In this document: in pieces, positions 1 to 64,000 of the stretch
How positions within the stretch are numbered: the first letter of the stretch is position 1
Layout: each line of letters starts with the position of its first letter
From: Oscillospiraceae bacterium
GTDB taxonomy: Bacteria; Bacillota; Clostridia; Oscillospirales; CAG-272
NCBI GenBank assembly: GCA_015063695.1
Contig: SVTQ01000004.1
Coordinates: 3,784-67,783, forward strand
Reading direction: 5' to 3'
Length of the DNA stretch: 64,000 nucleotides
The notes under the pieces: model-generated
What the model saw: the letters and a program-made list of their open reading frames with translations, nothing else
What the model was told of the DNA's origin: nothing
Databases searched by the model: none
Made by a program: the position numbers and the translations under genes

Positions 1-248
1 GCCGAGAAACAAAATTCTCTCTTTCTTCGGAAAGCGCGTTTTCGAAATTTACATTCTGCAAAGACTTCCCATGCTTTTGCTTGACCGATTTGTACCAAGC
101 CTTCATCCCCTGCTTTTCGCGGCAATATCTTTCGCCGCTACGGTAATTCTTGCCGTACTTTACGGAAAATTTTTCGTTCCCGAAAAGCTTATAATAAAAA
201 CGAATAAAAAATAAGAATAAAAATAAAATAATTCCAAGGAGTTACAGT

Positions 249-623
249 ATGAAAATTGCACTTATCGCACACGATAAAAAGAAAAATGAAATAATCGAGC
301 TCGCAAAGGAGCACAAGGATTTCCTTGCAAACCACGAGCTTTTCGCAACGGGAACCACGGGCACGCTCATTATGGGCGAAACGGGCCTTACCATCACAAG
401 AATGAAGAGCGGCCCTCTCGGCGGCGACCAACAGATAGGCTCTATGATAGCAGACGGTCTTCTTGACCTTGTTATATTCCTCCGCGATCCCCTCACCTCA
501 CAGCCCCACGAGCCCGACGTTTCCGCTCTGCTCAGACTTTGCGACGTTCAGTCCATTCCTCTTGCGACCAACACCAAGAGCGCGGAAATTATGTTCGCCG
601 CCTTTGAAAACGGCGCAATATGA
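249..623 (+). CDS. mgsA: methylglyoxal synthase
   Basis: 124-aa [16 protein letters not shown]-terminus plus ATGTTG and [10 protein letters not shown] motifs are typical of MGS-fold methylglyoxal synthase. AAGGAG RBS lies 7 nt upstream. Confidence 0.9.
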
Positions 624-733
624 CCGTTTTAAGAAAATTTTAAGCAAAAACGCGAAAAAGTAAAAACTCTCGTGTTAATAAAGCAAAACATAGCAGGTAC
701 CACCTGCCCCCATCTAAGAAAAGGAGAAAAAAT

Positions 734-1684
734 ATGGGACCCTTTGTTATTATTTTTTTAGCTATCGTATTGGTGATCATTTTCTGCAACGTTGTTATCG
801 TTCCCCAGGCTAATGAATACGTTATTGAGCTTCTCGGTAAGTATCACACCACCTGGAGTGCAGGTCTTCACGTTAAAATTCCCCTTATCGAGAGAATTTC
901 CAAGAAGATCACTCTTAAGGAACAGGTTCTTGACTCACCTCCCCAGCCCGTTATCACAAAGGATAACGTTACAATGCAGATAGACACAGTCGTTTATTTC
1001 CGTGTCTATGACTCAAAGCTCTATACCTACGGTGCAGTTAACCCCATCGGCGCCCTTGAAAACCTCACTGCTACGACTCTTCGTAACCTCGTCGGTGAGC
1101 TTGAGCTTGACGGAACTCTCACATCCCGCGATACCATCAACGAAAAAATGACGGCAATCCTTGATGAAGCTACCGACCAATGGGGTATCAAGGTCTCCCG
1201 AGTTGAGCTGAAAAATATTATTCCTCCTCAGGAAATTCAGAACGCCATGGAAAAACAGATGAAGGCTGAACGTGACAGACGTGAAACTCTGCTCCAGGCA
1301 GAAGGTCACAAGGCGGCGGCTATCACAAGAGCAGAAGGTGACAAGCAGGCTATGATCCTCTCCGCAGAAGGTGAACGCGACGCACGTATCGCAAGAGCGG
1401 AAGGTGAAGCTAAGGCTGTTTTCCTTGCTAAGCAGGCTGAAGCTCAGGGTATTGAACTTCTTAAGGCGGCAGGCGCTGACCCCGCTGTTCTTGAGCTCAA
1501 GCGTTATGAAGCGCTTATCAAGCTGGCAGACGGCAGAGCCGCTAAGATCGTTGTTCCTACAGACGTTGTAAACGCTATCTCCCGCGACGTTCTCTTCAGT
1601 GAAGCTTCAGGTCTCGGCGACACAACCGCCCCCGACAACACACCCACCCCCAAAACAGTAAAACCCGACCCTTGCTGCGATTAA
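734..1684 (+). CDS. SPFH/band-7 (stomatin/prohibitin-like) membrane protein
   Basis: 316 aa. N-terminal TM helix (GPFVIIFLAIVLVIIFCNVVIV), band-7 core, then an A/E/K-rich coiled-coil tail (AEGEAKAVFLAKQAEAQG). AGGAG RBS present. Confidence 0.85.
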   Translation: MGPFVIIFLAIVLVIIFCNVVIVPQANEYVIELLGKYHTTWSAGLHVKIPLIERISKKITLKEQVLDSPPQPVITKDNVTMQIDTVVYFRVYDSKLYTYGAVNPIGALENLTATTLRNLVGELELDGTLTSRDTINEKMTAILDEATDQWGIKVSRVELKNIIPPQEIQNAMEKQMKAERDRRETLLQAEGHKAAAITRAEGDKQAMILSAEGERDARIARAEGEAKAVFLAKQAEAQGIELLKAAGADPAVLELKRYEALIKLADGRAAKIVVPTDVVNAISRDVLFSEASGLGDTTAPDNTPTPKTVKPDPCCD

Positions 1685-1708
1685 AGCTTGATTTGCGTAA
1701 GGGAGAAT

Positions 1709-1755
1709 GTGGGGGCTTTTCGAGAAAAGCCCCCACACCCCCAAAAGCTTTTGAA
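1709..1755 (+). terminator. intrinsic terminator; member of the dispersed dual-hairpin repeat family
   Basis: GTGGGGGCTTTTcgagAAAAGCCCCCAC hairpin followed by ACCCCCAAAAGCTTTTGAA, directly after the SPFH stop codon. Confidence 0.6.
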
Positions 1756-1950
1756 CGTTTTTTAAAACCTTTCTTGATATAACTAAAGTAACGGCACTAT
1801 GTGTTTTGCAGATAATCTGTGCTTACATAGTGCCGTTCTGTTTATTTCAAAATTTAAATAGGCTCCTGCTGTACGATAAGCCATAATTTCACAAACGTCG
1901 AGCCGTAAAGTGAACTATATGTTTTAAAAGCTGCCACACACCCGGCTCAA

Positions 1951-1991
1951 GAATTTGAGGGGGGCGTGGGGGAACTTTTTAAAGGTCCCCC
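1951..1991 (-). terminator. intrinsic terminator; member of the same repeat family (minus orientation)
   Basis: On the minus strand, GGGGGACCTTTAAAAAGTTCCCCC hairpin then ACGCCCCCCTCAAATTC, directly downstream of the 1998..2198 ORF. Confidence 0.55.
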
Positions 1992-1997
1992 GCATTA

Positions 1998-2198
1998 TTA
2001 TTCAAATCTACCTTCCGCAATTGAGTCGATAATGCGGTCGGTCTCGGCCTTGGTGGCAGATGCGGCGGCGAGGGCCTCGGCGCGGCTTTTCTGTTCGGGT
2101 GACAGCTTTGCGTACTCACTGAGGGCATCACATCTTACTTCAAGCTTCATCACAAGCTCCAGGGGCATACCTGCCATGGGGTTTTTCTCATTTTTCAT
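1998..2198 (-). CDS. small hypothetical protein (66 aa)
   Basis: Stand-alone ORF with its own downstream hairpin and an upstream AT-rich promoter region. I recognise no family. Confidence 0.4.
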   Translation of the reverse strand: MKNEKNPMAGMPLELVMKLEVRCDALSEYAKLSPEQKSRAEALAAASATKAETDRIIDSIAEGRFE

Positions 2199-2419
2199 AA
2201 GCTTTTTCCTCTCTCGGTTCTTTGTATATTTAGTTTCTGTAAGGAGCGGTCAAGGTATTCATGGGAAATTGAGGCAAGAGAAGGAATAAGCAATGCGGAA
2301 AATAAATATCTTTACTTTTGAGAATATTTGTAGTATACTTTATGTTGAGATATTATGGTATACAGTATACTTATATACCGACAACATAAAATAACAAAGA
2401 CACACCGAGGAAAAAAGAA

Positions 2420-3673
2420 ATGATAATTTCGGAAAAACTCCGTAGAATGGGCGCTGAAGCGGAAGAAGCTTTGGCGGATATATTCAAGAAAATAGACGAA
2501 ATTGCGACACACAACACCGAAAAGGTGCTTGACGTATTCAGAGAAGAAAGAGTTTCCGAGTCCATGTTTGCCGCATCAACGGGCTACGGCTACGGCGACA
2601 TGGGCAGAGATGCCATTGACAAAATTGCAACACGTATTTTCGGCGCGGAGGCAGGCTTTATGCGCCCCTCCATTCTCTGCGGAACACACGCGCTGACAGT
2701 AGGTCTTTTCGGACTTCTCCGCCCCGGTGACACAATGCTCTCCCTAACCGCCTCCCCCTACGACACACTTCGCGAGGTCATAGGCCTTGAAGGCGAAGCG
2801 GGAAACGGCTCCCTTGCCGACTACGGTGTCAGCTATGCAGAGGTTGAGCTCCTTGACGGCGGCATCGACTACGAAGAGGTTGCAAAGGCAGTAGAAAAGT
2901 ACAAGGACACTCTGAAGGTCGCATTTATTCAGCGTTCCAAGGGTTATCTTAACAGAAAAACGCTGACTGTTGCCGAGATAGAAAAAGCGGCAACAGTTGT
3001 TAAAGAAATTGCAGGCGACAAGGTTTTCGTTGTCGTTGACAACTGCTACGGCGAGTTCACCGAAGAAAGAGAACCCGTTGGCGGCGGAGTTGACATGATA
3101 ATCGGCTCCCTTATCAAAAACCCCGGCGGCGGTATGGCTGACGTCGGCGGATATATTGCAGGAACCGCTCGTGCCGTTGAGCTTGCAGGCTACAGACTCA
3201 CCTGCCCCGGCGTTGGCATTGAAATGGGCGCATCCCTCGGTCAGAACAGAAACATGCTCAAGGGCCTCTTCTATGCTCCCCACACCGTTGCGGAAGCACT
3301 GAAGACCGCTCACTTCGCAGCATACGTCTTCGAAAAGCTGGGCTACACCGTTTCCCCCGGAGCATATGAGATGAGAAGCGACATTATTCAGACTATTCAG
3401 CTTGGCAGTGCAGAAGGACTTGTAAGCTTCTGCCAAGGTATTCAGAGCGCATCCCCCATCGACGCATTCGTTTCCCCCGAGGCATGGGATATGCCCGGCT
3501 ATAACGACCCTGTTGTTATGGCGGCAGGCGCATTCGTCGGCGGAGCATCAATTGAGCTTTCCGCAGACGGCCCCGTCCGTCCTCCCTACACAGCGTTCCT
3601 TCAGGGAGGTCTCACCTTCCAGTCAGGCAAACTGGGAATTCTTGCGGCGGCTGAAAAGTGCATAAACTGTTAA
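2420..3673 (+). CDS. YnbB / aluminium-resistance family PLP-dependent enzyme (Met-gamma-lyase-like fold)
   Basis: 417 aa. The N-terminal pattern (HNTEKVLDVFREERVSESMF..STGYGYGDMGRD) is characteristic of this family. GAGGAAAAAAG RBS present. Confidence 0.75.
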   Translation: MIISEKLRRMGAEAEEALADIFKKIDEIATHNTEKVLDVFREERVSESMFAASTGYGYGDMGRDAIDKIATRIFGAEAGFMRPSILCGTHALTVGLFGLLRPGDTMLSLTASPYDTLREVIGLEGEAGNGSLADYGVSYAEVELLDGGIDYEEVAKAVEKYKDTLKVAFIQRSKGYLNRKTLTVAEIEKAATVVKEIAGDKVFVVVDNCYGEFTEEREPVGGGVDMIIGSLIKNPGGGMADVGGYIAGTARAVELAGYRLTCPGVGIEMGASLGQNRNMLKGLFYAPHTVAEALKTAHFAAYVFEKLGYTVSPGAYEMRSDIIQTIQLGSAEGLVSFCQGIQSASPIDAFVSPEAWDMPGYNDPVVMAAGAFVGGASIELSADGPVRPPYTAFLQGGLTFQSGKLGILAAAEKCINC

Positions 3674-3721
3674 AAACAAAAAAGCTCTAAAATAAAATAT
3701 AAACAAACGAGGTTTGATAAT

Positions 3722-4681
3722 ATGAAGATTACCGTTATCGGCTGCGGCCGTTGGGGTTCCTATATAGCGTATTATCTTGACAGCATAGGACACGACATAA
3801 CTATTTACGGTCTGAAAGATGCTCCCGAAATGAAAAGATTTCTCGCCGAGAGAAAAAACGATCTTCTAACCCTTTCCGACACCACGAAGCTCTCCTGCGA
3901 CAAGGCTGTTATAAAGGAAGCGGAAACTATCGTTATCAGCATCGGCTCCCAGGGCCTCCGCTCCCTTATGGGTGAGCTCTCCGAGCTTGACCTTAAAAAC
4001 AAAAACTTTGTTCTCTGCATGAAGGGAATTGAAATTGCCACGGGCAAGCGCCTTTCCGAGGTCGTTCGCGAGAACACTGACCCCTCCAACAGAATTGCGG
4101 TCTGGCTCGGTCCCGGCCACGTTCAAGACTTTTATCGCGGTATTCCCAACTGTATGGTCATCGACAGCGACGACAGCGAACTTAAAGAAATGCTTGTTGA
4201 AAGCTTTTCCAGCAATCTTATCAGATTTTACTACGGAGAGGACCTTATCGGAAGCGAGATAGGCGGCGCCGCAAAGAACGTTCTCGGAATTGCCGCAGGT
4301 ATGCTTGACGGCGCGGGAATGACCTCCCTCAAGGGTGCTCTTATGTCCCGAGGTACAAGAGAGATTGCAAGGCTTATGGCGGCCATGGGCGGTGACGAGC
4401 ATTCGGCTTACGGCCTTTGCCTTCTCGGCGACTATGAAGCAACTCTCTTCTCAAAACACAGCCACAACAGAGCCTTCGGTGAGCTTTTTGCAAGGGGCGA
4501 AAAATTTGAAGCCCTTGCAGAAGGCTACTACACCGTAAAGGCACTGATGTATCTACAGGAAAAGTACGACACAGAGCTTCCCATATGCACCGCCGTTTAC
4601 AAAATTCTCTACGAAAATGCAGACATGATGAGCCAACTGTCCTCCCTCTTCAACAGACAGCTTAAAAGCGAAAGACAGTAA
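3722..4681 (+). CDS. gpsA: NAD(P)H-dependent glycerol-3-phosphate dehydrogenase-like protein
   Basis: 319 aa. Rossmann N-terminus MKITVIGCGRWGS, and GAAKNVLGIAAG in the C-terminal domain as in GpsA. It is shorter and more divergent than canonical GpsA, so it may be a paralog. Confidence 0.7.
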   Translation: MKITVIGCGRWGSYIAYYLDSIGHDITIYGLKDAPEMKRFLAERKNDLLTLSDTTKLSCDKAVIKEAETIVISIGSQGLRSLMGELSELDLKNKNFVLCMKGIEIATGKRLSEVVRENTDPSNRIAVWLGPGHVQDFYRGIPNCMVIDSDDSELKEMLVESFSSNLIRFYYGEDLIGSEIGGAAKNVLGIAAGMLDGAGMTSLKGALMSRGTREIARLMAAMGGDEHSAYGLCLLGDYEATLFSKHSHNRAFGELFARGEKFEALAEGYYTVKALMYLQEKYDTELPICTAVYKILYENADMMSQLSSLFNRQLKSERQ

Positions 4682-4701
4682 ATATTAAGGAAAGATAAGC
4701 A

Positions 4702-5895
4702 ATGAAAAAAGTAATACTTTGTAAATACGGCGAAATAGTTTTAAAGGGAGCCAACAAGTCCCGTTTTGAGTCAATGCTCCTTAAAGAGCTGCGCCGCCGC
4801 GCCGCAAGAGTCGGCGAGTTCAAGATCTATTATGCTCAAAGCACGGTTTACGTTGAGCCCATTGATCCCGATATGCCCGAGTCTGACTTCGAAGAAATGT
4901 ACACTCAGACAAAGAAGGTCTTCGGCTTTGCGGGCGTTACCGTTGCCGCTTGCGCGGAAAAGAACATGGAAGATATTCTCCGCGTAACCAAGGAATATAT
5001 TCCCGAAAAGCTGGCAGGGGTCAAGACCTTCCGCTGTGTTGCCAAGAGAAGCGACAAGAAGTTCTCTCTCTCTTCTCCCGAAATAGCGGCAGAGGCAGGC
5101 GGAGCAATTCTCTCAGTCATGCACAAGAACATTAAGGTCGATCTTCATAATCCCGAGGTCGAAGTGCGCGTTGAGGTAAGAGAAAAGGAAGCTTACATCC
5201 ACGCAGGTCAGGAAAAGGGCGCCGGCGGTAATCCTCTCGGAAGCGCAGGCCGCGGTCTTCTTCTCCTTTCGGGCGGTATCGACTCCCCCGTTGCAGGCTT
5301 TATGATGGCAAAGCGCGGTATGTACATCGATGCCCTCCATTTTGAAAGCTTCCCCTACACAAGCGAGCGCGCACGAGAAAAGGTGCTTCAGCTTGCGCGT
5401 GAGCTTACTGAGTATACGGGAAGAATACGCGTTCACGTTATTTCCCTTACACATATACAGGAAGTTCTCCGCGACAACTGCGACGAGGATTATTTCACAC
5501 TCCTTCTCCGCCGCTTTATGATGGAGCTTGCGGTCCGTCTTGCCAAGGAATACGAAATTCCCGCGATCATTACGGGAGAGAGCCTCGGTCAGGTTGCAAG
5601 TCAGACACTTCAGGCACTCTGCGTAACAGACGCAGTAGCGGATATTCCCGTTTTCCGCCCCTGCATCGGTATGGACAAGGATGAGATAGTCGCCATCTCC
5701 CGAAAGATAGGTACCTTTGAAACGTCCATTCTTCCCTACGAGGACTGCTGTACCGTATTTACTCCCCGTCATCCCAGAACCAAGCCCATGATCGAAAAGG
5801 TCGTAGCTCAGGAAGAAAAGATCGACCGCGCCGCTCTTCTCGAGGAAGCGTGGGATTCCCGTTATTCCGTTGTTATCCATCAGTTTGAAGACTAA
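4702..5895 (+). CDS. thiI: tRNA 4-thiouridine(8) synthase ThiI
   Basis: 397 aa. N-terminal ferredoxin-like/THUMP region (KYGEIVLKGANKSRFE) and PP-loop SGGIDSPVA. Confidence 0.9.
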   Translation: MKKVILCKYGEIVLKGANKSRFESMLLKELRRRAARVGEFKIYYAQSTVYVEPIDPDMPESDFEEMYTQTKKVFGFAGVTVAACAEKNMEDILRVTKEYIPEKLAGVKTFRCVAKRSDKKFSLSSPEIAAEAGGAILSVMHKNIKVDLHNPEVEVRVEVREKEAYIHAGQEKGAGGNPLGSAGRGLLLLSGGIDSPVAGFMMAKRGMYIDALHFESFPYTSERAREKVLQLARELTEYTGRIRVHVISLTHIQEVLRDNCDEDYFTLLLRRFMMELAVRLAKEYEIPAIITGESLGQVASQTLQALCVTDAVADIPVFRPCIGMDKDEIVAISRKIGTFETSILPYEDCCTVFTPRHPRTKPMIEKVVAQEEKIDRAALLEEAWDSRYSVVIHQFED

Positions 5896-5919
5896 AGTCA
5901 ACTAACGTCAGATTTATTT

Positions 5920-5965
5920 GGGGAACTTTTAAAAAAGTTCCCCAAACCCCTCAAAATTTTTAAAG
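5920..5965 (+). terminator. intrinsic terminator; member of the dual-hairpin repeat family
   Basis: GGGGAACTTTTAAAAAAGTTCCCC hairpin followed by AAACCCCTCAAAATTTTTAAAG, just after the thiI stop. Confidence 0.6.
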
Positions 5966-5972
5966 AAACAAG

Positions 5973-6011
5973 AAAACTCCTGAAGCAGAAATAACTGTTT
6001 CAGGAGTTTTT
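5973..6011. terminator. bidirectional hairpin terminator between thiI and argH
   Basis: AAAA-CTCCTGAAgcagaaataactgtTTCAGGAG-TTTT, i.e. a stem flanked by an A-run and a T-run. Confidence 0.6.
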
Positions 6012-6026
6012 ATTTAGTTTATGAAT

Positions 6027-7403
6027 TTATTCTCCGATAAAAGCTCTGAGGAACGCGATCTGTTCATTTACGCTTGCAAGTCCCGTTCCGCCCTTTGAAA
6101 TTCTCTTTTCAACACAGGTCTTAAGAGAGATCTCATTATAGAGGTCTTCTCTGAAGAGGTCGCTGTACCCGCGGTAGGTTTCAAGAGGAAGCTCTTCAAG
6201 CACCGTTTTTTCATCGATGCAGAGAGCAACGAGCTGACCTACCGTTTTATAAGCTGTTCTGAAGGGCATTCCCTTCTTTACAAGGTAATCTGCAAGGTCG
6301 GTGGCGTTAATAAATCCGTTCTGCGCCGCCCTTAGCATATTTTCCTTTATAACAGACATGGTTGCTATCATGGGACAGAAGACCTTGAGGCACATCTTAA
6401 CGGTTTCAACACTGTCAAAGATAGACTCCTTATCCTCCTGCATATCCTTATTATACGCAAGGGGCAGACCCTTGAGAACTGTAAGCATACCCATAAGATT
6501 TCCGTAGACTCTGCCCGTTTTGCCGCGGACAAGCTCTGCCATATCGGAATTTTTCTTCTGAGGCATGATGCTTGAGCCTGTCGTAAAGGAGTCGTCAAGC
6601 TCAACGAACTTGAACTCCCAGCTTGACCAAAGTATAATTTCCTCTGAAAAACGGGACAGGTGCATCATAAGAGTCGCAAATGCGCTCATAAGCTCAACGC
6701 AATAGTCTCTGTCGGAAACGCCGTCCATAGAGTTGAGCATTACGCCGTCAAAGCCCAGCGCCGCCGCGGTCATATCGCGGTCGGTATCGTAGGTAGTTCC
6801 TGCGAGAGCGCAGGAGCCGAGGGGACTCTCGTTCATTCTCGCAAGAGCATCGCGAAGTCTTGTAACGTCACGGCGAAGCATCATTCCGTATGCAAGGATA
6901 TGGTGAGCAAAGGTTATGGGCTGTGCTCTCTGAAGGTGAGTGTAACCCGGCATAATAGCATCGCGGTTTTCTTCAGCTTTATCGCAGATAACGTCAATAA
7001 GCTCCAAAAGAAGGGCGATTATCTCGTTTACCTCGTCTCTCATATAAAGACGAAGGTCAAGAGCTACCTGGTCATTACGGCTTCTTGCGGTATGGAGCAT
7101 TTTGCCTGCGTCGCCTATTCTTTCGGTGAGAACCTTTTCCACAAACATGTGAATATCCTCACATTCAAGGTCAACAGCAAGGGTGCCGCTTTCCATATCG
7201 GCAAGTATCTTTTCAAGGCCGTCAATGATTGTATCCGCAGCATCGGCAGGGATAATACCCTTTGCCTTAAGCATTGCGGCATGAGCCATTGAGCCCGTTA
7301 TATCCTGACGGTACATTTTTGAGTCAAAGCTTATTGATGAGTTAAAATCATTCGCGGTCTTATCAAGTTCCTTTTTGAACCTTCCCGCCCACATTTTTTC
7401 CAT
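6027..7403 (-). CDS. argH: argininosuccinate lyase
   Basis: 458 aa. MWAGRF start and the fumarate-lyase signature GSSIMPQKKN. Confidence 0.95.
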   Translation of the reverse strand: MEKMWAGRFKKELDKTANDFNSSISFDSKMYRQDITGSMAHAAMLKAKGIIPADAADTIIDGLEKILADMESGTLAVDLECEDIHMFVEKVLTERIGDAGKMLHTARSRNDQVALDLRLYMRDEVNEIIALLLELIDVICDKAEENRDAIMPGYTHLQRAQPITFAHHILAYGMMLRRDVTRLRDALARMNESPLGSCALAGTTYDTDRDMTAAALGFDGVMLNSMDGVSDRDYCVELMSAFATLMMHLSRFSEEIILWSSWEFKFVELDDSFTTGSSIMPQKKNSDMAELVRGKTGRVYGNLMGMLTVLKGLPLAYNKDMQEDKESIFDSVETVKMCLKVFCPMIATMSVIKENMLRAAQNGFINATDLADYLVKKGMPFRTAYKTVGQLVALCIDEKTVLEELPLETYRGYSDLFREDLYNEISLKTCVEKRISKGGTGLASVNEQIAFLRAFIGE

Positions 7404-7482
7404 TTTTCTTCTTCCTTTTTGGAATTTATAAAAACAGACGTGTCGGGCATTTCTGCCCGACAGTCTACTTAGTTATTATTTA

Positions 7483-8718
7483 TTACTTATTCTTTTCCTT
7501 ATTCTGCTTCATAACCTGAGCACGGACCTTGATGGGCAGACCCCAAAGATTGATAAATCCTGTTGCGTCTGTCTGGTCGTAAACGTGGTCTTCATTGAAG
7601 GTTGCGATCTCTTCAGAGTAGAGTGACCAATCACTCCATACGCCTGCTTTGATGATGTTGCCCTTATAAAGCTTAAGTCTTACCTTACCTGTAACTGTTT
7701 CCTGAGTCTTATCAACGAATGCAGAAAGAGCTTCACGCAGAGGTGTATACCACTGACCGTTATAAACAAGCTCTGCAAATGTTACGGAGAGCTCAAGCTT
7801 CTTGTGAGCTGTCATCTTATCAAGACAGATAGATTCAAGGTAGTTGTGAGCGAAGTAGAGGATCTCTCCGCCGGGTGTTTCGTATACGCCGCGGCACTTC
7901 ATGCCTACGAGACGGTTTTCTACGATATCGAGAAGGCCGATGCCGTTCTTACCGCCGACCTCATTGAGAGCGAGAACAATATCTTTTGCACTCATTTTTT
8001 CGCCATTGAAAGCTACGGGTTTACCCTGTTCAAAATCAAGTGTAATATATGTAGGTTCATCGGGTGCCTGAAGGGGAGAAACGCCCATTTCAAGAAATCC
8101 GGGATGCTCGTACATAGGCTCGTTGCCTGTATCCTCAAGGTCCAGTCCTTCATGGGAAAGATGCCAAAGGTTTTTGTCCTTGGAGTAGTTTGTTTCTCTT
8201 GTTATCTTGAGGGGAATGTTGTGAGCTTCCGCGTATTCGATCTCTTCGTCACGGCTCTTGATATCCCATTCACGCCAGGGAGCGATGATCGCCATGTCGG
8301 GAGCGAAGTGCTTGAGAGTAAGCTCGAAACGAACCTGGTCGTTACCCTTACCCGTACAGCCGTGGCAGATAGCGTCTGCTCCTTCTGCGATTGCTATTTC
8401 GGCAAGTCTTTTTGCGATCACGGGACGGGCAAAAGCTGTTCCGAGAAGATATTCTTCGTACTTTGCTCCCGCCTTAACGGAGGGGATGATGAAATCTTCA
8501 ACAAATTCGTCTGTAAGGTCTTCAATATAAAGCTTGGAAGCACCTGTCTTTATTGCCTTTTCTTCGAGACCTTCAAGCTCGTCAGCCTGACCTACGTTAC
8601 CGGAAACGGCAATTACTTCACAGTTATTATAGTTTTCCTTGAGCCACGGAATGATAATGGATGTATCAAGACCGCCGGAATATGCAAGAACTACTTTTTT
8701 GATGTTTTCTTTATTCAT
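7483..8718 (-). CDS. argG: argininosuccinate synthase
   Basis: 411 aa. [11 protein letters not shown]-loop near the N-terminus and a typical ArgG C-terminal half. Confidence 0.95.
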
Positions 8719-8772
8719 TATAAACGCCTCTTTCGTGAGTAATTATACATCGTTCTGTATCAGCTACGCATA

Positions 8773-8801
8773 ATTATACAACCAAAAAATAACTTTGTCA
8801 A
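8773..8801 (-). promoter_or_regulatory. sigma-A type promoter for argG
   Basis: The minus strand reads TTGACA, a 17-nt spacer, then TATAAT, about 55 nt upstream of the argG start. Confidence 0.5.
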
Positions 8802-8896
8802 TACGTATTTGCAATAAATATATACAAATAAAACGGGAGTTTTTCCGTTTGCTAATCCACCTCCTCCCAAAGACTGTATATTTGGCAAAAAGAAGA

Positions 8897-8910
8897 TGAA
8901 TAAATATTCA
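8897..8910. promoter_or_regulatory. ARG box (ArgR/AhrC operator-like palindrome)
   Basis: TGAATAAATATTCA matches the TGAAT-W4-ATTCA core. It sits in the argG/ktrB divergent intergenic region. Confidence 0.5.
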
Positions 8911-9011
8911 TTCTTCGCAAAAAGAGTGCATAAAACTTCCGAGCTATTGATAATAATGAGAAAATGTGGTAAAATAAATCCGTAATTAAAAAACTTAAAA
9001 GTGAGATTTTT

Positions 9012-10352
9012 ATGAAAGGCGAAAAAACGTCAAGAAGATATAAGCTTTCCCATGTTCAAATAATTGCTCTCGGCTTCTTTATAATGATAGCTGCGGGGAC
9101 CTTGCTCCTCATGCTCCCCTTTTCCTCGAAAAGCGGAGAATTTACCCCCTTTACAACGTCCCTTTTCACGGCGACCTCCGCTTCCTGTGTTACGGGGCTT
9201 GTCCTTGCGGACACAGCGACACACTGGTCCCTTTTCGGTCAGATAGTTATAATCACCCTCATTCAGATAGGCGGTCTCGGCTTTATGACCATAGCCGTTC
9301 TGTTCACCATGTTATTCCACAGAAGAGCGGGTCTTCGCGAACGAGAGATAATGGTAGAGAGCATCAACCAGCTTCAGATAGGCGGAATTCTCGATATCAC
9401 AAAAATGATATTCTTCGGAACCCTTATTTTTGAGGGCGCGGGTGCAGTTCTTCTTTCCCTTCGGTTTATTCCCCTGTTCGGATGGGGGCGCGGCATATAC
9501 TATTCCGTTTTTCACTCAATTTCCGCATTCTGCAACGCAGGCTTTGACCTTATGGGAACTTTCAGCGGAGAGTATTCCTCGCTGACCGCTTTTTATAACG
9601 ACCCTTTGGTTTCCGTCACCATAATGGCACTCATAACTGTAGGCGGTATCGGCTTCTTCGTTTGGGACGACCTTCGAAAAAACAAGTTCCGCTTCAAAAA
9701 ATACAAGCTTCACTCAAAGCTTGTACTTACGGTATCGCTTATACTGACCGTGGGCGGAGCTCTTCTGTTCTTCATTTTCGAAAAAGGACTTCCCGTAGGC
9801 ACGCGAATTCTCAACGCATTTTTCGACTCTGTTACCGCAAGGACTGCAGGCTTCAACACCGTTGATATTGCCGCTTACACGGGTGCTTCAAAGCTTCTGA
9901 CAGTTATACTGATGTTCATAGGCGGCAGCTCCGGCTCAACGGCAGGCGGTATCAAGACCACCACTGTTGCGGTTATTCTTATCTATACGCTTGCGGGCGC
10001 AAGAGGTAAAAACAGCGCCGAGGTATTCGGTCGCAGTCTTGAGGAAAACGCTCTCAAAAAAGCGGTATACGTTTTCTTCGTAAACCTCCTTCTGGCCCTC
10101 GGCGCCGCTTGCTTCATCTGTGCTGCTCACGGTTTCTCCGTCATTGACGTTCTTCTTGAGACCTTCTCTGCCATGGGCACGGTCGGCATGAGCACGGGCA
10201 TTACAAGAGAGCTGGGAACAGCATCCAAATATATCATTATCCTACTTATGTATCTCGGCAGAGTGGGCAGTATCTCCGTTGCAGGCGCTCTCTTCGAAAA
10301 GAGAACGAAGCCTGCGGTAACCTCTCCTGCGGAAAAGATACTGGTTGGTTAA
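9012..10352 (+). CDS. ktrB: TrkH/KtrB-family potassium transporter membrane subunit
   Basis: 446 aa, polytopic. Repeated pore-loop glycine motifs (TASCVTG, NAGF, RTAGF, STGIT). Confidence 0.9.
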   Translation: MKGEKTSRRYKLSHVQIIALGFFIMIAAGTLLLMLPFSSKSGEFTPFTTSLFTATSASCVTGLVLADTATHWSLFGQIVIITLIQIGGLGFMTIAVLFTMLFHRRAGLREREIMVESINQLQIGGILDITKMIFFGTLIFEGAGAVLLSLRFIPLFGWGRGIYYSVFHSISAFCNAGFDLMGTFSGEYSSLTAFYNDPLVSVTIMALITVGGIGFFVWDDLRKNKFRFKKYKLHSKLVLTVSLILTVGGALLFFIFEKGLPVGTRILNAFFDSVTARTAGFNTVDIAAYTGASKLLTVILMFIGGSSGSTAGGIKTTTVAVILIYTLAGARGKNSAEVFGRSLEENALKKAVYVFFVNLLLALGAACFICAAHGFSVIDVLLETFSAMGTVGMSTGITRELGTASKYIIILLMYLGRVGSISVAGALFEKRTKPAVTSPAEKILVG

Positions 10353-10405
10353 ATTTGAAATAATCATAATATAAATCACTGACTTTCTTAACTTTTGGAG
10401 GAATT

Positions 10406-11047
10406 ATGAAAAGTTTTCTCGTTATAGGACTGAGCACCTTCGGCAAGCATCTCTGCCGCGAGCTTACAAAACAAAACTGCGAGGTAATGGTAGTAGACAA
10501 CGACCCCGTCGTTATTGAAGCCGCACTTCCCGACGTATCAAGCGCAAAGGTAGGAAACTGCACAGACGAGGCGGTTCTTGCTTCCTTTGATATCCCATCC
10601 TTTGATGCCTGCTTCGTATGCGTAGGCTCCGATTTTCAGGCAAGTCTTGAAATAATAAGCCTGCTCTCGGAAATGGGCGCTAAAAAGGTGTACGGCAAAG
10701 CGGAAAATGACACTCAGGCGAAGTTCTTCCTCAGAAACGGTGCAGACGGTATTATTTTCCCCGAAAGAGACGAGGCAAAAAGAATCGCTTTCCGCGTGAG
10801 CTCAGAGACGATATTCGACTGTATTCCCCTTACCGAAGAATACTCGATCTTTGAAATAGATACACTTGAGAAATGGAAAGGTCACAGTATTATCGATCTT
10901 GATTTCCGCCGTAAATATAACATGAGCATCCTTGCGGTAAAAAAAGGAGGCGAGGTCTTCCCCATGCCGCCTGCAGACTACATTTTTACGGAAAGCGAGC
11001 ACATAATCGTTCTCGCGCGTCCCGAAGACGTTAAAAAGCTCAAATAA
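10406..11047 (+). CDS. ktrA: TrkA/KtrA-family RCK-domain potassium uptake regulator
   Basis: 213 aa. Rossmann-like VIGLSTFGKHL N-terminus and an RCK C-terminal domain, immediately downstream of ktrB. Confidence 0.85.
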   Translation: MKSFLVIGLSTFGKHLCRELTKQNCEVMVVDNDPVVIEAALPDVSSAKVGNCTDEAVLASFDIPSFDACFVCVGSDFQASLEIISLLSEMGAKKVYGKAENDTQAKFFLRNGADGIIFPERDEAKRIAFRVSSETIFDCIPLTEEYSIFEIDTLEKWKGHSIIDLDFRRKYNMSILAVKKGGEVFPMPPADYIFTESEHIIVLARPEDVKKLK

Positions 11048-11359
11048 AGATAACACAGCAGCCCTCGGCAAATCTGCCGAGGGCTGCTCAGACCGAAGAC
11101 AAACTCGGTATAACGCAGATGTGTGCGCAAAAATCCGATGTGTCACACTTTTCGTGATGAAGCACACAAAACAAGCATAAGGCGGGCAAAAGCCCGCCAC
11201 ATCTGCTTTGAGAGCATTTTTCCCTCTGCCGTAGACTACTACACCGACGAGGTAAAAAGCTCTCAATCTACGTTCGTTTCTCTCGGTCCGGGTCAGAGTG
11301 TAGACTTTGTCTACACTCTGAGCAGCCCTCGGCAGATTTTGCCGAGGGCTGCCCTTATA

Positions 11360-13597
11360 TTATTTAATAATACACGCCTGGCGGAAATTGAGATTATAGC
11401 TCTTTTCAACCGCGGCTTTATCGTATTCCACAACGCCCTCAAGAGGGTCGCAGAAAATATAGGTATAATCGGTATATCCGATAAGAAGCAAACAGTGGGA
11501 TGCGGAAAGCCAGCAAACGTTTTTGCCGTTTATCTCTGCTTCCCAGCAAATTCTGTTTCTTCCGCTCATATTTGTGGTACCCCAAAGAAGAACGGGAATA
11601 CCCTGATCAATAAGACTTTCATAATGGGAAAGCCCTTTTCCGCTGACGTCATAAACTCTTTTTGAAGCTCCGACGGACGAAAGATACTTATTCCCCGTTT
11701 CAACAACGCAGGGCGCAAAGCATCCGTAACCCTCTCCCTTAACGTAAGGATTGCCTATGTAGGTGGTCCAGGGGTCGCCGTCACGGTAAGGGGATTTCGC
11801 CATAAAGCTTTCAAAAAGATTTATGGGAGAAATACTGTACCCATTGTAGCTAAGCGCCATAGAGAGGCTCACCACCTCGCATCCGTTGGGAAGGGCGGGT
11901 CTCTGATACATGCAAGGTACGTTGATGCAGACACGAAGGGGCTCACGGACGTTGACTGTCACATTTGCAAAAGCGACATTCCCGCTGTCGTCAACGGCAG
12001 TATACGTAACCGTATAAGCTCCTGCTGCATTCAGGTTTACCTTCGTTGAATCCACGGTGACCTTAACGTCTCCGCAAATTGCATCATAGGCGGTGACTCC
12101 CGATGAAAAATCACAAGTCTCGCCCATTATGACGTAAAAATCACGGTGTCCGCTTATAACAGGAGGCTCCGTGTCATAATAGAAAACGATTTTTCCCACG
12201 AGCTCTGCCGTATTTCCCGAAGCATCCGTTGCCACAATAGTTACGTCAAAAGTTCCGTCCTTCGAATTATCGACAGCAGTTTTAAACGAAAATGTAACGT
12301 CGGAAAAATCCTTGTATGCCGCAACGAGATCGGCCGCCTTTGGTTTTGTTCCCACAAGATAGCTGACGGGTGCAACGGAAAAATCGGGAGGTGTCGTATC
12401 TTCAAGAGTAACCTTGACGGAAACCAAGCCGTATTTACCCAGAAGCTGAAGCTCGTTTTCTCCGACCTTCATATTACGGGTCTCCCTCTGATTTTGAAAA
12501 GAAAGATTCTCCCTCGAAAAATCATCCTTGAAGATAAGCTTTGAAAGCTCTGCGTTCTCGCAGCCAAGCTCCGCCGTTATTTCGGTTTCAACGTCATGGA
12601 TATGAATATAAGAAATATATCTGCTCTCGTTTCCGAAGGCATCCGTCAGAATAGCTTTTACCTCGTACTCCCCGGGGGCCTTAAAATCGGGAAGACCTTC
12701 AAGCACTGTTTTAACCTCGGAATGGTCGTTTATGTTCTTAACAATATCGCCTTCAGTCAGTGTTTCTCCGAGAACAATGTCAAAGGAAGAGACCTCTGCG
12801 GTAGGTGCTTTTGTATCCGCAATAGTTATATAGGTATAAAAACGCACGTTGTCATTTGTTCCCGTCAGCATAAACTCGCCGCAGTCAAGCGCGTCCGTTC
12901 CGCTCACAGTAACGGCTATGGGAAACAGAGAGAAAAACAGACTTTCTACGCGTTCCTTTTCAACTCCGTATTCAAATACCGCCTCGGCAGAGGAAGGGAT
13001 AACCGTAAGCTTTGCCGCAAATTCGGTAACGTTTCCGCCGCCGTCTGTTGCGGTAAGTGTCATTTCATGCTCGCCTTCACTGAAATTTTCTACGGGGTCC
13101 TTAAAGCAGAGAACGACGTTTGTTGCATCGGTAACACCGATAACAAACAGTTCGGGAGTTACCTCAACGTCATCGGTGAGAACCACGTTAACACTTTCAA
13201 CAACGGGAAATACGGTATCTTCCACCGTAAGCCTTGAGCGTGTTCTCAGAAAACCGAAAAACTTAAGCTCCACCTTCGTTTCCTGTACCACCGAGGTATC
13301 AATGGCATCAAGGTCACTTTCCACTTTGCAAAGGTGTTTTACTACTGCCCTTTCCGTAATACGGGAATAATCGGGACGCTCTCCTGCCTCGCAAACAACG
13401 GGCGCGGAAAGTGCGAGCACGAATATAAGAATTCCGGCAAGCAAAGCTCCGACTGCAGAAAGGATAATTATATGTACTTTACCGAAGGAAGAAAAGAACC
13501 CTTTTTTTCCTTCTTCGGCATTATTCTGTTTTTCAGAAACGGCAAATTTCGTTTTTATGCCGCTTAAAGCTTCTTTGTTATCCTTTAATAACTTCAT
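11360..13597 (-). CDS. membrane-anchored surface protein with Ig-like repeats and a C-terminal peptidase C39-like domain
   Basis: 745 aa. N-terminal TM anchor (VHIIILSAVGALLAGILIFVLAL) and several Ig-like/DUF5011-like segments (TEPPVISG..GAYTVTYTAVDDSGN). The C-terminal ~200 aa carry Cys (LPNGCEVVSLSMAL) and His (SHCLLLIGY) as in C39-like/BtrH-type peptidases. Confidence 0.65.
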   Translation of the reverse strand: MKLLKDNKEALSGIKTKFAVSEKQNNAEEGKKGFFSSFGKVHIIILSAVGALLAGILIFVLALSAPVVCEAGERPDYSRITERAVVKHLCKVESDLDAIDTSVVQETKVELKFFGFLRTRSRLTVEDTVFPVVESVNVVLTDDVEVTPELFVIGVTDATNVVLCFKDPVENFSEGEHEMTLTATDGGGNVTEFAAKLTVIPSSAEAVFEYGVEKERVESLFFSLFPIAVTVSGTDALDCGEFMLTGTNDNVRFYTYITIADTKAPTAEVSSFDIVLGETLTEGDIVKNINDHSEVKTVLEGLPDFKAPGEYEVKAILTDAFGNESRYISYIHIHDVETEITAELGCENAELSKLIFKDDFSRENLSFQNQRETRNMKVGENELQLLGKYGLVSVKVTLEDTTPPDFSVAPVSYLVGTKPKAADLVAAYKDFSDVTFSFKTAVDNSKDGTFDVTIVATDASGNTAELVGKIVFYYDTEPPVISGHRDFYVIMGETCDFSSGVTAYDAICGDVKVTVDSTKVNLNAAGAYTVTYTAVDDSGNVAFANVTVNVREPLRVCINVPCMYQRPALPNGCEVVSLSMALSYNGYSISPINLFESFMAKSPYRDGDPWTTYIGNPYVKGEGYGCFAPCVVETGNKYLSSVGASKRVYDVSGKGLSHYESLIDQGIPVLLWGTTNMSGRNRICWEAEINGKNVCWLSASHCLLLIGYTDYTYIFCDPLEGVVEYDKAAVEKSYNLNFRQACIIK

Positions 13598-13744
13598 GGG
13601 CGATCCCTTCGTCGTTCAGATAGTAAAATCTCTCTTTACATTTTACGTTATTTGACTAATGTTGTCAAGTTCAACAACTTTTAATTATTTATAAAGACAA
13701 AAGCTGCCGAAAACCTCTTGGAATTCGGCAGCTTTTTGTATTTT

Positions 13745-14272
13745 TTATTTTCCCATTAAATCGGCTAAACTAACGCACTCAACACCCTTCTTTTCAGCGT
13801 ATTTCGCAGTATAAGCGCTGCCGCTGCGCTTTTGGATAAGATAAGAAATAACGCGGCCGCTGTTATCCACCATAAAACGGTTTCTTTTGTGCATACATCC
13901 CTTTTCATACTGCTCTGACGTATATATAATGTCATCCGCATTATCCTTAAGCATCTGATACTCCAGCAAATCTCTTTGGTTCTTCCATTTCTCACTTTGG
14001 TTACGGCAAGGAAGAACAAGAATAAGCTTTATGTCGGGGAATTCTGCTTTGGCGGCAAGAACTCTGAAGGCAGAAGCAGTGTCAAACCCAAGAGCTCCTC
14101 CTGAAAGAAATACGCAAAATCCGTCACTTATGGCATTTTCAATTACCTCATCAAGAAGACGGGCAAGCTCATCCATATCACCTTTCGATATTACTCTGTG
14201 GCCCGTAAAGCAAAGGGTCTTCGAAGGACCGTTTTCTTTCAGAATTCTATTTTCTTCTCCGCTGTTTTCCAT
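13745..14272 (-). CDS. YpsA-like SLOG-fold protein (DUF1273)
   Basis: 175 aa. The FTGHR...FLSGGALGFD pattern is typical of the DUF1273/YpsA family. Confidence 0.7.
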   Translation of the reverse strand: MENSGEENRILKENGPSKTLCFTGHRVISKGDMDELARLLDEVIENAISDGFCVFLSGGALGFDTASAFRVLAAKAEFPDIKLILVLPCRNQSEKWKNQRDLLEYQMLKDNADDIIYTSEQYEKGCMHKRNRFMVDNSGRVISYLIQKRSGSAYTAKYAEKKGVECVSLADLMGK

Positions 14273-14474
14273 ATCCTCCGCCCCCTTTCGCTTATTATCA
14301 GCTTAATTTTATCACAGCTTCTCCGAAAACGCAATACGTGAAAAACTTAATAATTTCAGTTTGCTTTCTCATTTATTTTTTAGTTGCAATAATATATATT
14401 CTATGTTATACTATAAGTTGAGATTATAGGCGCTTTGCCTCAAGACAAAAAGCAAAACGGAGGTTTAAACTTAA

Positions 14475-15989
14475 ATGAGAATTCTTAAATTATCCGAATA
14501 CATAAATATCCTTGACAAAGACGGTCTTCTTGTAGAATTCAAAGGCGACACTACCGCCCTTGAAACCGATATAAAGGGCCTTACCTTCGACACACGAACT
14601 CTAACCGAAAACGCACTTTTCGTATGCAAAGGCGCCCACTTCAAGGCAGAGTATCTTGAATATGCAGTAAATAACGGAGCTGCGGCTTACGTCAGCGAAA
14701 CGCTTTATGAAACAGATGCCCCCGCTCTTATAGTCTCCGATATAAGACGCGCTATGTCCGTTCTTGCCGCGCTGTTTTTCGATAACGCGCCCGAGAAAAT
14801 AGTTTCCGTAGGAATTACGGGAACAAAAGGCAAGAGCACTACCGCTTACTATATGAGAGCAGTTCTCGACAAATGGCTGGAAGGCGAAAACAAGCCGAAG
14901 AGCGCAGTTATCTCCTCCATTGACACCTACGACGGCGTGATGAATTTTGAGTCTCATCTTACCACTCCCGAAGCAATAGAGCTTTACCGCCACTTCAACA
15001 ACGCGGTGGAGTCGGGAATTTCCCATCTTACCATGGAGGTCTCCAGTCAGGCACTCAAATACGGCAGAGTTTCGGGAATAAATTTCGACGTAGTCTGCTT
15101 CTCCAACATCGGAACAGACCACATCAGCCCCATCGAGCATGCGGATTTTGAAGACTACTACACATCAAAGCTCCGTATCTTCGACTCCTGCAAGTGCGCC
15201 TGCATCAACACCGATGCAGACCATGCCGAAAGAACTCTCGCGGCGGCTGACGGAAAGTGCCGTATCGTCACCTACGGCTCTCATGAAAACGACACCATTT
15301 ACTGCTCAAATGTTGAAAAAAGAGGAGACTCCATCTTCTTTAGTGTCAGAACCCCCGAATTTGAGAGAGAAATGTGCATCACGATGCCCGGTCTCTTCAA
15401 CGTTTCAAATGCCCTTGCGACTATCGCCATGTGCTATGCACTCGGGGTTCCCGAAAAGTACGTGTACGAAGGTCTTGAATGTGCAAGAGCAGGCGGCAGA
15501 ATGCAGGTGTACAAGAGCCGTGACGAAAAAATAATAGTCATCGTTGACTATGCACACAACAGAATGAGCTTTGAAGCGCTCTTCAGCTCCGTTCGCATTG
15601 AATACCCCGGCCGCGACGTTATCGCCGTCTTCGGATGTCCCGGTAAAAAAGCCCATCTTCGCAGGGTTGACCTTGGTGAGGTTGCGGCAAAATACTGCGA
15701 CTACATAATAATCACCGAAGAGGACTCGGGAGAAGAGCCCTTCGAAAGCATTGCGGCAGATATCGCGGCAAATATCAAGGGATGCGAATACGCAGTACTC
15801 GAAGACCGCGGTCTTGCCATTAAAAAAGCCATCCTCGAATATGAGGCGGCAAAGAGAATTATTCTTCTCACAGGTAAGGGAGAGGAAACACGCCAGAAGA
15901 GAGGCACCGAATATATCGACTGTCCCTCCGACGTTGACTACACCCTTGAATTTCTTGCCGAATATGACGGCGCTCTTGCACTTAACTAA
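14475..15989 (+). CDS. murE: Mur ligase, MurE-type (UDP-MurNAc-L-Ala-D-Glu:diamino-acid ligase), non-DAP type
   Basis: 504 aa. GITGTKGKSTT P-loop, TTPE, MEVSSQ and DYAHN motifs. Overall pattern resembles streptococcal-type Lys-adding MurE. Where DAP-adding enzymes carry DNPR, this protein reads TEEDSGEEP. Confidence 0.8.
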   Translation: MRILKLSEYINILDKDGLLVEFKGDTTALETDIKGLTFDTRTLTENALFVCKGAHFKAEYLEYAVNNGAAAYVSETLYETDAPALIVSDIRRAMSVLAALFFDNAPEKIVSVGITGTKGKSTTAYYMRAVLDKWLEGENKPKSAVISSIDTYDGVMNFESHLTTPEAIELYRHFNNAVESGISHLTMEVSSQALKYGRVSGINFDVVCFSNIGTDHISPIEHADFEDYYTSKLRIFDSCKCACINTDADHAERTLAAADGKCRIVTYGSHENDTIYCSNVEKRGDSIFFSVRTPEFEREMCITMPGLFNVSNALATIAMCYALGVPEKYVYEGLECARAGGRMQVYKSRDEKIIVIVDYAHNRMSFEALFSSVRIEYPGRDVIAVFGCPGKKAHLRRVDLGEVAAKYCDYIIITEEDSGEEPFESIAADIAANIKGCEYAVLEDRGLAIKKAILEYEAAKRIILLTGKGEETRQKRGTEYIDCPSDVDYTLEFLAEYDGALALN

Positions 15990-16004
15990 AAAAGGAGATA
16001 CGCT

Positions 16005-17843
16005 ATGTGCGGATTTATCGGATATTTTTCAAATTCTCCCGCAGAATATGACAGGGAGCTTGTTCTCGACAAAATGGGTGAGGCTATTGCCCACCGCGGT
16101 CCCGACAGCAAAGGCTCCTTCCTTGACGGAAAGGCGGCACTCGGTTTTCGCAGACTGAGCATTATCGACCTTGAAGGCGGCGACCAGCCTATCCATTCCG
16201 CCTGCGGAAGATACGTTATCATCTTCAACGGCGAGATTTATAATTACCGCGAGCTCCGCGAAGGTCTTATAAAAGACTTTGGCTGTACATTTGCCACAAA
16301 TTCCGACACCGAGACTATTCTCCAGACCTATCTGAAGTACGGCAAGGAGACCGCATCTCGTCTGCGCGGTATGTTCGCTTTCGTTATCTACGATAAGGAA
16401 AACCACTCCTTCTACGGGGCGCGCGACTATTTCGGTATCAAGCCCTTCTACTATGCACACATGAACGATACCTTCCTTTTCGGCTCCGAGATAAAGGGAT
16501 TTCTCCCTCATCCTGCCTTTGAAAAGAAGGTCAATCCCGAAGCGCTGAAGATGTATCTTGAATTCCAGTATTCCCCTCTGGGGGAAACTATGTTCAAGAA
16601 CGTTTTCAAGCTTACCCCCGGTTGCTATTTCACTTATGAAAACGGCGTTTTCACCGAAACCCCCTATTTTGAAGCTACCCTCGATCCCGTTAAGCGCAGC
16701 TTTGACGAGGCGGTGAAGCTTATTGACGATGCTGTACTCTCCTCCGTTGAATACCACCAGATCGCAGACGTTGAAGTCGGCTCCTTCCTCTCAGGCGGCG
16801 TTGACTCAAGCTACGTTGCATCCACCGTCCGCCCCATGAAGACCTATTCCGTAGGCTTCAAAATTGAAGGCTTTGACGAAACCTCTCTCGCTGAGGATCT
16901 CTGTAAGACCCTCGGCATGCCCAATAAGAAAAAGGAGATAACTCCCGACGAATTCTTTGCGGCTCTCCCCCACGTTCAGTACCATTCCGACGAGCCCCAT
17001 GCCAACCTTTCCGCAGTTCCTCTTTACTATCTTTCCGAGCTTGCGGCAAAGGACGTTAAGGTAGTTCTCAGCGGCGAAGGCGCAGACGAATTTTTCGGCG
17101 GCTACGACTGGTATATCCAGAGCGATGCTTCAAGACTTTACAAAAAGCTTCCTCAGAGCTTCCGCACCGCTATGGCGAAGCTCTTCGGAAAGTTCCCCGT
17201 TTCCCACATAAAGCACTTCTTCAAGTCTAATGCACAGAGAGTTGAAGATACCTATATCGGTCAGGCGTTCATTATGAAGGATGCTGATGCAGACAAGATC
17301 ACCGCAGATGCTTATAAGAGCTCCCTTACCTACAAGGACGTAACTGCGCCCTATTACGAAAAGGTCAAAAACTGCGACGACCTTACGAAGAAGATGTATC
17401 TTGATATGCACCTGTGGCTCCCCTACGATATCCTTCTCAAGGCAGACAAAATGACAATGGCTCACTCCCTCGAAGCGAGAGTTCCTTATCTCGACAAGGA
17501 AGTATGGGCAGTTGCAAGAACACTTCTGTCTGAACAGAAGATGAAAGGCAGACATACGAAGAGAGCCTTCAGAAAAGCAGCTCTCTCCCATATCCCCCTT
17601 GACTGGGCAAACCGCAAGAAGGCAGGCTTTATGGTTCCCTTCAGAGTCTGGATAAGAGACGAAAAGTTCGCTGCTCCCATAAGAGAAGCATTCTCCTCCG
17701 ATGCGGCGGCAGAATTCTTCAACAGGGACCTTCTTCTCTCCATGCTTGACGAGCACGTAAAAGGCGAAAAGAATAACGCCCGTGTTATCTACACGGTTTA
17801 TTCCTTCCTCCTCTGGCACCAAGAGTATTTCGTAAAGAGATAA
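16005..17843 (+). CDS. asnB: asparagine synthase (glutamine-hydrolysing) family amidotransferase
   Basis: 612 aa. MCGFIG Ntn-Cys start and SGGVDSS PP-loop. It starts 15 nt after the murE-like stop. Confidence 0.9.
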   Translation: MCGFIGYFSNSPAEYDRELVLDKMGEAIAHRGPDSKGSFLDGKAALGFRRLSIIDLEGGDQPIHSACGRYVIIFNGEIYNYRELREGLIKDFGCTFATNSDTETILQTYLKYGKETASRLRGMFAFVIYDKENHSFYGARDYFGIKPFYYAHMNDTFLFGSEIKGFLPHPAFEKKVNPEALKMYLEFQYSPLGETMFKNVFKLTPGCYFTYENGVFTETPYFEATLDPVKRSFDEAVKLIDDAVLSSVEYHQIADVEVGSFLSGGVDSSYVASTVRPMKTYSVGFKIEGFDETSLAEDLCKTLGMPNKKKEITPDEFFAALPHVQYHSDEPHANLSAVPLYYLSELAAKDVKVVLSGEGADEFFGGYDWYIQSDASRLYKKLPQSFRTAMAKLFGKFPVSHIKHFFKSNAQRVEDTYIGQAFIMKDADADKITADAYKSSLTYKDVTAPYYEKVKNCDDLTKKMYLDMHLWLPYDILLKADKMTMAHSLEARVPYLDKEVWAVARTLLSEQKMKGRHTKRAFRKAALSHIPLDWANRKKAGFMVPFRVWIRDEKFAAPIREAFSSDAAAEFFNRDLLLSMLDEHVKGEKNNARVIYTVYSFLLWHQEYFVKR

Positions 17844-17918
17844 ATCAAAATATTTTCCAACCGGCCTTCTTTCTCGGGGAAGGTTGTTTGTAAAGATATA
17901 AAAACAAGGAGCAAAATC

Positions 17919-19172
17919 ATGGCAAAAGCTGAATTTTTACCCATAATCTTAGGAAGCGACGAGAATGCCTACGGCACCTCACGCCTTTTCGTCGAGGCAT
18001 ACGGTATAAAGCCTCTTCTTGTCTGCACCCGTCAGCTTATTCCTACGGTGTACAGCAGTCTTTTCGTCCTGAAAAAGGTTAAAGGCTTTGACCGCGACGA
18101 TGTTTTCCCCACCGCCCTCCTTGAAATTCTGAGAGAAGCGAAAAAGGACTACGAAAAACTCATCGTTGTCCCCTGCTCAGACTACTACTGCGCCATGCTC
18201 AGCCGTCACTATGATAAATTTGAGGGACTTATAGAAAACAAGTTCATCTCTGAAAGTCTCCTAAATACCCTTGATACGAAGGACAAGTTCTATGAGCTCT
18301 GCGAAAAATACGGCATGGACTACCCCAAAACCTACGTTGCAGACCCCGAGGACAGACTTTCCGCCATCGACAAGCTCCCCTTTGATTTTCCCATCGTCGT
18401 AAAACCCGAAAACAGTAACGCTGTTGAATACCTCCACGCTGAATTTGAAGGTAAGAAAAAGGTTTACTTCTTCTCCGACAAAGAGGCATATATCAAAGTC
18501 ATGGAGAGCATGAATAAGAGCGACTACAAGGGCAAAATGATAATTCAGGAATTCATCGAAGGCGGCGACGACGCCATGAGAGTTATGAATTCCTATTCCG
18601 ACGAAATCGGAAAAGTTCTTGCAATGTGTCTCGGTCAGCCTATTCTTGAAGAATACGCTCCCAAGACCATCGGTAACTACGCGGCTATTATCTCAAGAAG
18701 CGATAAAGCTCTCTATGAGAAGGTCAAAAAATTCCTTGAAGACATCGGATACGTCGGCTTTTGCAATATCGACATGAAGTACGACCGCAAAAGAGACCGC
18801 TACGTTATGTTTGAAATAAATCCCCGTCTCGGCAGAAGCAGCTTCTTCGTCAGAGGCGCAGGCATCAACATGATGAAGGTTCTGACAGAGGATGCGGTTT
18901 TCGGAAAAAAGGACGACTGCATCTTTGCGGATAATACCTCCCTCTGGGCAAACGTTCCCCTCGTTGTCATAAGAAAATACCTTTCCGACAAGAAGCTGAA
19001 GAGCGAAGCTCTCTCCCTTGTAAAAGCAAAAAAATACTCCCGTACTCTTGACTGTAAGGGAGACTTCCATATCAAAAGATTTTACTATATTAAGAGATAT
19101 TACCTCGGACAGTATAACAATTTCAGAAAATACTACTTTGAAAAGGACGGGGGACTACCCAAAAACACCTGA
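17919..19172 (+). CDS. ATP-grasp carboxylate-amine ligase (D-aspartate-ligase-like)
   Basis: 417 aa. Size and layout fit stand-alone ATP-grasp ligases (PIVVKPENS, IIQEFIEG, FEINPRLGRS). Confidence 0.65.
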   Translation: MAKAEFLPIILGSDENAYGTSRLFVEAYGIKPLLVCTRQLIPTVYSSLFVLKKVKGFDRDDVFPTALLEILREAKKDYEKLIVVPCSDYYCAMLSRHYDKFEGLIENKFISESLLNTLDTKDKFYELCEKYGMDYPKTYVADPEDRLSAIDKLPFDFPIVVKPENSNAVEYLHAEFEGKKKVYFFSDKEAYIKVMESMNKSDYKGKMIIQEFIEGGDDAMRVMNSYSDEIGKVLAMCLGQPILEEYAPKTIGNYAAIISRSDKALYEKVKKFLEDIGYVGFCNIDMKYDRKRDRYVMFEINPRLGRSSFFVRGAGINMMKVLTEDAVFGKKDDCIFADNTSLWANVPLVVIRKYLSDKKLKSEALSLVKAKKYSRTLDCKGDFHIKRFYYIKRYYLGQYNNFRKYYFEKDGGLPKNT

Positions 19173-19174
19173 AA

Positions 19175-20035
19175 ATGAAAAAATACATGATAATAGAAGC
19201 GCCCGTCTGTGTCGGTGCGCCCACTGTAGGAACGGAGGAGGCTTACTCCGCTCTTAAAAGTGACTTGAAATCTCTTTTTCAAGAAAGAGCGACCTTTGCC
19301 GACTTTGAGGGCGATAGAGTTCTTCCCGAAGTCCTTCTCGATAAAAGGCTTATCGGATATGAAACGGTTATGAACGTTTCAAAGGGAGTTCGCGAAAAGT
19401 ACCTTGAAGCCTTTGAAAAAGGCTATATTCCCGTAACTCTCGGAGGCGACCATTCCGTTGTTATGGGGGCCCTCGCGGCCGTCGGCGAAACCTTCGGCGC
19501 AGAAAACGTCGCCCTTATCTATATCGACGGACATACCGATATCAATACGGAAAACACCACCCTCTCGGGACGCATCCACGGACTGCCCCTCGCCGCCGCT
19601 ATGGGACTTTGCACACCTCTTCTTGACGTGGGCAAAAACAGAGTTGACCTCTACGGCAGAAACACCTATATAGTCGGCGCACACAGTATCGACCCCGAGG
19701 AATGGGGCATCATGGAAAAGGAGGGCGTTACCCTCTATTCCCCCCACGCAGTAAGAAAGCTCGGATATGAAAAGATACTTTCGGAGATCCTTGAGACGGT
19801 GAAGGATAAAAAAGTCCATATAAGCCTCGACGTTGACGTTATGGACGGCTCCGAATTCCCCGCAACGGGCTACGTTATGCCCGGAGGGCTCACCTTTGAG
19901 ACCGTCCTTAATATGATGAAATTCCTGTCAGAAAAGAACGTCGCAGTTTCCCTTGACTTCGTTGAATATAACCCCTCAAGAGATAAAGACGGCTCCTGCA
20001 AACAAAAAATGCTTAAGTTATTTGAAACACTGTAA
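19175..20035 (+). CDS. arginase/agmatinase/formiminoglutamase-family ureohydrolase
   Basis: 286 aa. Mn-binding signatures GGDHS, IDGHTDIN and SLDVDVMD. It starts 2 nt after the ATP-grasp stop. Confidence 0.85.
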   Translation: MKKYMIIEAPVCVGAPTVGTEEAYSALKSDLKSLFQERATFADFEGDRVLPEVLLDKRLIGYETVMNVSKGVREKYLEAFEKGYIPVTLGGDHSVVMGALAAVGETFGAENVALIYIDGHTDINTENTTLSGRIHGLPLAAAMGLCTPLLDVGKNRVDLYGRNTYIVGAHSIDPEEWGIMEKEGVTLYSPHAVRKLGYEKILSEILETVKDKKVHISLDVDVMDGSEFPATGYVMPGGLTFETVLNMMKFLSEKNVAVSLDFVEYNPSRDKDGSCKQKMLKLFETL

Positions 20036-20045
20036 CTTCATAAAA

Positions 20046-20095
20046 GGCTCTACGCGGTACAACACCATTTTTCGTACCTTCATAGAGCCTTTTTA
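20046..20095 (+). terminator. intrinsic terminator related to hairpin 2 of the 118-bp repeat
   Basis: GGCTCTAcgcggtacaacaccatttttcgtaccttcaTAGAGCC followed by TTTTTA, directly after the arginase-family gene. Confidence 0.6.
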
Positions 20096-20110
20096 TCTAT
20101 TCTCTATTCT

Positions 20111-20175
20111 CCAAACCCTTCCAAAAGTTTTTGGGAGGGGTTTGGGGAGGGGCTTTTTTCAAAAAGCCCCTCCCC
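20111..20175 (-). terminator. intrinsic terminator; member of the dual-hairpin repeat family (minus orientation)
   Basis: On the minus strand, GGGGAGGGGCTTTTTGAAAAAAGCCCCTCCCC then AAACCCCTCCCAAAAACTTTTGGAAGGGTTTGG, just downstream of the tepA-like stop. Confidence 0.6.
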
Positions 20176-20182
20176 ATCATCC

Positions 20183-20902
20183 TTACTCAAAGCTTTTCAG
20201 CGCCTCGCTGACGCCGCCGACGCTGTCGATAAGACCGCAGGCTACAGCTTCCTTGCCGTCAATAAGAGAACCGACATCGGTGGCTATCTGATCGGTTCGC
20301 ATGAGCATCGTTCTGAAATCATCCTCGGAGATACCCGAATGGTCGGTAACGAATTTTATAATTCTGTCCTGCATACGCTCAAAATAGTAGTAGGTCTGGG
20401 GAACACCCACCACGGTACCGCTCATGCGGACAGGGTGAATGGTCATGGTCGCAGAGGGCACGATAAAAGAGCGCTTAGCTGAAACCGCAAGAGGTACGCC
20501 GATGGAGTGACCGCCGCCGAGAACGAGAGAAACGGTAGGCTTTGACATGCTCGCCACCATTTCGGCAATGGCAAGACCCGCCTCAACGTCGCCGCCCATG
20601 GTGTTGAGTATCATCAGCATCCCGTCGATCTCGTCACTCTGCTCTATTGCCACAAGCTGAGGGATGATGTGCTCGTATTTGGTAGCCTTCTGTCCCTCTC
20701 CCAGAAGATAGTGACCTTCAATCTGCCCGATGATCGTGAGGCAGTGAATAGTTTTTCCGCCGCCGACAGTGGTGACACTTCCGCTTTTGAAAACGTCCTC
20801 AAGGTCGGAAGGAAGGGCGGCTTTTTCAGTGCCCGTATCATTTTCGTTAGCTTCTTCTTTTGCCCCCAAGCAGATACTGTTCTGCACGTTCTTATACTTC
20901 AT
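20183..20902 (-). CDS. tepA: ClpP-fold serine protease, TepA-like
   Basis: 239 aa. The [12 protein letters not shown] segment and ClpP/crotonase-like core ([20 protein letters not shown]) match TepA-type proteins of spore formers. Confidence 0.6.
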
Positions 20903-21041
20903 TTTGAAACCATCCTTCGTTTTTCACTTAGTATTGACGGAGACGACCCTTTATATTCCCATAAAATCACAAGAAAAGCACCTGAATTTTGCCACCATTT
21001 AACAAAAATACGGAAAATTACCGATTTTTGATAAATCTCTG

Positions 21042-21070
21042 TTGATTTGCAGTTTTTTTTATTGTATAAT
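21042..21070 (+). promoter_or_regulatory. near-consensus sigma-A promoter of the NifU-like/GGGtGRT operon
   Basis: TTGATT, a 17-nt spacer, then TATAAT, about 60 nt upstream of the 21129 start. Confidence 0.55.
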
Positions 21071-21128
21071 AGTAGTTGGTGTAATATTGTTATTAAATTA
21101 CCAATTCAAATAAAAGGAGACTAGACCA

Positions 21129-21827
21129 ATGAGCTTAGTTTATTCAAAAGAAGTTGAAAACATGTGCTGCGTTGCTAAGGGTCCCGACCACGGTCCCGCT
21201 CCCATTCCCGAAGAAGGCAAATGGGTTCAGGCGAAGCAGATCACAGACATTTCTGCATACACCCACGGTGTGGGCTGGTGTGCTCCTCAGCAGGGCGCTT
21301 GCAAGCTGTCCCTCAACGTTAAGGACGGTATCATCGAAGAGGCTCTCGTTGAAACTATCGGTTGCTCCGGTATGACTCACTCTGCTGCTATGGCTGCAGA
21401 AATTCTCCCCGGAAAGACTCTCCTTGAGGCTCTTAACACAGACCTCGTTTGCGATGCTATCAACACAGCTATGCGCGAACTCTTCCTCCAGATCGTATAC
21501 GGCCGTTCCCAGTCCGCATTCTCCGAAGGCGGTCTCGTAATCGGCGCAGGTATGGAAGACCTCGGTAAGGGTGAACGTTCCATGGTTGGTACTATGTACG
21601 GTACAAAGGCTAAGGGTGTTCGTTACCTCGAAATGACAGAAGGTTACTGCACAAGAATGGCTCTCGACGAAGACGATCAGGTTATCGGTTACGAATTCGT
21701 TTCCCTCGGCAAGATGACCGACTTCATCAAGAAGGGCATGGAACCTAATGAAGCATACGAAAAGTCCAAGGGTACATACGGCAGATTTAACGATGCTGTT
21801 AAGTACATCGACCCCCGTAAGGAATAA
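21129..21827 (+). CDS. NifU/IscU-like N-terminal-domain protein (partner of the GGGtGRT protein)
   Basis: 232 aa. Cys-containing segments GWCAPQQGACKLSL and TIGCSGMTHSAAMAAE resemble the IscU scaffold fold. AAGGAG RBS present. Confidence 0.6.
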   Translation: MSLVYSKEVENMCCVAKGPDHGPAPIPEEGKWVQAKQITDISAYTHGVGWCAPQQGACKLSLNVKDGIIEEALVETIGCSGMTHSAAMAAEILPGKTLLEALNTDLVCDAINTAMRELFLQIVYGRSQSAFSEGGLVIGAGMEDLGKGERSMVGTMYGTKAKGVRYLEMTEGYCTRMALDEDDQVIGYEFVSLGKMTDFIKKGMEPNEAYEKSKGTYGRFNDAVKYIDPRKE

Positions 21828-21845
21828 TTGAAGGAGGAAATAACA

Positions 21846-22844
21846 ATGGCTAAATTTGAAGGTTACGAAAGACGCGAGGCGAAAATTCTTGCCGCTCTCG
21901 CTGAATACGGCATTTCCTCTATCGACGAATGTAAGGAAATCTGTGACGCTAAGGGTATCGACCCCTACAAGATCGTTGAAGAAACACAGCCTATCGCATT
22001 TGAAAACGCAAAGTGGGCTTACACAGTAGGTGCTGCTATCGCAATCAAGAAGGGCTGCACAAAGGCTGCTGACGCTGCTGCCGCTATCGGTATCGGCCTC
22101 CAGGCATTCTGCATCCCCGGTTCCGTTGCTGAAAACCGTAAGGTTGGTCTCGGCCACGGCAACCTCGGCTCCATGCTCCTCTCCGAAGAAACAGAATGCT
22201 TCTGCTTCCTCGCAGGTCACGAATCCTTCGCAGCTGCTGAAGGCGCTATCAAGATCGCCCTCAACGCTAACAAGGTAAGAACACAGCCCCTCCGCGTTAT
22301 CCTTAACGGTCTCGGCAAGGACGCTGCTATGATCATCTCCCGTATCAACGGCTTTACATACGTTCAGACTCAGTTCGATCCCGCAACTGAAGAAGTTACA
22401 GTTGTAAGCGAAAAGGCATACTCCAAGGGTCCCCGTGCAGATGTTAAGTGCTACGGCTCCGACAGCGTTCCCGAAGGCGTTGCTATCATGAGACTTGAAA
22501 ACGTTGGCGTTTCCATTACAGGTAACTCCACTAACCCCACAAGATTCCAGCACCCCGTTGCAGGTACATATAAGAAGTGGGCAAACGAAAACGGCGTTAA
22601 GTACTTCTCCGTTGCTTCCGGCGGCGGTACAGGCCGTACACTCCATCCCGATAACATGGCAGCAGGCCCTGCTTCCTACGGTATGACAGATACTCTCGGC
22701 CGTATGCACGGTGACGCTCAGTTTGCAGGTTCCTCTTCCGTTCCCGCACACGTTGAAATGATGGGTCTCATCGGCGCAGGTAACAACCCCATGGTTGGTA
22801 TGACTGTTGCTGTTGCAGTTGCTATCGAAGAAGCAAGCAAGTAA
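21846..22844 (+). CDS. GGGtGRT-family protein (function unknown)
   Basis: Contains the eponymous SGGGTGRT motif. I prefer the ATG at 21846 (MAKFEGY), with GAAGGAGGA 8 nt upstream, over the TTG at 21828 given in the track. Confidence 0.8.
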   Translation: MAKFEGYERREAKILAALAEYGISSIDECKEICDAKGIDPYKIVEETQPIAFENAKWAYTVGAAIAIKKGCTKAADAAAAIGIGLQAFCIPGSVAENRKVGLGHGNLGSMLLSEETECFCFLAGHESFAAAEGAIKIALNANKVRTQPLRVILNGLGKDAAMIISRINGFTYVQTQFDPATEEVTVVSEKAYSKGPRADVKCYGSDSVPEGVAIMRLENVGVSITGNSTNPTRFQHPVAGTYKKWANENGVKYFSVASGGGTGRTLHPDNMAAGPASYGMTDTLGRMHGDAQFAGSSSVPAHVEMMGLIGAGNNPMVGMTVAVAVAIEEASK

Positions 22845-22854
22845 TAAGAAATAC

Positions 22855-22924
22855 GGTCGCTTTTTGAAAAAAGCTCCGCAAAAACTTTAAAACGAACCCC
22901 CGAGGGCATGCCCTCGGGGGTTAA
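22855..22924 (+). repeat. ~70-bp terminator-like repeat, left copy (flanks the AT-rich island)
   Basis: GGTCGCTTTTTGAAAAAAGCTCCGCAAAAACTTT (34 nt identical to 27531..27564), then hairpin AACCCCCGAGGGcatgCCCTCGGGGGTT. Confidence 0.8.
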
Positions 22925-23204
22925 ATACTTTATTGACTTATAAACACACAGAACTGTCCCCTGTGTTTTTATAAAAATCAGTTAGACCCATCATTTTGAG
23001 GTTTTCCTCTATGATGGGTTTAATGTCTATATACATAATATGAAGCCGCAGTAAACGCGGCAAGTGTTATTCTAAACGCCCAGATCGAAAAAATAGAAAA
23101 AATTCTATCAACGGAGAGGGCGGGTAAAATCCGCCCTTGATTTTGTTTGTTCATCTGCTATAATAGAATTATAGAAACTTGTATCTAGATGGAGGAATTT
23201 GAGT

Positions 23205-23849
23205 GTGAAATATCATTACTATTCAACACCCGATGAGATGAAGCACCTTGAAGCATGGGGATTCAATTGGCTTGAATTTGTAACTTCTATCCCTGCACCT
23301 ATGTTTCTTGTTACATCATATAAATCAAACGGAAAAGCAAATGCTTGTATGCAATCATTTGCAAGTTTTACAACAGGAGATAGAGGAGCGCGTTTTTTTG
23401 CAATTCTTTCGAGTGTGAACAAAAGCGGACATTTGTATAAAACAATAATTGAAAATGGATGTGCAGTAATAAACTTCATGTCGGCAGATTTCTACGACAA
23501 TTCTATGGAAACCATAAAGAATAATCAGTTTGAAGTTGATGAGATATTAGAATCAAAATTAACAAGTGTACCCGCAGATAAAGTAAATGCACCTATGGTA
23601 GAGGAATGTTTTATGAATTTGGAGTGTAGGTTTTCTTGGGAAAAAGAAATCGCTCCAAATGATGACCATGTTATTATCTGCTTTGAAGTTGTGAATGTTC
23701 ATATCGATAAAAACCATCTTGATAATCGCGTTGAAGAGAACGGAATACTTTACAACATTCATTATCCTATAAACCCAGAAAAGTATAGCGGTAAAGCACA
23801 TGATTATGTAGGTATTGTAAAACCGTTAATTGATGCAGGTGAATATTGA
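23205..23849 (+). CDS. flavin reductase-like (FMN-binding split-barrel) domain protein
   Basis: About 214 aa. The pattern PAPMFLVTSYKSNGKANACMQSF...GCAVINF is typical of flavin_reduct domains. The start is ambiguous: TTG 23199, or GTG 23205, which is better spaced from the GGAGGA RBS. Confidence 0.65.
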   Translation: MKYHYYSTPDEMKHLEAWGFNWLEFVTSIPAPMFLVTSYKSNGKANACMQSFASFTTGDRGARFFAILSSVNKSGHLYKTIIENGCAVINFMSADFYDNSMETIKNNQFEVDEILESKLTSVPADKVNAPMVEECFMNLECRFSWEKEIAPNDDHVIICFEVVNVHIDKNHLDNRVEENGILYNIHYPINPEKYSGKAHDYVGIVKPLIDAGEY

Positions 23850-23913
23850 CCTACTATGGCAGACCGAAGGTAGTTTCAATTTGTAAAAAAATCAAGCCAC
23901 GGAGGGCTAAAAA

Positions 23914-24327
23914 ATGTTAGGATATAATGCTATAGTTGTATTCAATAAAGAAACAGATAAAATGTTGATGTGCAAAAGAAGACATAATCCGTATAAGGGA
24001 TTGTCAAATTTTGTTGGCGGAAAAATAGAAGAAAATGAGAATGGTTTAGATGCGGCATACAGAGAGCTTGAAGAAGAAACCACAATAACAAAAAACGATA
24101 TTATTCTTTCTCATTTAATGGACTTTACATATCACCTTGGAAATTGTTATCTTGAAGTTTATGTTGAAAATTTGAATAAATTAATTGATGTTAGCGGAGA
24201 TGAAAATGATCTGTATTGGTCAACATTAGACCATAATTTTTTTGATGCAACACAATATGCGGGAGAAGGAAATATCGGGCATATTATGATGCATGTTGAA
24301 ATGTTCAAGGAAAAATTATTAAAATAA
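23914..24327 (+). CDS. NUDIX hydrolase
   Basis: 137 aa. Nudix box GGKIEENENGLDAAYRELEEETTI. Confidence 0.85.
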   Translation: MLGYNAIVVFNKETDKMLMCKRRHNPYKGLSNFVGGKIEENENGLDAAYRELEEETTITKNDIILSHLMDFTYHLGNCYLEVYVENLNKLIDVSGDENDLYWSTLDHNFFDATQYAGEGNIGHIMMHVEMFKEKLLK

Positions 24328-24359
24328 AAGATGAACTTGAATTTGCAGGGGGAATAAAT

Positions 24360-24881
24360 ATGGGTAATGCTATATTAGTCTGCGGTTTGAACGGAGCAGG
24401 AAAAAGCACACTGGCAAAAGCACTTGCCGAAAGATTAAATCTCCGCTTTATTGATATTGAAGATATATACTTTGAAAGCCAAGACAATCCTGATTATCCG
24501 TATGAAAAATCCCGTCCCTACGAAGAGGTTGTATCATTGCTTGCAAACATTGTAAACGGTGAAAATGACTTCGTTTTGGCATCGGTAACAGGTGATTTCG
24601 GAGATGAATTTATTTCTCATTTGAAGTGTGTAATTTCCGTTGAAGTTTCAAGGGAGATACGATTAAAGCGAGTACACGATAGGTCATACACACTTTTCGG
24701 TGAAAAGAGTTATAAAGGCGGAGATTTTTACGAGCAAATCAAGTCGTTCCATAAATTTTGTGCATCAAGAGATGAAAACTTGGTTAACGATTGGCTAACC
24801 ACTATATGCTGCCCCATTATTAGAGTAGATGGAACGCTACCGATATGTGACAATGTAAATCTAATTGCCGAAGAATTGTAA
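24360..24881 (+). CDS. small P-loop NTPase / kinase-like protein
   Basis: 173 aa. Walker A GLNGAGKST at the N-terminus; size and layout of nucleoside/shikimate-kinase-like AAA proteins. Confidence 0.6.
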   Translation: MGNAILVCGLNGAGKSTLAKALAERLNLRFIDIEDIYFESQDNPDYPYEKSRPYEEVVSLLANIVNGENDFVLASVTGDFGDEFISHLKCVISVEVSREIRLKRVHDRSYTLFGEKSYKGGDFYEQIKSFHKFCASRDENLVNDWLTTICCPIIRVDGTLPICDNVNLIAEEL

Positions 24882-25017
24882 AACAAATTCCCAATTTATC
24901 GAATTGATATGCCGGAGCGGGACGTGACAATCATGGGACAGTCCCCTGATTGAAGCAGTTTATATATCACTCAAAAATTGTTTTTTATGTATATCCATAT
25001 AAATTAAGGAGTTCATT

Positions 25018-25614
25018 TTGAAAACAAATATAACGTTTCTAAGAGACTGGCTCATAACACTTTTAATAACTACCTTACTGTGGGATTTTGTCGGCGGTAT
25101 TTTTCTACTCATAGCACGATTTATATTCCCGAAACAAGCAGACCATTTTTTGTTTTTTGGCATAATTGGGACTATTGTCTTTTGCTGTGTATTGGCAATA
25201 AGATCGTATAAGTCAGGTTTAGATATTAACGGAAAACGTATTCCTGTGTCGTTGGCCATGCCGATAGCGAGCATGATCATTGCGCTTGGCGTTTATATAG
25301 TTGCTTATATAATATCGGGGTGTAATTATATTGCAGGGCCTGTTGCACATTCATATGTTACCGTGTTTTGGGGCAATGGCGTAGACCAAGCCTTTATTCA
25401 CGATATTACTATGTCTCAACATCTTTCCGTTTTTGTTCCGCTTGGATCATTGTATGTAGCCGTTTCTTTGGGTGCGTACATTTTAGCGAAGTATAAACAG
25501 GATCATCATAACAGTGTCGTTCGCAAATTAAGGGAAGAGGATATGCAAAAGAAATCCGACGATCCCTTTGAAGAAGCGTTAAAAAACGGATTAGGTAACA
25601 GAAAACATAGGTAG
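25018..25614 (+). CDS. hypothetical integral membrane protein
   Basis: 198 aa. About 4 predicted TM helices and a charged C-terminal tail. TTG start with AAGGAG 7 nt upstream. Confidence 0.5.
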   Translation: MKTNITFLRDWLITLLITTLLWDFVGGIFLLIARFIFPKQADHFLFFGIIGTIVFCCVLAIRSYKSGLDINGKRIPVSLAMPIASMIIALGVYIVAYIISGCNYIAGPVAHSYVTVFWGNGVDQAFIHDITMSQHLSVFVPLGSLYVAVSLGAYILAKYKQDHHNSVVRKLREEDMQKKSDDPFEEALKNGLGNRKHR

Positions 25615-25701
25615 TTATACTTGTGATTTAATGAAATAAAACATCTCCACTTGAGTTTAAACTTTTGATATAACCCTTATTATTCTTACATAGAGGTAAA
25701 A

Positions 25702-26574
25702 ATGAACAGGAAATATAAAAAAAGTAAAATTGAAATAAACAAATATACATGTTCCCGACTACTCTCTGACCATAACAATAAAGCGCTGATTTCAACATTC
25801 TCATGTTCCAAAAACCCGTCTCTTGCGGCACACTTAAAACGAAAAGCGTGGTTTGAAGAACAAAACAATAAACGAGCACATTTTCTCGTCAAAGAAGATA
25901 ATAAAATCGTCTTATATTTTTCATTACAATGCGGTATATTGGTACAAGCACATAAAAAAATACTTAGCGGTATAAATCATCGAGAAACAGATACCGGAAC
26001 AGAATATTTTATTGATGACGATATAATTGACGTTACGAAAACTATTCCCGCAATTGAACTTTCACACTTTTGTGTAAACGATTCATACCGAAACAAAAAA
26101 AGTGAATGGGTTGTTTACAATGGTCCCTTCACATACAAAGTCGGAGAGTATTGCTTTTATCAATATGTCGCTCCTATTGTTATCGATATTGCCGAAAAGG
26201 TCGGAGTAGAAATTCTTTATCTTTTTTGTGCAGACGAAGGAAGCGACAAATTGCTTGAATATTATTCTTCCCTAAACTTTAAAATAATGGATGATATGGC
26301 ATGTGTAAGATCTGACTACGAAAGCAATCTCTCGTGTTTAACTCAAAAAATCTGTGATTTAAAAAAATCCACCCAAGAGTTCATGAATGAGAAAAAAGCA
26401 AACGATATTTTAACATACTTGAAAACACACAAAAATATAAGCATACAAAAAATCAAAAAAATAACTGAACTTTCTAATACATATGTTCTTTTAAATAAAC
26501 TCATTAAAGAAAATCTAATAGAAGAAGATTCAGAACGAAAACATACATACGTATTAAAACAAAAATCTTTGTAA
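25702..26574 (+). CDS. hypothetical protein, GNAT-like core plus C-terminal winged-helix-like tail
   Basis: 290 aa. IELSHFCVNDSYRNKK and KLLEYYSSLNFKIM resemble GNAT beta4 and alpha4. The C-terminal ~70 aa (ILTYLKTHKNISIQKIKKITELSNTYVLLNKLIKENLIE) look wHTH-like. Confidence 0.4.
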   Translation: MNRKYKKSKIEINKYTCSRLLSDHNNKALISTFSCSKNPSLAAHLKRKAWFEEQNNKRAHFLVKEDNKIVLYFSLQCGILVQAHKKILSGINHRETDTGTEYFIDDDIIDVTKTIPAIELSHFCVNDSYRNKKSEWVVYNGPFTYKVGEYCFYQYVAPIVIDIAEKVGVEILYLFCADEGSDKLLEYYSSLNFKIMDDMACVRSDYESNLSCLTQKICDLKKSTQEFMNEKKANDILTYLKTHKNISIQKIKKITELSNTYVLLNKLIKENLIEEDSERKHTYVLKQKSL

Positions 26575-26614
26575 ATGTACGAAAAATTAGTGGTTTACCG
26601 ATAGAGGGCACATT

Positions 26615-27529
26615 ATGGAAAACACGGTAAGAAGTATTGCCGAAAAACATTTCGGACAGGATATTGAATCTATAGAACCTTTGGGCGGCGGATTTTACGG
26701 GAGAGTTTTTCTTGTTAAAATGAAAAAAGCTCCGTTTTCGGCGGTGGTCAAGCTTTATCTGTTTGACGGATTTGCAGTAAATGAAGCTTTGCAACTTAAA
26801 ACTCTCTCTCGACACTCAAAACTGAAAATGCCCGAAGTTTACGGTGTTTACAAGGCAGGGGAAACAGGGCTTCCCCACGATGCTTTGATCATGGAATTTC
26901 TTGACGGAGTAAATGCAGGGTGGCTTGACGTTTCCGCTCTTTCTTCGGATGCGAAAAACACAATATGCGAAAATATTGTTGATAACCTAATCTCTATTCA
27001 CAGCAAGGCGAACTTTGAAGGCTTCGGAGAGCTCTCCCAAAAAGAATTCTTTCCCACGTGGCAGGAATTTTACCGCCCCAAAGCAAAACGAATTGTTGAA
27101 AAAGCGCGATATCTGAAAAGTATAGGTCAAATCTCCGATTACGTTATGGACGTATTTGAAAGCTCCTTTGAAAACTTTGATAAGATATTTTGCCTTCCAA
27201 TTACCGAGGCTCGTCTTATTCACGGAGATTACAACACGTGGAATATTATGCTTAACGACGAAAAAAGCCGAGCAGAATACGTGATCGATCCTTTCGGCTG
27301 TTGCTTCGGTGACAGCGAATACGACCTTTATCAACTTGATAACGCCAACGGAAAAGATTACGGACTTTTAAAAAGATACGCCGAAAAAGTAACTTTAAGT
27401 GAAAACTTTATTCAGAAAAGATATTTTTATGAGCTTTACTCGGAGATAAGCCACTACCACGATGCCCGTGTCCCCGTTGACTTTGCCGCCGCTGAGCGCA
27501 TGGCAAATAATCTTTCAGAATTTTTATAA
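26615..27529 (+). CDS. aminoglycoside-phosphotransferase / fructosamine-kinase-fold kinase
   Basis: 304 aa. Catalytic loop HGDYNTWNIM and downstream IDPFGCCFGD, as in the APH/choline-kinase fold. Confidence 0.75.
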   Translation: MENTVRSIAEKHFGQDIESIEPLGGGFYGRVFLVKMKKAPFSAVVKLYLFDGFAVNEALQLKTLSRHSKLKMPEVYGVYKAGETGLPHDALIMEFLDGVNAGWLDVSALSSDAKNTICENIVDNLISIHSKANFEGFGELSQKEFFPTWQEFYRPKAKRIVEKARYLKSIGQISDYVMDVFESSFENFDKIFCLPITEARLIHGDYNTWNIMLNDEKSRAEYVIDPFGCCFGDSEYDLYQLDNANGKDYGLLKRYAEKVTLSENFIQKRYFYELYSEISHYHDARVPVDFAAAERMANNLSEFL

Positions 27530-27530
27530 A

Positions 27531-27604
27531 GGTCGCTTTTTGAAAAAAGCTCCGCAAAAACTTTTAAAGAGAACCCCCGAATGCTCACACATTCGGGGGT
27601 TAAG
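27531..27604 (+). repeat. ~70-bp terminator-like repeat, right copy
   Basis: Same 34-nt core as 22855..22888, then hairpin AACCCCCGAATGctcacacATTCGGGGGTT. The outer stem is conserved; the inner stem differs but still pairs. Confidence 0.8.
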
Positions 27605-27650
27605 TGTTTGTATTGGAGTTTTAGAATAAACAGAACCGGCACGGGGGTTT

Positions 27651-29888
27651 TCATTTGATTGTTAGTTTCAAAGCTTCATCCGGTTTTACACTATAGGCGG
27701 TGATTATTGCGGTGCTGTTTTCAAAAGTAAATTTTGTTTCGTGAGTGGGACAAGAAACAGTCTTGACGGGGGAAGCATTTCTGATTTCGAAAGTTATGTT
27801 ACGGGAGGAAACCTCGCCGTCGAAGCCGTTGCCTTCTTTTTTGAGGGTTATTTCAATAAAGTTTTCCTTTTCCTCGTAGAAGATCCTTGTAAGTCTGTGT
27901 CCAACCTTTTCGCTTATTCCGTCATCTTCATAAAGAACACTTTCTCCATCAGCCCCGGCATAGATAACAACGGTGGGCTCTGTCAGCTTTTCACTTGTCA
28001 TTCTGCTTGTATAGGGTTGAGTTACTAAAGGAAATCCTGCTTTTGCAAAGAGGGGGAAGGTTTCAATGCCGTGTTCTACGGTGTATTCTCTACCGCCCTC
28101 GAAGCTTTCGCCGCTGAAAATATCGTACCATACCCCTTCGGGGAGCCACAAGGCTTTCTTTGCAACGTAGTTTTCATCCCCTGCAGAGCAAATGGGGGAA
28201 ACGAGAAGACCGTCGCCCAACAAATAGGTTGAAGGGTAATTATAGGAGTTTTCGTTTTGGGGTTCTTCGATATACAAAGGCTTCAGAAGGGGTAGCCCTT
28301 TTTCACAGCACTCGTAAGCCGAAGAATAAATATATGGGAAAAGTTTTGAACGAAGAGCGTATGATTTTTTCATGGACGAAGCAAAAGGCTCTGCCCACGT
28401 CCAAGGGCGTCTGTCCAGCCCTTCAACTCCGCACATATGAACACGGAGCGCGGGGCTCATTGCGCCGAACTGCACCCAACGGGCATAGACTTCACCCTGC
28501 CCTCCGGGCACGTCGTCCTGAAAACCGCCGATGTCGTGACTCCAGAAAAAGCATCCTGCGTTTCCTGCAGTAACTGTCATTTGCACCTGGAAATCAAGGG
28601 TCTCAAAAGAAGTAACCGTATCGCCCGAGAACCAGGCGGGATGTTTGTGGTCCCCGAAGCCGCCCCATCTGGAGAAGGACATACCGCGCCTTTTTGCTGT
28701 ACCTTTTTCGTCCTTTAGTTTTGCATTTTCATAGTATAGGTGGTTCAGCCATCTCAAATGGGAAAGACCCTTTATGCCGTTTACGTTGGGGTAGAGGTAG
28801 TCCTGTTGCCAGTCAAGCCAGCGAAATGCGATATCTTTTTCTTCCATTTCTCTGTTTGTAGCATCAAAAAACGCCTTCATATAACGGAAGTCTCCCGCAT
28901 TGAAACGGTAGTTAATATTTTTCTTTTTGGGATTTTCTTTTTCTCTTTCGGATATTCTCTCCGTAACGTCGGGAACAGTTTCTTTGTACCCTGCGGCGGA
29001 AAGCTTTTCTGCAAAAACGGCGAAGCACTCGTCTGCATCACGCACCCCGTCGCAGGGGTGATCGTTGAGAACTACGGAAACTCCCTTTTCCGAAAGGGAA
29101 TTAATAAGTCCGTCCGGATCGGGAATCAGTCTTCTGTTCCATGTGTAGCCTGTCCAGCCTAAGTTCTGCCCTGCGTGGCCGTAGCCGTAGAGATAGTAAG
29201 GCTCGCCGTGGGCGTGCCCCCAGTCCTGATAGTGCCAGTCCATATCAAAAACAAGAATGTCAAGGGGAAAACCGTTCTCTTCGTATTCATCGGCAATCTT
29301 CAAAAATTCTTCTGCCGTGTAGGGCCACCAACGGGAATACCATGACCCGAAAAAGTTCTTTCTCGGAAGGGGCGCTTTTCCCGAAACTGCGAAAAAGTCG
29401 GAAAAAGCCGCTTTATAATCGGCGCCGTAGGCAAAAAGATAAAAATCGTGAAGGTGTTTTTCACTTCTGTTTTTTGCCCAGCCGTCCCAAAGGACGGGAC
29501 TGCAGGAATCGTCTATTACCTGCCAACCGTCACGGGAAAGAAGTCCGTCGGGAACTTCTCTGAAACCCGAAACTCCGTCAAGAGTATGAAGGGTTCCTTT
29601 TAAGTTTTCTTTGTTTTTGTCGCCATAGTGCCAACGGCAAGACGTTCCGCCTGCGTGAATATCAGCATAAAGAGTATCGCGAGAAAACTCTCCGCCGTGA
29701 TAGTAAAGAGTAAGCTTTTCCGTCTTAACGGTCAGAATTTCACTGTCCGTTACCTCTGCATCACATTCAACACCGCGAAGGGCAAAGAGAGTGGGTGCAT
29801 CCTCAAAGACACCGTCTTTGGCATATTCAATTCTGACAGCCCCCTCGGTTATAACCGTAAATCGGGCATTACCTTTTACAATTTTCAT
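27651..29888 (-). CDS. glycoside hydrolase family 31 (alpha-glucosidase/alpha-xylosidase-like)
   Basis: 745 aa. N-terminal RFTVITEGAVRIEY beta-sandwich, ILVFDMDWH and FFWSHDIGGF catalytic-region motifs, and a C-terminal beta-sandwich. Confidence 0.8.
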   Translation of the reverse strand: MKIVKGNARFTVITEGAVRIEYAKDGVFEDAPTLFALRGVECDAEVTDSEILTVKTEKLTLYYHGGEFSRDTLYADIHAGGTSCRWHYGDKNKENLKGTLHTLDGVSGFREVPDGLLSRDGWQVIDDSCSPVLWDGWAKNRSEKHLHDFYLFAYGADYKAAFSDFFAVSGKAPLPRKNFFGSWYSRWWPYTAEEFLKIADEYEENGFPLDILVFDMDWHYQDWGHAHGEPYYLYGYGHAGQNLGWTGYTWNRRLIPDPDGLINSLSEKGVSVVLNDHPCDGVRDADECFAVFAEKLSAAGYKETVPDVTERISEREKENPKKKNINYRFNAGDFRYMKAFFDATNREMEEKDIAFRWLDWQQDYLYPNVNGIKGLSHLRWLNHLYYENAKLKDEKGTAKRRGMSFSRWGGFGDHKHPAWFSGDTVTSFETLDFQVQMTVTAGNAGCFFWSHDIGGFQDDVPGGQGEVYARWVQFGAMSPALRVHMCGVEGLDRRPWTWAEPFASSMKKSYALRSKLFPYIYSSAYECCEKGLPLLKPLYIEEPQNENSYNYPSTYLLGDGLLVSPICSAGDENYVAKKALWLPEGVWYDIFSGESFEGGREYTVEHGIETFPLFAKAGFPLVTQPYTSRMTSEKLTEPTVVIYAGADGESVLYEDDGISEKVGHRLTRIFYEEKENFIEITLKKEGNGFDGEVSSRNITFEIRNASPVKTVSCPTHETKFTFENSTAIITAYSVKPDEALKLTIK

Positions 29889-29974
29889 ATTTCCCTCTAA
29901 AAATGTTTTCTGTTTTAATGGTATACTATTTTTCTCTGTTAGTCAACGAATTTTTATAACATAACCCAAACAAA

Positions 29975-30092
29975 CGGGACGTCGAAGCGCGTCCCCTACG
30001 AAATAAGATGAAAACTCCTGCTTGTGATATAAATAAAAAATAGGCTCTATGCAGTACAACCACGTTTTGGTGTACCAACATAGAGCCGTTTT
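29975..30092 (+). repeat. 118-bp direct repeat, copy A (flanks the Fic cassette)
   Basis: CGGGACGTCGAAGCGCGTCCCCTACGAAATAAGATGAAAACT...AGGCTCTATGCAGTACAACCACGTTTTGGTGTACCAACATAGAGCC; about 90 percent identical by eye to 31355..31472. Confidence 0.85.
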
Positions 30093-30099
30093 TCGGTTT

Positions 30100-31206
30100 T
30101 TACGAGTTTGAAATTTTGGAAACTATCTCTTTTTTATTCTTTTTTGTGAATTCACTTAATGAATATGAACGAACCCTCTCTTTTACAATATTAGGAATTA
30201 AAAATCCATTCGCTGTGAGTTTAACACAACGGTTAATAATTGTTTTGTTGGTGACACCGAATTTTTTACTCACTTCAATTGGAGTGAATTCAAACAAATG
30301 ATTATTAATAAGAAATAACAAAAGTCCTTTTTCTTTTTCGTTCAGATATGACAAACTACCGTCCAATTCATCAGCGGTTGAGTTCCTTGACAGCTCGCAG
30401 ACCTTTTTTGAGTAAAGTTCCATCATACGAAGGAAATAGTTTATCCAGATTTCAGGGTGAGGCGGATTCTCTCTGCCCGAATAATACAATGCCGGCAAGC
30501 CCATTTGAAGCGATGCATAGTATTCGTCGGAATCATATGCGAAATACTCTTCAAGAGAACCGATACCGCCAAAACCGTAACCGTAAAAATCAAGAACGTA
30601 TCCCGACATCAGTCGTGCTGTTCGACCATTGCCATCTTCAAAAGGATGAATAGTAACCAACTGATAGTGAACGACCGCAGCAATAATAAGAGGATGATCA
30701 TCTGTTGTATTTACATATTCTACGAGTTCATCAATAAGTCCGGGAAGCTCGCTGTACTCGGGCGGTATATATTCAGGGGGACCGCTTTCCGAGTCATATA
30801 CGGCAAATAATACCCCCGGAGGCATTGCGCCTCTGAGTCCGATCTTTTCTTTTGAGGCTCCTTTTTCAACCATTGCCTGAACTTCAAGCAGCAGCTTTTT
30901 GGAAAACGGTTCTTTTGCTTTGAGTTTTTCTTCAAGCAAGTTAAGGGCGAGAAAATAATTTCTCACTTCCTGTTCCGGTTTCAGAAAATGTTTATGTGCA
31001 TCGCTTTCCATTGCCTCGTTTGCTTGTTCCTCTGTTAATGGATTTCCTTCAATTTTATTGGAGGCATACGAACTTTTCTTTTTGGAATTTTTTCTGAGCC
31101 TGTTTTTAGTAAGTTGAGGAACTTCAATCGTTTTAAAAGAAAAGCGGTTTTCATCAATAGCAGATATCTTTTTTAATATATCGTTTGTTAACGTAACCTT
31201 TATCAT
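30100..31206 (-). CDS. Fic-family protein (AMPylase-type) with C-terminal wHTH
   Basis: 368 aa. Active-site HPFEDGNGRTARL, N-terminal inhibitory-helix motif SNKIEGN (S-x3-E-G), and a C-terminal HTH-like segment (KFGVTNKTIINRCVKLTANGFL). Confidence 0.9.
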   Translation of the reverse strand: MIKVTLTNDILKKISAIDENRFSFKTIEVPQLTKNRLRKNSKKKSSYASNKIEGNPLTEEQANEAMESDAHKHFLKPEQEVRNYFLALNLLEEKLKAKEPFSKKLLLEVQAMVEKGASKEKIGLRGAMPPGVLFAVYDSESGPPEYIPPEYSELPGLIDELVEYVNTTDDHPLIIAAVVHYQLVTIHPFEDGNGRTARLMSGYVLDFYGYGFGGIGSLEEYFAYDSDEYYASLQMGLPALYYSGRENPPHPEIWINYFLRMMELYSKKVCELSRNSTADELDGSLSYLNEKEKGLLLFLINNHLFEFTPIEVSKKFGVTNKTIINRCVKLTANGFLIPNIVKERVRSYSLSEFTKKNKKEIVSKISNS

Positions 31207-31354
31207 AACACCATCCCCTTGCGTTTACTAATTATATTATATCATAATGAAACGAAAAATTCCATTATTTTTACACTATTTTTACACTATTTTTCATTAA
31301 GAAACGAAACCAGATCAGAGGACATGTTCCTTGATCGACCGAAATCTCACGTAA

Positions 31355-31472
31355 TCGGGACGTCGAGGCGCCGTCCCCTACGAAATAAGATGAAAACTAC
31401 TGCTGTTATATAAATAAAAAATAGGCTCTGTGCAGTACGACCACGTTTTGGTGTGCCAACATAGAGCCGTTT
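31355..31472 (+). repeat. 118-bp direct repeat, copy B
   Basis: Same two-hairpin element as 29975..30092, in the same orientation. Confidence 0.85.
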
Positions 31473-31494
31473 ATTTTTATAATATTTCTGTTTG

Positions 31495-31561
31495 TTCCCC
31501 TTTTCCCGTTTAAAAGTTTTAAAGGGGGTCAAAGGGGGAAACTTTTTCAAAAGTTTCCCCC
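31495..31561 (-). terminator. intrinsic terminator; member of the dual-hairpin repeat family (minus orientation)
   Basis: On the minus strand, GGGGGAAACTTTTGAAAAAGTTTCCCCC then TTTGACCCCCTTTAAAACTTTTAAAC, directly downstream of the aminotransferase stop. Confidence 0.6.
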
Positions 31562-31570
31562 TTAATACTC

Positions 31571-32857
31571 TTATTCAAATGATTTCAGGTACTTTTCGCA
31601 GGCTGCCTTTTTGATACAGAGGCAGAGTATCTCAACTGCCATCTGAAGCTCCTCGTTGTCGGGGAAGGTAGGCGCAATTCTGAGGTTTCTGTCTCTGGGG
31701 TCACGTCCGTAGGGGAAGGTTGCGCCTGCAGGAGTGAGGGACACGCCGTTTTTCATGGCCAGTCTGTAAACTCTTCTTGCAAGACCATCTTCAACGTTAA
31801 GGCTGATGAAGTAACCGCCCTTGGGCTCGTTCCATTCGGCAATACCGAGACCTTCAAGCTCACGCTTAAAGATACTTGTTACGATATCAAATTTGGGCTT
31901 GATTATCTGCGCGTGACGCTTCATGTGTGCATGAATGCCTTCCGCATTCTTGAAATACTTAACGTGACGCATCTGGTTTATCTTATCGTAACCGATGGTC
32001 TGTGTGCCGAGGATGGGCTTTATATGCTCAATGTTCTTTTCACTTGCCGCCATGATAGCAACACCGGAACCGGGGTAGGATATCTTGGAGGTTGAAGCAA
32101 AATAGAAGATCTGATCCTGTGTTCCGTACTTTTCAGCCGCCTTGAAGATGTTCATGAGCTCAACCTTTTCGTCGGTGAGTTCGTGCACACAATAAGCATT
32201 ATCCCAGAAAATTCTGAAGTCGGGAGCCGCAGGGCGGAGAGCCGCGAACTGTTCAACTACTTCATCGGAATAGGTGATGCCCTCGGGATTGGAGAACTTG
32301 GGAACACACCATATACCCTTAACCGCAGGGCTGGAGCAGGCAATTTCGTTTACCGCATCCATATTGGGACCGTCGGGAGTCATTTCAACGGGAATGAGCT
32401 CAATACCGAGCTTCTGACAGATAGCAAAATGTCTGTCATATCCGGGGCTGGGACAGATAAACTTGATTCTACCCTGACGGCCCCAAGGCTCGTAACCGCC
32501 TGCAACACCGAAGAGCATTGCGCGGACGATAGTGTCAAACATAACATTCAGAGAGGAGTTGCCGAGAACCATGATGCGCTCGGGGGGAATATCAAGAAGG
32601 TCGGAGAAGAGCTTCTTTGTTTCGGGCAGACCGTCAAGAATACCGTAGTTTCTGCAGTCGAGACCGTTTTCGGAGAAGCAGTCCTCGCGGGTAGAGATAA
32701 CGCTGAGCATATCTGTAGTCAGGTCAAGCTGAGCCTGACCGGGCTTACCTCTTGTAAGGTCAAGATGAAGATCTCGCGCTTCCCATTCTTTGAGAGCGGC
32801 ATTGACTTCGTCATAATAGTTTAAAAGCTGTTCCTTAGAAAAGTTGCGAAGTTCCAT
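31571..32857 (-). CDS. class I/II-fold PLP-dependent aminotransferase
   Basis: The PLP-lysine context ASTSKISYPGSG fits the fold. I prefer the ATG at 32857 (MELRNFSKEQ), with GAAAGGA upstream, over the track start at 32908. Confidence 0.75.
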   Translation of the reverse strand: MELRNFSKEQLLNYYDEVNAALKEWEARDLHLDLTRGKPGQAQLDLTTDMLSVISTREDCFSENGLDCRNYGILDGLPETKKLFSDLLDIPPERIMVLGNSSLNVMFDTIVRAMLFGVAGGYEPWGRQGRIKFICPSPGYDRHFAICQKLGIELIPVEMTPDGPNMDAVNEIACSSPAVKGIWCVPKFSNPEGITYSDEVVEQFAALRPAAPDFRIFWDNAYCVHELTDEKVELMNIFKAAEKYGTQDQIFYFASTSKISYPGSGVAIMAASEKNIEHIKPILGTQTIGYDKINQMRHVKYFKNAEGIHAHMKRHAQIIKPKFDIVTSIFKRELEGLGIAEWNEPKGGYFISLNVEDGLARRVYRLAMKNGVSLTPAGATFPYGRDPRDRNLRIAPTFPDNEELQMAVEILCLCIKKAACEKYLKSFE

Positions 32858-33028
32858 TTTTTCATGTCCTTTCGACAATTTTTGAAATATTTTCTCTAAA
32901 AATTGCAAAAAATATTTGCTATCAGCAGATATTATACCATATATTGCCTCAAATTACAAGTGTTATATGGAATTCTTTCAAAATTATTCCGAGATGCAAA
33001 AAAGAAAGACCTCTCCCGAGGCCTTTCT

Positions 33029-33748
33029 TCAGCTCTTAAGCATACTTATTATATAATCTATACCGTAAAGCACCGCAAGATGTGCAGGATAATAAATATA
33101 GAAAAAGCTTTTGAGAGGCAGCTTTCCCCTCTCTCCGTTATAGAAAAGAACGATAAGAACGGAAAGGATGCAGAAATACTGCCTTCCCCCGAAATCAAGA
33201 CTGATGAGAAGGCAGCCTATCGCCATGGCGAGAAGCTTCAGAACTCTGTTCGGCGCTATATAAATAAGAAACGGAAGGAAAATTCCGAAAACGCCGCCGT
33301 CAAAGCTTATTCTCACGGGGAGAAGTAGATTAAGACCGAAGAGGATGAACCAGACGCCAAAGGCGGCAGTGAAGATAACGAGAGCCGCCGCGGCAACGTT
33401 CTTCTTCATAAGGTTCGCCTTCACACTGTCCCAAGCCATGCAAAGTGAGACGGCTATGGAAAAGGTGATAAAGACGTTGAAGAAAAGATCCTTTTCAAAA
33501 ATCACGTAAACGATTTGAAAAGCTGAGCCGAGAAGAAAAAGTCTCAAAAGATATTTTTTTCTGTTTCTTGTGTGGATACAGCCCTCGCTTATCATGTAGG
33601 CGAAAAGGGGCATTGAAAGTCTGCCTATTATGCGAAGTATTCTATACTGCGGAAAAAGAAGCATTCCCACGTGGTCAACCGTCATGAGTATCAGCGCGAT
33701 AAGCTTTACCGCATTTGAAGAAAGAAATGCAAATGGAGGATTTTTCAC
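33029..33748 (-). CDS. TraX-family membrane protein
   Basis: 239 aa, polytopic. LKLIALILMTVDHVG N-terminal signature. GTG start with an AAGGAG RBS. Confidence 0.75.
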   Translation of the reverse strand: MKNPPFAFLSSNAVKLIALILMTVDHVGMLLFPQYRILRIIGRLSMPLFAYMISEGCIHTRNRKKYLLRLFLLGSAFQIVYVIFEKDLFFNVFITFSIAVSLCMAWDSVKANLMKKNVAAAALVIFTAAFGVWFILFGLNLLLPVRISFDGGVFGIFLPFLIYIAPNRVLKLLAMAIGCLLISLDFGGRQYFCILSVLIVLFYNGERGKLPLKSFFYIYYPAHLAVLYGIDYIISMLKS

Positions 33749-33760
33749 TTTACTCTCCTT

Positions 33761-35032
33761 TTATCTCTGACTCTTCAAAACGTAATCGCTTTCGTACTCA
33801 ACGCCCATATGATGTCTGTAATTATTGATGGTATCAAGAACAGTGTGCCACTTGTCGTCTGACTTTGCGCAGACCTGAATATATTCCTTGCCTGTTTCAA
33901 CTACCTTTGCGGCGGTAACAAGACACTGACCTGCTTCGCCGGTATATCCCGTCTTACCTGCGAACATGCTTATCTTGTCGTCATACTCGTCCTCTCCGTG
34001 AATTCTTGAGAAGGTCGTGCTGTAAATGGTAATTCCGTCGGGATGGGCCTCTGTCTTAGAAGTCGTGTATTCGTATGTACCGAGAACCTTTCTCACAAGC
34101 TCATTTTCAAGGGCTGCCCTCATTATTACCGCCATATCGTGGCAAGTCGTGTAGTGGTTATCGTCGTGAAGCCCACTGGCATTAGCGAAGTGAGTGTTTT
34201 CAAGACCTAACTCTTCGCATTTTTTATTCATAAGCTTTGCAAACTCTTCCTCGCTTCCCGAAATGGTGATAGCGGCAGTGCCCGTTGCATCGGCTCCCGA
34301 GGGAAGGATAATTCCGTAAAGAACGTCTTCTACAGTTACCTTCTCATTGGGGAAAAAGCCTGCAACGGTTGCATTTGCTCTGTAAAGAGGGTCGATAATT
34401 TCCGCGGGAACGGTAAGAACCTCGGTGAGGTCTTCAAAATGCTCAGCCGTTATAAGAGCTGTCATAACCTTTGTCATTGATGCGGGGAAAATCTTTTCAT
34501 CGCCGCCCTTTTCAGCAACGACGGTCCAGTTCTCAACGTCGATCAATATACAGTTCTGAGAATAGATGCCGTCAAGAGTTACCGTGTTCTCGGTTCTCGA
34601 AGCGTACACGGGAACAGGTTCGGGCTCGGGCTCTGGCTCTTCAACGATGGGTGTTGTTGCCTCGATGTCGGGTGTTTCGGGGTCGGGAAGTTGAGGAACC
34701 TTAACGGTTTTGGGCGACAAAATGATTATAAGGAAGAACACAACAAGCACGATGGCAAAAGCCGCAATAATTATCTGTGTACTGCGCTTTTTCGCATAAG
34801 GGTTATCGTAGGTTCTGATGCCGGGACGGGGAGCGTTTCTCCCCCCGCCATTGTAAGGTGCTCTTCCTCTGTTCGGGTATCCGCTCTGAGAACGGGGTGC
34901 ATTTCCACGGGGAGCTTGTCCGCCGCCTTGACGGTACTGTCCGTTATATGCGCCGCTGTTTCCTCTTTGCTGAGTGGACGCGGGACGCGAGCTTCTGCCC
35001 GCGCCGTTATATTGATAATCACGGTTATTCAT
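33761..35032 (-). CDS. D-alanyl-D-alanine carboxypeptidase (peptidase S11-like) with a disordered N-terminal tail
   Basis: 423 aa. SxxK (ASMTKVM) and KTG (GKTGYT) motifs, and a TM anchor (IIIAAFAIVLVVFFLIIIL) preceded by an ~85-aa R/G/N/Q/Y-rich segment. Confidence 0.85.
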   Translation of the reverse strand: MNNRDYQYNGAGRSSRPASTQQRGNSGAYNGQYRQGGGQAPRGNAPRSQSGYPNRGRAPYNGGGRNAPRPGIRTYDNPYAKKRSTQIIIAAFAIVLVVFFLIIILSPKTVKVPQLPDPETPDIEATTPIVEEPEPEPEPVPVYASRTENTVTLDGIYSQNCILIDVENWTVVAEKGGDEKIFPASMTKVMTALITAEHFEDLTEVLTVPAEIIDPLYRANATVAGFFPNEKVTVEDVLYGIILPSGADATGTAAITISGSEEEFAKLMNKKCEELGLENTHFANASGLHDDNHYTTCHDMAVIMRAALENELVRKVLGTYEYTTSKTEAHPDGITIYSTTFSRIHGEDEYDDKISMFAGKTGYTGEAGQCLVTAAKVVETGKEYIQVCAKSDDKWHTVLDTINNYRHHMGVEYESDYVLKSQR

Positions 35033-35197
35033 CTGTTTTTCTCCGTAAACGTATAAATACTTATCCTATTTTATCATTTTACCAAAAATCTTTGCCACTG
35101 TCACCCCTTGGGACGATTTTTTAAAATTTTAGTCAAGTATTTTTACACTTTGCACAAAGATAACAGTTTTGTCTTATAAATTATAACTAAGAGCTTT

Positions 35198-37702
35198 TTA
35201 TGCGGCACCTGCGCACCTTATGACCCCCACGGTCGCATCATCAAATCGGCTGTCTGCCAGATGCTCTCTTGCAGTTCTCAGTATTTCCTTTGCCGCCTCT
35301 GGCGGAGCGGAGGAAAGCTTGCCTGACGTGCAGAGAATATCGTAAAGCCACGCGCTGTTTTCCTCATCACCCAGAATTCCGTCGGAAAGCATTATTACGT
35401 AGTCGCCCTCTTCAAGGGTAAACGCCACACTTCCCGCTCTCGCCTCCTTAAGTATGCCGACGGGAGTCGTGGTACATTCCATTCTGAAAAGCTTGTTCCC
35501 TCTAAGAACAAAGGAAGGCGCCGCGCCGCTTTTTATAAACTCCGCCTTACCCGTATAAGGGTCGGCAATAAACAGATCAACCGTTGAAAAACATTCTATC
35601 CTCCTTTCCGAGGTGAAATTATTAAGCAGCTTGAGAGCTGTTTCTACGGGACAGCCTGCCGTCAGCATTCTTTCAAGGAAAATGGTGCTTACTCTTGCGG
35701 TAAGCGCCGCCTCTCTGCCGCTTCCCATGCCGTCACAGATAAGCATACAGTATTTTCCGTCGGGAAGCGCAAAAGAACAGACCGCGTCCCCGTTCACCTC
35801 GGGCCCCCCTGCCCTTTCGCTGAAATGGCCGTACCTGAAGGCAAACTTTTTTCTGCTCTCCATATAGAGATTAAGTCTGTCATAATCAACGGACATTCTC
35901 GGCTCCGTCATAGGCGCGCTCACGCACTCCTCTGCAAGCCGTCGTATATCATCACTGCCGAGGGAAAGATCCTTTACCGTCAGCCCCCTCACCATGACAC
36001 GGGGTCTCTCCCTGCCGTAAACACTTACCTTCTCTCCGACAATACCGTTTTTCTCAAAAACCTCCTTTACCTTCTCTGTAAGATCTTCATTTTTCTCCTC
36101 CTCGGGCTCTTTCCTGCACACAGTTTCCTTTATCAGAGCCGCAAGACTTCCGTAATCCTCGGCAATAACTGCAGTCTTATCCGTTTTGAGTGCCTCGGAA
36201 TAAAATTTCCCATACTCTCGGTTAATACTATCTGCTATAAGGTCGATAGACGGGCATCCCTTTTTCATGGTGTCGGGAAAGGTGTCAATGGTGACCCTTC
36301 CTCTGAGCCTTAAAGACTCGGAAACATCCCTTATAAGCCTTCCGTCGTGAAAACTCTCTCTTGCGTGGCAGAGCTTCTTTTTGGAACAAGTGCCGCAACA
36401 CTCACTGAAAGCGGCACTGCATATATCATCGCAGTCCAAGGATGTCGGAAGTCTGAGCCTTGCGGAAAGTCCGCCGAGAACTTTTGAAATATGGCTGAGA
36501 GCGGAGCTTATTTTTTTTATTTTTTCCGTGTCATCGTATCCGCTTTTTCTGAAGGCTATCTCTTCTCCCACAGGCTCCGCTTCTGCCTTGACAAAGAGCT
36601 CTACCTTTTCGGGAAGAAGTCTGAAATATGCAAGGGGATAAAAAATACCTGCCGCAAGGAGTATTTCGGGCATTGCGGTGGAAAAAGCGGCGATACCGTC
36701 AGCATAAAGTGCCCAGCTTATGCCGAGAGCGGCAGCAGAAACAGAAGCTATTCCAGGGGAAAAACAATAAAGCGCTCCGCAGGCTGCCGCCGCCACCGCA
36801 TACATCGGCGCAAAAGCAGGCTCCATCGCCATTCCCGAAAACAATCCGAAAAGAATACCGTCCGAGATACCAAATCCCACAGAGACCCACATGGAGAGCA
36901 AGAATGCAAGCACTACTCCTACGTTCATTCCGCCGAAAGTAAAGGGGGAGACCGCGAGAAAAAATGCAAAGCCGAAAACCGCCGCACCTGCCTTCCGAAG
37001 TCCTACTGCCTGCTTTCCGTCGCTGACCGAGGAAAAGGCAAAAGTCAGAAGGGGTATGATTACCGCCGTAAAAACAGATGCAAATACATCATACCAGAGA
37101 TTTCCCTCTATAAGTATCATGCCGAGGCCCACGGTAAGGGCTCCCCCAAGTGCGCAGAGCATTTTTACGCTTCCTGCCGTCGAAAAGGCATTTCTTGCCG
37201 CGCGCTTTATGCCCGTCCCCTTTGCAAGCGCAAAATATGTACCCTCGTCCAAAGGACTGTCGCGAACTGAACCCGAGAACCCTTTATAAACGGGAATATG
37301 GTAGGTCTTTACAAGCCCAAAGGTTCCAAGGGCGAGTCTGACAAAATATACGGAAAGCACTGCCGCCCCGTAAAGAAGAAGGCTTTCCTCCATAAAAAAC
37401 AGTCCAAACAGCGCTCCGACAAGTGCCGCCGTTGCAGTTCCAAATCGGTTCATGGCACATATTAGGGCTATGCCGAAAGGGTAAACTCCTGCCATAAGCG
37501 GCACCGAGGACACAAGAAGCGAAAAGGAGAATACCGAGGACGTCACAAGTATTTCTTTTATCTTCCCCATATGTACGTTTTTTACGGTTTCAAGAAGCCT
37601 TGAGGTTTTATCAAAAAAATTCCTCACTCCTTCAAAGCGCTTTTGTCCCGACGGTTTCACCTCTATGCTCTCCGCAAAAGCTTTGTCGATCTTTCTATCC
37701 AT
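35198..37702 (-). CDS. spoIIE: stage II sporulation protein E (PP2C phosphatase)
   Basis: 834 aa. About 10 N-terminal TM helices, a central domain, and a C-terminal PP2C domain (MLICDGMGSG ... VIMLSDGI). Confidence 0.9.
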   Translation of the reverse strand: MDRKIDKAFAESIEVKPSGQKRFEGVRNFFDKTSRLLETVKNVHMGKIKEILVTSSVFSFSLLVSSVPLMAGVYPFGIALICAMNRFGTATAALVGALFGLFFMEESLLLYGAAVLSVYFVRLALGTFGLVKTYHIPVYKGFSGSVRDSPLDEGTYFALAKGTGIKRAARNAFSTAGSVKMLCALGGALTVGLGMILIEGNLWYDVFASVFTAVIIPLLTFAFSSVSDGKQAVGLRKAGAAVFGFAFFLAVSPFTFGGMNVGVVLAFLLSMWVSVGFGISDGILFGLFSGMAMEPAFAPMYAVAAAACGALYCFSPGIASVSAAALGISWALYADGIAAFSTAMPEILLAAGIFYPLAYFRLLPEKVELFVKAEAEPVGEEIAFRKSGYDDTEKIKKISSALSHISKVLGGLSARLRLPTSLDCDDICSAAFSECCGTCSKKKLCHARESFHDGRLIRDVSESLRLRGRVTIDTFPDTMKKGCPSIDLIADSINREYGKFYSEALKTDKTAVIAEDYGSLAALIKETVCRKEPEEEKNEDLTEKVKEVFEKNGIVGEKVSVYGRERPRVMVRGLTVKDLSLGSDDIRRLAEECVSAPMTEPRMSVDYDRLNLYMESRKKFAFRYGHFSERAGGPEVNGDAVCSFALPDGKYCMLICDGMGSGREAALTARVSTIFLERMLTAGCPVETALKLLNNFTSERRIECFSTVDLFIADPYTGKAEFIKSGAAPSFVLRGNKLFRMECTTTPVGILKEARAGSVAFTLEEGDYVIMLSDGILGDEENSAWLYDILCTSGKLSSAPPEAAKEILRTAREHLADSRFDDATVGVIRCAGAA

Positions 37703-37987
37703 TTTTGTTTTACCAGCCTTTCTTTTAACATTCTTTCGTGCACTTTACAGCAGGTATTCTACTACTTATATGAAGAAAGGCAGGTCGTTTTTCCTCTGCA
37801 GTTTTTTGGTGCCTCGGGCGACTTTTTGTGAAATCTGAGAAAAAAGAACTGAACAAAAAAATTTCCCGTGCGTTTCCCGTGGAAGTGTTTCGGGAAATAG
37901 TCGGGAAAGAAATTTATTGCGATAAGTTTTGTTGCGGGAAAAATCTTTCTCTTGACAAAGAGAGGATATTCCTTTATAATTGGCGTA

Positions 37988-38386
37988 AAGCAGATCGGAC
38001 TGTCGCGTATCTTTGCGCCGAAAGGTATAGGTATGAGGAAAGTCCGGGCTTCACAGGGCAGGATAACGGATAACGTCCGCCGGAGGCGACTCCCGGGAAA
38101 GTGCAACAGAAATAGACCGCCTCGGTAAGGGGGCCTCAAATCAGCTTTGCTGATTTGGGGTTCTCAGAAGAGGTAAGGATGGAAAGGCGAGGTAAGAGCT
38201 CACCGGCATTGGTGGTAACACCGTGCAAATGTAAACCCTATCCGAAGCAACACCGCAAGTGAACGAGTTTTCTCATGTTTGCCCGACAGAGCTTCACAGG
38301 TGGCTGGAGGTGTACGGTAACGTGCATCCAAGACAGATGACAGTCGTGCCTTTGGCATACAAAACCCGGCTTACAGATCTGCTTTT
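37988..38386 (+). ncRNA. rnpB: RNase P RNA (bacterial type A)
   Basis: Contains GAGGAAAGTCCGGGC (P4 5' half, 38034..38048) and ACAAAACCCGGCTTACAG (P4 3' half). Terminal P1 pairing is AAGCAGATC / GATCTGCTT. No credible ORF overlaps it. Confidence 0.9.
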
Positions 38387-38400
38387 CTCTTTGAATATTA

Positions 38401-38453
38401 AAACACCTCAGTGATCTCGCTCCCTCTCGGGAAGGCGTTTCGCTGAGGTGTTT
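38401..38453. terminator. hairpin terminator between rnpB and the ATPase gene
   Basis: AAACACCTCAG...CTGAGGTGTTT stem followed by TTTTCTCTTT. Confidence 0.5.
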
Positions 38454-38464
38454 TTCTCTTTGCG

Positions 38465-41095
38465 TTATTTCTTTATAATTCTCTTTATAAGCTTTACAAC
38501 TTCTACAATGGGGATTATAAGGAAGCCGATGCCCACTGCAACGGCATAATGGGGAATACTTACGGTAGTAAAGCCGAAGGCATTTGCAATAAAAGGAACC
38601 TCCGTAACTGCCGCGGTGCTGACAAGAGCAAGGAGAGCCGCTCCGAGGAGCACCTTGTTCTGCTTTCTGACAGCAAAGATACTCTTTTCTCTTGAGCGCA
38701 TATTGAAGCTATGGAAAATCTCAGCCATGGAAAGTGTAAGAAATGCCATTGTTGTACCCAGGTCACTGTTTACAAAGTGCACTGCACCAAGCTCGAAGTA
38801 CACGCCTACAAAGTAGGAAATAAGAACGAGCGCCGCAACGGAAAGTCCCTGATAAACAACGTCAAAGCCCATACCCTCTGCAAAAATACCCGATTTGGAG
38901 CTTCGGGGAGCACGCTTCATAATTCCCGTCTCCGCCTCTTCCATACCGAGTGCCAGAGCAGGAAGGCTGTCTGTAATAAGGTTTATCCAGAGAAGATGGA
39001 CGGGCTTCAAAATAACGAAACCAAGGAGAGTTGCAACAAATATCGCAATTACCTCGGAAACGTTTGAGCCGAGAAGGAACTGAATTGCCTTTCTGATATT
39101 GTCGTAAATTCTTCTGCCCTCTTCAACTGCGCCCACGATCGTCGCAAAGTTATCGTCGGCAAGAACCATATCGGCAACGTTTTTAGTAACGTCGGTACCC
39201 GTGATACCCATGCCCACACCGATGTCGGCAGATTTAATGGAAGGAGCATCGTTTACACCGTCGCCTGTCATAGCGGTGATATATCCTGCTTTTCTCCAGG
39301 CGTTTACTATTCTTGTTTTATGCTCAGGCTGAACTCTTGCGTAAACGGAAATGTTGGGACAGCGACGTTCAAATTCCTCGTCACTCATGGCGGAGAGCTG
39401 TGCTCCCGTCACCGCTTCTTTTTCGCCGTGAAGAATTCCAAGCTCCTTTGCAATGGCAACGGCAGTATCAACGTGGTCACCCGTTATCATGATAGGAGTA
39501 ATTCCTGCGCTGACACATTCAACTATCGCCGCCTTTACCTCGGGACGGACGGGGTCTATCATTGCGGAGAGACCGACGAAGCACATTTCTCGCTCAACCT
39601 TCTCACTGACGTATTCGGAAGGCTCGCTGTCAAGCTTTACCATGGCGCATGCAAGAACACGCAGAGCTCTGTCTGCCATGCCTTTGTTTGCCTTCATTAT
39701 CTCGGCTCTGTATTCCTCGGTCATGGGAACCGGTTTTCCGTTTTCGAGGCGGGAGGTACATCTGTCGATGATCATATCGGGCGCGCCTTTTGTAAACTGA
39801 AGAAGCTTTTCACCGGCTCTGCAGACGCAGGTCATCATTTTTCTGTCGGAGTCAAAGGGTATCTCACCCACACGGGGAAACTGTCCTTTCAGCTCGTATT
39901 TTTTGTTGCCAAGCTTATTTGCCCACTCCACAAGAGCCGCCTCTGTGGGCTCGCCCGTTACCGTGCCGTCTTCATTCAGCTCCGCATCACTGGAGAGTGC
40001 CATGGCGCGTGAAAGAAGCTTCTCATCCTCGGTAAAGGACTCAACTACGGTCATTTTGTTCTGAGTGAGCGTACCCGTTTTATCGGAACAGATTATCTGT
40101 GCGCATCCGAGGGTCTCAACCGCGGTCAGACGGCGGACGATAGCGCTTCTCTTTGACATATTGGAAACGCCGATGGAAAGAACAACGGTAACGACCGCCG
40201 CAAGCCCCTCGGGAATTGCCGCAACCGCAAGGGAAACGGCTACCATAAAGGAATCGAGGGCACCGTCAAGGGTGAAACCGCCCTGACGTATCATCTGAAC
40301 TGCAAATATTACGACACAAATGCCGAGAACCACCCATGTGAGTATTTTTGAAAGGCTTGAGAGCTTCATCTGAAGGGGAGTTTTTCCCTCTTCGGTCTTT
40401 GCAAGAGCATCGGCTATCTTTCCCATTTCGGTATCCATTCCGCAAGCGGTAATAACCGCCACACCTCTGCCGTAAACGACGGTCGAGCCCATGTATACCA
40501 TATTCGTTCTGTCGCCGAGAGGCACGTCAGCGCTGCTTTTGAGGTTTATTGCATCAATAAGCTTATTTACGGGAACGGATTCACCTGTCAGCGCGGATTC
40601 TTCTATTTTAAGTCCTGCGCTTTCAAGAAGTCTGCCGTCGGCAGGAACGCTGTCGCCTGCCTCAAGAAGAACGATATCACCAACTACAAGCTCCTCGCTT
40701 TTTATGGAAACTACCTTGCCGTCACGAAGTACCTTTGAGGTTGCCGCCGCCATTTCCTGCAGTGCTTCTATTGCCTTTTCCGCCTTGCTTTCCTGGTATA
40801 CGCCGAGGATGGCATTGAAAAGCACGACCGCAAGAATAATTATAACGTCTGCAAAGCTTTCCTTTTCAATAACTGCGATAACTCCGCTGACAACTGCCGC
40901 CGCAATAAGAATAATTATCATAGGGTCGGCAAGCTGCTTTAAAAATCGAAGAAAAAAGGACTCCTTCTTCGCTTCTTTAAGCTTGTTTTTTCCGTTTTTC
41001 TCAAGACGCGCGGCAGCTTCCGCAGACGTTAGTCCTTCACGTCTGCTCTCTGTTTCTCTCAGAGCAATATCTGCGCTTTCGTTGTAAAATTTCAT
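38465..41095 (-). CDS. calcium-translocating P-type ATPase (PMCA/SERCA-like)
   Basis: 876 aa from the ATG at 41095 (MKFYNESADIALRE). Motifs TGES, CSDKTGTLT and MTGDGVNDAP. The track's N-terminal extension to 41287 would overlap the promoter at 41177..41205. Confidence 0.92.
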   Translation of the reverse strand: MKFYNESADIALRETESRREGLTSAEAAARLEKNGKNKLKEAKKESFFLRFLKQLADPMIIILIAAAVVSGVIAVIEKESFADVIIILAVVLFNAILGVYQESKAEKAIEALQEMAAATSKVLRDGKVVSIKSEELVVGDIVLLEAGDSVPADGRLLESAGLKIEESALTGESVPVNKLIDAINLKSSADVPLGDRTNMVYMGSTVVYGRGVAVITACGMDTEMGKIADALAKTEEGKTPLQMKLSSLSKILTWVVLGICVVIFAVQMIRQGGFTLDGALDSFMVAVSLAVAAIPEGLAAVVTVVLSIGVSNMSKRSAIVRRLTAVETLGCAQIICSDKTGTLTQNKMTVVESFTEDEKLLSRAMALSSDAELNEDGTVTGEPTEAALVEWANKLGNKKYELKGQFPRVGEIPFDSDRKMMTCVCRAGEKLLQFTKGAPDMIIDRCTSRLENGKPVPMTEEYRAEIMKANKGMADRALRVLACAMVKLDSEPSEYVSEKVEREMCFVGLSAMIDPVRPEVKAAIVECVSAGITPIMITGDHVDTAVAIAKELGILHGEKEAVTGAQLSAMSDEEFERRCPNISVYARVQPEHKTRIVNAWRKAGYITAMTGDGVNDAPSIKSADIGVGMGITGTDVTKNVADMVLADDNFATIVGAVEEGRRIYDNIRKAIQFLLGSNVSEVIAIFVATLLGFVILKPVHLLWINLITDSLPALALGMEEAETGIMKRAPRSSKSGIFAEGMGFDVVYQGLSVAALVLISYFVGVYFELGAVHFVNSDLGTTMAFLTLSMAEIFHSFNMRSREKSIFAVRKQNKVLLGAALLALVSTAAVTEVPFIANAFGFTTVSIPHYAVAVGIGFLIIPIVEVVKLIKRIIKK

Positions 41096-41176
41096 ATATA
41101 AAGACTTCCTTTCAAGAAGAAGACCCGCAAACGGAAAGCCGTCCGCAAGTACGGTCATTTTATTAAAGACGGGTAA

Positions 41177-41205
41177 AGTATACCACCCCTCACAGCAATT
41201 GTCAA
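41177..41205 (-). promoter_or_regulatory. sigma-A type promoter of the ATPase gene
   Basis: The minus strand reads TTGACA, a 17-nt spacer, then TATACT, about 80 nt upstream of the 41095 start. Confidence 0.5.
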
Positions 41206-41308
41206 TCAGTAGGAATGGTAAACTTTTCTTCAAAAATCGCGGAAAATAACCGTTTTCTTCCAAGTGATAAACCACTAACGGCAACACGCCCTTTTTTTCG
41301 CGAAATAT

Positions 41309-41728
41309 TTAGTACAAAATAACGTTTACATCAAGCTTAAATTTTTCAGCGGTTTTTATCATGTTCGCGGTTCCGGGACTGGTGCCGTCCCAAAAGGCGA
41401 AGAGGACACCTGAAAAACCGTCGGCTGCGGCGGCTCGTGCCATTTCTTCGTTTCGTTTGGGACCTGCGGCTCTTCCGTATTTTTTCCAATCGGCAGGGTA
41501 TCGAACAACGGGTATACCGTATTCTTCCGCATACTTTTCTCCGAGACTGTCTGCTCCCTTTGCTCCTCCGCTTATTATTTCTATACGTAAGCTCTCCTGT
41601 TCTATTTTCCAAGGAAGCTCTGTAGCTTTAACGTTCAACGTTCTTTCAAAATACTCATTCAGAGTTTTTTTGAGAAGCTCGTAATTATTAAAATCACGGC
41701 CTCCGGCTATAATTATTCTGTAATTCAT
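41309..41728 (-). CDS. SLOG-fold protein, DUF2493-like
   Basis: 139 aa. IIIAGGRDF ... ISGGAKGADSLGE ... PADWKKYGRAAGPKRNEEM pattern of the DUF2493/YspA-like SLOG family. Confidence 0.65.
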   Translation of the reverse strand: MNYRIIIAGGRDFNNYELLKKTLNEYFERTLNVKATELPWKIEQESLRIEIISGGAKGADSLGEKYAEEYGIPVVRYPADWKKYGRAAGPKRNEEMARAAAADGFSGVLFAFWDGTSPGTANMIKTAEKFKLDVNVILY

Positions 41729-41824
41729 ATTTCATTCCTTTCTGATCCGTTTGAATTAATATTCTTACTATGACAAAATCTATCAACTCATATAGTTATT
41801 AAATCAACCACAAGTCAACACATA

Positions 41825-41838
41825 ATTAGTATACTAAT
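41825..41838. promoter_or_regulatory. perfect 14-bp palindrome, candidate XRE operator
   Basis: ATTAGTATACTAAT lies 18 nt upstream of the XRE gene start, in the SLOG/XRE divergent region. Confidence 0.4.
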
Positions 41839-41856
41839 ATAGAAGGAGGTGCTGAA

Positions 41857-42147
41857 ATGGTCAACTTTGGAGACAGATTAAAAGCGTTGAGAACAGAGGC
41901 AGGCTTAACGCAAGCTGAACTTGCGGAAAAACTACATCTTACAAAATCCGTTGTGTCCTATTACGAATTGCAAGAAAGAACCCCGTCTCCCGAAATTCTT
42001 GTGCGCATCGCAAAGATATTTCATGTTACCACAAACTATTTGTTGGGTGTAGATAATAAAAAAATGATAGACGTTTCCGATCTGACCGAAGACGATCTGC
42101 ACCTTTTATTACTCACTATTGAAACACTTCGTAAAAAGAATTCTTAA
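41857..42147 (+). CDS. XRE-family HTH transcriptional regulator
   Basis: 96 aa. HTH_3 pattern LKALRTEAGLTQAELAEKLHLTKSVVSYYE. GAAGGAGG RBS present. Confidence 0.85.
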   Translation: MVNFGDRLKALRTEAGLTQAELAEKLHLTKSVVSYYELQERTPSPEILVRIAKIFHVTTNYLLGVDNKKMIDVSDLTEDDLHLLLLTIETLRKKNS

Positions 42148-42297
42148 TTGAGTAAATCCAATATAGCTATAAAACATACAAATCGCCAAAGAACATAATA
42201 CTATAATTGATTTTAGCGGATTTTCCGCTAAATGTCAATGCTGAAAAACCACCTAAACTATAATAATACATAGTTTGATGTAGGTGGTGATTTTATT

Positions 42298-42501
42298 TTG
42301 TACAGGAGAATAAGAGAGCTTCGCGAGGACAGAGATCTAACTCAAAAGCAAATGGGAGAAATATTGTCCTGCAGTCAGAGAGTATACAGTAATTACGAAC
42401 GCGGAGAACTTGATATCCCCACCGAAATTCTTATAAAGCTTGCCGATTTTCATATGGTTTCCGTTGATTATCTCTTGGGAAGAACAGATAAAAAACTTTA
42501 G
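42298..42501 (+). CDS. XRE-family HTH transcriptional regulator (short)
   Basis: 67 aa. IRELREDRDLTQKQMGEILSCSQRVYSNYERG. TTG start with an AGGTGG RBS. Confidence 0.8.
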   Translation: MYRRIRELREDRDLTQKQMGEILSCSQRVYSNYERGELDIPTEILIKLADFHMVSVDYLLGRTDKKL

Positions 42502-42591
42502 TACAATTGAATTTTATCAACTCAAAGCTCTGAAAACAGAGCTTTTTTATTTTACATAGACACAATTGCTATTGATAATTATTCGGTTTTA

Positions 42592-42690
42592 TGGTAAGAT
42601 AGTAAGTAAGATAATAAGCAAGATAATACGCAAGATAGTAAGCAAGATAGTAAGCAAGATAGTAAGCAAGATAATACGCATGATGAGAAA
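42592..42690. repeat. tandem array of a 12-bp unit (consensus AGCAAGATAGTA), 8-9 copies
   Basis: Units read GGTAAGATAGTA AGTAAGATAATA AGCAAGATAATA CGCAAGATAGTA AGCAAGATAGTA (x3) AGCAAGATAATA CGCATGATGAGA. The array ends about 5 nt before the Fic RBS. Confidence 0.9.
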
Positions 42691-42707
42691 ATATGGAGGA
42701 CATAAAA

Positions 42708-43712
42708 ATGCCCGAATATATACCGCCGTATGAAATTACGGATAAAATTTTAAGTCTTGTTGCTTCCATTTCAGAAAAAATCGGAAGAATTACAGAACGA
42801 AGCAGTCTGAGTTCAAAACCTCACTTAAGAAAAAATAACAAGATCAAATCTATTTACTCTTCTCTTGCAATTGAGGCAAATTCTCTTTCCTTTGGAGAAG
42901 TAAAAGACGTTATAAGCGGAAAAACTGTTATTGGAAAAGAAAAAGAGATACAGGAAGTAAAAAATGCTTATGCCGCTTATGAGGAAGTATCAAAGCTTGA
43001 CGTTTACAGCTTGAAAGAGCTGAAGCGTCTGCACGGTATCATGACTAAATATACCGTTAATATCAGCGGTGAGTTCAGGCGCGGAGAAGAGGGAGTCTTC
43101 AACGGAGACAAGTGCATTTTTATGGCTCCGCCCGCAAGATTTGTTCCCTCTCAAATGGAAGACCTTTTCAACTGGATGACAGAAAAAAAGGATACTGTAC
43201 ATCCGCTTATACTTTCCGCCGTTTTCCATTATGAATTTGTTTTTATTCATCCTTTTACCGACGGAAACGGAAGAATGGCCCGTTTGTGGCATACGGCGCT
43301 CCTTGCAAAATGGCAACCGATTTTTGAATATATTCCCATAGAAAGCCAGATTGAAAAATTCCAAAACGGTTATTATGATGCAATCGCAAAATGCCACAAA
43401 GAAAGCAGCAGTACATTTTTTATAGAGTTTATGCTTGAGCAGATATACACAATTCTTAATGAAGTTTCTGCCACCGTTACCTCTCCTTTCGATAATCTTT
43501 CCGAATACGTTACAAGGCTCCTTTCGGTGATGAAGTATGATAAAGCATATTCTGCAAATGAGATCCTCGCCTTGCTTGGACTAAAATCCAAAGAGACGTT
43601 AAGAAAGAATTATCTGACCCCCGCAATCAAAGATGGTCTGATAAGTATGAGCGAACCGGATAAGCCGAGAAGTAAAAACCAACGATATATTAAAACTCAT
43701 AGTGCTGATTAA
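42708..43712 (+). CDS. Fic-family protein
   Basis: Active-site HPFTDGNGRMARLW. N-terminal helix SLAIEAN, where Ala follows the inhibitory Glu instead of G/N. I prefer the ATG at 42708 (MPEYIPPYE), with GGAGGA 7 nt upstream, over 42693. Confidence 0.9.
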   Translation: MPEYIPPYEITDKILSLVASISEKIGRITERSSLSSKPHLRKNNKIKSIYSSLAIEANSLSFGEVKDVISGKTVIGKEKEIQEVKNAYAAYEEVSKLDVYSLKELKRLHGIMTKYTVNISGEFRRGEEGVFNGDKCIFMAPPARFVPSQMEDLFNWMTEKKDTVHPLILSAVFHYEFVFIHPFTDGNGRMARLWHTALLAKWQPIFEYIPIESQIEKFQNGYYDAIAKCHKESSSTFFIEFMLEQIYTILNEVSATVTSPFDNLSEYVTRLLSVMKYDKAYSANEILALLGLKSKETLRKNYLTPAIKDGLISMSEPDKPRSKNQRYIKTHSAD

Positions 43713-43752
43713 CCAAAATTTAACTATAAATCGGACAGAAAGGAGAGCTGAA

Positions 43753-45078
43753 ATGTTACCCGAAAAGGCTGAATTTATTATAAACAGACTGCGTGAAAAC
43801 GGCTTTGAGGCTTACGCAGTGGGCGGCTGTGTGCGAGATATGCTTCGCGGCACCGTTCCCAATGATTTTGATATTACAACTTCTGCTCTTCCTCATGAAA
43901 CAAAAGAGGTCTTTTCTGACCTTCACACCATTGATACGGGTATTTCTCACGGAACGGTAACCGTTATGGTTGACAATGAACCCTTTGAAGTCACAACTTT
44001 TCGATGTGACGGTGAATATCTTGATTCGCGCCACCCCGAGAGCGTAACTTTTACCATGAGCGTTGAAGACGATCTTTCAAGACGTGATTTTACGGTGAAT
44101 TCCATGGCAATGGGAGCTGACGGAAAGATAATCGACCCTTTCGACGGAAAAAGCGACCTTGAAAACAAGATGATCCGTTGTACGGGAGAAGCCGAAAAAC
44201 GTTTTTCCGAGGATGCCCTTCGCATCATGAGAGCCCTTCGCTTCTCTTCCGTTTTAGGATTTGAAATAGAAGAAGCGACTGCGGCGGCAATACACAAAAA
44301 GAAGGAGCTTCTTCTTAATATCTCCGTAGAGAGAATTTTTGAAGAACTTAAAAAGCTTCTTTGCGGAAAAGACGTTTTGAGAATTCTTATGGAATATTCC
44401 GACGTTATCTGCACGGTTATTCCCGATCTTTCGCCTTGCGTTGGATTTGACCAAAAGAATAAACACCACGTATATGATATTTACGAACACTCGGCAAGGG
44501 CAGTTGATGCCATTGAACCCGACAGCACTCTTCGTCTCACAATGCTTCTTCACGATGTGGGAAAACCCTCGGTCGTAAGCGAAGATGACAAAGGATTCAG
44601 ACACTTTTTCGGACATCCCGAAATAAGCGCAAAAATGGCAGAAGATATTCTCGGCAGACTCCATGCCGACAACGCCGCAAAGGACACCGTAAGCCTTCTT
44701 TGCAGATGGCATGACAAAGACATCATCCCCGATGAAAAACACGTAAAAAGGCTGTTTATGCGTCTCTCCTATGAGCAGATCATCATGCTTTGTAAAGTGA
44801 GAATGGCAGATAATGCCGCCCAGAATCCCAAATTTCAAAAACGGGGCGAGGATGCCGTCAAAATAATGAAGCTTGCAGAAAGAATTATATTAGAAAAACA
44901 GTGCGTTACTCTTCGTGATCTGGCAGTCAACGGTAACGACATGAAAAAGTGCGGATACAACGGTACTGAGATCGGAAGGATTCTGAATCTTCTTCTTGAA
45001 AAAGTTATCGACGGAGAAATTGAAAACAAAAAAGAAATACTTCTTCTATTTGCAGAAAGAATTAACAATAATATCTGA
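43753..45078 (+). CDS. cca: CCA tRNA nucleotidyltransferase / poly(A) polymerase-family enzyme with HD domain
   Basis: VGGCVRD and DFDITT nucleotidyltransferase motifs plus HDVGK. ATG at 43753 with AAAGGAGAG upstream; the track start at 43702 overlaps the Fic gene end. Confidence 0.85.
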   Translation: MLPEKAEFIINRLRENGFEAYAVGGCVRDMLRGTVPNDFDITTSALPHETKEVFSDLHTIDTGISHGTVTVMVDNEPFEVTTFRCDGEYLDSRHPESVTFTMSVEDDLSRRDFTVNSMAMGADGKIIDPFDGKSDLENKMIRCTGEAEKRFSEDALRIMRALRFSSVLGFEIEEATAAAIHKKKELLLNISVERIFEELKKLLCGKDVLRILMEYSDVICTVIPDLSPCVGFDQKNKHHVYDIYEHSARAVDAIEPDSTLRLTMLLHDVGKPSVVSEDDKGFRHFFGHPEISAKMAEDILGRLHADNAAKDTVSLLCRWHDKDIIPDEKHVKRLFMRLSYEQIIMLCKVRMADNAAQNPKFQKRGEDAVKIMKLAERIILEKQCVTLRDLAVNGNDMKKCGYNGTEIGRILNLLLEKVIDGEIENKKEILLLFAERINNNI

Positions 45079-45174
45079 AATAATAATCCCTGCTTTGTAA
45101 AGGAACTTATCTTCCGCGCAAAACAGGGATTTATTCTTGTTATTATATGAATTTATAAGATGTCTATATACTGT

Positions 45175-45203
45175 AAAAGGGAGTCTCCGAAGAGACTCCC
45201 TTT
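45175..45203. terminator. hairpin terminator downstream of the giant surface-protein gene
   Basis: AAAA-GGGAGTCTCcgaaGAGACTCCC-TTT, a perfect 9-bp stem. Confidence 0.7.
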
Positions 45204-45228
45204 AGAGTTTTATTTAGCTTTTAAAATA

Positions 45229-48200
45229 TCAACCAAGTTCGTCTGCTGTGATATCCTTGTTGATGAGCTGCATGAGGAGAGCCTGGTCTCTGTTGTTTAC
45301 TCTGCCGTCACCGTTAAGGTCAGCATTTTCAATTATTACCTCATCTTCTGTAATATCCTTGTTGATGAGCTGCATGAAGAGAGCCTGGTCTCTGTTGTTT
45401 ACTCTGCCGTCATCGTTAAGGTCACCGAGGAGAAGGTCGGGTTCGTCGATAATTTCTTTTTCAAGAATTACGCCGCAAACTGTACATCTTGTTACAAGAT
45501 AACCGTCTTCTTCTGCGGGTTCGCCTGCTGTATGACCTGTTTCGGGAACGATAACTGCCTTGAGGTTAGTATTGAGGTTGCCTTCAGCATCAAGCCATGC
45601 ATATCCGCAAGCTTCGCAGTACCAGTACTCAATGTTACCGGCATCTGTACATGTAGGAGCTACTGCTTCAACGTGTGTAAGCTCTGCGTGTGCTGCGGGA
45701 AGAATTACTGCCTTGAGGTTTGTATTGAGCGTGCAATCTGCGTCGAGCCATGCATATCCGCATACGTCGCAGTACCAGTGCTCAATGTTACCGTTTTCGA
45801 AGCATGTAGGAGCTACTTCTTCAACGTGAATGATGTTGTGCTTGCATTCATCATCGATCTTTTCTTCGGCAATAACTACACCTGCATTTTCAAATTCAAC
45901 TGCAAGGTCGTTAAGGTCTGCATCAAACGTATCGTAAGGAAGATCGCAAATCAGAGCGATTTCATAGATACCTTCTGCTGCGCCTGCAAACGTAATTGTT
46001 ACTGCAGTACCGTCGCCGTAGTAGTTTTCGAGTTCATTAGCTTCATAGTATACAACCAATGCTCTCTTGCCTTCTGTAGATATACCGTTTTCCTCGAAAA
46101 CAGCAGAAATAACGGGAGAAGTTGCAGGATCCATGTTGTAGTCATCACCGAGTGTCATTTCGCCTTTTTCTGTAAAGATAACGTTACCGGATTCTACAGA
46201 AAGAATTTCGAGTGCATCATCAAATACAACGATGAATCTGGAGCCCCAGATACCGGGGTTGTTCTTGATGGAGATGTCTACGGTAAATTCTTCACCGGGA
46301 GCTGCTGTTACGTCGGAAGCAACGTACTGAAGTGCATCAGCTGCAGGAAGAGCGATCTCGAGAATTGTTTCGCCACATGCTGTACATGTGAGAACCTTAG
46401 CGTCGTCTGTGTATTCCCATTCGCCTGCTACGTGACCTGTTGCAGGAATGATCTCTTCGGAGATTGTTTCACCGCAAACTACACAGCTTACTGTGCTGGA
46501 ACCGTCTTCTGTACATGTGGGAGCAACTTCAACGGGTTCGCCTGCGATGTGTGCACATGCGGGCTTTTCTGTTACGTTGAGAGCACCTGCTGCGAATTCG
46601 TAAGCGATTTCTTCTTTAGCATTGTTGAAGCAGTCTTCAGCGAGAGCTGCAACACCGATCTCGTATGCGCCGATTTCAGCTGCTGCGAATTCGAGAGTTA
46701 CGAGTGTACCGTTACCGATAATATCAGCGAGTTCGTCTGCTTCAATGTAGATGCATACGAATTCCTTGCCTGCTGCGTCAACACCGCATTCAGCGAATGC
46801 TGCTTCTGCTGCTGCGAAGGAAGCGGGAGCCTGTTCGAATTCACCGATTGTGATTTCGGAGTCAGCTGCGATCTCACCGTTGTTTACGCCAACGAGTGTA
46901 AGAGCTGCATCGTAGTAAACGAAGATACGTGTTGCCCAGAAGCCGTCGTTACCTGTGAGGTATACGGGAACTGTAGCTGCGTTGCCTGTTACTACGCTTA
47001 CGTTGTCAACTGTGATTGTAGGAACGTTAGCGATTTCCTTTTCGTTCAGCTTTTCACCGCAAACTGCGCAGTACTGAACCATCATATCGCCTTCGATTAC
47101 CCATTCGCCTGCCTTATGGCCGGGAGCTGCGATAACCTTTGTTTCAACTTCGCCGCATGTGCCGCAAGTCTTTGTTTCGGAACCTGTTTCTGTACATGTG
47201 GGAGCTACTGTTACAACATCACCCCAAGCGTGGCCGGGAGCCTTTGTTGTCTTTGTTTCTGTCTTGCCGCAGAGACCGCAATTTCTTTCTTCGATCTTAT
47301 CTGTTGTGCAGTCGCCTTCCTGAGTTGTTTTCCAATCGGACCATTCGTGTTCGCAAACTACTTCGCGAGCTACGATCTCACCGGAAACCTTTTCAAGAGA
47401 AACGTTTTCATAATCTGCATTGTATACGTTTTCAGCGGAGTAAGCTACGCCGATTTCGTATGCTACGTCAGCACCTGCAGGTACTGCGAATGTTGCGCCG
47501 AAGAGGATGCCGTCAGCTGTTACGTCATCGAGGTCAGCACTTTCAAGATAGATAGCTGTTACCTTCTTACCTGCTGCATCAACACCGCATTCATCGAATG
47601 CAACTACGCAGTCTGCAAGGTAATCGGGAGCCATGTTGAATACGGATTCATCGTATGTGATCTCAGCGAATACGTCGCCTGCTTCGATAGCTGTGAGCTC
47701 GAGAGCTTCATCATAGTATACGTATACGAGCATACCGTAGATGCCGGGGTTGTATTCTACAGAAACGTTAACAGTTGCTTCTGCTTCTGTTTCAGCTTCG
47801 ATGGAGTCAACGATGATCTTGGAGATTTCTGTTGCGGGAATTGTTTCGGAAGCAACTACTTCGCCGCAAACTGTACAGCTCTTTGTTCTGAGACCTTCAG
47901 TTGTAGGACCGGGAGCTACTACTTCTACCCATTCACCGGATGTATGACCCTTAGCGGGAACGTCGATTGTTTCTGTGCTGCCGCATGCGGAACATGTTGC
48001 TGTTGCAATACCTGTTTCTGTACATGTGGGAGCCTTTGTTTCTACGTAATCACTCCAAGAGTGACCGAGAGCTGCGATAGGCTGTGTCTTTGTTGCGCCG
48101 CAGTTTGCACATGTTGCTGTTGCAACACCTGCTTCTGTACATGTGGGAGCCTTTGTTTCTACGTATTCTCCGTAGTCGTGACCGATAGGTGCAATAGAGG

Positions 48201-50883
48201 ATGTCTTTGTTGCACCGCAGTTAGCGCACGTTGCTGTTGCAACACCTGCAACTGTACATGTGGGAGCCTTTGTTTCAACTGCTTCACCGTATGCGTGGCC
48301 GAGAGCAGCAACGGGTGCTGTGTTCATGAGCTTGCCGCAGTTTACGCAAGACTGAGTCTTTTCGCCTGCAGCTGTACATGTGGGAGCCTTTGTTTCTACC
48401 CATTCACCTGCAACGTGGTCGCAAGGATCAAGTGCGGGAATAATGATAGCACCGTCGTTTGTGTAGTATTCGAGAGCAACGCCTTCGTTGTTTACTGTGT
48501 AACCGTCGAGAGCGATGATACCGATTTCGAATTCGTATGTATCATTGTTGGGAAGATCGAATACGAGAGTTGCGAGCTCGCCGTCGCCCTTAACGTTTTC
48601 AAGGGAGAGGCTTTCTGTGTAGAACTTATAGCAAAGAACGCCGTCAGTGGAAACGCCTGCTACAGCAAATGCTGCTGCCGCTGCTGCGTCTGTTGCGGGA
48701 TCTACGTTGTAGTAAGAATCGATGATCTTTTCGAAGAGTTCGCCTTCGATTACGCCGTTGAGGTCGAGAGCTGCGTCATAGTATACGTAGAAGCCCATGG
48801 ACCAGATACCGTCGTTACCAACGAAAGTAACGGGAACCTTAACGCCTGCCGCACCCTGAGCTGCTTCAACTGTTGCGATCGTTACTGTAGGATCGGGAAT
48901 AAGGGGTATAATTTCTGTGTCGATCGTTTCGCCGCATACTGCACACTTGAGTTCCTTAAGACCTGTTTCCTGTCTTGTAGCTTCCTTAGTTACTACCCAT
49001 TCGCCTTCCTTATGGCCGAGAGCGGGGATAACTGTGTGGCTGAGTTCTTCGCCGCATACTGTACATGTTACGGATGTGTAACCGTCAACTGTACATGTAG
49101 CTGCTACTGTTGTTGTTGTGGACTTGTGTCCTGTTTTGGGAAGAGTTTCAACGATCTTTTCGCCGCATACTGTACATGTGTAAGACTTGGAACCGTCTTC
49201 TGTACATGTGGGCTGAATAGTTGTAACTGCGCCCTGCTTGTGACCGAGAGCAGGAACAACAGATGTCTTTGTTTCGCCGCATACTGTACATGTGAAGAGC
49301 TTTTCACCGGGTGTTGTACATGTAGCTGCTGTAATTGTCTTGCCTGCATCCCAAGAATGGCCGAGAGCTGCGATATCTTCAACTTCTACCTTGCCGCAGT
49401 TGGGACATGTTCTTTCTCTTGAACCCTTTTCGGTACATGTGGGAGCCTTTGTTTCTGCCCAATCACCGAACTTGTGGCCTTCACCGTTTTCAGCGAATAC
49501 GTAACCGTAACCTGCTGTGAGAACATTGGAAGTTGCTGCTACTGCATTGGATGCAGAGTAACGGGAACCAACGTTATCAACGAAGAGTGTATATGTCTTA
49601 CATTCGTAGCTGTAAGATGTGTTTACGTTGGAGGAGTTAGCTGTTGTGATATAGATATCACCGCCGCACTGGTTAGCGCCGCAAGCGTTGCCGGAGAATG
49701 CGCCGCCTGTGATAACGAGTGCCTTAGCGTTTGTGGAAGTTACAGCGATAGCACCGCCGAACTGACCTGCTGTGTTATTTGTAATGAAACCGCCGGAAAC
49801 TGTGAGAGTACCGTTGCCGTCAACAAAGATACCGCCTGCACTGTACATCTGAGATGCGTTGCCGGAGATAGTACCGCCGGAAACTGTCATTGTACCGAGA
49901 TTGTATACAGCACCGCCGCAAGACTTAGCTGTGTTACCGGAAATTTCGCCGCCTGTGATGTTGAGAACACCTGTATTGTAGATCGCGCCACCGAAGAAGA
50001 TGGTGGGATCGCTCTTGTCTGTGTATGTAGCTGTATTGCCGGAGATAAGACCGCCGGAAATGTTAAGAGTACCCTGGTTGTAGAAACCGCCGCCGTTTCT
50101 TCTGGAGTTGTTATTGATAACGGAACCGTTTTCCATATTGAAGGTACCTGCAGCTGCGATGTGAACACCGCCTGCGCCGCCGCCCTGTTCGTTGGCAACG
50201 TTGTAGGAGATCTCGCCGCCGTACATATTGAATGTACCGCTTACTACGCCGATTGCACCGTTACGACCGTCGTTCTGACCGCCTTCGCCGCCGATAACGC
50301 CGCCGTACATATTAACAGTACCGCCTGCAACTGTGATAGCTGCGCCGAACTGAGTTGTAGCGGAACTGGAGTTGTGCATATGGATATTGGTAATAGAACC
50401 ACCGTTGATGTTAAGTGTACCTACAACTGTGATACCGCCGCCGCTTACAGCTGCGTTACCTCTGTTTGTTGTAAGAAGCGCACCGTCATTGAAGTTAAGA
50501 ATACCGCCGTCCTGGACAACGATCATTTCTGTTGCCAGCTGAGCTGTTTCATAACTTGTGCGGTTACCGTTCACTGTGATGTTTTCCAGTGTAAGTTCGC
50601 CGCCGTCTGCAACTACAAACATATAGGATTTGTAGCTTGCTGCTCTGAGGATGGAACTACCGTTTGTTGATGTGATAGTTGCCTTACCGCTTACGGTAAT
50701 GGATGCTGTAAGCTCGATGTTGGCTGTTACGTCGATAACGTCAGCACCGCTTGCCAGCGCGCTCTGCAACTGTGCAAGAGTTGCTGCTTCAGCTGCTACC
50801 GCAGATGCCGTGAAAGGCACGGAAGCGAGAAGCATGCAAACTACAAGCAGAATAGCAAAGCTTTTCTTGAAAGTGTTTCTCAT
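45229..50883 (-). CDS. secreted scaffoldin-like protein: signal peptide, beta-helix head, 18 His/Cys3 mini-modules, 4 cohesin-like modules, C-terminal dockerin
   Basis: 1884 aa. Signal peptide MRNTFKKSFAILLVVCMLLASVPFTASA. GGAIY/GGAVY/GGGFYN beta-helix repeats over aa ~30-465. Cohesin-like modules at aa 664-817, 1019-1173, 1287-1438 and 1516-1673. Duplicated dockerin DLNDDGRVNNRD / DLNGDGRVNNRD in the last 69 aa. Confidence 0.85.
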   Translation of the reverse strand: MRNTFKKSFAILLVVCMLLASVPFTASAVAAEAATLAQLQSALASGADVIDVTANIELTASITVSGKATITSTNGSSILRAASYKSYMFVVADGGELTLENITVNGNRTSYETAQLATEMIVVQDGGILNFNDGALLTTNRGNAAVSGGGITVVGTLNINGGSITNIHMHNSSSATTQFGAAITVAGGTVNMYGGVIGGEGGQNDGRNGAIGVVSGTFNMYGGEISYNVANEQGGGAGGVHIAAAGTFNMENGSVINNNSRRNGGGFYNQGTLNISGGLISGNTATYTDKSDPTIFFGGAIYNTGVLNITGGEISGNTAKSCGGAVYNLGTMTVSGGTISGNASQMYSAGGIFVDGNGTLTVSGGFITNNTAGQFGGAIAVTSTNAKALVITGGAFSGNACGANQCGGDIYITTANSSNVNTSYSYECKTYTLFVDNVGSRYSASNAVAATSNVLTAGYGYVFAENGEGHKFGDWAETKAPTCTEKGSRERTCPNCGKVEVEDIAALGHSWDAGKTITAATCTTPGEKLFTCTVCGETKTSVVPALGHKQGAVTTIQPTCTEDGSKSYTCTVCGEKIVETLPKTGHKSTTTTVAATCTVDGYTSVTCTVCGEELSHTVIPALGHKEGEWVVTKEATRQETGLKELKCAVCGETIDTEIIPLIPDPTVTIATVEAAQGAAGVKVPVTFVGNDGIWSMGFYVYYDAALDLNGVIEGELFEKIIDSYYNVDPATDAAAAAAFAVAGVSTDGVLCYKFYTESLSLENVKGDGELATLVFDLPNNDTYEFEIGIIALDGYTVNNEGVALEYYTNDGAIIIPALDPCDHVAGEWVETKAPTCTAAGEKTQSCVNCGKLMNTAPVAALGHAYGEAVETKAPTCTVAGVATATCANCGATKTSSIAPIGHDYGEYVETKAPTCTEAGVATATCANCGATKTQPIAALGHSWSDYVETKAPTCTETGIATATCSACGSTETIDVPAKGHTSGEWVEVVAPGPTTEGLRTKSCTVCGEVVASETIPATEISKIIVDSIEAETEAEATVNVSVEYNPGIYGMLVYVYYDEALELTAIEAGDVFAEITYDESVFNMAPDYLADCVVAFDECGVDAAGKKVTAIYLESADLDDVTADGILFGATFAVPAGADVAYEIGVAYSAENVYNADYENVSLEKVSGEIVAREVVCEHEWSDWKTTQEGDCTTDKIEERNCGLCGKTETKTTKAPGHAWGDVVTVAPTCTETGSETKTCGTCGEVETKVIAAPGHKAGEWVIEGDMMVQYCAVCGEKLNEKEIANVPTITVDNVSVVTGNAATVPVYLTGNDGFWATRIFVYYDAALTLVGVNNGEIAADSEITIGEFEQAPASFAAAEAAFAECGVDAAGKEFVCIYIEADELADIIGNGTLVTLEFAAAEIGAYEIGVAALAEDCFNNAKEEIAYEFAAGALNVTEKPACAHIAGEPVEVAPTCTEDGSSTVSCVVCGETISEEIIPATGHVAGEWEYTDDAKVLTCTACGETILEIALPAADALQYVASDVTAAPGEEFTVDISIKNNPGIWGSRFIVVFDDALEILSVESGNVIFTEKGEMTLGDDYNMDPATSPVISAVFEENGISTEGKRALVVYYEANELENYYGDGTAVTITFAGAAEGIYEIALICDLPYDTFDADLNDLAVEFENAGVVIAEEKIDDECKHNIIHVEEVAPTCFENGNIEHWYCDVCGYAWLDADCTLNTNLKAVILPAAHAELTHVEAVAPTCTDAGNIEYWYCEACGYAWLDAEGNLNTNLKAVIVPETGHTAGEPAEEDGYLVTRCTVCGVILEKEIIDEPDLLLGDLNDDGRVNNRDQALFMQLINKDITEDEVIIENADLNGDGRVNNRDQALLMQLINKDITADELG

Positions 50884-51003
50884 GTGCTTTCTCCTTTAAA
50901 AAAGAATAAAATTGAACCAATTGCAACACGGAAATTTCTCTTTGGAAATTGCGCCTTTCGGACAAATTCTTTAGTGACAATTTTCCATGGTAATCTTATC
51001 GTA

Positions 51004-51032
51004 ATTATATAGTAATTGACTACCAATGTCAA
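51004..51032 (-). promoter_or_regulatory. consensus sigma-A promoter of the giant gene
   Basis: The minus strand reads TTGACA, a 17-nt spacer, then TATAAT, about 120 nt upstream of the 50883 start. Confidence 0.55.
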
Positions 51033-51393
51033 GGGTTTACACAAAAAACACAATATAAAACGGGATTTTTTGTGTAATTGCACAAAAAAGACGTTTACTT
51101 TTTTAGCATTAAGTTTAACAGAAAATCGATTATTTAATAAACAGGCAGAAAAACAGCGACAAAACACCGCAAAAACCGATCTTTAATTTAAAAATACTTT
51201 ACACTTCGAGAAAAATATGATATAATTTCAAAGTATGAAGATTGTTATGTTTTTCTGACAAAAACAGTTTCTTCAGCAAAAGGGCACTTGCGTAACGCGG
51301 CATTTTTGTTTTATATTCACGCTCCCTGAAAGGGGGCATTATGCATTCAGTTGCAGCCGCTCACGCTTTGCACATATATAATAAGGAAGAAAA

Positions 51394-52260
51394 ATGATGA
51401 AAAACAAGAAGAAAAAAGACGTCAGAAGAGTAAAAACTCTCCCCCCGATGTCTGTTATCGTTCCTTTCATTATGAAGGACAGGGTAGGCAGTTCCAACCT
51501 TATGTACGACAAGATAAACACCGTGAAACTTGAAAGATACATAAAGGAAAAGCAGGTGTCGGAAGATATGAAAAACCTCTCGATGATGCACGTGCTTATC
51601 GCCGCCTACTGCAGACTTATTTCCCAGCGTCCCGCAATCAACAGATTTATAAGAGGACAGAGAGTTTATACAAGACGCAGTATTGAAGTTGCCCTTACAA
51701 TAAAAAAAGAAATGACCCTCGAATCCCCCGACACCGTTGTAAAAGTTACTCTCCAGCCCGATGCAACAATATATGACGTTTACGAAGCTCTGAACAAAGA
51801 GATAGTGAATTACAGAGACAATCCCGGCGGAGACTTTGACAACACCGCAAAGTTTCTCAGCTATATTCCCGCACTCGTACTTCGCGGAGTGATATCTCTT
51901 CTCACTTTCCTTGACTATTTCAATCTTCTGCCCAAATTCCTTCAAAAGGTCAGCCCCTTCCACTGCTCCATGTTCATAACCTCAATGGGCTCCCTCGGCA
52001 TTCCCGCGATCTACCATCATCTCTACGATTTCGGCACATGCCCTGCATTTATTGCTTTCGGAGCAAAGAGAAGACGTTACGAAGTAAATCCCGACGGCTC
52101 CGTATACAAGCATCAGTTCATGGACGTGAAATTTACTCTGGACGAGAGAATTTGTGACGGCTACTATTACGCAAAGGCTCTGAAGCTCTGGAAATCCTTC
52201 CTTAATGACCCGTGGTGTCTGGATGTTCCGCCCGAAAAGGTCGTTGAAGATATTGATTGA
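51394..52260 (+). CDS. CAT-fold / 2-oxoacid dehydrogenase E2 catalytic-domain-like acyltransferase family protein
   Basis: 288 aa. Overall pattern of stand-alone E2-catalytic-domain proteins. The usual DHRxxDG motif reads DERICDG here. Confidence 0.5.
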   Translation: MMKNKKKKDVRRVKTLPPMSVIVPFIMKDRVGSSNLMYDKINTVKLERYIKEKQVSEDMKNLSMMHVLIAAYCRLISQRPAINRFIRGQRVYTRRSIEVALTIKKEMTLESPDTVVKVTLQPDATIYDVYEALNKEIVNYRDNPGGDFDNTAKFLSYIPALVLRGVISLLTFLDYFNLLPKFLQKVSPFHCSMFITSMGSLGIPAIYHHLYDFGTCPAFIAFGAKRRRYEVNPDGSVYKHQFMDVKFTLDERICDGYYYAKALKLWKSFLNDPWCLDVPPEKVVEDID

Positions 52261-52319
52261 AAGATAAAAGGCTCCCTCCGGGGAGCTTTTTCAAATTGAA
52301 GCATCACAAATATCCGCTG

Positions 52320-52348
52320 TTGACTTTTTGGAGAATAAAAGGTATAAT
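52320..52348 (+). promoter_or_regulatory. consensus sigma-A promoter inside the annotated 5' end of ORF 52257..53162
   Basis: TTGACT, a 17-nt spacer, then TATAAT. This implies the real CDS starts downstream at 52380. Confidence 0.55.
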
Positions 52349-52379
52349 GTTTTTGATTATGTGTTCAAAGGAAGAAACG

Positions 52380-53162
52380 ATGGAAGCTGTCCGAAAAAGC
52401 GGAAATACCGCCATCAAAAGAAAAAAATCAGACCGTACCGCAAGTCCTGCTGTTTCCGTTGTAGCGAAAAATGACGGTGAATTCTTTCTTTTTCTCTGTC
52501 CTTTAAACAAAAACAGTATTCAAAAAGTCTGCTTCAAAACTCCCGACAGATGTATCGGAAGAACAACAGAGGTCTCTCCCGTTTTTCTGAACATGCTTAC
52601 TGAAGCGCAGAGAGGTATTTTCAGAAAAAACACTGTTCTCGGAACTGTATTTCTGACGGACGGCGACTCGGACGGATGTCTTATTCCCCTTGAAAAAGCA
52701 TCCGATCTTCCTCTGCTTCGGGACAAAGAGCTTTACTTCGGAGTTGACAGAAGAAGCCTTGCGGCAAGGCTTACGGGAACAAGAATTCACTTTGAAAAAG
52801 CGCTGTTTATAGACGTCTCAGAAAGCAGAATGGAAGCCTTTTTCTGCATTGGAGAACAGGTTGTCTCAGTCTTTCCGATTGATGTTTCAAAAGAGAGCTT
52901 TTCTTCTGCGGAAATAGTATTATCACTGATTTCAGAGCCTTCGGAAATCCTGAATTTTTCAGAGAATTTTGCTCCCGACATTCTCTTTATTTCTATTCCG
53001 ACTCCGACGGAAAAGGATATAAAACAAATTTCGTCCGTCTTTAACAAAAACGAAGAATGGAAAAACACAACCTTATTTTTCCGGCCGTCTGACGATGAAG
53101 AGCTTGCTCTGTTTGCGGCGAAAATTTTAGCGGACAAACAGCAAAAAGCCATGATAAAATGA
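52380..53162 (+). CDS. hypothetical protein
   Basis: 260 aa from the ATG at 52380 (MEAVRKSGNT), with AAGGAAG upstream and downstream of the promoter above. I recognise no family. Confidence 0.45.
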   Translation: MEAVRKSGNTAIKRKKSDRTASPAVSVVAKNDGEFFLFLCPLNKNSIQKVCFKTPDRCIGRTTEVSPVFLNMLTEAQRGIFRKNTVLGTVFLTDGDSDGCLIPLEKASDLPLLRDKELYFGVDRRSLAARLTGTRIHFEKALFIDVSESRMEAFFCIGEQVVSVFPIDVSKESFSSAEIVLSLISEPSEILNFSENFAPDILFISIPTPTEKDIKQISSVFNKNEEWKNTTLFFRPSDDEELALFAAKILADKQQKAMIK

Positions 53163-53180
53163 ATTAATGAGGAATTTTAT

Positions 53181-53612
53181 ATGAAAATAATAATGGCAGT
53201 TGACTACGGCGATGCGAGAACAGGCCTTGCAGTATGCGACAAGCTGGGAATGCTTGCAGTAGGCGCGGGATGCGTAAAATGCGAAGGCATGAAGAAGACC
53301 GTTGAAGCGGTTGCCGCGGAAGCCGCAAAAAGAAAAGCTGAAATAATAGTAGTGGGAAATCCCATAAACATGAACGGCACCGAAGGCCCCAGAAGCGAGA
53401 AGTGCCGTGCCTTCGCCGCCCTTCTCGGCGAGGCTTGCTCTCTCCCCGTGGAACTTTATGACGAAAGGCTTACCACAGTTTCAGCCCACCGTTTTCTCTC
53501 CGATGCCAACATCAGAGGAAAGAAGCGCAAGGACTCCGTTGACGAGCTTTCCGCAACCCTTATCCTGCAAGACTTTCTTGACCGAAACAGAAACAGAGAA
53601 GACCTTAAATAA
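53181..53612 (+). CDS. ruvX: Holliday-junction resolvase-like nuclease RuvX (YqgF)
   Basis: 143 aa. MAVDYGDARTGLAVCD N-terminus and the LSATLILQDFLD C-terminal motif. Confidence 0.9.
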   Translation: MKIIMAVDYGDARTGLAVCDKLGMLAVGAGCVKCEGMKKTVEAVAAEAAKRKAEIIVVGNPINMNGTEGPRSEKCRAFAALLGEACSLPVELYDERLTTVSAHRFLSDANIRGKKRKDSVDELSATLILQDFLDRNRNREDLK

Positions 53613-53803
53613 TTGTATTCCGACTTAAACATAATCTACCGCCAAAGGAGGTGTGAAAAACGAAAAAGGCAAAAAAGTTCATAAGACGTCAGCTTCTCAG
53701 AATTAAGAAGCCCTGGATAAGAACTATACTTTATCTTTGTATCGGAATAATTGTTCCCGAATATTTCACACCTGTTTTCCTCCTCCTTGCATTTGCTTCT
53801 GCT

Positions 53804-55153
53804 ATGAGAGAAGCAAAATTCTCAAAAGACGGCGAAAAGGGAGGAGTTCACCTCGGTACGATGGCGGAGCCAATGGCACTGATCTTAATTTTCATGTGCA
53901 TCGGGCTTACGTATTCAAGAAACATCCCTTCCACACTGGGCTCAATTCTTCTTTGGGTGTCCGTAATCCTCACCTATATGGCACTTGTAACGGTCATCAC
54001 CAACAGACGAAGGCTTGAAATGACCGTTTTTGCCCTGACCGTTGCCGTTGCGGTAAACGGTATTATCGCCGGCGCACAGTTCCTCCTCGGAAGCACGCTC
54101 GGTTTTGAGCTTGACATGGCATTCTGGAAGGACTTTGACAATGCTTTCCTCGGGCTTTTCAACACGGGACTTACATATTATGACGGCGACCGTGCCGCCT
54201 CAACCTTCTGCAACCCCAACGTTTTCGCTCAGTCCATGGGTATGCTTCTGCCCTTCGGTCTTTATTTTGCCTGCAGCCACAGAAAGGATGCAAGGCACAA
54301 TCTGTGCCGTGTTCTCGTACCCCTTGCCTTCTTCGGAACTCTGTTTTCCTTCTCAAGAGGCGTATATTTAGCGCTTATCATCATCCTTCTGATGTACGGC
54401 TTCTATCACATAAAGAAACTGCGCTTTATCCTTATTGCCGCAGTTATCGTAATACTTCTTATCCCCTCGTCGGTATATACGAGATTTTTGTCCCTCGACG
54501 GCATCAGTGAGTTCATCACGGGCGTTTTCAACGACTTCTCGGGAAAGGGTATAGACTACGAAGGCTCCCTCCTTGACTCAGCCATGAAATTTTTCGAATC
54601 CGCCCTCACCAAAGGCGCGGTGGAAGAATCGACCCGTCTGCGCTTTGATGCATGGATATCTACCATGCGCCTTATAATCAAAAATCCTCTTGAGGGCTAC
54701 GGTGCAGGCTACCACAACATAAGACTTATCATCAACGAAGCGGGTATTCCCATTTTCCATACCCACAACTTCTACTTCCAGACCCTTATGGAAGGCGGTC
54801 TTATCCTCCTTCTTCTCTACGTCTGGATACATCTTTCCACTCTCCGCAAGGGAATTATGCTCATAAGACAGTCAAGCGCTCCCAAGATGGGACTCTCCAT
54901 TGAGTGCTTCATTATCGGCTTTGCGGTCATGGGTCTTACAGACATTCCCACCCTTACGGCGAAAGGTATATTCTCCTTTGCCCTTGCCATCGGCATTACG
55001 GAAGCGGCGGCAAATCTTTATTATCAAAGACGTCCCCTTTCTCCGGGCGAAGCGTTCTTCACCGTCACAAGAATAGGAAAGCTTGTGGGGATGATCAAAA
55101 GCAAGTGTGCAAAAAACAAGGAAACAAAAGAAAAAAGCCTGATTGCTAAATAA
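53804..55153 (+). CDS. O-antigen ligase / Wzy-like polytopic membrane protein (5' end probably disrupted or phase-variable)
   Basis: 449 aa from the first ATG, polytopic (~10 TM), with a FSFSRGVYLALIIIL Wzy_C-like segment. The frame stays open upstream to 53657 and encodes a plausible TM1 without any start codon (see finding). Confidence 0.6.
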   Translation: MREAKFSKDGEKGGVHLGTMAEPMALILIFMCIGLTYSRNIPSTLGSILLWVSVILTYMALVTVITNRRRLEMTVFALTVAVAVNGIIAGAQFLLGSTLGFELDMAFWKDFDNAFLGLFNTGLTYYDGDRAASTFCNPNVFAQSMGMLLPFGLYFACSHRKDARHNLCRVLVPLAFFGTLFSFSRGVYLALIIILLMYGFYHIKKLRFILIAAVIVILLIPSSVYTRFLSLDGISEFITGVFNDFSGKGIDYEGSLLDSAMKFFESALTKGAVEESTRLRFDAWISTMRLIIKNPLEGYGAGYHNIRLIINEAGIPIFHTHNFYFQTLMEGGLILLLLYVWIHLSTLRKGIMLIRQSSAPKMGLSIECFIIGFAVMGLTDIPTLTAKGIFSFALAIGITEAAANLYYQRRPLSPGEAFFTVTRIGKLVGMIKSKCAKNKETKEKSLIAK

Positions 55154-55279
55154 GAAATCCAAAACATTCCTAAAACGTGAGGAAACAAGCCCCTCCCTCA
55201 CCATAAAATTACATACAACACAAAAAGCACTTTGTAATTGCAAAAATGCATACACAAAGTGCTTTTTTTAATATCATAT

Positions 55280-56338
55280 TCAATCAAATCTCGCAAGCTC
55301 ATAGCCCATGGAACGGTAGTTGTCGATAAGACTTCCAAGTATCTCCGTATTGGTTGCGGAAACTGCGTGAAGAAGGATTATAGCTCCGGGATGAGCGGCT
55401 CCCGTAAGTCTTTCAAGTGCTGCTGCAGGTGCAGGCTGAGCGGCAGGATCCCAGTCCTTATATGCGTAGCTCCAAAAAAGGGACTTATATCCCATGCTCT
55501 GAAGAAGCGCCTGTGTTCTGTCACTTGAAGCACCTTCGGGGAAACGGAAAAGGGACATTGTGTAGCCGAAATTATCGTAGATATAATCGTGAAGTATTTT
55601 TACTTCATCATAGGCCTCCTCGAGTGTTTCGTTCGGAAGGGAACCGTGATAAGCGCTGTGATTTCCGAGAACGTGTCCTTCGTTTATCATTCGCCGGATT
55701 AAATCGGGATTGTTTTTTGCATAGTGGAGAGTTACAAAGAACACCGCCGAAACGCCCTTTGCTCTCAGGGTATCGAGAATTAGGGGAGTGTAGCCGTTTT
55801 CATAACCCTCATCGAAGGTCAGATACATCTTCATTGCGCCGTCGTTTACTATGTAGTAAGAACCGAAACCGCCGTAGGTATTCTGCGCGTAAAGAGCCCC
55901 CGTAGGTCTGTTCATTTCGTCAACGTTTACGCCCTGACCCCAGCCGCGGCGGGTGTTGTCGAGACTCATGAGGTAATTTATGGTATCCTCTCCGAGAGCT
56001 TCTACCACACGGTATTCGGGAACTACCACGGGAAGGGCTTCCGCTGTTGTTTCATAAGCGGTAGTCTGTATTACCTGCTGAGTTGCGGGTTCGGTAACAG
56101 GTTCGGTAACAGGCTCTGTCTCCGTTTCCGTTTCTGTTTCCGTTATCTCATGGAGCGTATCAGCATTTTCGGCTCCCTGAAGCTCCGCATCTTCCGAAAA
56201 AGTTTCAAAGGGCTCAACCTCGGGACCGGTATATTTGATATTCATTAGCGTCGCACCCAACACAAAAGCAGAGCCGAGAATGAGCACTGCCGCCGACGTC
56301 AGAGCGGCTGTCAGTATATATCTTTTTTTATCACTCAT
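55280..56338 (-). CDS. polysaccharide deacetylase (NodB domain), PdaA-like
   Basis: TFDEGYENGYT and GNHSAYH NodB motifs. N-terminal TM anchor and a T/E/P-rich linker (ETETETETEPVTEPVTEPAT). I prefer the ATG at 56338 (MSDKKRYIL), with GAGGGGGA upstream. Confidence 0.8.
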   Translation of the reverse strand: MSDKKRYILTAALTSAAVLILGSAFVLGATLMNIKYTGPEVEPFETFSEDAELQGAENADTLHEITETETETETEPVTEPVTEPATQQVIQTTAYETTAEALPVVVPEYRVVEALGEDTINYLMSLDNTRRGWGQGVNVDEMNRPTGALYAQNTYGGFGSYYIVNDGAMKMYLTFDEGYENGYTPLILDTLRAKGVSAVFFVTLHYAKNNPDLIRRMINEGHVLGNHSAYHGSLPNETLEEAYDEVKILHDYIYDNFGYTMSLFRFPEGASSDRTQALLQSMGYKSLFWSYAYKDWDPAAQPAPAAALERLTGAAHPGAIILLHAVSATNTEILGSLIDNYRSMGYELARFD

Positions 56339-56495
56339 AATTCTCCCCCTCACGGGATAATTCATTTATGTATTTATCATAAATAATTTAGGCCGTATTG
56401 TCAAGTAGAAATACCCTTTGTTCGCATTTTTTAACTGTTCACTCTGTTTTTTTGCTTTTTTGACGGTTTCTTTCATTAGTATTATATAGGCAAAT

Positions 56496-56507
56496 GAACA
56501 TTTGTTC
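56496..56507. promoter_or_regulatory. LexA (Cheo/SOS) box upstream of recA
   Basis: GAACATTTGTTC (GAAC-N4-GTTC) lies 20 nt upstream of the recA -35 element. Confidence 0.65.
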
Positions 56508-56526
56508 GGAAATTTTCAAAAAACTA

Positions 56527-56555
56527 TTGACTTTAATATGTGTTTATATTATAAT
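56527..56555 (+). promoter_or_regulatory. sigma-A promoter of recA
   Basis: TTGACT, a 17-nt spacer, then TATAAT. Confidence 0.55.
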
Positions 56556-56621
56556 AAAAAAGTAATCTATAAATTATGTTATTAAGATAAGTATTAATAT
56601 TATATAAGGAGCGGACACCAG

Positions 56622-57746
56622 ATGGCAGCACCCAAAAAGAAAAAGAAAGATCCCGTAACTCCCATAGACGATAAATCAGCGAAGAAAAAGGCTCTTGAAT
56701 CTGCAATTTCCCAGATCGAGCGCAGCTTCGGTAAAGGCACCGTCATTAAAATGGGCGAAAATGCAAATATGAACGTAAGCTCAGTTTCCACGGGCTCCAT
56801 CGGTCTTGACGTGGCGCTGGGTATCGGCGGTCTTCCCAAAGGAAGAATTATTGAGATCTTCGGCCCTGAATCCTCAGGTAAAACAACAGTTGCTCTTCAC
56901 GCAATTGCAGAGGTTCAGAAAGAAGGCGGCGAGGCGGCGTTTATTGACGCCGAACACGCTCTCGACCCCGTTTATGCAAAAAACCTCGGTGTCAATATTG
57001 ACGAGCTCCTTGTTTCCCAGCCCGACAGCGGCGAGCAGGCTCTTGAGGTTTGCGAAGCTCTCGTTCGCTCGGGCGCAATCGATATAGTTGTAATCGACTC
57101 CGTTGCGGCTCTCGTTCCTCAGCAGGAGCTTGAAGGCGACATGGGCTCCTCCCACGTAGGCCTTCACGCAAGACTTATGTCTCAGGCTCTCCGTAAGCTC
57201 TCAGGCGTGATCTCCGACTCCAACTGTATCGTTATCTTCATCAACCAGCTCCGCGAAAAGGTGGGCGTTATGTACGGCAACCCCGAAACAACAACGGGCG
57301 GCCGCGCACTTAAGTTCTATGCTTCGGTTCGTATAGACGTAAGAAAGAGCGACGTTCTCAAGAACGGCTCCGATATCTACGGAAACAGAGTAAAGTGCAA
57401 GATCGTAAAGAACAAAGTTGCTCCTCCCTTCAAGGTTGCCGAATTTGATATTATCTACGGCAAGGGTATCTCCAAAACAGGAGAGATAATCGACATGGGT
57501 ATTGAGCTGGGCATCATAGAAAAGAGCGGCTCATGGTTCTACTACGGCGGCGAAAGACTTGCTCAGGGTAAGGACAACGCAAAGAAGATGATCGAAGAAG
57601 ACGAAAAGCTCATCACCGAGATCGAAGAAAAAATAAAGGCGGCAATGGCTGACGGCGCACAGCTCGACGCTAACGAATTTGAAGACGAGGACGGGGATGA
57701 CGAAGAACTCGACATCCGCCTTCTCGACCTTGATATCGACGAATAA
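56622..57746 (+). CDS. recA: recombinase RecA
   Basis: 374 aa. GPESSGKTT Walker A, canonical RecA core and an acidic C-terminal tail. Confidence 0.97.
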
Positions 57747-57927
57747 TAAAATATGGTCAGGGGACTGTTTTGAACTGTCTTCATGACGGTATCTTTAAGG
57801 ATACTGTTTTTGAAGAACGGTCATGCAGTCCCTATAGGTCTTTTTTTCGGGGTTATTAAAAATCTCCCAAAAAAGGAAAAAAGACACATTTTGCAAGAAA
57901 AATTAAGGAAAAGGAGGGGTTTCAGTC

Positions 57928-59139
57928 GTGAAATGCAAACAGATAGAATTTACAAATTTCCGAAATATGGACACGGCTGACATCTGCTTTTCCGACGGTA
58001 TAAACGTGCTCTGGGGAAAAAATGCTCAGGGCAAAAGCAACATCCTCGAAGGGGTCTACTACTTTGCAAGAGGACGCTCCTTCAGAGGCGCAAAGGACAG
58101 AGAGATGATTCGCTTCGGCGAGGATTTTTCAAAGCTCCGAATGGAGTGCATAAGGGACGGCGCGACGTTTGGCACCGACCTTGAAATAATACTCCCCGCA
58201 GACCCCAAAGAAAGAAAAAAGGTCTTTCGGAACGAGGCCCCCGTCTCGGGAATTTCCGAGCTTATCGGCTCCTTCCGCGCAGTTCTTTTCTGCCCCGCCC
58301 ACCTTTCCCTTGTCAGCGGAGGCCCTGTGGGACGGAGAACCTTTCTCGATATTGCCATCTCCCAGCTTTCAAGGGAGTATATGGCAAACCTCTCAAAATA
58401 CAACAGACTTCTGACTCAGCGCACCGCCGCTCTCAAAAGCGCCGCCGCAGGCGAAAGATTTGCCCCTGCACTTTGGGAGACCTTCGCCGAACAGATGGCA
58501 GAGTGCGGCTCGAAGATCGCCGCCTTCCGCTACTCCTATATCTCCATGATGAGTGTTGAGATGGAACAGCTTTTTTCGGATATGACGGGCGGCAGTGAAA
58601 AGCCTGCCCTCACTTACGTTACTCATGCGGCAAAGCCCGAAACGGATACGTCGGCGGATATGGATGACGCACAGGATGCCGAGGGCGCAAAGGACAGAGG
58701 CGAAATGGAGACCTCAGATACCGTGGAGCTTGGCAAAGCGGAGCTTTCTCCCGAGCCGCTTTACACGGGACTTCTCGACAACTTAGATAAAGAAATAAAA
58801 TACGGAGCCACCCTCAAGGGAATTCACAAGGACGATATCCGCATAAGGCTCAACGGTAAAGATGCTAAGATATATGCATCTCAGGGTCAGATGCGAAGCC
58901 TTGCCCTCTCCATGAAGCTCTCCGAGGGAAGTCTTGCCTACACGGCGGGAGGCGAAAAACCCGTTATTCTTCTTGACGACGTGCTCTCCGAGCTTGACAG
59001 TCACAGACAAAGCTTCGTTCTCGGCTCTCTTGCCGACAGACAAATAATAGTAACCTCCTGCGAGCCCTCTCTCTTTGAGTCGGCGGGAGACAACGTTTGT
59101 CTGTTCAGAGTGGATAACGGCAACGTCGAAAAAATGTAA
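57928..59139 (+). CDS. recF: DNA replication/repair protein RecF
   Basis: 403 aa. GTG start with an AAGGAGGGG RBS, FRNMD...GKNAQGKSNILEG Walker A, C-terminal LLDDVLSELD. Carries an acidic ~45-aa insertion (58624..58770). Confidence 0.85.
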   Translation: MKCKQIEFTNFRNMDTADICFSDGINVLWGKNAQGKSNILEGVYYFARGRSFRGAKDREMIRFGEDFSKLRMECIRDGATFGTDLEIILPADPKERKKVFRNEAPVSGISELIGSFRAVLFCPAHLSLVSGGPVGRRTFLDIAISQLSREYMANLSKYNRLLTQRTAALKSAAAGERFAPALWETFAEQMAECGSKIAAFRYSYISMMSVEMEQLFSDMTGGSEKPALTYVTHAAKPETDTSADMDDAQDAEGAKDRGEMETSDTVELGKAELSPEPLYTGLLDNLDKEIKYGATLKGIHKDDIRIRLNGKDAKIYASQGQMRSLALSMKLSEGSLAYTAGGEKPVILLDDVLSELDSHRQSFVLGSLADRQIIVTSCEPSLFESAGDNVCLFRVDNGNVEKM

Positions 59140-59163
59140 CTATTTTACCTGTGGAGTTCTGCC

Positions 59164-59805
59164 ATGTACACAATAACCGCTTGCTCTGCGGCGCAGGGCA
59201 GGATAACTTTTAAAATAAGAAACGACGAGACGGGTGACAAACTCACCCTCACCGTAGGAAAAGAGTTTCTTCCGCCCTTCGCGGGTGCGGACAGCGAGGG
59301 AAAAGAGCTTTTGGAGGAAGAATTTTCCACGCTGTATGAAATGTCTCTTGTAACGGAAGCCGCATCGAAGGCGCTAAGTGTTCTCTCTTACGGCAACGTC
59401 AGCAGAAAGGGTCTTATTTTCAAGCTGACCTCAAAATACAAAATCGAAAAAGAATACGCCGAAGCGGCGGCAGACTATGCCGTGCGCCACCGTTACATCG
59501 ACGAAAAGTCCCAGGCGGCTCATATAGCGGACAAGTGCGTTAAGATAAAAAAACAGGGCAAGAGAAAGATTGCCGCCTATCTTATATCCAAGGGCTACGA
59601 AAAAGAAGCAGTAAACGAGGCGATAAACTCCGTTTCCGACAGCGACTATGAAGCTGCCGCCGTTTCTGCTCTTTTTAAAAAGACAAGAACAATGCCCGAA
59701 ACAAGAGAAGAAAAAATGAAGCTTGCCGCTTCTCTTATGCGGCAGGGGCACACAAAGGCTCATATCGAAAAAGCCTTTGAAGCGCTTGCAGACGAAAACG
59801 AATAA
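59164..59805 (+). CDS. recX: RecA regulator RecX
   Basis: 213 aa. Three-repeat helical pattern (YAVRHRYIDEKSQAAHIADK ... AYLISKGYEKEAVNEAI). Confidence 0.8.
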   Translation: MYTITACSAAQGRITFKIRNDETGDKLTLTVGKEFLPPFAGADSEGKELLEEEFSTLYEMSLVTEAASKALSVLSYGNVSRKGLIFKLTSKYKIEKEYAEAAADYAVRHRYIDEKSQAAHIADKCVKIKKQGKRKIAAYLISKGYEKEAVNEAINSVSDSDYEAAAVSALFKKTRTMPETREEKMKLAASLMRQGHTKAHIEKAFEALADENE

Positions 59806-59834
59806 AAATCCAAAATAACACAGAGGTAACGCAA

Positions 59835-61169
59835 ATGAAAGCAAAAATCGGATTTATCTCACTGGGATGCCCCAAAAATCTTGTTGACACCGAAGTTATG
59901 CTCCATCACGTAATGGAAGCAGGCTATGAAATAACCCCCGACGAAACAGAGGCGGACGTTGTTATAATCAACACCTGCGCCTTTATAGAGAGCGCAAAGA
60001 AGGAAGCCATTGAAAATATTCTTGACGTTGCGTGGCTCAAGGAAAACCGCGACCTCAAGGGTATCGTGGTAACAGGTTGTCTTCCCGAAAGATACAGAGA
60101 AGAAATTCTTTCCGAGATGCCCGAGGTCGATGCGGTCATCGGCTGCGGCGGTATTCATGAGATAGTTTCCGCCATTGAAAAGGTTCTCGGCGGAGAGAAG
60201 TATTCCTGCTTCCCCGAGCAGGAAAAGATAGACTTCAGCGGTGACAGAATCGTAACCACGGGAGATACTTTCGCTTACCTCAAGATATCCGAAGGATGCC
60301 GCAACCGCTGTACCTACTGCGCAATTCCCTCCATCAGAGGCAAATTCCGCTCACGTACCGAAGAGAGCATTCTTGCAGAAGCGCGCGACCTTGACGAAAT
60401 GGGCATAAAAGAACTCGTTATAGTTGCTCAGGATACGACCTGCTGGGGTATCGACATTTACGGAGAATACAGACTTCCCGCGCTTCTCAGAAAGATCAGT
60501 GAGGAAACGTCTGTCCCCCGTATCCGTATCCTCTACTGCTATCCTGACAAGATAACCGATGAGCTTGTTGCCGAAATAAGGGACAACGACAAAATTGTAA
60601 AATATATCGACCTGCCCGTTCAACATATCTCCGACTCCATGCTGAAGGCTATGAACAGACACGGCGACAGCGAATGTATTAAAGACGCGATAGCAAGACT
60701 CCGCCGCGAGGTTCCCGGAATTATCATCCGTTCCACTGCAATCGTCGGCTTCCCCGGTGAAACAAAGGAAGACTTCGAAGAGCTTTGTCAGTTCATTTTA
60801 GATGCAAAGTTTGAACGCTTCGGCGCTTTCCCCTACTCAAGAGAAGAGGGAACTGCGGCATACGATATGGAAGATCAGATAGACGAGCAGGAAAAACAGG
60901 ACAGATACGATATCCTCATGCGCCATCAGCTCTCAGTATGCGAAGAATTCAATGAAAAGATGGTGGGGCGCACCTTCTCCGTTCTCTGCGAGGATTTTGA
61001 CCCCGTCAGCGAAGCATACGTGGGAAGAACCTATATGGATGCCCCCGATATCGACGGCAAGGTATTCTTTATGTCCCCCCGAGGTACAAAATTCTCTCCC
61101 GGTCAGATAGTTGACGTTAAGATAACCGAAGCTATGGACTACGACCTTGTGGGAGAAACCGTAATCTGA
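59835..61169 (+). CDS. rimO: ribosomal protein S12 methylthiotransferase RimO
   Basis: 444 aa. N-terminal FISLGCPKN, radical-SAM CRNRCTYC and a C-terminal TRAM domain. Confidence 0.9.
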   Translation: MKAKIGFISLGCPKNLVDTEVMLHHVMEAGYEITPDETEADVVIINTCAFIESAKKEAIENILDVAWLKENRDLKGIVVTGCLPERYREEILSEMPEVDAVIGCGGIHEIVSAIEKVLGGEKYSCFPEQEKIDFSGDRIVTTGDTFAYLKISEGCRNRCTYCAIPSIRGKFRSRTEESILAEARDLDEMGIKELVIVAQDTTCWGIDIYGEYRLPALLRKISEETSVPRIRILYCYPDKITDELVAEIRDNDKIVKYIDLPVQHISDSMLKAMNRHGDSECIKDAIARLRREVPGIIIRSTAIVGFPGETKEDFEELCQFILDAKFERFGAFPYSREEGTAAYDMEDQIDEQEKQDRYDILMRHQLSVCEEFNEKMVGRTFSVLCEDFDPVSEAYVGRTYMDAPDIDGKVFFMSPRGTKFSPGQIVDVKITEAMDYDLVGETVI

Positions 61170-61226
61170 TAAAAACAAAAGCTTTGGGATAAATGCCCGA
61201 GCGGTGCGTTAAAGGAGAAAAACAAA

Positions 61227-61997
61227 TTGATAGCCCATATACTTTTCTCGTCAAGCAAGGGGAACTGTACTCTTGTGCGCCACGAAGGCACTCAGATACT
61301 TATTGACTGCGGAAAAAGCGCACGCGCCGTCTGCACTGCCATTAACGACGCAGGCGGAAACGCAGAAAAGATAGACGCGGTCTTTATAACCCATGAGCAC
61401 AGCGACCACACCTCAGCTCTTGACGTGCTTTGTTCGAAAAAGGAATTCGATATACATACAACGAAAAAGAGCGCGCCGAAGCTTCTTTCAAAGGAGCGCG
61501 TTGCTCCCCACGTGGTGATTCACGAAACGGAATACGAGGTTACCGTCGGCACTCTCACCGTAAAAAGCTTTCCCCTTCCCCATGACAGCGCCGACCACGT
61601 CGGTTATATCATCACCGACACCGAGGGCGACGTTCTCGGAATTGCAACGGACATGGGGCACATCACAAAATGCGCCGAGGAAAACCTTTCCTCCTGCAAA
61701 AAAGTTATAATCGAAGCTAATCACGACCACGAAATGCTTATGGAAGGCCCCTATCCCGCCGACCTCAAAAGGAGAATTCTCTCAAAGAGAGGACATCTTT
61801 CAAATACGGACTGCTCACTTCTTGCCTGCACTCTGGCAAAGGCGGGATGTAAAGCATTTGTCCTCGCCCATATCTCCCCCGAGAACAACACACCCGAAAT
61901 AGCTCACGCAGAGGTCAGATGCGCCCTTGACTCAGAAGGCTTTTCAGATCTGCCCCTGGAATGCGCTCTCCCCGATTTTCCCGTGAAAGTCGGATAA
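61227..61997 (+). CDS. MBL-fold metallo-hydrolase
   Basis: 256 aa. THEHSDH motif. TTG start with GGAGAAAAAC upstream. Confidence 0.8.
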   Translation: MIAHILFSSSKGNCTLVRHEGTQILIDCGKSARAVCTAINDAGGNAEKIDAVFITHEHSDHTSALDVLCSKKEFDIHTTKKSAPKLLSKERVAPHVVIHETEYEVTVGTLTVKSFPLPHDSADHVGYIITDTEGDVLGIATDMGHITKCAEENLSSCKKVIIEANHDHEMLMEGPYPADLKRRILSKRGHLSNTDCSLLACTLAKAGCKAFVLAHISPENNTPEIAHAEVRCALDSEGFSDLPLECALPDFPVKVG

Positions 61998-62018
61998 CGT
62001 AAAAGAGAAAGATTTAAA

Positions 62019-62501
62019 ATGCTGAAAATAGATATAATAACCTTAGGAAATTTATCGGAGCCTCACTGGAAGGCGGCATGCGACGAATATAAAAAAAGAC
62101 TGTCGGGAATGGCGGTCGTCACGGAAACTCAGCTTAAAGAAGAAAAGCTGAAAAACGACCCCTCGAGGGGAGAGATCGAAAAAGCTCTCGATGCAGAGGC
62201 GGTCCGAATAATGGAAAAGATACCGAAAAAGGCATACGTTGTGCCCATGTGCATTGAGGGAAAGCAGTTTTCCTCGGAGGCACTTGCCGCAAAGCTTGAC
62301 GGCGCCATGCTTTCGGGAAAAAGCAGTATATGCTTTATCATAGGCTCCTCTCACGGGCTCTCCCCAAAAATAAAAGCGCTTGCCGACCTAAAGCTCTCAA
62401 TGTCCGAGCTTACCTTCCCCCACCAGCTGGCAAGGGTCATGCTTTACGAAACAGTCTACCGCTGTATGAATATTCTATCGGGCGGTAAGTACCACAAATA
62501 A
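62019..62501 (+). CDS. rlmH: 23S rRNA (pseudouridine1915-N3)-methyltransferase RlmH
   Basis: 160 aa SPOUT protein. The FIIGSSHGLS and LTFPHQLARVML motifs match RlmH. Confidence 0.9.
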   Translation: MLKIDIITLGNLSEPHWKAACDEYKKRLSGMAVVTETQLKEEKLKNDPSRGEIEKALDAEAVRIMEKIPKKAYVVPMCIEGKQFSSEALAAKLDGAMLSGKSSICFIIGSSHGLSPKIKALADLKLSMSELTFPHQLARVMLYETVYRCMNILSGGKYHK

Positions 62502-62525
62502 CTAAAAATTAAGAAAGGAACGCAG

Positions 62526-64000
62526 ATGGGAAAGAAAAAACACAGCAAAAGCAAGAACAAAAAAAGCAATGAGAAAAATGCTCCTGCGAAAAAAGATACT
62601 GAAAAGCTGATATCGGACGACGCTCTGCGCTCCGAGGCAGAAAATAAAGAAACCACAAAACAGCCCGAAGCCGAAGCAAGAGCGGAAAATTCCGAAATAA
62701 AGGAAGCCGCAGAAACAAAAACGGCGAAGACAGCGGAAAAGGCAGACGAAAAAAAGAAACCCGCAAAAACAAAAAAAGCAAATCCCGTTTCATCCGAAAA
62801 CGGAAAGGGCTTTGTAAAAACGCTTTTTGAAAAATACAAGGAGTGGCTTTACAAAGACCCGCCCGAAGAAGACAAAGGCGAAAAGGCTCCTAAAGTTTGG
62901 CCCGCCCTTATTCTTCCCGCTCTTGTTATTATATTCGGGCTTTACTACATCGGCGTATTTGATGTCGCCTTCATCCCCCGCCCCCAAAGCTGGGAGACGA
63001 ATTTTGACCGTTTCCTGTCTATTGGGAAGCCCGAAGAGCCGAAGGAAGAAATCCCCGAAGACACCGAAACGGAGCCTTCCGACACGGAAAGTGCCGATAT
63101 CGGACCTGACGTACAACAGAGTATCGACCTTAAAGACACCGTTACTGCCAACAGAAACGAGCAGAAGATAAACAATTACACCGTTTTCAAAACCGACGAC
63201 GAGCTTATTTCCGAAGGCTACTATATCACCGACGGCACCTACGACAGCTACACCTGCGAGGTCGGCCTTATGACCTATGATTTCGAGCTTCCGAGAAGAT
63301 TTTCCTACCGCGACATGACGGTGCGCGATTGGGTCATTACGGAATATGACGACGGAAGAATGCCCACTGTTGAAGACACAGAGGTAACAGAGGCTCGCCC
63401 TGCACTTTATCCCTACATGGGGTACATTATTTACGACGACGCGAACCAGGAGCTTTACCTTCTTGACTACAACGGCAAGGTACTGATGAGATACAACGAA
63501 AATTATATCCCTGCCTTTGCCAGAACCAAGGACGGAAAGCCTCTCTTCTACAACACTTACAGATATTATGCGGAAACACCCGTTTCTGTAACGGAAAACG
63601 AAGCGGGCGAAGAGGTCGTGACCGATGCCAAGGGTGTTTATCTTACGGGAAAGAACTATTTTACACTTTCCGCCGCAGGCACGTCCTTCGTAAAAACAGA
63701 CTATATCGAGGAAAGAGACGGCAGAGGTCTTAACTTCGATTTTGAGGACTCATTCGGTCTTTCCGATGTGAAAATAAAGAGAGTGGGCGTTATGAGCCCC
63801 AAGTTCACCACCTTCCTTAACGGAAAAAGCGCCCTTGTCAACTTCATGAACTGGAACTATTTCCTTGAGGATGACCCGAATATCCCCGTACTTGAGGATA
63901 TTATCGCAAAGGAAGCGGAATACAACGCTCTTCCCATAGAAGAAAAGCTGAAGCTTATCGAAGCAAAACAGACACCTTCCGACCTCTACGGACTTGACAC
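62526..64000 (+). CDS. hypothetical membrane-anchored protein (5' partial; continues beyond the window)
   Basis: Not in the ORF track because no stop lies inside the window. I read the frame open from the ATG at 62526 to 64000. It has a Lys-rich N-terminus (MGKKKHSKSKNKKS), one TM helix (VWPALILPALVIIFGLYYIGVF) and a large extracytoplasmic part. Confidence 0.6.
   Translation, partial: MGKKKHSKSKNKKSNEKNAPAKKDTEKLISDDALRSEAENKETTKQPEAEARAENSEIKEAAETKTAKTAEKADEKKKPAKTKKANPVSSENGKGFVKTLFEKYKEWLYKDPPEEDKGEKAPKVWPALILPALVIIFGLYYIGVFDVAFIPRPQSWETNFDRFLSIGKPEEPKEEIPEDTETEPSDTESADIGPDVQQSIDLKDTVTANRNEQKINNYTVFKTDDELISEGYYITDGTYDSYTCEVGLMTYDFELPRRFSYRDMTVRDWVITEYDDGRMPTVEDTEVTEARPALYPYMGYIIYDDANQELYLLDYNGKVLMRYNENYIPAFARTKDGKPLFYNTYRYYAETPVSVTENEAGEEVVTDAKGVYLTGKNYFTLSAAGTSFVKTDYIEERDGRGLNFDFEDSFGLSDVKIKRVGVMSPKFTTFLNGKSALVNFMNWNYFLEDDPNIPVLEDIIAKEAEYNALPIEEKLKLIEAKQTPSDLYGLD

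Follow-up and report, generated by a model that had tools for sequence, protein, structure and literature searches.

Does a pair of direct repeats around low-GC genes mark the event by which those genes were captured? The question is raised by a locus within the window, a 64,000-nt stretch of contig SVTQ01000004.1 (assembly GCA_015063695.1, Oscillospiraceae bacterium), in which an AT-rich island of six same-strand open reading frames lies between two copies of a short repeat, R1 on the left and R2 on the right. An earlier note on this DNA suggested that the repeats mark one capture, brought about by homology or by a recombinase acting in trans. We come to a different answer: the two repeats have probably long been resident at a site that takes up foreign genes again and again, and are not the scars of one event.

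Results

The open reading frames and Pfam confirmed six same-strand genes between the repeats without a recombinase, and Pfam found neither an integrase nor a transposase domain in the island. The gene order is Flavin_Reduct, NUDIX, AAA_18 kinase, TM4, a 290-aa orphan and a gene of the APH/fructosamine-kinase fold. The features of the locus are:

21846..22844, plus strand: GGGtGRT gene (PF14057, from Pfam), with its true ATG start
22855..22888, plus strand: R1 core, the 34-nt module; T7-T11 pairs with A14-A18 (hairpin), and A26-A30 is a candidate third strand
22889..22975, plus strand: X1, the clade-specific part of R1; GC hairpin, 22895-22922; second hairpin, ~22938-22968
22982..23023, plus strand: hairpin AGACCCATCAT..ATGATGGGT, a diverged copy of the GGACACATCAT hairpin
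Within 23045..23164, plus strand: two further hairpins, 23045-23061 and 23116-23138, the latter with a T-rich tail
23137-23164, plus strand: strong promoter-like site, TTGATT-16-TATAAT with TG, 5' of the first island gene
23205..24881, plus strand: AT-rich module private to this genome, comprising the flavin-reductase-like (23205-23849), NUDIX (23914-24327) and AAA_18 P-loop kinase (24360-24881) genes
24882..24960, plus strand: degenerate X-type module without core, immediately 3' of the AAA_18 stop codon
25018..25614, plus strand: TM4, a 198-aa membrane protein with four hydrophobic segments, 87-93% amino acid identity with sister genomes
25702..26574, plus strand: 290-aa orphan, lowest G+C in the cluster
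26615..27529, plus strand: APH/fructosamine-kinase-fold gene (Pfam)
27531..27654, plus strand: R2, with core 27531-27564, GC hairpin 27572-27601 and a tail that runs up to the stop codon of GH31, which is convergent
27651..29888, minus strand: GH31 glycosidase, the conserved right-hand neighbour, 91% nucleotide identity in the sister genome

The G+C content is 0.28-0.40 at 23.0-26.6 kb and 0.46-0.55 in the flanks, with intermediate values of 0.41-0.42 across the APH gene. Among 3.6-kb segments of the genome, the AT-rich stretch ranks third from the bottom in G+C (0.12 percentile), which bears out the earlier description of compositionally foreign, accessory DNA. The placement of the last gene on the host side also held, APH near GH31 being conserved in relatives, and all three short hairpins reported for the left junction are present. 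The 290-aa orphan had no sequence match in Pfam, NCBIfam or PDB, and the GNAT-like/wHTH label given to it earlier found no support there.

The exact 34-nt core GGTCGCTTTTTGAAAAAAGCTCCGCAAAAACTTT occurs at 22855-22888 and 27531-27564, and a AACCCCCGA..TCGGGGGTT GC hairpin is found in both copies with inner stems that differ and still pair, all as previously described. No shuffle reproduced the exact core pair, and the 1.85-Mb assembly contains only these two cores, even at up to 8 mismatches. They lie 4.7 kb apart, for which random placement gives ~0.005 (2 x 4676 / 1.85 Mb). Gapped similarity between R1 and R2 reaches over ~120 nt (22855-22972 versus 27531-27654, 77%) and is weaker 3' of the core; perfect identity is restricted to the core, the remainder of the repeat being at 65-77%. 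Both copies belong to one clade-specific subfamily, and since X1, X2 and the copy in genome G006 are mutually equidistant, neither R1 nor R2 looks donor-derived. No target-site duplication is visible in the sequence at R1 or R2. The MITE-type inverted arm is weak in the window copies (R2 reached 103/2000 shuffles, R1 was not significant), and nearest-neighbour folding of the core gives a hairpin only, at -4.5 kcal/mol, no better than shuffles.

R1 begins 10 nt 3' of the GGGtGRT stop codon, and in at least seven genera the core is found 8-12 nt 3' of that codon. At this flank identity is 98% for the core, compared with 77% for the gene and 51-55% for neighbouring non-coding DNA. In the sister genome L297, an R1-type hairpin identical to the GC hairpin of X1 lies 3' of a GGGtGRT fragment. 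R1 is the native, orthologous 3' flank of GGGtGRT.

The last ~95 nt of the same gene (about 22749-22845 in the window) are the attachment site of tyrosine-integrase islands in related genera. A close homologue of one tyrosine integrase was found ~170 nt 3' of GGGtGRT in 13 of 13 genomes, and a ~95-nt (93-98) direct repeat of the gene end closed all seven islands followed to their far end, that is, those with the far end inside the fetched DNA (six and G058). Integrase-less segments occupy this site in G058, G145 and L297; L297 contains a 93-nt repeat of the gene end. Judged from these sequence comparisons, the 3' end of GGGtGRT is an integration hotspot. The window island, too, lies directly 3' of a full-length GGGtGRT gene (stop at 22844). 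Pfam detected no integrase ~170 nt 3' of this gene, tblastn with the G058 integrase found no match anywhere in the genome, and no GGGtGRT gene fragment, such as the ~93-98-nt 3'-end repeat, precedes 27531 at the distal boundary. For the recombinase in trans proposed earlier the assembly (91% complete) offers no candidate; it encodes a single tyrosine recombinase, with best matches to XerC/XerD.

The APH-fold gene is rare in the family (2/400 genomes). An R-type repeat follows it at a spacing of 1-60 nt in all four close-homologue contexts, namely APH#1 and APH#2 of L297, the L294 copy and the window copy; a more distant APH in L295 has only an X-tail-like hairpin at the 3' position. The hairpin of R2 is of the type (GAATGC..) found 3' of APH in L294 and differs in type from that of the R copy after APH#2 in L297. 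R2 thus travels with the APH-like kinase gene.

At the corresponding locus, L294 has the order GGGtGRT-comb-IVP-270aa-192aa-TM4-APH-R. The order in L297 is GGGtGRT-R-[6.4-kb insert]-fragment-R-192aa-deaminase-TM4, convergent with GH31, followed by APH-R; four R copies are clustered there, and an APH-R unit is cargo of an integrase-less segment at the GGGtGRT attachment site. TM4 and APH are common to the sister genomes. Private to this genome are the flavin-reductase-like/NUDIX/AAA_18 module, missing at their corresponding locus, and the 290-aa orphan. Compared with L294, the orphan is an insertion at the point where TM4 meets APH, and no long repeat flanks it. The degenerate X module (24882..24960) has a tail, CAATCATGGGACAGTCCCCTGATTGA, like the R-copy tails in G006 and the sister genome, and at the shared/private boundary homology with the sister genome continues beyond GGGGGTTAA for as long as the X tail lasts. 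The six genes are a mosaic of at least four modules and not one cassette. The earlier idea that foreign DNA enters at this site is upheld by the hotspot with its integrase islands, whereas the single cassette is not. No strain of the same species showed an empty site in place of the private modules; all same-strain contigs carry the island.

The core itself is not confined to this clade. It is identical at 34/34 positions in gut Clostridia, Desulfoluna (including the complete genome of Desulfoluna limicola), Omnitrophota, Aminicenantes and Acetobacteraceae, and, with 0-3 mismatches allowed, 24 of 151 family genomes contain it. Congeners carry 0-5 R copies in total; elsewhere the copy number rises to 89-150 per genome. 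In high-copy genomes the core is embedded in palindromic MITE-like units that flank ordinary, including housekeeping, genes and fill nearly every intergenic gap. The repeat favours positions just 3' of stop codons. The units are clear in G422 (~215-nt palindrome) and Desulfoluna (~255-290 nt, own TIRs), and the core also sits in frame within NRPS genes. No recurrent protein family was found within 3 kb of 120 core copies, and homologues of the island genes elsewhere have no flanking core. The earlier note had advised a look at what lies between adjacent cores, and had said that equal conservation of the core at many unrelated terminators would refute its proposal. In other genomes, the genes between two direct cores are ordinary both in kind and in composition. 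Conservation of the refuting sort is what we find, at unrelated sites that number in the hundreds and are spread over several phyla. R1 and R2 are copies of a small cross-phylum repeat whose core is invariant while the surrounding sequence drifts to 50-80% identity.

The layout of the core (T7-11, G12-A13, A14-18, G19-C25, A26-30) follows the class II purine-motif order of pyrimidine, loop, purine, loop and mirror purine. The triplets (11,14,30), (10,15,29) and (9,16,28) change together, with C·G·G in place of T·A·A, which is what a class II purine-motif triple helix demands; the C·G·G form of the third triplet (9,16,28) was predicted first and then recovered by a forced-G28 scan. Six uncompensated single copies of core triplet changes exist beside the C·G·G forms.

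Discussion

The best explanation, to which we assign a probability of about 0.55, is that the 3' flank of GGGtGRT holds a hypervariable locus of accessory genes, stacked in steps between two old resident repeats and not captured as one cassette. R1 and R2 would be separate, old resident copies of the clade-specific subfamily, R1 belonging to the GGGtGRT flank and R2 to APH. The R...R bracket would have arisen earlier, by placement of an APH-R module downstream of GGGtGRT, most likely either because the repeats recombined or because the module came in as cargo of an island that targets GGGtGRT. The modules that followed would have entered one by one and left no long duplications, stacking up the AT-rich foreign DNA: the flavin-reductase-like/NUDIX/AAA_18 genes with the decayed X module, TM4 and the 290-aa orphan. 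Because R1 is the GGGtGRT flank in other genera and R2 the companion of APH in relatives, the bracket is probably older than the private AT-rich genes, which speaks against the repeats as marks of one capture. The relatives are 80-95% identical, and three or four genomes underlie this inferred sequence of events. Repeat-driven capture is possible, and the clustering of R copies at the locus could mean an active role for R.

Had integration been a single step driven by homology, Campbell-type or ends-in, which is the model of the earlier note, a circular or linear piece of DNA with a diverged repeat would have recombined in the resident 34-nt core and duplicated the repeat around the whole 4.6-kb block. 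About 34 nt is roughly the minimal length that recA-type recombination is reported to need, and the core, of just this length, is the sole stretch of perfect R1/R2 identity. The direct repeats flank foreign DNA without a recombinase, local direct repeats of 59-304 nt also surround no fewer than four further AT-rich cargos of the genome, and triplex repeats have been linked to local genome variability (Holder et al. 2015, PMC4666352). However, sister genomes without the other genes already have TM4 and APH-R at the locus, so the 4.6-kb block was not acquired as a unit; comparison of the sister species also suggests that R2 stood beside APH before the AT-rich genes. The equidistance of X1, X2 and the G006 copy leaves neither repeat donor-like, and the lack of cores around island-gene homologues and of low-GC DNA between core pairs elsewhere is likewise unfavourable. 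We consider such an integration unlikely.

A decayed GGGtGRT-targeting island that has since lost its integrase and 95-nt attachment repeat would account for the position, exactly that of the 13 integrase islands, and for the AT-richness that it shares with them. Integrase-less segments at the attachment site in three genomes, one of them with an APH-R unit as cargo, point in the same direction. The hairpin at 22982-23023 is of the kind that stands 5' of the integrase gene in those islands, but it is not diagnostic, because the same hairpin follows the core at integrase-free sites. Moreover, the right end has no GGGtGRT 3' fragment, the repeat starting 10 nt past the stop codon, tblastn found no integrase remnant genome-wide, and no cargo is held in common with the eight islands examined; we therefore regard this origin as improbable. 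Quite unlikely is mere coincidence, in which a mobile repeat inserted twice and independently behind two stop codons, unrelated to the arrival of the genes. The density of the repeat in high-copy genomes and its preference for sites behind stop codons would allow for this, but two insertions into a genome with only two copies would have had to fall 4.7 kb apart and come from one clade-specific subfamily, with no visible target-site duplication at either, and the sister-genome locus has four copies compared with 0-5 in whole congener genomes.

The repeat and its locus have partial parallels in known systems. The intrastrand triplex repeats of Proteobacteria (TMECO/PIT/BoxC) have a pyrimidine/loop/purine/loop/mirror purine layout (Holder et al. 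2015, PMC4666352). Like the core, they show the class II purine-motif layout on a single strand, are dispersed, mostly intergenic, highly conserved and sometimes in inverted pairs, are not found on phages or plasmids, and have variable neighbourhoods. In contrast, the core is A/T-rich with five triplets instead of G/C-rich 9-nt arms, is letter-identical across phyla instead of being confined to some Proteobacteria, and lies within longer palindromic MITE-like units and in frame in NRPS genes; its triplex is predicted, from three triplet covariations. MITEs and palindromic repeats (Correia, Rickettsia RPEs, REP/REPIN) are similarly short, non-coding and palindromic, lie at gene ends, reach tens to 150 copies per genome, break assemblies and, in the case of RPEs, occasionally insert in frame. 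They differ in that core copies have no transposase or RAYT nearby and no clear target duplication, have flanks that are themselves palindromic, which suggests nesting in hairpin tips, and combine one invariant 34-nt module with a remainder at 50-80% identity. REP/REPIN hairpins are tagged with GTAG or CGTC and go with a RAYT gene that the same repeats flank; the core starts with GGTCGC and has no GTAG tag.

The GGGtGRT locus, with its adjoining integrase, ~95-nt gene-end repeat, tandem arrays and integrase-less segments, is a hotspot of the kind used by 3'-end tyrosine-recombinase islands (tRNA/tmRNA-type attachment, tycheposon-like arrays), whereas the window block has neither integrase nor gene-end repeat and its flanking repeat lies outside the gene. 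Integron attC cassettes and CALINs come to mind because APH keeps a structured 3' element wherever it is located and several same-orientation copies occupy one variable locus. However, the assembly (91% complete) has no integron integrase, the shared/private boundary falls at the end of the X tail and not at the GTT of an R' box, and most modules here lack the structured element. We speculate, with little confidence, that the repeat may be a cis-acting site recognised as folded single-stranded DNA by a widely distributed hypothetical enzyme and copied, in many phyla, into intergenic gaps, the tips of hairpins and even reading frames. Units of the form [gene + R], APH-R among them, could then move in this clade although they bring no recombinase, and the locus would be built cassette by cassette.

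A 34-nt non-coding sequence is thus preserved to the letter in bacteria as far apart as gut Clostridia, Desulfobacterota and Omnitrophota, and its surroundings drift. The covariation of its three arms by triple-helix rules is evolutionary evidence for selection on a putative A/T-rich intrastrand triplex, and the core supplies biophysics with an oligonucleotide of defined sequence and three compensatory variants that occur in nature. In many rumen and gut Clostridia genera, integrase islands, segments without an integrase and small cassettes share one landing pad, the 3' end of GGGtGRT, itself an uncharacterised gene; this is useful in annotating accessory and defence genes of uncultured genomes. 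Where low-GC DNA lies inside direct repeats, the repeats need not mark an insertion event.

Elsewhere in the genome, the direct repeats around the other AT-rich cargos consist of local intergenic DNA, each different in sequence. The Fic gene, previously described as a cassette between direct repeats, is indeed flanked by a 121-nt direct repeat of 93% identity.

The two repeats and the genes between them

An exact 34-nt core is present twice, at 22855-22888 and 27531-27564, and each copy is followed by a segment (X1 on the left, X2 on the right) with a GC hairpin whose inner stem differs between the copies while its pairing is kept, just as the earlier note had described. The gapped similarity of the two full repeats, R1 and R2, extends over ~124 nt with 77% identity. 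A scan of the genome for the core, also proposed there, returned these two copies only, allowing up to eight mismatches (1.85-Mb, 45-contig assembly). The locus has the following order, with all six ORFs between the cores on one strand:

21846-22844, plus strand: GGGtGRT gene (PF14057)
22855-22972: left repeat, R1
next ORF: Flavin_Reduct domain (FlavRed)
23914-24327: NUDIX
24360-24881: AAA_18 kinase
next ORF: 198 aa, four hydrophobic segments (TM4)
next ORF: 290-aa orphan
26615-27529, plus strand: APH/fructosamine-kinase fold (APH)
27531-27654: right repeat, R2
27651-29888, minus strand: GH31 gene

The description of these genes as AT-rich, same-strand and free of a recombinase was borne out by the ORF, domain and G+C data: none of the six ORFs has a recombinase domain, and Pfam, NCBIfam and PDB contain no match to the orphan. 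Up to 26.6 kb the G+C content is 0.28-0.40, and over APH it is 0.41-0.42, at a genome mean of 0.46; the stretch is the third-lowest in G+C among 3.6-kb segments of the genome. The left junction carries three hairpins and a strong promoter-like site.

Affiliation of the left and right copies

Judging from sequence comparison, R1 is native to the GGGtGRT flank. At least seven other genera have the core 8-12 nt beyond the stop of GGGtGRT, and a GGGtGRT 3' fragment in the sister genome GCA_054281895.1 (locus L297) is followed by a GC hairpin identical to that of R1. R2 goes with the APH gene. This gene is rare (2 of 400 family genomes, 56% identity); closer homologues with 83-89% amino acid identity occur in sister MAGs, and in every one of these contexts (APH#1 and APH#2 of L297, and locus L294) a repeat copy follows 1-60 nt 3' of the gene. 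The copy in L294 has a hairpin of the R2 type, and in the copy after APH#2 the core hairpin loop is split by a ~38-nt insert. Neither copy stands out as donor-derived, as X1, X2 and a copy from the congener G006 are mutually equidistant (60-65%).

Mosaic composition of the locus in relatives

The relatives compared are 72-95% identical and mostly fragmented MAGs.

Gene order at the locus in relatives (R, repeat copy)
L294: GGGtGRT (95% nucleotide identity to the window's gene), hairpin comb, 23S_rRNA_IVP, 270 aa, 192 aa, TM4, APH, R
L297, left part: GGGtGRT, R, a group of DUF2971, methyltransferase, 240 aa, APH#1 with R and 636 aa, then a 93-nt GGGtGRT fragment (98% identity to the gene's end), R
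L297, right part, after the fragment and its R: 192 aa, dCMP deaminase, TM4, convergent with GH31, then APH#2, R
L295, more distant: APH, RelE, XRE, convergent with GH31

From these orders, TM4, APH and GH31 are old neighbours. Compared with these relatives, only the window's genome has FlavRed-NUDIX-AAA_18 and the orphan. After the AAA_18 stop codon comes a decayed X module lacking the core, and no long repeats surround the orphan between TM4 and APH. The bracket formed by GGGtGRT with R and APH with R is also present in the sister species, around different genes, and therefore predates the private AT-rich modules. No empty site was found in the same strain or species, every contig retrieved carrying the island, and the island genes were not seen travelling with the core elsewhere.

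The NUDIX and AAA_18 genes occur as single genes with 83-90% DNA identity in many other genera, not in congeners. These values exceed those of the conserved GGGtGRT gene (72-86%), which suggests a recent exchange between genera.

The 3' end of GGGtGRT as an integration hotspot

In genome G058 (C40:1-16000; L207/L205), AT-richer segments are marked off by four 3' fragments of GGGtGRT, and the first of these segments begins with a tyrosine integrase. Homologues of this integrase (73-90% identity) were found in 13 further genomes from 12 genera, in all 13 at ~170 nt after the full GGGtGRT gene. Six of the eight islands followed further close with a ~95-nt repeat of the gene's end whose left boundary is constant, the far end of the other two lying beyond the fetched DNA; the G058 island ends in the same repeat. 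Members of this family (L224-L233) are AT-rich, 5.5-15 kb long and situated at the last ~95 nt of GGGtGRT; immediately ahead of the integrase start they have a conserved hairpin, GGACACATCAT..ATGATGTGTCC. Some are arranged in tandem, with segments that lack an integrase among them, and integrase-less inserts in genome G145 and in L297 are bounded by the same GGGtGRT-end repeat plus R.

Other repeat-flanked cargos in the genome

The Fic cassette that had been noticed between direct copies is confirmed: a 121-nt repeat with a terminator hairpin lies at 29972-30091 and 31353-31472 (93% identity). The Fic gene between them, on the minus strand at 30100-31206, is matched by the PADLOC model of the SoFic defence system (E = 3e-43), and 40 relatives lack it. 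Besides the six-gene island, this genome has at least four AT-rich cargos, this SoFic-like gene and an RHS toxin among them, that lie between direct repeats of local DNA (59-304 nt), so a duplicative or homology-based insertion route of some kind is at work in the genome.

Further AT-rich, repeat-flanked cargos of the genome, each without a recombinase
C11:103-8789, 163-nt repeats, 96%: 2046-aa RHS/YD toxin and small downstream genes
C44:18215-21423, 304-nt repeats, 96%: AMP-ligase-like gene
C1:34995-36045, 59-nt repeats, 88%: 168-aa protein and XRE regulator

Explanation of the bracket

We rank highest a stepwise assembly, in which the mosaic would have been built up at an integration hotspot, and assign it a probability of roughly 0.55. 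An arrival of the six genes as one cassette between two att-like copies is contradicted by the sister-species bracket and by the mosaic. A one-step, homology-driven capture could have used a route like that of the other repeat-flanked cargos; facing the same bracket and mosaic, we consider it unlikely. The cluster might also be an integrase island that has decayed, as GGGtGRT-targeting islands with integrase-less segments exist; the window's genome has no integrase of the G058 type, its sole tyrosine recombinase being Xer-like, and we find this origin similarly doubtful.

We consider coincidence still less likely. The repeat copies are placed non-randomly, since only two exist in the genome and the sister genome has four clustered at this locus, with 0-5 in all in congeners. 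An active cassette role of the repeat is improbable as well, and core pairs in other genomes did not support linking such pairs to low-GC cargo in general.

Distribution of the core

Other genomes have the core too. Within the same family, 24 of 151 genomes (21 genera) carry it with up to 3 mismatches. A wider scan covered one genome per species; among the matches listed are gut and rumen Clostridia, the complete genome of Desulfoluna limicola and, as MAGs, Desulfolunaceae, Desulfatibacillaceae, Omnitrophota, Aminicenantes and Rhodovastum. MAG labels in other phyla are as deposited, and the cross-phylum claim is anchored by the D. limicola isolate genome. Copy number reaches 150 in a Eubacteriales MAG; D. 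limicola has 89 copies, and the MAGs from Omnitrophota and Rhodovastum have 17-18. Rfam returned no family at or near either window repeat or on 15 loci from other phyla, the phage, plasmid and IMG/VR viral collections gave near-chance matches at most, and a literature search for the core sequence found no report.

The high-copy Eubacteriales genome (G422) has a ~215-nt palindrome with long inverted arms whose inner part is the core; this palindrome fills nearly every intergenic gap and borders housekeeping genes. In Desulfoluna the core is found slightly inward of the left end of a unit of 255-290 nt, which has terminal inverted repeats of its own. In the Omnitrophota MAG (G418; L197, L198, L199) it is inserted, reverse-complemented and in frame, within NRPS adenylation domains, where together with 11 more conserved bases (GCCTCCGGCGG) it encodes KSFCGAFFKKRPAGG, located between ELTxEKF and YRTGDL and, in one instance, ahead of motif A3. 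An autonomous parent element was rejected, as no recurrent protein or ORF was seen near 120 core copies and the inverted copies of G422 enclose housekeeping genes.

Extra DNA of ~38 nt sits exactly in the core hairpin loop, after TTTTTGAAA, at L293:10916-11050 and L294:4779-4852, and the sequences flanking core copies in the high-copy genome form palindromes as well. Both observations point to small elements nesting in the tips of hairpins.

Conservation and proposed fold of the core

Identity at seven orthologous post-GGGtGRT sites from different genera
last 300 nt of the GGGtGRT gene: 77%
10-nt spacer after the gene: 55%
core: 98%
60 nt beyond the core: 51%

Variants of the core change in threes (T11C + A14G + A30G; T10C + A15G + A29G). 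These changes follow the purine-motif triplex rule, with positions 26-30 as a putative third strand antiparallel to the purine strand 14-18, and the rule therefore predicts a triplet (9,16,28). A metagenome scan in which G28 was forced while both remaining arms could vary gave four true family members, two with exactly T9C + A16G and two uncompensated. Support for the proposed triplex fold comes from three covarying triplets, which may stem from few lineages. It shares with TMECO the class II layout defined by Holder et al. (2015; PMC4666352), whereas the window-type core is A/T-rich and only five triplets long.

A promoter (TTGAAA-17-...) was dropped as an interpretation because the -10 position varies among copies. 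Coding sequence was likewise dropped, since variants compensate in the hairpin and are not synonymous; the genuine in-frame NRPS inserts are the exception.

Additional observations

In a sister MAG, L294:986-1195 is a mini-hairpin array with ATGAAAT / ATTTCAT linkers, directly after the GGGtGRT stop and followed by a 117-aa 23S_rRNA_IVP gene. Contig C71 of G006 was rejected as the right neighbour of C18: C71 continues into a downstream region of its own, and the likeness of C18 to the window's GH31 end is confined to the final 28 nt of C18. Another kind of dispersed palindromic repeat (~55-75 nt) is found at ~31503-31578, just before the stop of the gene 31571-32908, with at least seven further copies in the same genome (C13, C15, C36, C38, C39, C44) and many in the congeners G002, G004 and G006. 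The end of contig JAZSPB010000055.1 (L136) reads AAGTCGGATCGTAGCCATGTCGTTCTGTGG, which looks like an MGI/BGI sequencing adapter that was not removed before the assembly was made public.

Follow-up and report, generated by a model that had tools for sequence, protein, structure and literature searches.

The window is the whole stretch of 64,000 nt that was analyzed, from the 1.85-Mb genome of an uncultured Oscillospiraceae bacterium (Clostridia). The locus described here consists of a Fic gene enclosed by two direct repeats and situated between an aspartate aminotransferase gene, upstream on the coding strand, and a GH31 glycosidase gene with its promoter, downstream (Table 1). As the preliminary description had noted, Fic is the only content between the repeats, where it is the sole intact gene, and no recombinase was found in or beside the insert. 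The neighbors are GH31, aminotransferase, TraX, and kinase genes, with no integrase, transposase, or prophage inside or adjacent to the insert. A promoter-like site of the GH31 gene lies at 29946 to 29918.

Table 1. Features of the Fic locus and its flanks, in window positions
Feature	Positions	Strand	Details
GH31 glycosidase gene	27651..29946	-	PF01055, PF21365, PF17137
Left repeat copy	29975..30092	-	HP2 30043-30087 with T-run; 43-nt spacer; REP hairpin 29975-29999
Fic gene	30100..31206	-	368 aa; PF02661 (6e-17); predicted class II
Conserved Fic control region	31236..31299	-	Three 11-bp-phased AATA(G/A)TG repeats and an extended -10
Leader between repeat and conserved Fic unit	31300..31354	-	55 nt; imperfect palindrome 31312-31335; no homology to other Fic loci
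Right repeat copy	31355..31472	-	HP2 31424-31468 with minus-strand T-run; 42-nt spacer; REP hairpin with GTAG head 31356-31381
G5/C5 palindromic intergenic repeat	31483..31570	.	Perfect 15-bp arms 31532-31563
Aspartate aminotransferase gene	31571..32908	-	PF12897 (E = 6.7e-164)

The repeats had been described as co-oriented, about 90% identical, and each carrying two hairpins, and all of this was borne out. They are 118 bp long, and their alignment of 121 columns has 7 mismatches and 2 single-base indels (92.6% identity); both hairpins are present in both copies. The longest perfect blocks that the two copies share are 27 and 22 nt, and identity drops sharply to background right past both ends. 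Read on the gene strand, each copy consists of a long terminator hairpin (HP2) with a T-run, then a spacer of ∼43 nt, then a GTAG-headed REP hairpin (hairpin 1; 29976 to 29995 and 31357 to 31377). The left copy starts 8 nt past the Fic stop codon, and its HP2 with T-run begins 12 nt past it. The REP hairpin of the left copy has two private loop changes, and 27 to 30 nt of the REP part of the right copy are 100% identical to copies in many other genera. A whole-genome search returned exactly two full 118-bp copies (E = 8e-57 and 1.5e-43), far beyond chance. An Rfam scan of 29000 to 32500 at a permissive E value gave only chance matches, and the repeat corresponds to no known RNA.

The same arrangement is found at 99.8 to 100% identity in three independent metagenome contigs (L040, L041, and L228; JGI samples 3300032167, 3300029705, and 3300024269), so it is not an assembly artifact. 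The cassette is kept in all three strains/samples. Since the two repeat copies are 7% apart while the strains differ by only 0.2%, the event that produced the arrangement is old and the Fic gene has been stably kept.

The two hairpins have different affiliations. Hairpin 1 belongs to a GTAG-headed REP family with ∼90 copies in the genome, a family present in 34 of the 97 genera of this bacterial family. Among 401 genomes of the bacterial family, 68 have identical 27- to 30-nt REP copies, in no case with the remainder of the 118 bp, and the 118-bp repeat itself is absent from all 401. The genome analyzed here also has RAYT-like Y1 transposase genes with the same hairpins, and the RAYT-like gene of C13 has this REP subfamily. 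HP2 has diverged relatives on C40, on C1, and at 20046 to 20095 of the window, the last of these having been pointed out earlier and proving real. They form a small family whose other members lack both spacer and REP. Only the 25-nt REP module and the diverged HP2 module of the repeat thus recur elsewhere. REP-containing modules are tandemly duplicated elsewhere in the genome (with a 106-nt period on C14), C15 has two same-strand REP copies 57 nt apart, and the modular REP/hairpin elements of this genome often lie just beyond stop codons. The fragment of hairpin 1 that had been placed at 24923 to 24955, in the island at 23 to 27 kb, is located at 24918 to 24949 and is a weak relative without the GTAG head.

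Because HP2 is followed by TATTTTTTATTTAT on the minus strand, it would act as a terminator for both the aminotransferase and Fic genes. The insert had been positioned downstream of the aminotransferase terminator. It does lie behind the aminotransferase gene, but the palindrome at 31532 to 31563 has no T-run after it and belongs to the separate G5/C5 family, which has many copies of 83 to 93% identity in genomes of the genus and whose GGGGGAAACTTT occurs 13 times in this genome with both strands counted. The functional aminotransferase terminator is more probably HP2 of the right repeat copy than this palindrome.

The Fic protein has an intact active site, HPFEDGNGRTARL (residues 187 to 199), that is invariant across 19 homologs, and an intact inhibitory motif, SNKIEGN (residues 49 to 55), in which S49, I52, E53, and G54 are invariant in the homolog comparison. 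It is predicted to be a class II enzyme auto-inhibited by Glu53. The C-terminal wHTH recognized earlier is backed by an AlphaFold (AF2) model, in which residues ∼290 to 350 adopt an H-H-H-beta-beta order with pLDDT values of 83 to 93. Upstream of the gene, the cores of the AATA(G/A)TG repeats begin at 31291, 31280, and 31269, the extended −10 TGATATAAT occupies 31244 to 31236, and the promoter tandem seen previously, two copies of TTTTTACACTA, spans 31270 to 31291. Phased repeat pairs were found upstream of 27 of 31 homologous genes versus 0.1% of control windows. Identity of the control region reaches 97% over 34 nt, compared to ∼70% for the coding DNA, and the region occurs only once in this genome.

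The GC content is 0.379 for the Fic gene and 0.37 for the insert, compared to 0.46 for the genome; the low G+C count reported for 30301 to 30360 (15 of 60) was reproduced. Fic is absent from 60 relatives, in which nothing exceeded 34% identity. Thousands of Fic-wHTH homologs reach 84 to 89% amino acid identity across bacterial families, and homologs in this range occur in Clostridia, Lachnospiraceae, Oscillospiraceae, and others, in unrelated neighborhoods. Because of its low GC content, its absence from relatives, and the presence of such close homologs in unrelated contexts, the Fic gene is a foreign, horizontally acquired single-gene module. The Fic subfamily is clearly horizontally mobile. 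Some of its members are carried on large-serine-recombinase elements, and phage carriage of close homologs was limited to 2 IMG/VR contigs. The Fic-wHTH proteins form a separate clostridial subfamily that is tightly conserved, very widespread, and distinguished by 11-bp operator repeats of its own.

The DNA that is common to this and other Fic loci comprises only ∼93 nt of promoter plus the ORF, beginning at ∼31299 to 31304 and ending at the stop codon. With shared DNA confined to the interval from 31299 to the stop codon, a terminator is not part of the Fic module, and the repeat is not carried along by it. The 118-bp repeat lies beside 0 of ∼29 other loci of the subfamily. Nor do long flanking repeats of any kind occur at these ∼29 homologous loci, where the only flanking matches are short: L054, a clear case with a 23-nt partial terminator duplication (z = 4.1), and L070, a marginal one with a 14-nt match. 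Because the repeat is absent from the homologous loci, which share promoter and ORF only, it is local host sequence and not an att site travelling with Fic. Its native character agrees with the REP family of hairpin 1 and the diverged relatives of HP2 in the genome.

No single-copy (empty) site was found in any genome or contig examined, and nothing closer than the closest species was found. Aminotransferase orthologs with 82 to 89% amino acid identity exist in all species of the genus, where the 118-bp segment never follows them, and none of the 7 other species has the aminotransferase gene next to GH31. In the closest species (G006), the two lie on different contigs, with other neighbors and a different gene order; the DNA of this species is 81% identical over 27653 to 29946, in the GH31 gene, and the homology stops 28 nt short of the repeat. 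GH31 orthologs of 73 to 81% identity in L229 and L230 are preceded by a Gfo/Idh/MocA or AlbA_2/HATPase gene, not by the aminotransferase. A GH31-based metagenome scan gave nothing above 60% identity. Every contig recovered by exact-protein look-ups either matched the window at 99.8% identity or was identical to it, and each had the cassette; the look-up with the aminotransferase recovered no contigs. An exact 21-mer from the repeat spacer had 0 matches in JGI metagenomes and IMG/VR. A 31-nt spacer match in G005 was dismissed as chance, falling as it does inside a frame open in both strands. The check suggested earlier, for the 118-bp element elsewhere with empty sites or other cargo, was therefore negative in the genome, the relatives, and the metagenomes searched.

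We favor, with roughly even confidence, insertion with long target duplication, the aminotransferase terminator having been the target and the repeats not being the ends of a self-moving cassette. In the mechanism that we infer, a foreign promoter-plus-ORF Fic module would have inserted behind the aminotransferase gene. The aminotransferase gene and the incoming, terminator-less Fic gene would each have come to have the same bidirectional terminator, one copy apiece, an outcome that would also insulate the downstream GH31 gene. Among the strains sampled the insertion is fixed, and it is old. Of the features that mark long target duplication, flanking repeats of >30 bp that exist in two copies only and the lack of an integrase, transposase, or prophage are found here. 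Other repeat-bracketed segments, several of them low in GC, are present in the same genome (C44, C13, C1, C11, and the AT-rich island at 22855 to 27654 of the window). The C11 segment is an RHS-toxin island between 163-bp repeats; as these take in 92 nt from the tail of a host gene, the repeat there must be a duplicated target.

Insertion with long target duplication was described for restriction-modification genes (Nobusato et al. 2000, Gene 259:99; Furuta et al. 2010, PMC2853133), which were found with flanking repeats of 46 to 423 bp and no mobility gene (PMC2853133). In both situations a small foreign unit of toxin or defense type, with GC unlike that of the host and no integrase or transposase, is bracketed by direct repeats, whose length ranges from tens to hundreds of base pairs. 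Such repeats occur nowhere else in the genome, are made of local sequence, and often cover the stop codon or terminator of the neighbor. The Fic locus differs in that its cargo is Fic and includes no restriction-modification genes, its repeats are 93% rather than nearly 100% identical, its target is a terminator-REP composite, and no empty site, the defining comparison, was found. Several points weigh against long target duplication at this locus. The search for an empty site was negative, and the gene order of the closest species is different. The copies are 7% apart, which means either an old duplication or copies that never were identical. REP/hairpin modules near stop codons can duplicate in tandem, so the two copies could predate or postdate the Fic insertion. 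Flanking duplication is exceptional in the Fic subfamily, with one clear and one marginal case in ∼30 loci. To our knowledge, long target duplication has no established mechanism even in the literature.

A less probable, still serious alternative is that the repeats have nothing to do with the arrival of Fic. The gene could have landed by chance between pre-existing tandem terminator-REP copies, a recognized class of event (“chance insertion between repeats,” PMC2853133), or the 118-bp module could be a low-copy mobile intergenic element, dispersed by the REP/RAYT machinery, that inserted independently past the aminotransferase and Fic stop codons. That hairpin 1 is a bona fide REP with RAYT-like genes carrying the same hairpins, that REP modules lie in tandem on C14 and as a close pair on C15, that HP2-like hairpins form a small family, and that the left copy starts so near the Fic stop codon all agree with this idea. 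However, the composite unit including its spacer exists only here, with none elsewhere in the genome, in the 401 genomes, or in the metagenome and viral collections, and the C11 island shows that targets are duplicated in this genome. Alternatively, Fic may have inserted without duplication, and the terminator-REP segment may later have been copied by ectopic gene conversion or template switching and kept as a block on read-through into GH31. A module whose homology ends at the stop codon, with no terminator of its own, beside an HP2 that is a good coding-strand terminator, would suit such a history. We consider it improbable, as gene conversion needs flanking homology and none is visible where identity drops at both ends, and as two events are invoked where one suffices.

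The preliminary description proposed a mobile cassette between the repeats, and in its active form a one-gene, 1.38-kb circle would be excised via the repeats and re-integrate, Campbell fashion, at any repeat copy. The topology is right, with direct repeats around one foreign gene of a mobile subfamily, and in view of the homology that RecA requires, the 27- and 22-nt perfect blocks might barely suffice for rare excision. Yet no other site, cargo, or single-copy target came to light anywhere searched, the other Fic loci have promoter and ORF in common without such repeats, some homologs use large-serine-recombinase elements instead, no recombinase is present, all three strains/samples keep the cassette, and the repeat divergence is far above that between strains. 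Hairpin 1, moreover, is an ordinary host REP. We regard active excision and re-integration as having a low probability, and the evidence does not support an actively mobile cassette; the Campbell-type layout is one that insertion behind the aminotransferase would produce, whether by single crossover or with target duplication, the repeat being no part of a mobile cassette. Least probable is that a RAYT/IS200-type Y1 transposase, working in trans, moved a REP-bounded unit in single-stranded form, with the REP hairpins as left and right ends. IS200/IS605 elements have same-strand subterminal hairpins at their ends, and the two REP hairpins here share one orientation and a subfamily with the C13 RAYT-like gene. 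Set against this, the repeat runs ∼90 nt past the REP hairpin, a single locus with no other insertion is involved, Fic homologs elsewhere lack REPs, and we know of no documented REP-bounded gene movement by RAYTs. An integron gene cassette with attC was rejected by inspection, the repeat ends GTTTTTC, GTTTATT, and GTTTGTT having no R''/R' cores (RYYYAAC ... GTTRRRY), and an integron array was rejected with a single gene that has its own promoter and two hairpins unrelated to each other. Xer/dif-like sites were likewise rejected, inspection having revealed no core motifs of this kind.

Hairpin 1 resembles the REP/BIME elements associated with TnpA_REP of Escherichia coli in having a GTAG head and a GC-rich imperfect palindrome, in being intergenic and multicopy, and in the presence of cognate Y1 transposase genes. 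The likeness is limited in that REPs account for only 25 of the 118 bp, and duplication of a whole segment around a gene is no known RAYT product. How lone defense or toxin genes enter genomes without a recombinase is poorly understood, and for long target duplication outside restriction-modification systems this locus, together with its sibling islands, provides a clean candidate, one that points to terminator/REP hairpins as the insertion target. As a rather unlikely extension, recombinase-free insertion at terminator/REP hairpin segments behind stop codons might be a regular entry route for single accessory (defense or toxin) genes in the Ruminococcaceae-like lineage, with at least 5 such events, Fic included, in the 1.85-Mb genome; hairpins, or RAYT nicking of REPs, might make the staggered breaks that become duplicated.

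The earlier comparison to single-gene anti-phage Fic systems of SoFic type agrees with the class II motif, the wHTH, and the PADLOC SoFic HMM (PDLC03963), which matches residues 9 to 351 over 329 of 361 positions (2.9e-43). Like SoFic of Shewanella oneidensis (3eqx, 3zcn; PMC12249575), the protein combines the inhibitory helix (S/T)xxxE(G/N) of class II, HxFx(D/E)GNGRxxR, and a C-terminal wHTH, and it matches over its full length in both HMM and fold. It differs from SoFic in its ∼19% identity, in having no small AS1-like gene downstream, and in its clostridial subfamily, and with NCBIfam equivalog NF046030 it scores 42 bits where the cutoff for orthology to S. oneidensis SoFic is 550. It is of SoFic type by architecture, yet of a distinct subfamily. 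Full-length Foldseek matches of the model were 7xux, 3zcn, and 3eqx (TM scores of 0.52 to 0.58). The first, CccR of Yersinia pseudotuberculosis (PMC9755527), ranks first in the PDB by both sequence and fold and likewise joins a Fic domain to a C-terminal HTH; it uses its DNA-binding domain to repress the promoter of its own gene, and AMPylation makes it toxic. The two proteins share 22% identity, and CccR is a T6SS-secreted effector, whereas no secretion context is seen here and the operator consists of helically phased direct repeats. By these comparisons, the Fic protein is probably a SoFic-type toxic AMP-transferase and possibly has a role in phage defense. By analogy with CccR, its wHTH would bind at the Fic promoter, to the three AATAGTG repeats with their 11-bp phasing, which suggests autoregulation. 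The conserved, 11-bp-phased operator makes both autoregulation and the activating signal directly testable.

The Fic gene is flanked by two co-oriented copies of the 118-bp repeat, which are separated by 7 mismatches and 2 single-base indels. Right beyond either end, similarity is at background level. Only these two full copies were found in the assembly (1.85 Mb, 45 contigs searched; E values of 8e-57 and 1.5e-43). The same layout is present in three independent metagenome contigs (JGI 3300032167 and 3300029705, 100% identity; 3300024269, 99.8%), the last of which has 5 SNPs relative to the window and none in the repeats. Therefore, the structure is real and not an assembly artefact. The sequence details of the preliminary description were correct, including both hairpins, the HPFEDGNGRTARL and SNKIEGN motifs, the TTTTTACACTA tandem, and 15/60 G+C at 30301-30360. 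The observation is thus confirmed, and its interpretation as a mobile one-gene cassette is supported in part. In the closest species, gene order differs from that of the window, and its homology to the window ends at 29946, 28 nt short of the left copy.

Positions of the Fic locus, its repeats, and related features (unprefixed, window positions; prefix C, contigs of the same genome)
Feature	Position	Strand	Remarks
Aspartate aminotransferase gene	31571-32908	minus	PF12897
Fic gene	30100-31206	minus	PF02661
GH31 glycosidase gene	27651-29888	minus	
118-bp repeat	29975-30092 (left); 31355-31472 (right)		
HP2 (hairpin 2 of the repeat), long two-tier hairpin	30043-30087 (left); 31424-31468 (right)		then TATTTTTTATTTAT on minus strand
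REP copies in the window	29975-29999 and 31356-31381		
RAYT-like ORFs	C13:39562-40086; C14:39033-39620; C34:38659-39234		PF01797
RHS-toxin island, 8.4 kb	between C11:103-265 and C11:8627-8789		163-bp direct repeats, 96% identical
AT-rich six-gene island (GC 0.30-0.38)	between 22855-22972 and 27531-27654		two-copy direct repeat, 77% over about 120 nt
AMP-binding-enzyme gene (601 aa, GC 0.35)	between C44:18215-18518 and C44:21120-21423		304-bp repeats, 96%
A-X-B'-A'-Y-B arrangement	C13:20036-27185		gene 5' ends duplicated at 95%
Low-GC two-gene module (168-aa and 110-aa proteins)	between C1:34995-35053 and C1:35987-36045		59-bp HP2-like terminator hairpins, 88%

On the minus (coding) strand, each copy consists of HP2, a spacer, and a GC-rich hairpin. 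HP2 is a bidirectional intrinsic terminator, because an A-run and a T-run flank the hairpin on either side. The spacer measures 43 nt in the left copy and 42 nt in the right, and its first 18 nt fall within a 27-nt block that shows no difference between the copies. The final hairpin, with GTAG ahead of it and a G behind, is a REP element. A genome scan located 97 GTAG-plus-palindrome sites, nearly all built as GTAGGG(G/C)-stem-loop-stem-CC(C/G)G, and the GTAG-headed REP hairpins of the genome number about 90. Each of three RAYT-like Y1-transposase ORFs carries two inverted copies of its cognate REP inside the reading frame, where they encode peptides such as VGEGLAPP and GGASPSPT and bracket the HUH motif. 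The C13 ORF carries the subfamily to which the REP in the 118-bp repeat can be assigned. This REP part recurs in 68 of 401 genomes of the bacterial family, spanning 34 genera, with up to 100% identity over 27 to 30 nt, and in none of them was it joined to the other 90 nt of the unit. Diverged relatives of HP2 occur at 20046-20095 in the window and on contigs C40 and C1. The 118-bp unit is therefore a composite of native intergenic modules. By the preliminary description, the mobile-cassette reading would be refuted if the repeat were a common intergenic element; this is true of the modules, as REP and HP2 both recur, but not of the composite, which is unique to the Fic locus. A copy of the intergenic G5/C5 repeat (AAGGGGGAAACTTTT/AAAAGTTTCCCCCTT), a palindromic family with many copies in this genome and across the genus, lies at 31483-31570, immediately past the aminotransferase stop codon.

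Both 118-bp copies contribute to the differences between them. Compared with the REP sequence shared across the family, two changes in the REP loop are private to the left copy. In the right copy, three A-to-G changes fall in the stems of HP2, where G-T pairing survives on the plus strand alone. These changes fit slow drift of both copies.

The sequence data indicate that the Fic gene was acquired. Its GC content is 0.38 versus 0.47 to 0.49 for its neighbors and 0.46 for the genome, and no homolog more than 34% identical was found in 60 related genomes, 7 of them from the same genus. Relatives in a large protein collection number in the thousands, and the best 120 are 84 to 99% identical and labeled Clostridia, Candidatus Fimenecus, Oscillospiraceae, or Lachnospiraceae. 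GTDB species genomes add homologs from Acetatifactor, Blautia, Agathobacter, Coprococcus, Pseudobutyrivibrio, and Erysipelotrichaceae, and others at 57 to 69% identity from a Treponema, an Eggerthellaceae, and a Kiritimatiellae MAG, before identity falls sharply from about 53% to 28%. The neighborhoods of these homologs are mutually unrelated and comprise dockerin genes, MatE and HAD genes, a YoeB/YefM pair with an aminotransferase, tRNAs with a DeoR gene, ABC transporter genes, and once a large serine recombinase with ToxN. In this last setting (L232, a GCA_965349985.1 contig, positions 731-6655), an 89% identical homolog adjoins the recombinase, ToxN toxin, GNAT genes, and an SASP gene; the subfamily has probably spread by way of such a setting. 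Homologs of 80 to 82% identity are also carried by two IMG/VR contigs. Elsewhere in the window, at a distance of 11 kb and behind XRE genes, is a second, unrelated Fic gene (42693-43712) whose core is 32% identical.

The PADLOC SoFic model matched the Fic protein over almost its full length (2.9e-43), and the NCBIfam SoFic equivalog scored 42 bits, far under its cutoff of 550. In an AlphaFold model (19 homologs; mean pLDDT of 71, 83 to 93 in the wHTH), the Fic core is helical and the chain ends in a winged helix with the order H-H-H-beta-beta. Foldseek aligned CccR (7xux) and SoFic (3zcn, 3eqx) over the whole chain, and phmmer ranked CccR 7xux first. CccR uses a DNA-binding domain at its C terminus to repress its own promoter, and its toxicity comes from AMPylation (PMC9755527); Sofic has been described as an abortive-infection AMPylase (PMC12249575). 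We infer that the protein is an autoregulated AMP-transferase of the SoFic kind, auto-inhibited through Glu53, for which a defense role is plausible. The earlier proposal of an acquired, recombinase-free gene of SoFic type is upheld.

DNA similarity between other Fic loci and the window always begins at 31299-31304 and stops at the stop codon. Therefore, what is shared is the ORF and a control region of some 93 nt, without a terminator and without the 118-bp repeat. The control region, a single occurrence in the genome, contains three AATA(G/A)TG repeats phased at 11 bp and an extended -10 box, and its conservation exceeds that of the coding DNA (in Pseudobutyrivibrio, 97% over 34 nt). Phased core pairs lie upstream of 27 of 31 homologs versus 0.1% of control windows. 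The direct repeats cover the -35 region (31258-31299; also loci L042-L089) in 2 to 5 copies and are kept down to 57% protein identity; they are probably the operator of the Fic wHTH.

The 118-bp repeat is host sequence and no companion of Fic elsewhere, and therefore its copies are not element-borne att sites. Rather than the ends of a mobile cassette, as first described, they are a duplicated host terminator-REP sequence. Among about 29 other loci of the subfamily tested for flanking repeats, only L054 was positive, with a 23-nt partial copy of a tRNA terminator on both sides of Fic (z = 4.1). In L054-L061, the Fic unit directly follows two tRNA genes, and the 3' half of the tRNA terminator (TTAGGCGGTGCTTTTTATTTTTA), which lies about 190 nt ahead of Fic, recurs some 70 nt past it, a small-scale echo of the window. 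[quoted passage not shown] The incoming unit lacks a terminator; since the event, HP2 has served as the terminator of both the aminotransferase and Fic genes, and the GH31 glycosidase gene retains its own promoter. This type of insertion has been described for restriction-modification genes, with repeats of 46 to 423 bp, no mobility genes, and often a position across a neighbor's stop region (PMC2853133).

That the copies predate Fic or came independently of it is doubtful, and would accord with the REP modules of this genome, which lie directly behind stop codons and can undergo tandem duplication. An actively excising and reintegrating cassette, as first envisaged, is unlikely: neither another site nor another cargo is known, the cassette is retained in all three strains, and the repeats have diverged by 7% versus 0.2% between strains. 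Assuming that the copies started out identical, the event would therefore be some thirty times older than the strain split. Current mobility is unsupported. Secondary copying of the terminator seems equally improbable, and RAYT-mediated transfer of a REP-bounded unit would be the most surprising origin. The defining evidence for target duplication would be an empty site with a single copy of the repeat; none was found in the genomes and metagenome collections covered, which yielded no cassette-free genome or contig closer than the closest species.

Insertion with long target duplication is also the pattern matched by further repeat-bracketed segments of this genome, several of them low in GC, whose flanking repeats mostly occur in two copies only. 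The C11 island encodes a 2,046-aa RHS-repeat toxin and two small genes. Because its repeats hold the last 92 nt of a xylose-isomerase-like TIM-barrel host gene plus the terminator, leaving a stranded gene tail, they can only be duplicated target, and the island is a clear long target duplication. The AT-rich island, 2.3 kb from the Fic locus, has the same architecture, and the core of its repeat (AAGCTCCGCAAAAA) occurs only twice in the genome. The C44 repeats hold copies of a 23S-rRNA-IVS four-helix-bundle gene. On C13, the duplicated 5' ends belong to a membrane-protein gene and a gene whose product begins MSQWDKEYI (possibly thymidylate-synthase-like, a guess from the N terminus alone), arranged around two secreted-protein genes (566 and 976 aa). 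The HP2-like terminators on C1 are members of a family that numbers about 5 copies genome-wide. Interest would rise if several of these islands shared one hairpin-targeted mechanism. The GH31 flanks are a hotspot for accessory genes. In another species, on L229 (Logan SRR29514811; 597-2039 and 4806-5470), an 81% identical GH31 ortholog has an AlbA_2/HATPase_c_4 gene upstream and a RelE/HTH pair downstream.

Follow-up and report, generated by a model that had tools for sequence, protein, structure and literature searches.

Among extracellular protein machines that assemble themselves, cohesin-dockerin scaffolds serve as the model, and synthetic biology makes wide use of them. Because their linkers are floppy, the geometry is difficult to control. 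The cohesin repeats of CipA are near-identical to one another, and ScaA of A. cellulolyticus joins a GH9 head to cohesins and a dockerin. Single chains bearing both cohesin and dockerin also occur in the amylosome (Amy4, Sca proteins) of Ruminococcus bromii, a non-cellulolytic gut member of the Oscillospirales. These amylosome proteins contain GH13/CBM26 modules for starch and, in most cases, one cohesin, and they lack a beta-helix head and Cys/His arrays. Their likeness to the scaffoldin described below is one of module content and is drawn from descriptions only.

Scaffoldins of R. difficilis carry LRR, Ig-like and mucin-binding domains, and R. callidus has polyvalent adaptor scaffoldins that contain both cohesins and a dockerin (10.64898/2026.02.05.704116). 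Like the protein described here, these belong to gut Oscillospirales and combine cohesins with putative adhesion modules, the comparison being by description only. A term search of the text of this preprint found no mention of a beta-helix head or of Cys/His zinc repeats. In the IgA protease of Thomasclavelia ramosa, Cys/His zinc sites are predicted at the sub-domain interfaces of ZBD/CTD2-4 (PMC12415215, PMC12237041). The ZBDs of this protease are described from predicted models, and the cryo-EM map resolved residues 32-876 only (PMC12237041). Its Cys/His domains have been proposed as periscope spacers (PMC12415215).

The gene described here lies in a window of 64,000 nucleotides, the whole stretch of DNA that was analysed, and encodes a scaffold protein of the kind from which cellulosome-like complexes at the surface are built, in an undescribed variant. 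Its parts follow one another in the order Sec signal peptide, 440-aa beta-helix head, four type-I-like cohesins and C-terminal type I dockerin. The protein is probably, though by no means certainly, a secreted polyvalent adaptor-type scaffoldin of a cohesin-dockerin system in an uncultured gut or rumen bacterium of the Eubacteriales (Clostridia). The features expected of an adaptor scaffoldin, namely a signal peptide, four cohesins and one dockerin in a chain without its own cell anchor, are all present. An earlier note on this DNA had proposed such an architecture from the combination of cohesins and dockerin in one chain, and at the domain level the proposal holds. The note also regarded the arrangement as unfamiliar. 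This is true of a beta-helix head with Cys/His arrays, which is undescribed, but non-cohesin heads or adhesion domains are already on record for other scaffoldins, and the arrangement is therefore a variant and not a new kind.

Several features are shared with ruminococcal and clostridial cellulosome scaffoldins (R. flavefaciens ScaA/ScaB/ScaC/ScaH, C. thermocellum CipA, A. cellulolyticus ScaA/ScaB), which are likewise secreted, non-anchored chains with several cohesins and a C-terminal dockerin. As in A. cellulolyticus ScaA, the N-terminus is occupied by a large non-cohesin module, here a beta-helix in place of GH9. In contrast to these cellulosome scaffoldins, the head has no CAZyme signature, and the chain contains no CBM and no X module. 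The gene also stands alone among housekeeping genes and is not part of a sca cluster.

The gene and its expression signals

The protein is encoded by an intact ORF of 1884 aa on the minus strand (45229..50883). Upstream lies a sigma-70-type promoter (TTGACA-17 nt-TATAAT; 51004..51032, minus strand) that agrees with the consensus at 12 of 12 positions. Promoter-like sites in the region overall are no more frequent than in shuffled sequence, so weight is placed only on the perfect match and its position. An AGGAG RBS, identified from the sequence, is found 7 nt upstream of the ATG (50891..50895, minus strand). The signal peptide (aa 1-28; 50800..50883, minus strand) was read off the sequence by eye as MRNTFKKSFAILLVVCMLLASVPFTASA followed by V, with R2, K6 and K7 in the n-region, the hydrophobic core FAILLVVCMLLA, and TASA/V after residue 28. 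It is kept in every full-length homolog. About 25 nt past the stop codon, a 12-bp GC-rich hairpin (45176..45203) is common to the scaffoldin gene and the convergent gene for a CCA-adding enzyme, and is likely a bidirectional terminator. The consensus promoter, signal peptide and terminator that had been attributed to this 1884-aa ORF are all present, with the terminator shared by the convergent gene. An opposite-strand ORF of 1420 aa (45160..49422) is an antisense shadow of the giant gene.

The protein appears to have no anchor of its own: no SLH domain, C-terminal sorting signal or transmembrane segment besides the signal peptide was found in it. Lipoprotein anchoring was rejected for want of a lipobox. 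Sortase anchoring was likewise rejected, since LPKTG (residue 581) and IPATG (residue 1479) fall within Cys repeats at a great distance from the C-terminus, and neither is a sorting signal.

Cohesin and dockerin modules

Searched with the Pfam cohesin model PF00963, the whole protein scores 47 bits in four stretches, against a gathering score of 24.1. Individually, module 1 (aa 662-819; 48427..48900) reaches 33.4 bits and module 4 (aa 1515-1675; 45859..46341) 25.8 bits, both above the gathering score, while module 2 (aa 1018-1175; 47359..47832; 21.7 bits, E=2.5e-4) and module 3 (aa 1287-1440; 46564..47025; 17.9 bits, E=3.8e-3) fall slightly below it; all are on the minus strand. The earlier note had called four cohesin-like modules at nearly these boundaries (aa 664-817, 1019-1173, 1287-1438 and 1516-1673), and both their positions and their cohesin nature are upheld, modules 1 and 4 passing alone and modules 2 and 3 just missing the score. 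A family profile also recovers solved cohesins, with 3ul4 at 2.4e-8 and 4ums, 2xdh, 4dh2 and 5lxv in addition.

Structure prediction was applied to module 1, one of the four, and supports the cohesin assignment for that module. The AF2 model has a pLDDT of 94.4 and conforms to the nine-stranded beta-sandwich (jelly-roll) fold of cohesins. In a Foldseek search of the PDB, the top 50 matches are all cohesins, including the CipA cohesin 1aoh (TM 0.78, rmsd 2.8 A), and among cohesins the predicted fold comes nearest to type I (1aoh, 3ul4, 1g1k, 5nrm).

The four cohesins are only 29-39% identical to one another (module 2 is 32-39% identical to modules 1 and 3, and module 3 is 38-39% identical to modules 1 and 2). 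Cohesin 1 of the window protein shares 46-52% identity with cohesin 1 of five homologs (P0002-P0006), compared to 30-36% with its own siblings. Modules 2 and 3 show the same tendency to a lesser degree, being 41-44% identical to modules in other species, again above their own siblings. These values suggest that the four cohesins are old paralogs that are non-equivalent and at least partly position-specific, unlike the repeats of CipA. In the proposed assembly, each of the four would capture a dockerin-bearing partner protein. Because module 1, and to a lesser degree modules 2 and 3, are closer to modules in other species than to their siblings, the four would probably differ in specificity, giving a complex of defined composition.

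The last 70 aa form a type I dockerin (aa 1815-1884; 45232..45441, minus strand), which scores 45.7 bits with PF00404 compared to a gathering score of 22.9; Dockerin_1 scores range from 38 to 46 bits. It contains two Ca-loop motifs of the form D.N.DG.VN..D (DLNDDGRVNNRD and DLNGDGRVNNRD) and aligns with the CelS dockerin (2mte/1daq) at 1.1e-6 and with other type I dockerin structures. The duplicated calcium-binding dockerin reported earlier is thus confirmed. Its halves are identical at 22 of 24 residues and at 94% of nucleotides (direct repeat D7), a symmetry that is unusually high in the window copy when compared across the family. This near-perfect two-fold symmetry suggests a dual binding mode. 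The dockerin would plug the assembly into a cohesin elsewhere, either on an anchoring scaffoldin or on another copy of the same protein. Cohesin-dockerin binding and attachment to the cell surface are both inferred steps.

Cys/His repeat arrays

Every gap between the modules is occupied by Cys/His repeats of about 39 aa. There are 18 of these in the protein, 2-5 per array, and they make up 38% of its length, all of which the earlier reading overlooked. They are arguably the most unusual feature of the protein. From the N-terminus, the arrays (all on the minus strand) are array A with 5 repeats (aa 469-661; 48901..49479), homologous to the IgA protease ZBD; array B with 5 (aa 820-1017; 47833..48426) and array C with 3 (aa 1176-1286; 47026..47358), both recognised as sequence repeats, as is array D with 2 (aa 1441-1514; 46342..46563); and array E with 3 (aa 1676-1814; 45442..45858), two of which are of a longer 51-aa subtype and whose best match is IgA protease 9qa6 residues 855-934. 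No Pfam entry for the repeat was found. In the AF2 model, each repeat has three strands.

The repeats match T. ramosa IgA protease 9qa6 at residues 855-1001 and 1103-1130, with E=1.2e-9 for a single sequence and 1.5e-11 for a profile. The repeat GH..GEW..T.ATCT..G.....C..CG is the same as that of ZBD1/ZBD2 (= CTD2/CTD4) in this protease, where predicted interface zinc sites have been proposed to stiffen the stalk (PMC12237041, PMC12415215). The two proteins differ in that the protease has 5 sub-domains in its stalk, while in the scaffoldin the repeat links the cohesins, with 18 copies distributed over five arrays. The ligands are mostly C3H here and C2H2 in the protease, the fold and the metal being predicted in both.

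Among 235 repeats examined, the distribution of one cysteine depends on position within the array. C(-10) is present in all internal repeats (95/95) and missing in nearly all array-terminal ones (67/70), and an extra CxH appears in the first repeat after a cohesin (49/53). The spacers are probably zinc-binding, and this ligand pattern implies zinc sites that would clasp adjacent repeats into rigid rods. Each repeat would supply His(-23) and CxxC as ligands of a tetrahedral zinc site of the C3H type, with the fourth ligand, Cys(-10), contributed by the preceding repeat. Since this cysteine would come from the neighbouring repeat, zinc would clasp the two together into stiff rods. Such a rule of ligand sharing is a directly testable structural prediction for the His/Cys repeat.

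Folded His/Cys arrays would take the place of the flexible Pro/Thr-rich linkers that characterise classical cellulosome scaffoldins, and would fix the spacing of the docking sites. The family suggests a natural rigid-linker scaffold with folded, probably zinc-clasped spacers, non-equivalent docking modules and a binding head at the tip. If this is true, a widespread unannotated repeat, for which Pfam offers no model and which is shared with the T. ramosa IgA protease, gains a functional context, and rigid spacers become available, ready made, for designer scaffolds whose spacing is defined.

Family members and candidate partners

Judged by sequence, the protein is a member of an uncharacterised family. 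The family has at least 17 members, and in each of the 16 homologs the head and Cys arrays are accompanied by 2-5 cohesins and a dockerin. No gene for a partner dockerin protein or an anchoring cohesin was found in the 64-kb window, whose sole dockerin is the one in this gene. Candidate partners are encoded near family members in two relatives, and were seen at those loci and not in the source genome. The first (at L002) combines a BspA-type LRR with a dockerin, and the second (at L011) a Metallophos (calcineurin-like phosphoesterase) domain with a dockerin. As these dockerin proteins are non-CAZyme, the system may serve adhesion or surface display instead of cellulose degradation. If so, in uncultured Clostridia of the gut and rumen, cohesin-dockerin biology would extend beyond fibre degradation and take in adhesion and surface display.

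Wider searches added little to this picture. A dockerin-only search of a 5.8-billion-protein collection gave 10 candidates and a single weak match of 91 aa. A cohesin-only profile (A3) searched against the same collection gave 3 matches and missed the known family, the word index being limiting, so that this result is not evidence of absence. A metagenome scan with the head profile recovered a single family member, L011, together with 79 distant loci of the beta-helix type, and cohesins or dockerins are present in few of these.

It is tentatively possible that the family defines a rigid display organelle of gut Clostridia, of a non-cellulosomal kind. Below a tip formed by the beta-helix adhesin, zinc-clasped C3H rulers would keep four different, position-specific cohesin sockets a set distance apart, and the sockets would present defined non-CAZyme partners (LRR adhesins, phosphoesterases) in fixed geometry, with stiffness or integrity perhaps controlled by environmental zinc. 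If this were true, metal-clasped rigid linkers and ordered heterogeneous sockets would make it the opposite of the flexible, promiscuous cellulosome.

The beta-helix head

The head (aa 29-468, 440 aa; 49480..50799, minus strand) is a right-handed parallel beta-helix, as confirmed by structure prediction with AF2 (pLDDT 90.1, pTM 0.91, periodic strands) and by Foldseek, in which all matches are beta-helix proteins. It contains six GG[AG][IVLF] motifs (GGGI148, GGGF264, GGAI298, GGAV323, GGAI376 and GGAF393) and seven N..GG motifs. FxxN occurs just four times, always within positions 366-463, which fall in the final 105 residues of a head region of 470 residues, and does not recur along the length. 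The GGA/GGG motifs and the beta-helix that had been read from the sequence are therefore both borne out. The further suggestion of a polymorphic-membrane-protein type agrees with the fold and the GGA[IV] motifs but lacks HMM support: the head has no match to PF02415, PF13229, NCBIfam or POMP models at E<=1, nor to any CAZyme model. Membership in the PMP, POMP or Beta_helix families was rejected on this ground. Distant relatives of the protein do carry PF02415 and PF13229.

A right-handed parallel beta-helix and GGA[IV]-type coil motifs are shared with S. pneumoniae PfbA, the L. reuteri SRRP binding region, chlamydial Pmp and autotransporter passengers. In contrast to these, the scaffoldin has no autotransporter barrel and no LPXTG signal, and its attachment would be by the dockerin. 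G/N/T-rich GGA[IV] coils are frequent in giant surface proteins (63,628 profile matches, up to 29 stretches per protein). In the adaptor-scaffoldin model, the strongly conserved head at the distal end would be a tip that binds substrate, glycan or host.

The same fold is found in polysaccharide lyases, hydrolases and phage depolymerases, and the head, which the earlier note took to be non-enzymatic, could therefore be catalytic. The protein would then be an enzyme-headed scaffoldin comparable to A. cellulolyticus ScaA, and its head a carbohydrate-active enzyme (lyase, hydrolase or depolymerase) from a family not yet described. Tailspikes and lyases do appear alongside adhesins in the Foldseek results, and the matches include PL1, PL6, PL9, GH28 and phage depolymerases. 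Constraint is also strongest in the head (dN/dS 0.09), which has an invariant polar ladder (R80, R108, N140/R141, H168/H170/N171, D205) spaced about 28-35 residues apart, or approximately one coil. By inferred geometry, these residues are probably aligned along a single face, in the manner of a substrate groove. An enzymatic head is nevertheless unlikely. No Pfam or NCBIfam enzyme family matches it, and GGA[IV] coils of this kind are typical of adhesin-type solenoids. The best PDB matches are adhesins, namely PfbA (4mr0, 3zpp) and SRRP (5nxk), although every match in the PDB is weak (E>=3.5e-3, TM about 0.4) and none is strong enough for family assignment.

Cohesin function, recombination and gene integrity

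The adaptor-scaffoldin reading takes the cohesins to be functional. It could instead be supposed that the cohesin-fold modules no longer bind dockerins and that, together with the Cys/His repeats, they act as a "periscope" stalk for an adhesin, leaving the dockerin as the sole interaction module. The low cohesin scores (18-33 bits per module) would fit this, as would the presence among the matches of cohesin-like modules from outside cellulosomes (A. fulgidus 2xdh, C. perfringens GH84C 2w1n), the lack of partner dockerin genes nearby and the periscope role proposed for the homologous Cys/His domains (PMC12415215). Yet the conservation of module 1 by position, at 46-52% across species compared to about 30% within one protein, speaks for position-specific function and not for interchangeable spacers. 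Cohesins and dockerin are retained in all members of the family (17/17), dockerin-only proteins are encoded beside family genes in two relatives, and a dockerin implies functional cohesins somewhere in the organism. A stalk of this kind is rather improbable.

The 3′ part of the gene has a distinct history. An ortholog with 84% identity has the same order of 14 segments and adjoins the same conserved upstream neighbour genes. Purifying selection acts throughout the gene (dN/dS 0.09-0.33). Cohesin 4, where the divergent part begins, is 73% identical to its counterpart in the ortholog (dS 0.87), and array E is only 25% identical. From cohesin 4 to the dockerin, dS is 3-10 times higher than in the rest of the gene and dN/dS is unchanged, and this points to a recombination tract; the whole segment, including the last Cys array, is read as a single cassette that was exchanged in one piece. 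Selection on a co-evolving pair of cohesin 4 and dockerin was rejected as the primary explanation for the rapid divergence because dS is raised too while dN/dS remains the same.

This cassette bears on whether the dockerin binds one of the protein's cohesins on another copy, so that head-to-tail polymers would form a self-assembling surface fibre or lattice studded with free cohesins and heads. Joint exchange would be expected if cohesin 4 and dockerin must match, the chain has both cohesin and dockerin and no anchor of its own, and fibre-like assemblies of adaptor scaffoldins have been suggested for ruminococci (preprint 10.64898/2026.02.05.704116). However, one recombination tract would be just as likely to carry neighbouring modules across together without any functional link, and the same layout is found in family members with only two cohesins. 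Such a fibre is improbable.

That the ORF is a chimera produced by mis-assembly or annotation has almost no probability and is effectively refuted already: the gene is highly repetitive (9 direct-repeat families) and in one related MAG is broken over two contigs (L001, L002), but the repeats are just 60-82% identical at the DNA level except for one 84-nt pair at 94%, an identical 1884-aa protein is encoded on an independent 45-kb JGI metagenome contig, the ortholog keeps the same 14-segment order beside the same upstream neighbours, and purifying selection extends over the full length. The possibility raised earlier that assembly errors had split the gene is removed by these independent intact copies. 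L001 and L002 were at first taken as two paralogs in one MAG; they overlap within cohesin 1, where their sequences differ, and besides paralogs they could represent fragments of a single gene or variants from different strains.

Domain Architecture and Gene Signals

The giant gene is a single 1884-codon ORF on the minus strand (45229..50883). Its product carries a putative signal peptide, a β-helix head, four cohesin modules, and a C-terminal dockerin. All of the module coordinates and motifs listed in an earlier note, which was made from the sequence alone, were found in the protein. That inventory overlooked 18 copies of a ~39-residue Cys/His repeat, which account for 38% of the protein. These repeats form five arrays (5, 5, 3, 2, and 3 copies) and occupy all of the gaps among head, cohesins, and dockerin. 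Among the module types that could be tested, the cohesin, the type I dockerin, and the IgA protease ZBD repeat were each found. Judged from its sequence, the protein would work like an adaptor scaffoldin. The sequence shows the set and order of the domains, signals for secretion, purifying selection, and conservation across the family; the picture of how the parts work together is a proposal of moderate confidence. In this picture, each cohesin would recruit a partner that carries a dockerin, with a distinct partner probable for every position. Through the symmetric dockerin, the assembly would plug into a cohesin located elsewhere, and two orientations of binding may be available. The His/Cys arrays would act as zinc-clasped rigid spacers, and the β-helix head would be the binding tip. 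The main interest of the protein would lie in this putative principle of a rigid, metal-clasped linker and in its predicted position-specific sockets.

A TTGACA-17-TATAAT promoter that matches the consensus at 12 of 12 positions is located 5′ of the gene (51032..51004, minus strand). Promoter-like sites are not in excess in the region overall (8 found compared to a shuffle mean of 8.5), so only the complete match and the position of this promoter count as evidence. The sequence AGGAG lies 7 nt 5′ of the ATG, and a GC-rich hairpin of 12 bp (45176..45203), common to the convergent gene for the CCA-adding enzyme, is found ~25 nt past the stop codon. The protein begins with what reads as a signal peptide of the Sec type (MRNTFKK-FAILLVVCMLLA-SVPFTASA|V), and this putative signal is kept in homologs. 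An antisense ORF of 1420 codons (45160..49422, plus strand) spans most of the gene, and its translation is rich in Cys, Phe, and Val and of low complexity. It can be regarded with near certainty as a shadow ORF, produced by the sense-strand codon composition, that could mislead gene callers.

The β-Helix Head

A model of the head (residues 28-470, with 13 homologs) is an all-β solenoid with a pLDDT of 90.1 and a pTM of 0.91. Its PDB matches are right-handed β-helices throughout, all of them weak (best E 3.5e-3, TM ~0.4). PfbA and the SRRP of L. reuteri, both adhesins of Gram-positive bacteria, rank first, ahead of tailspikes, lyases, and autotransporter passengers. Among viral models, an SLH-domain protein and a generic β-helix protein come closest. 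The reading of the head as a β-helix of the PMP type is thus upheld by the model as far as the fold is concerned. It failed the HMM test, since the head has no match among the Pfam and NCBIfam models, Chlam_PMP and Beta_helix included, and "PMP-type" therefore describes a resemblance and not membership. A profile of the head matched 63,628 proteins in a library of 1.84 billion representatives, mostly giant proteins with central coils repeated up to 29 times, and end-to-end matches were confined to the scaffoldin family.

The head could alternatively be enzymatic. Invariant Arg, His, Asn, and Asp residues that recur with the period of the coils, as a ladder, would favor this, as would the strongest constraint seen anywhere in the protein. 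An enzymatic head is nevertheless considered unlikely, and a binding tip is the preferred reading.

The scaffoldin ScaA of A. cellulolyticus has a non-cohesin head, GH9. Scaffoldins with adhesion domains have been described in R. difficilis (preprint 10.64898/2026.02.05.704116). Both are precedents for non-cohesin heads like that of the giant protein. No description was found in the open-access literature of a β-helix scaffoldin head, of folded Cys/His arrays that replace flexible linkers, or of the scaffoldin family. The proposal that the arrangement is unlike described systems thus holds for the β-helix head, undescribed in open-access text, but not for non-cohesin heads in general.

Cohesins and Dockerin

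The four modules had been read as cohesin-like, and this is supported. Pfam Cohesin matches the whole protein in four stretches at 47 bits (gathering score 24.1). Scored singly, modules 1 and 4 are above the threshold (33.4 and 25.8 bits), while modules 2 and 3 are slightly under it (21.7 and 17.9 bits). With a mutual identity of 29-39%, the four modules are clearly homologous to one another. A family profile built from 30 "repeat-cohesin-repeat" units matches solved cohesins, including C. thermocellum OlpA (3ul4, 2.4e-8) as well as 4ums, 2xdh, 4dh2, 5lxv, and 4iu2. The AlphaFold2 model of residues 623-860, which comprise module 1 and its flanking repeats, has a pLDDT of 94.4. Cohesins make up all of its top 50 PDB matches, type I cohesins first (CipA cohesin 1aoh: TM 0.78, rmsd 2.8 Å). 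That modules of this kind would be merely stalk spacers is quite unlikely.

A full-length search retrieved 16 relatives. They are encoded in MAGs of rumen and gut origin that are assigned to Clostridia, Eubacteriales, Acutalibacteraceae, or Ruminococcaceae. All of them have the same plan of signal peptide, head, Cys arrays, 2-5 cohesins, and dockerin. Within this family, the cohesin modules cluster partially by position. Cohesin 1 of the giant protein shares 46-52% identity with its counterparts, the first cohesins of five other species, and only 30-36% with its own siblings. The pattern is weaker in cohesins 2 and 3 (best foreign matches of 41% and 44%, compared to 37% within the protein), and cohesin 4 groups solely with its close ortholog. 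It follows from this positional clustering that the modules are of old origin and, at least in part, not equivalent.

The dockerin call is equally borne out, with Pfam Dockerin_1 scores of 38 bits within the whole protein and 45.7 bits for the region alone, and with alignment to CelS and other type I dockerins. Its two halves are identical at 22 of 24 residues and at 94% over 84 nt (45239..45322 and 45341..45424). In 14 other scorable family members, namely the 84% ortholog and 13 more, the halves share only 7-15 of 22-24 residues. This difference suggests a recent intragenic conversion or duplication, which resulted in a nearly perfectly symmetric dockerin. Self-polymerization, in which this dockerin would bind the protein's own cohesins, is improbable, and plugging into a cohesin elsewhere is preferred.

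Cys/His Repeat Arrays

The consensus of the repeat is GH-x4-W-x5-(A/P)TC-x10-C-x2-CG. Pfam returned nothing for it beyond sub-threshold zinc-ribbon noise. The repeats do match the sequence of the T. ramosa IgA protease (PDB 9qa6) at residues 855-1001 and 1103-1130, with E=1.2e-9 for the single sequence and 1.5e-11 for the profile. According to two papers from 2025, this very region of the protease, termed CTD2/CTD4 or ZBD1/ZBD2, possibly represents a new metal-binding fold of three-stranded sub-domains, with Cys/His zinc sites predicted at the interfaces, where they hold the sub-domains together (PMC12415215, PMC12237041). It has been proposed to be a rigid "periscope" stalk on the basis of predicted models only (PMC12415215, PMC12237041). 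Each repeat of the giant protein is likewise modelled as a confident three-stranded sheet.

The ligand pattern was checked over 235 repeats from 17 proteins. His(-23), Cys(-10), and the CxxC are present in all internal repeats (95/95), Cys(-10) is missing from 67 of 70 array-terminal repeats, and an extra Cys in a CxH motif is found in 49 of the 53 repeats directly after a cohesin. The simplest reading is a putative C3H site made of the His and CxxC of repeat i and the Cys(-10) of repeat i-1. Where a repeat directly follows a cohesin, its extra CxH cysteine would take the place of the Cys(-10) of a preceding repeat. With the predicted zinc bound, successive repeats would thus be clasped together as a rod. 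The first post-head repeat (aa 469-507, nt 49363..49479) keeps the internal pattern and has neither a preceding repeat nor a CxH cysteine, leaving no obvious source of a fourth ligand in 17 of 17 family members. Its site may be completed by an invariant head cysteine or by a non-Cys ligand.

Gene Integrity and the 3′ Cassette

Splitting of the gene by assembly errors in its repeats had been raised as a concern, and the gene proved intact on comparison with an independent contig and an ortholog. A separate 45-kb JGI contig encodes an identical protein. P0001, the 84% ortholog, has the same segment order, and its locus has the 2-oxoacid_dh-like gene, RuvX, and the Wzy_C gene as upstream neighbors in common with the giant gene. 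Internal DNA repeats are just 60-82% identical, except for one 84-nt pair, and dN/dS relative to P0001 is 0.09-0.33 in all segments, indicating purifying selection. These observations rule out an assembly artefact, the chance of which is practically nil.

Identity to P0001 is 89-96% from the head through cohesin 3, and falls to 73% in cohesin 4, 25% in the last Cys array, and 56% in the dockerin. In this 3′ cassette (45229..46341), dS relative to P0001 is 0.87-1.9 compared to 0.12-0.37 elsewhere in the gene. The raised dS with an unchanged dN/dS indicates that the cassette was replaced by recombination and argues against altered selection. Two of the three repeats in the last array are of a different, longer subtype of 51 aa, which is the one nearest to the IgA protease. 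The high dS of the cassette together with this subtype points to a probable exchange of modules via recombination between family members.

Genomic Context

The giant gene stands alone amid housekeeping genes (CCA-adding enzyme, RuvX, RecA, Wzy_C gene, SpoIIE), and nowhere else in the 64-kb window is there a gene with a dockerin, cohesin, or Cys repeat. Loci of relatives differ in this respect. In L002, from a related MAG, the family gene and the CCA-enzyme gene are followed by genes for a 374-aa protein with an N-terminal transmembrane helix, ~6 Cys/His repeats, and no Pfam match (5483..6607, plus strand) and for a 571-aa BspA-type LRR protein with a C-terminal dockerin and no cohesin (6635..8350, plus strand), the latter ~3.4 kb downstream of the family gene. 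The former may be related to the spacer module and anchored in the membrane, and the latter may be a cargo candidate. In L011, a dockerin-only calcineurin-like phosphoesterase is encoded directly upstream of the family gene. The more distant locus L017 (6263..20356, plus strand), from a different lineage, contains a cluster of three genes. They encode a 2009-aa β-helix/Flg_new/Chlam_PMP protein, a 1444-aa Big_2/Flg_new_2 protein with a dockerin and a weak cohesin-like match, and a 477-aa protein with two weak cohesin matches and five Cys/His repeats. This cluster suggests that cohesins and Cys repeats are paired outside the scaffoldin family studied here.

The CCA-enzyme gene is adjacent in both the window and the P0001 locus (L010), convergent with the giant gene in the former and co-directional in the latter, which indicates that the region has been rearranged. 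Divergent from the giant gene are 51394..52260 and 52257..53162 (both plus strand), with a promoter at 51198..51226 (11/12, TG extension). The first encodes 288 aa whose sole match is to the C-terminal part of the 2-oxoacid dehydrogenase acyltransferase catalytic domain, and the second, an ORF of 301 aa, is without a Pfam match. The same order, a 2-oxoacid_dh-like gene and then a gene with no Pfam match, is found upstream of the ortholog in L010.

Other genes in the window encode a GH31 glycosidase with no dockerin (27651..29888, minus strand), SpoIIE (35198..37702, minus strand), and a GGGtGRT-family protein (21828..22844, plus strand). No link of these to the scaffoldin is in evidence within the window; the presence of SpoIIE implies a spore-forming Firmicute. 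A 745-aa putative surface protein (11360..13597, minus strand) combines several Ig-like domains (Bact_surface_Ig-like, InlK_D3, Big_13, Rib) with a Peptidase_C39_2 domain at its C-terminus. It is a further large secreted or surface product, with no cohesin or dockerin. Low-GC islands are found at 24001..28000 (0.35-0.38) and 42001..44000 (0.37), compared to ~0.45-0.50 elsewhere. The latter adjoins the giant gene and contains a gene of the Fic/DOC family (42693..43712); two HTH genes and one YAcAr gene lie close by. Another Fic gene is located at 30100..31206.
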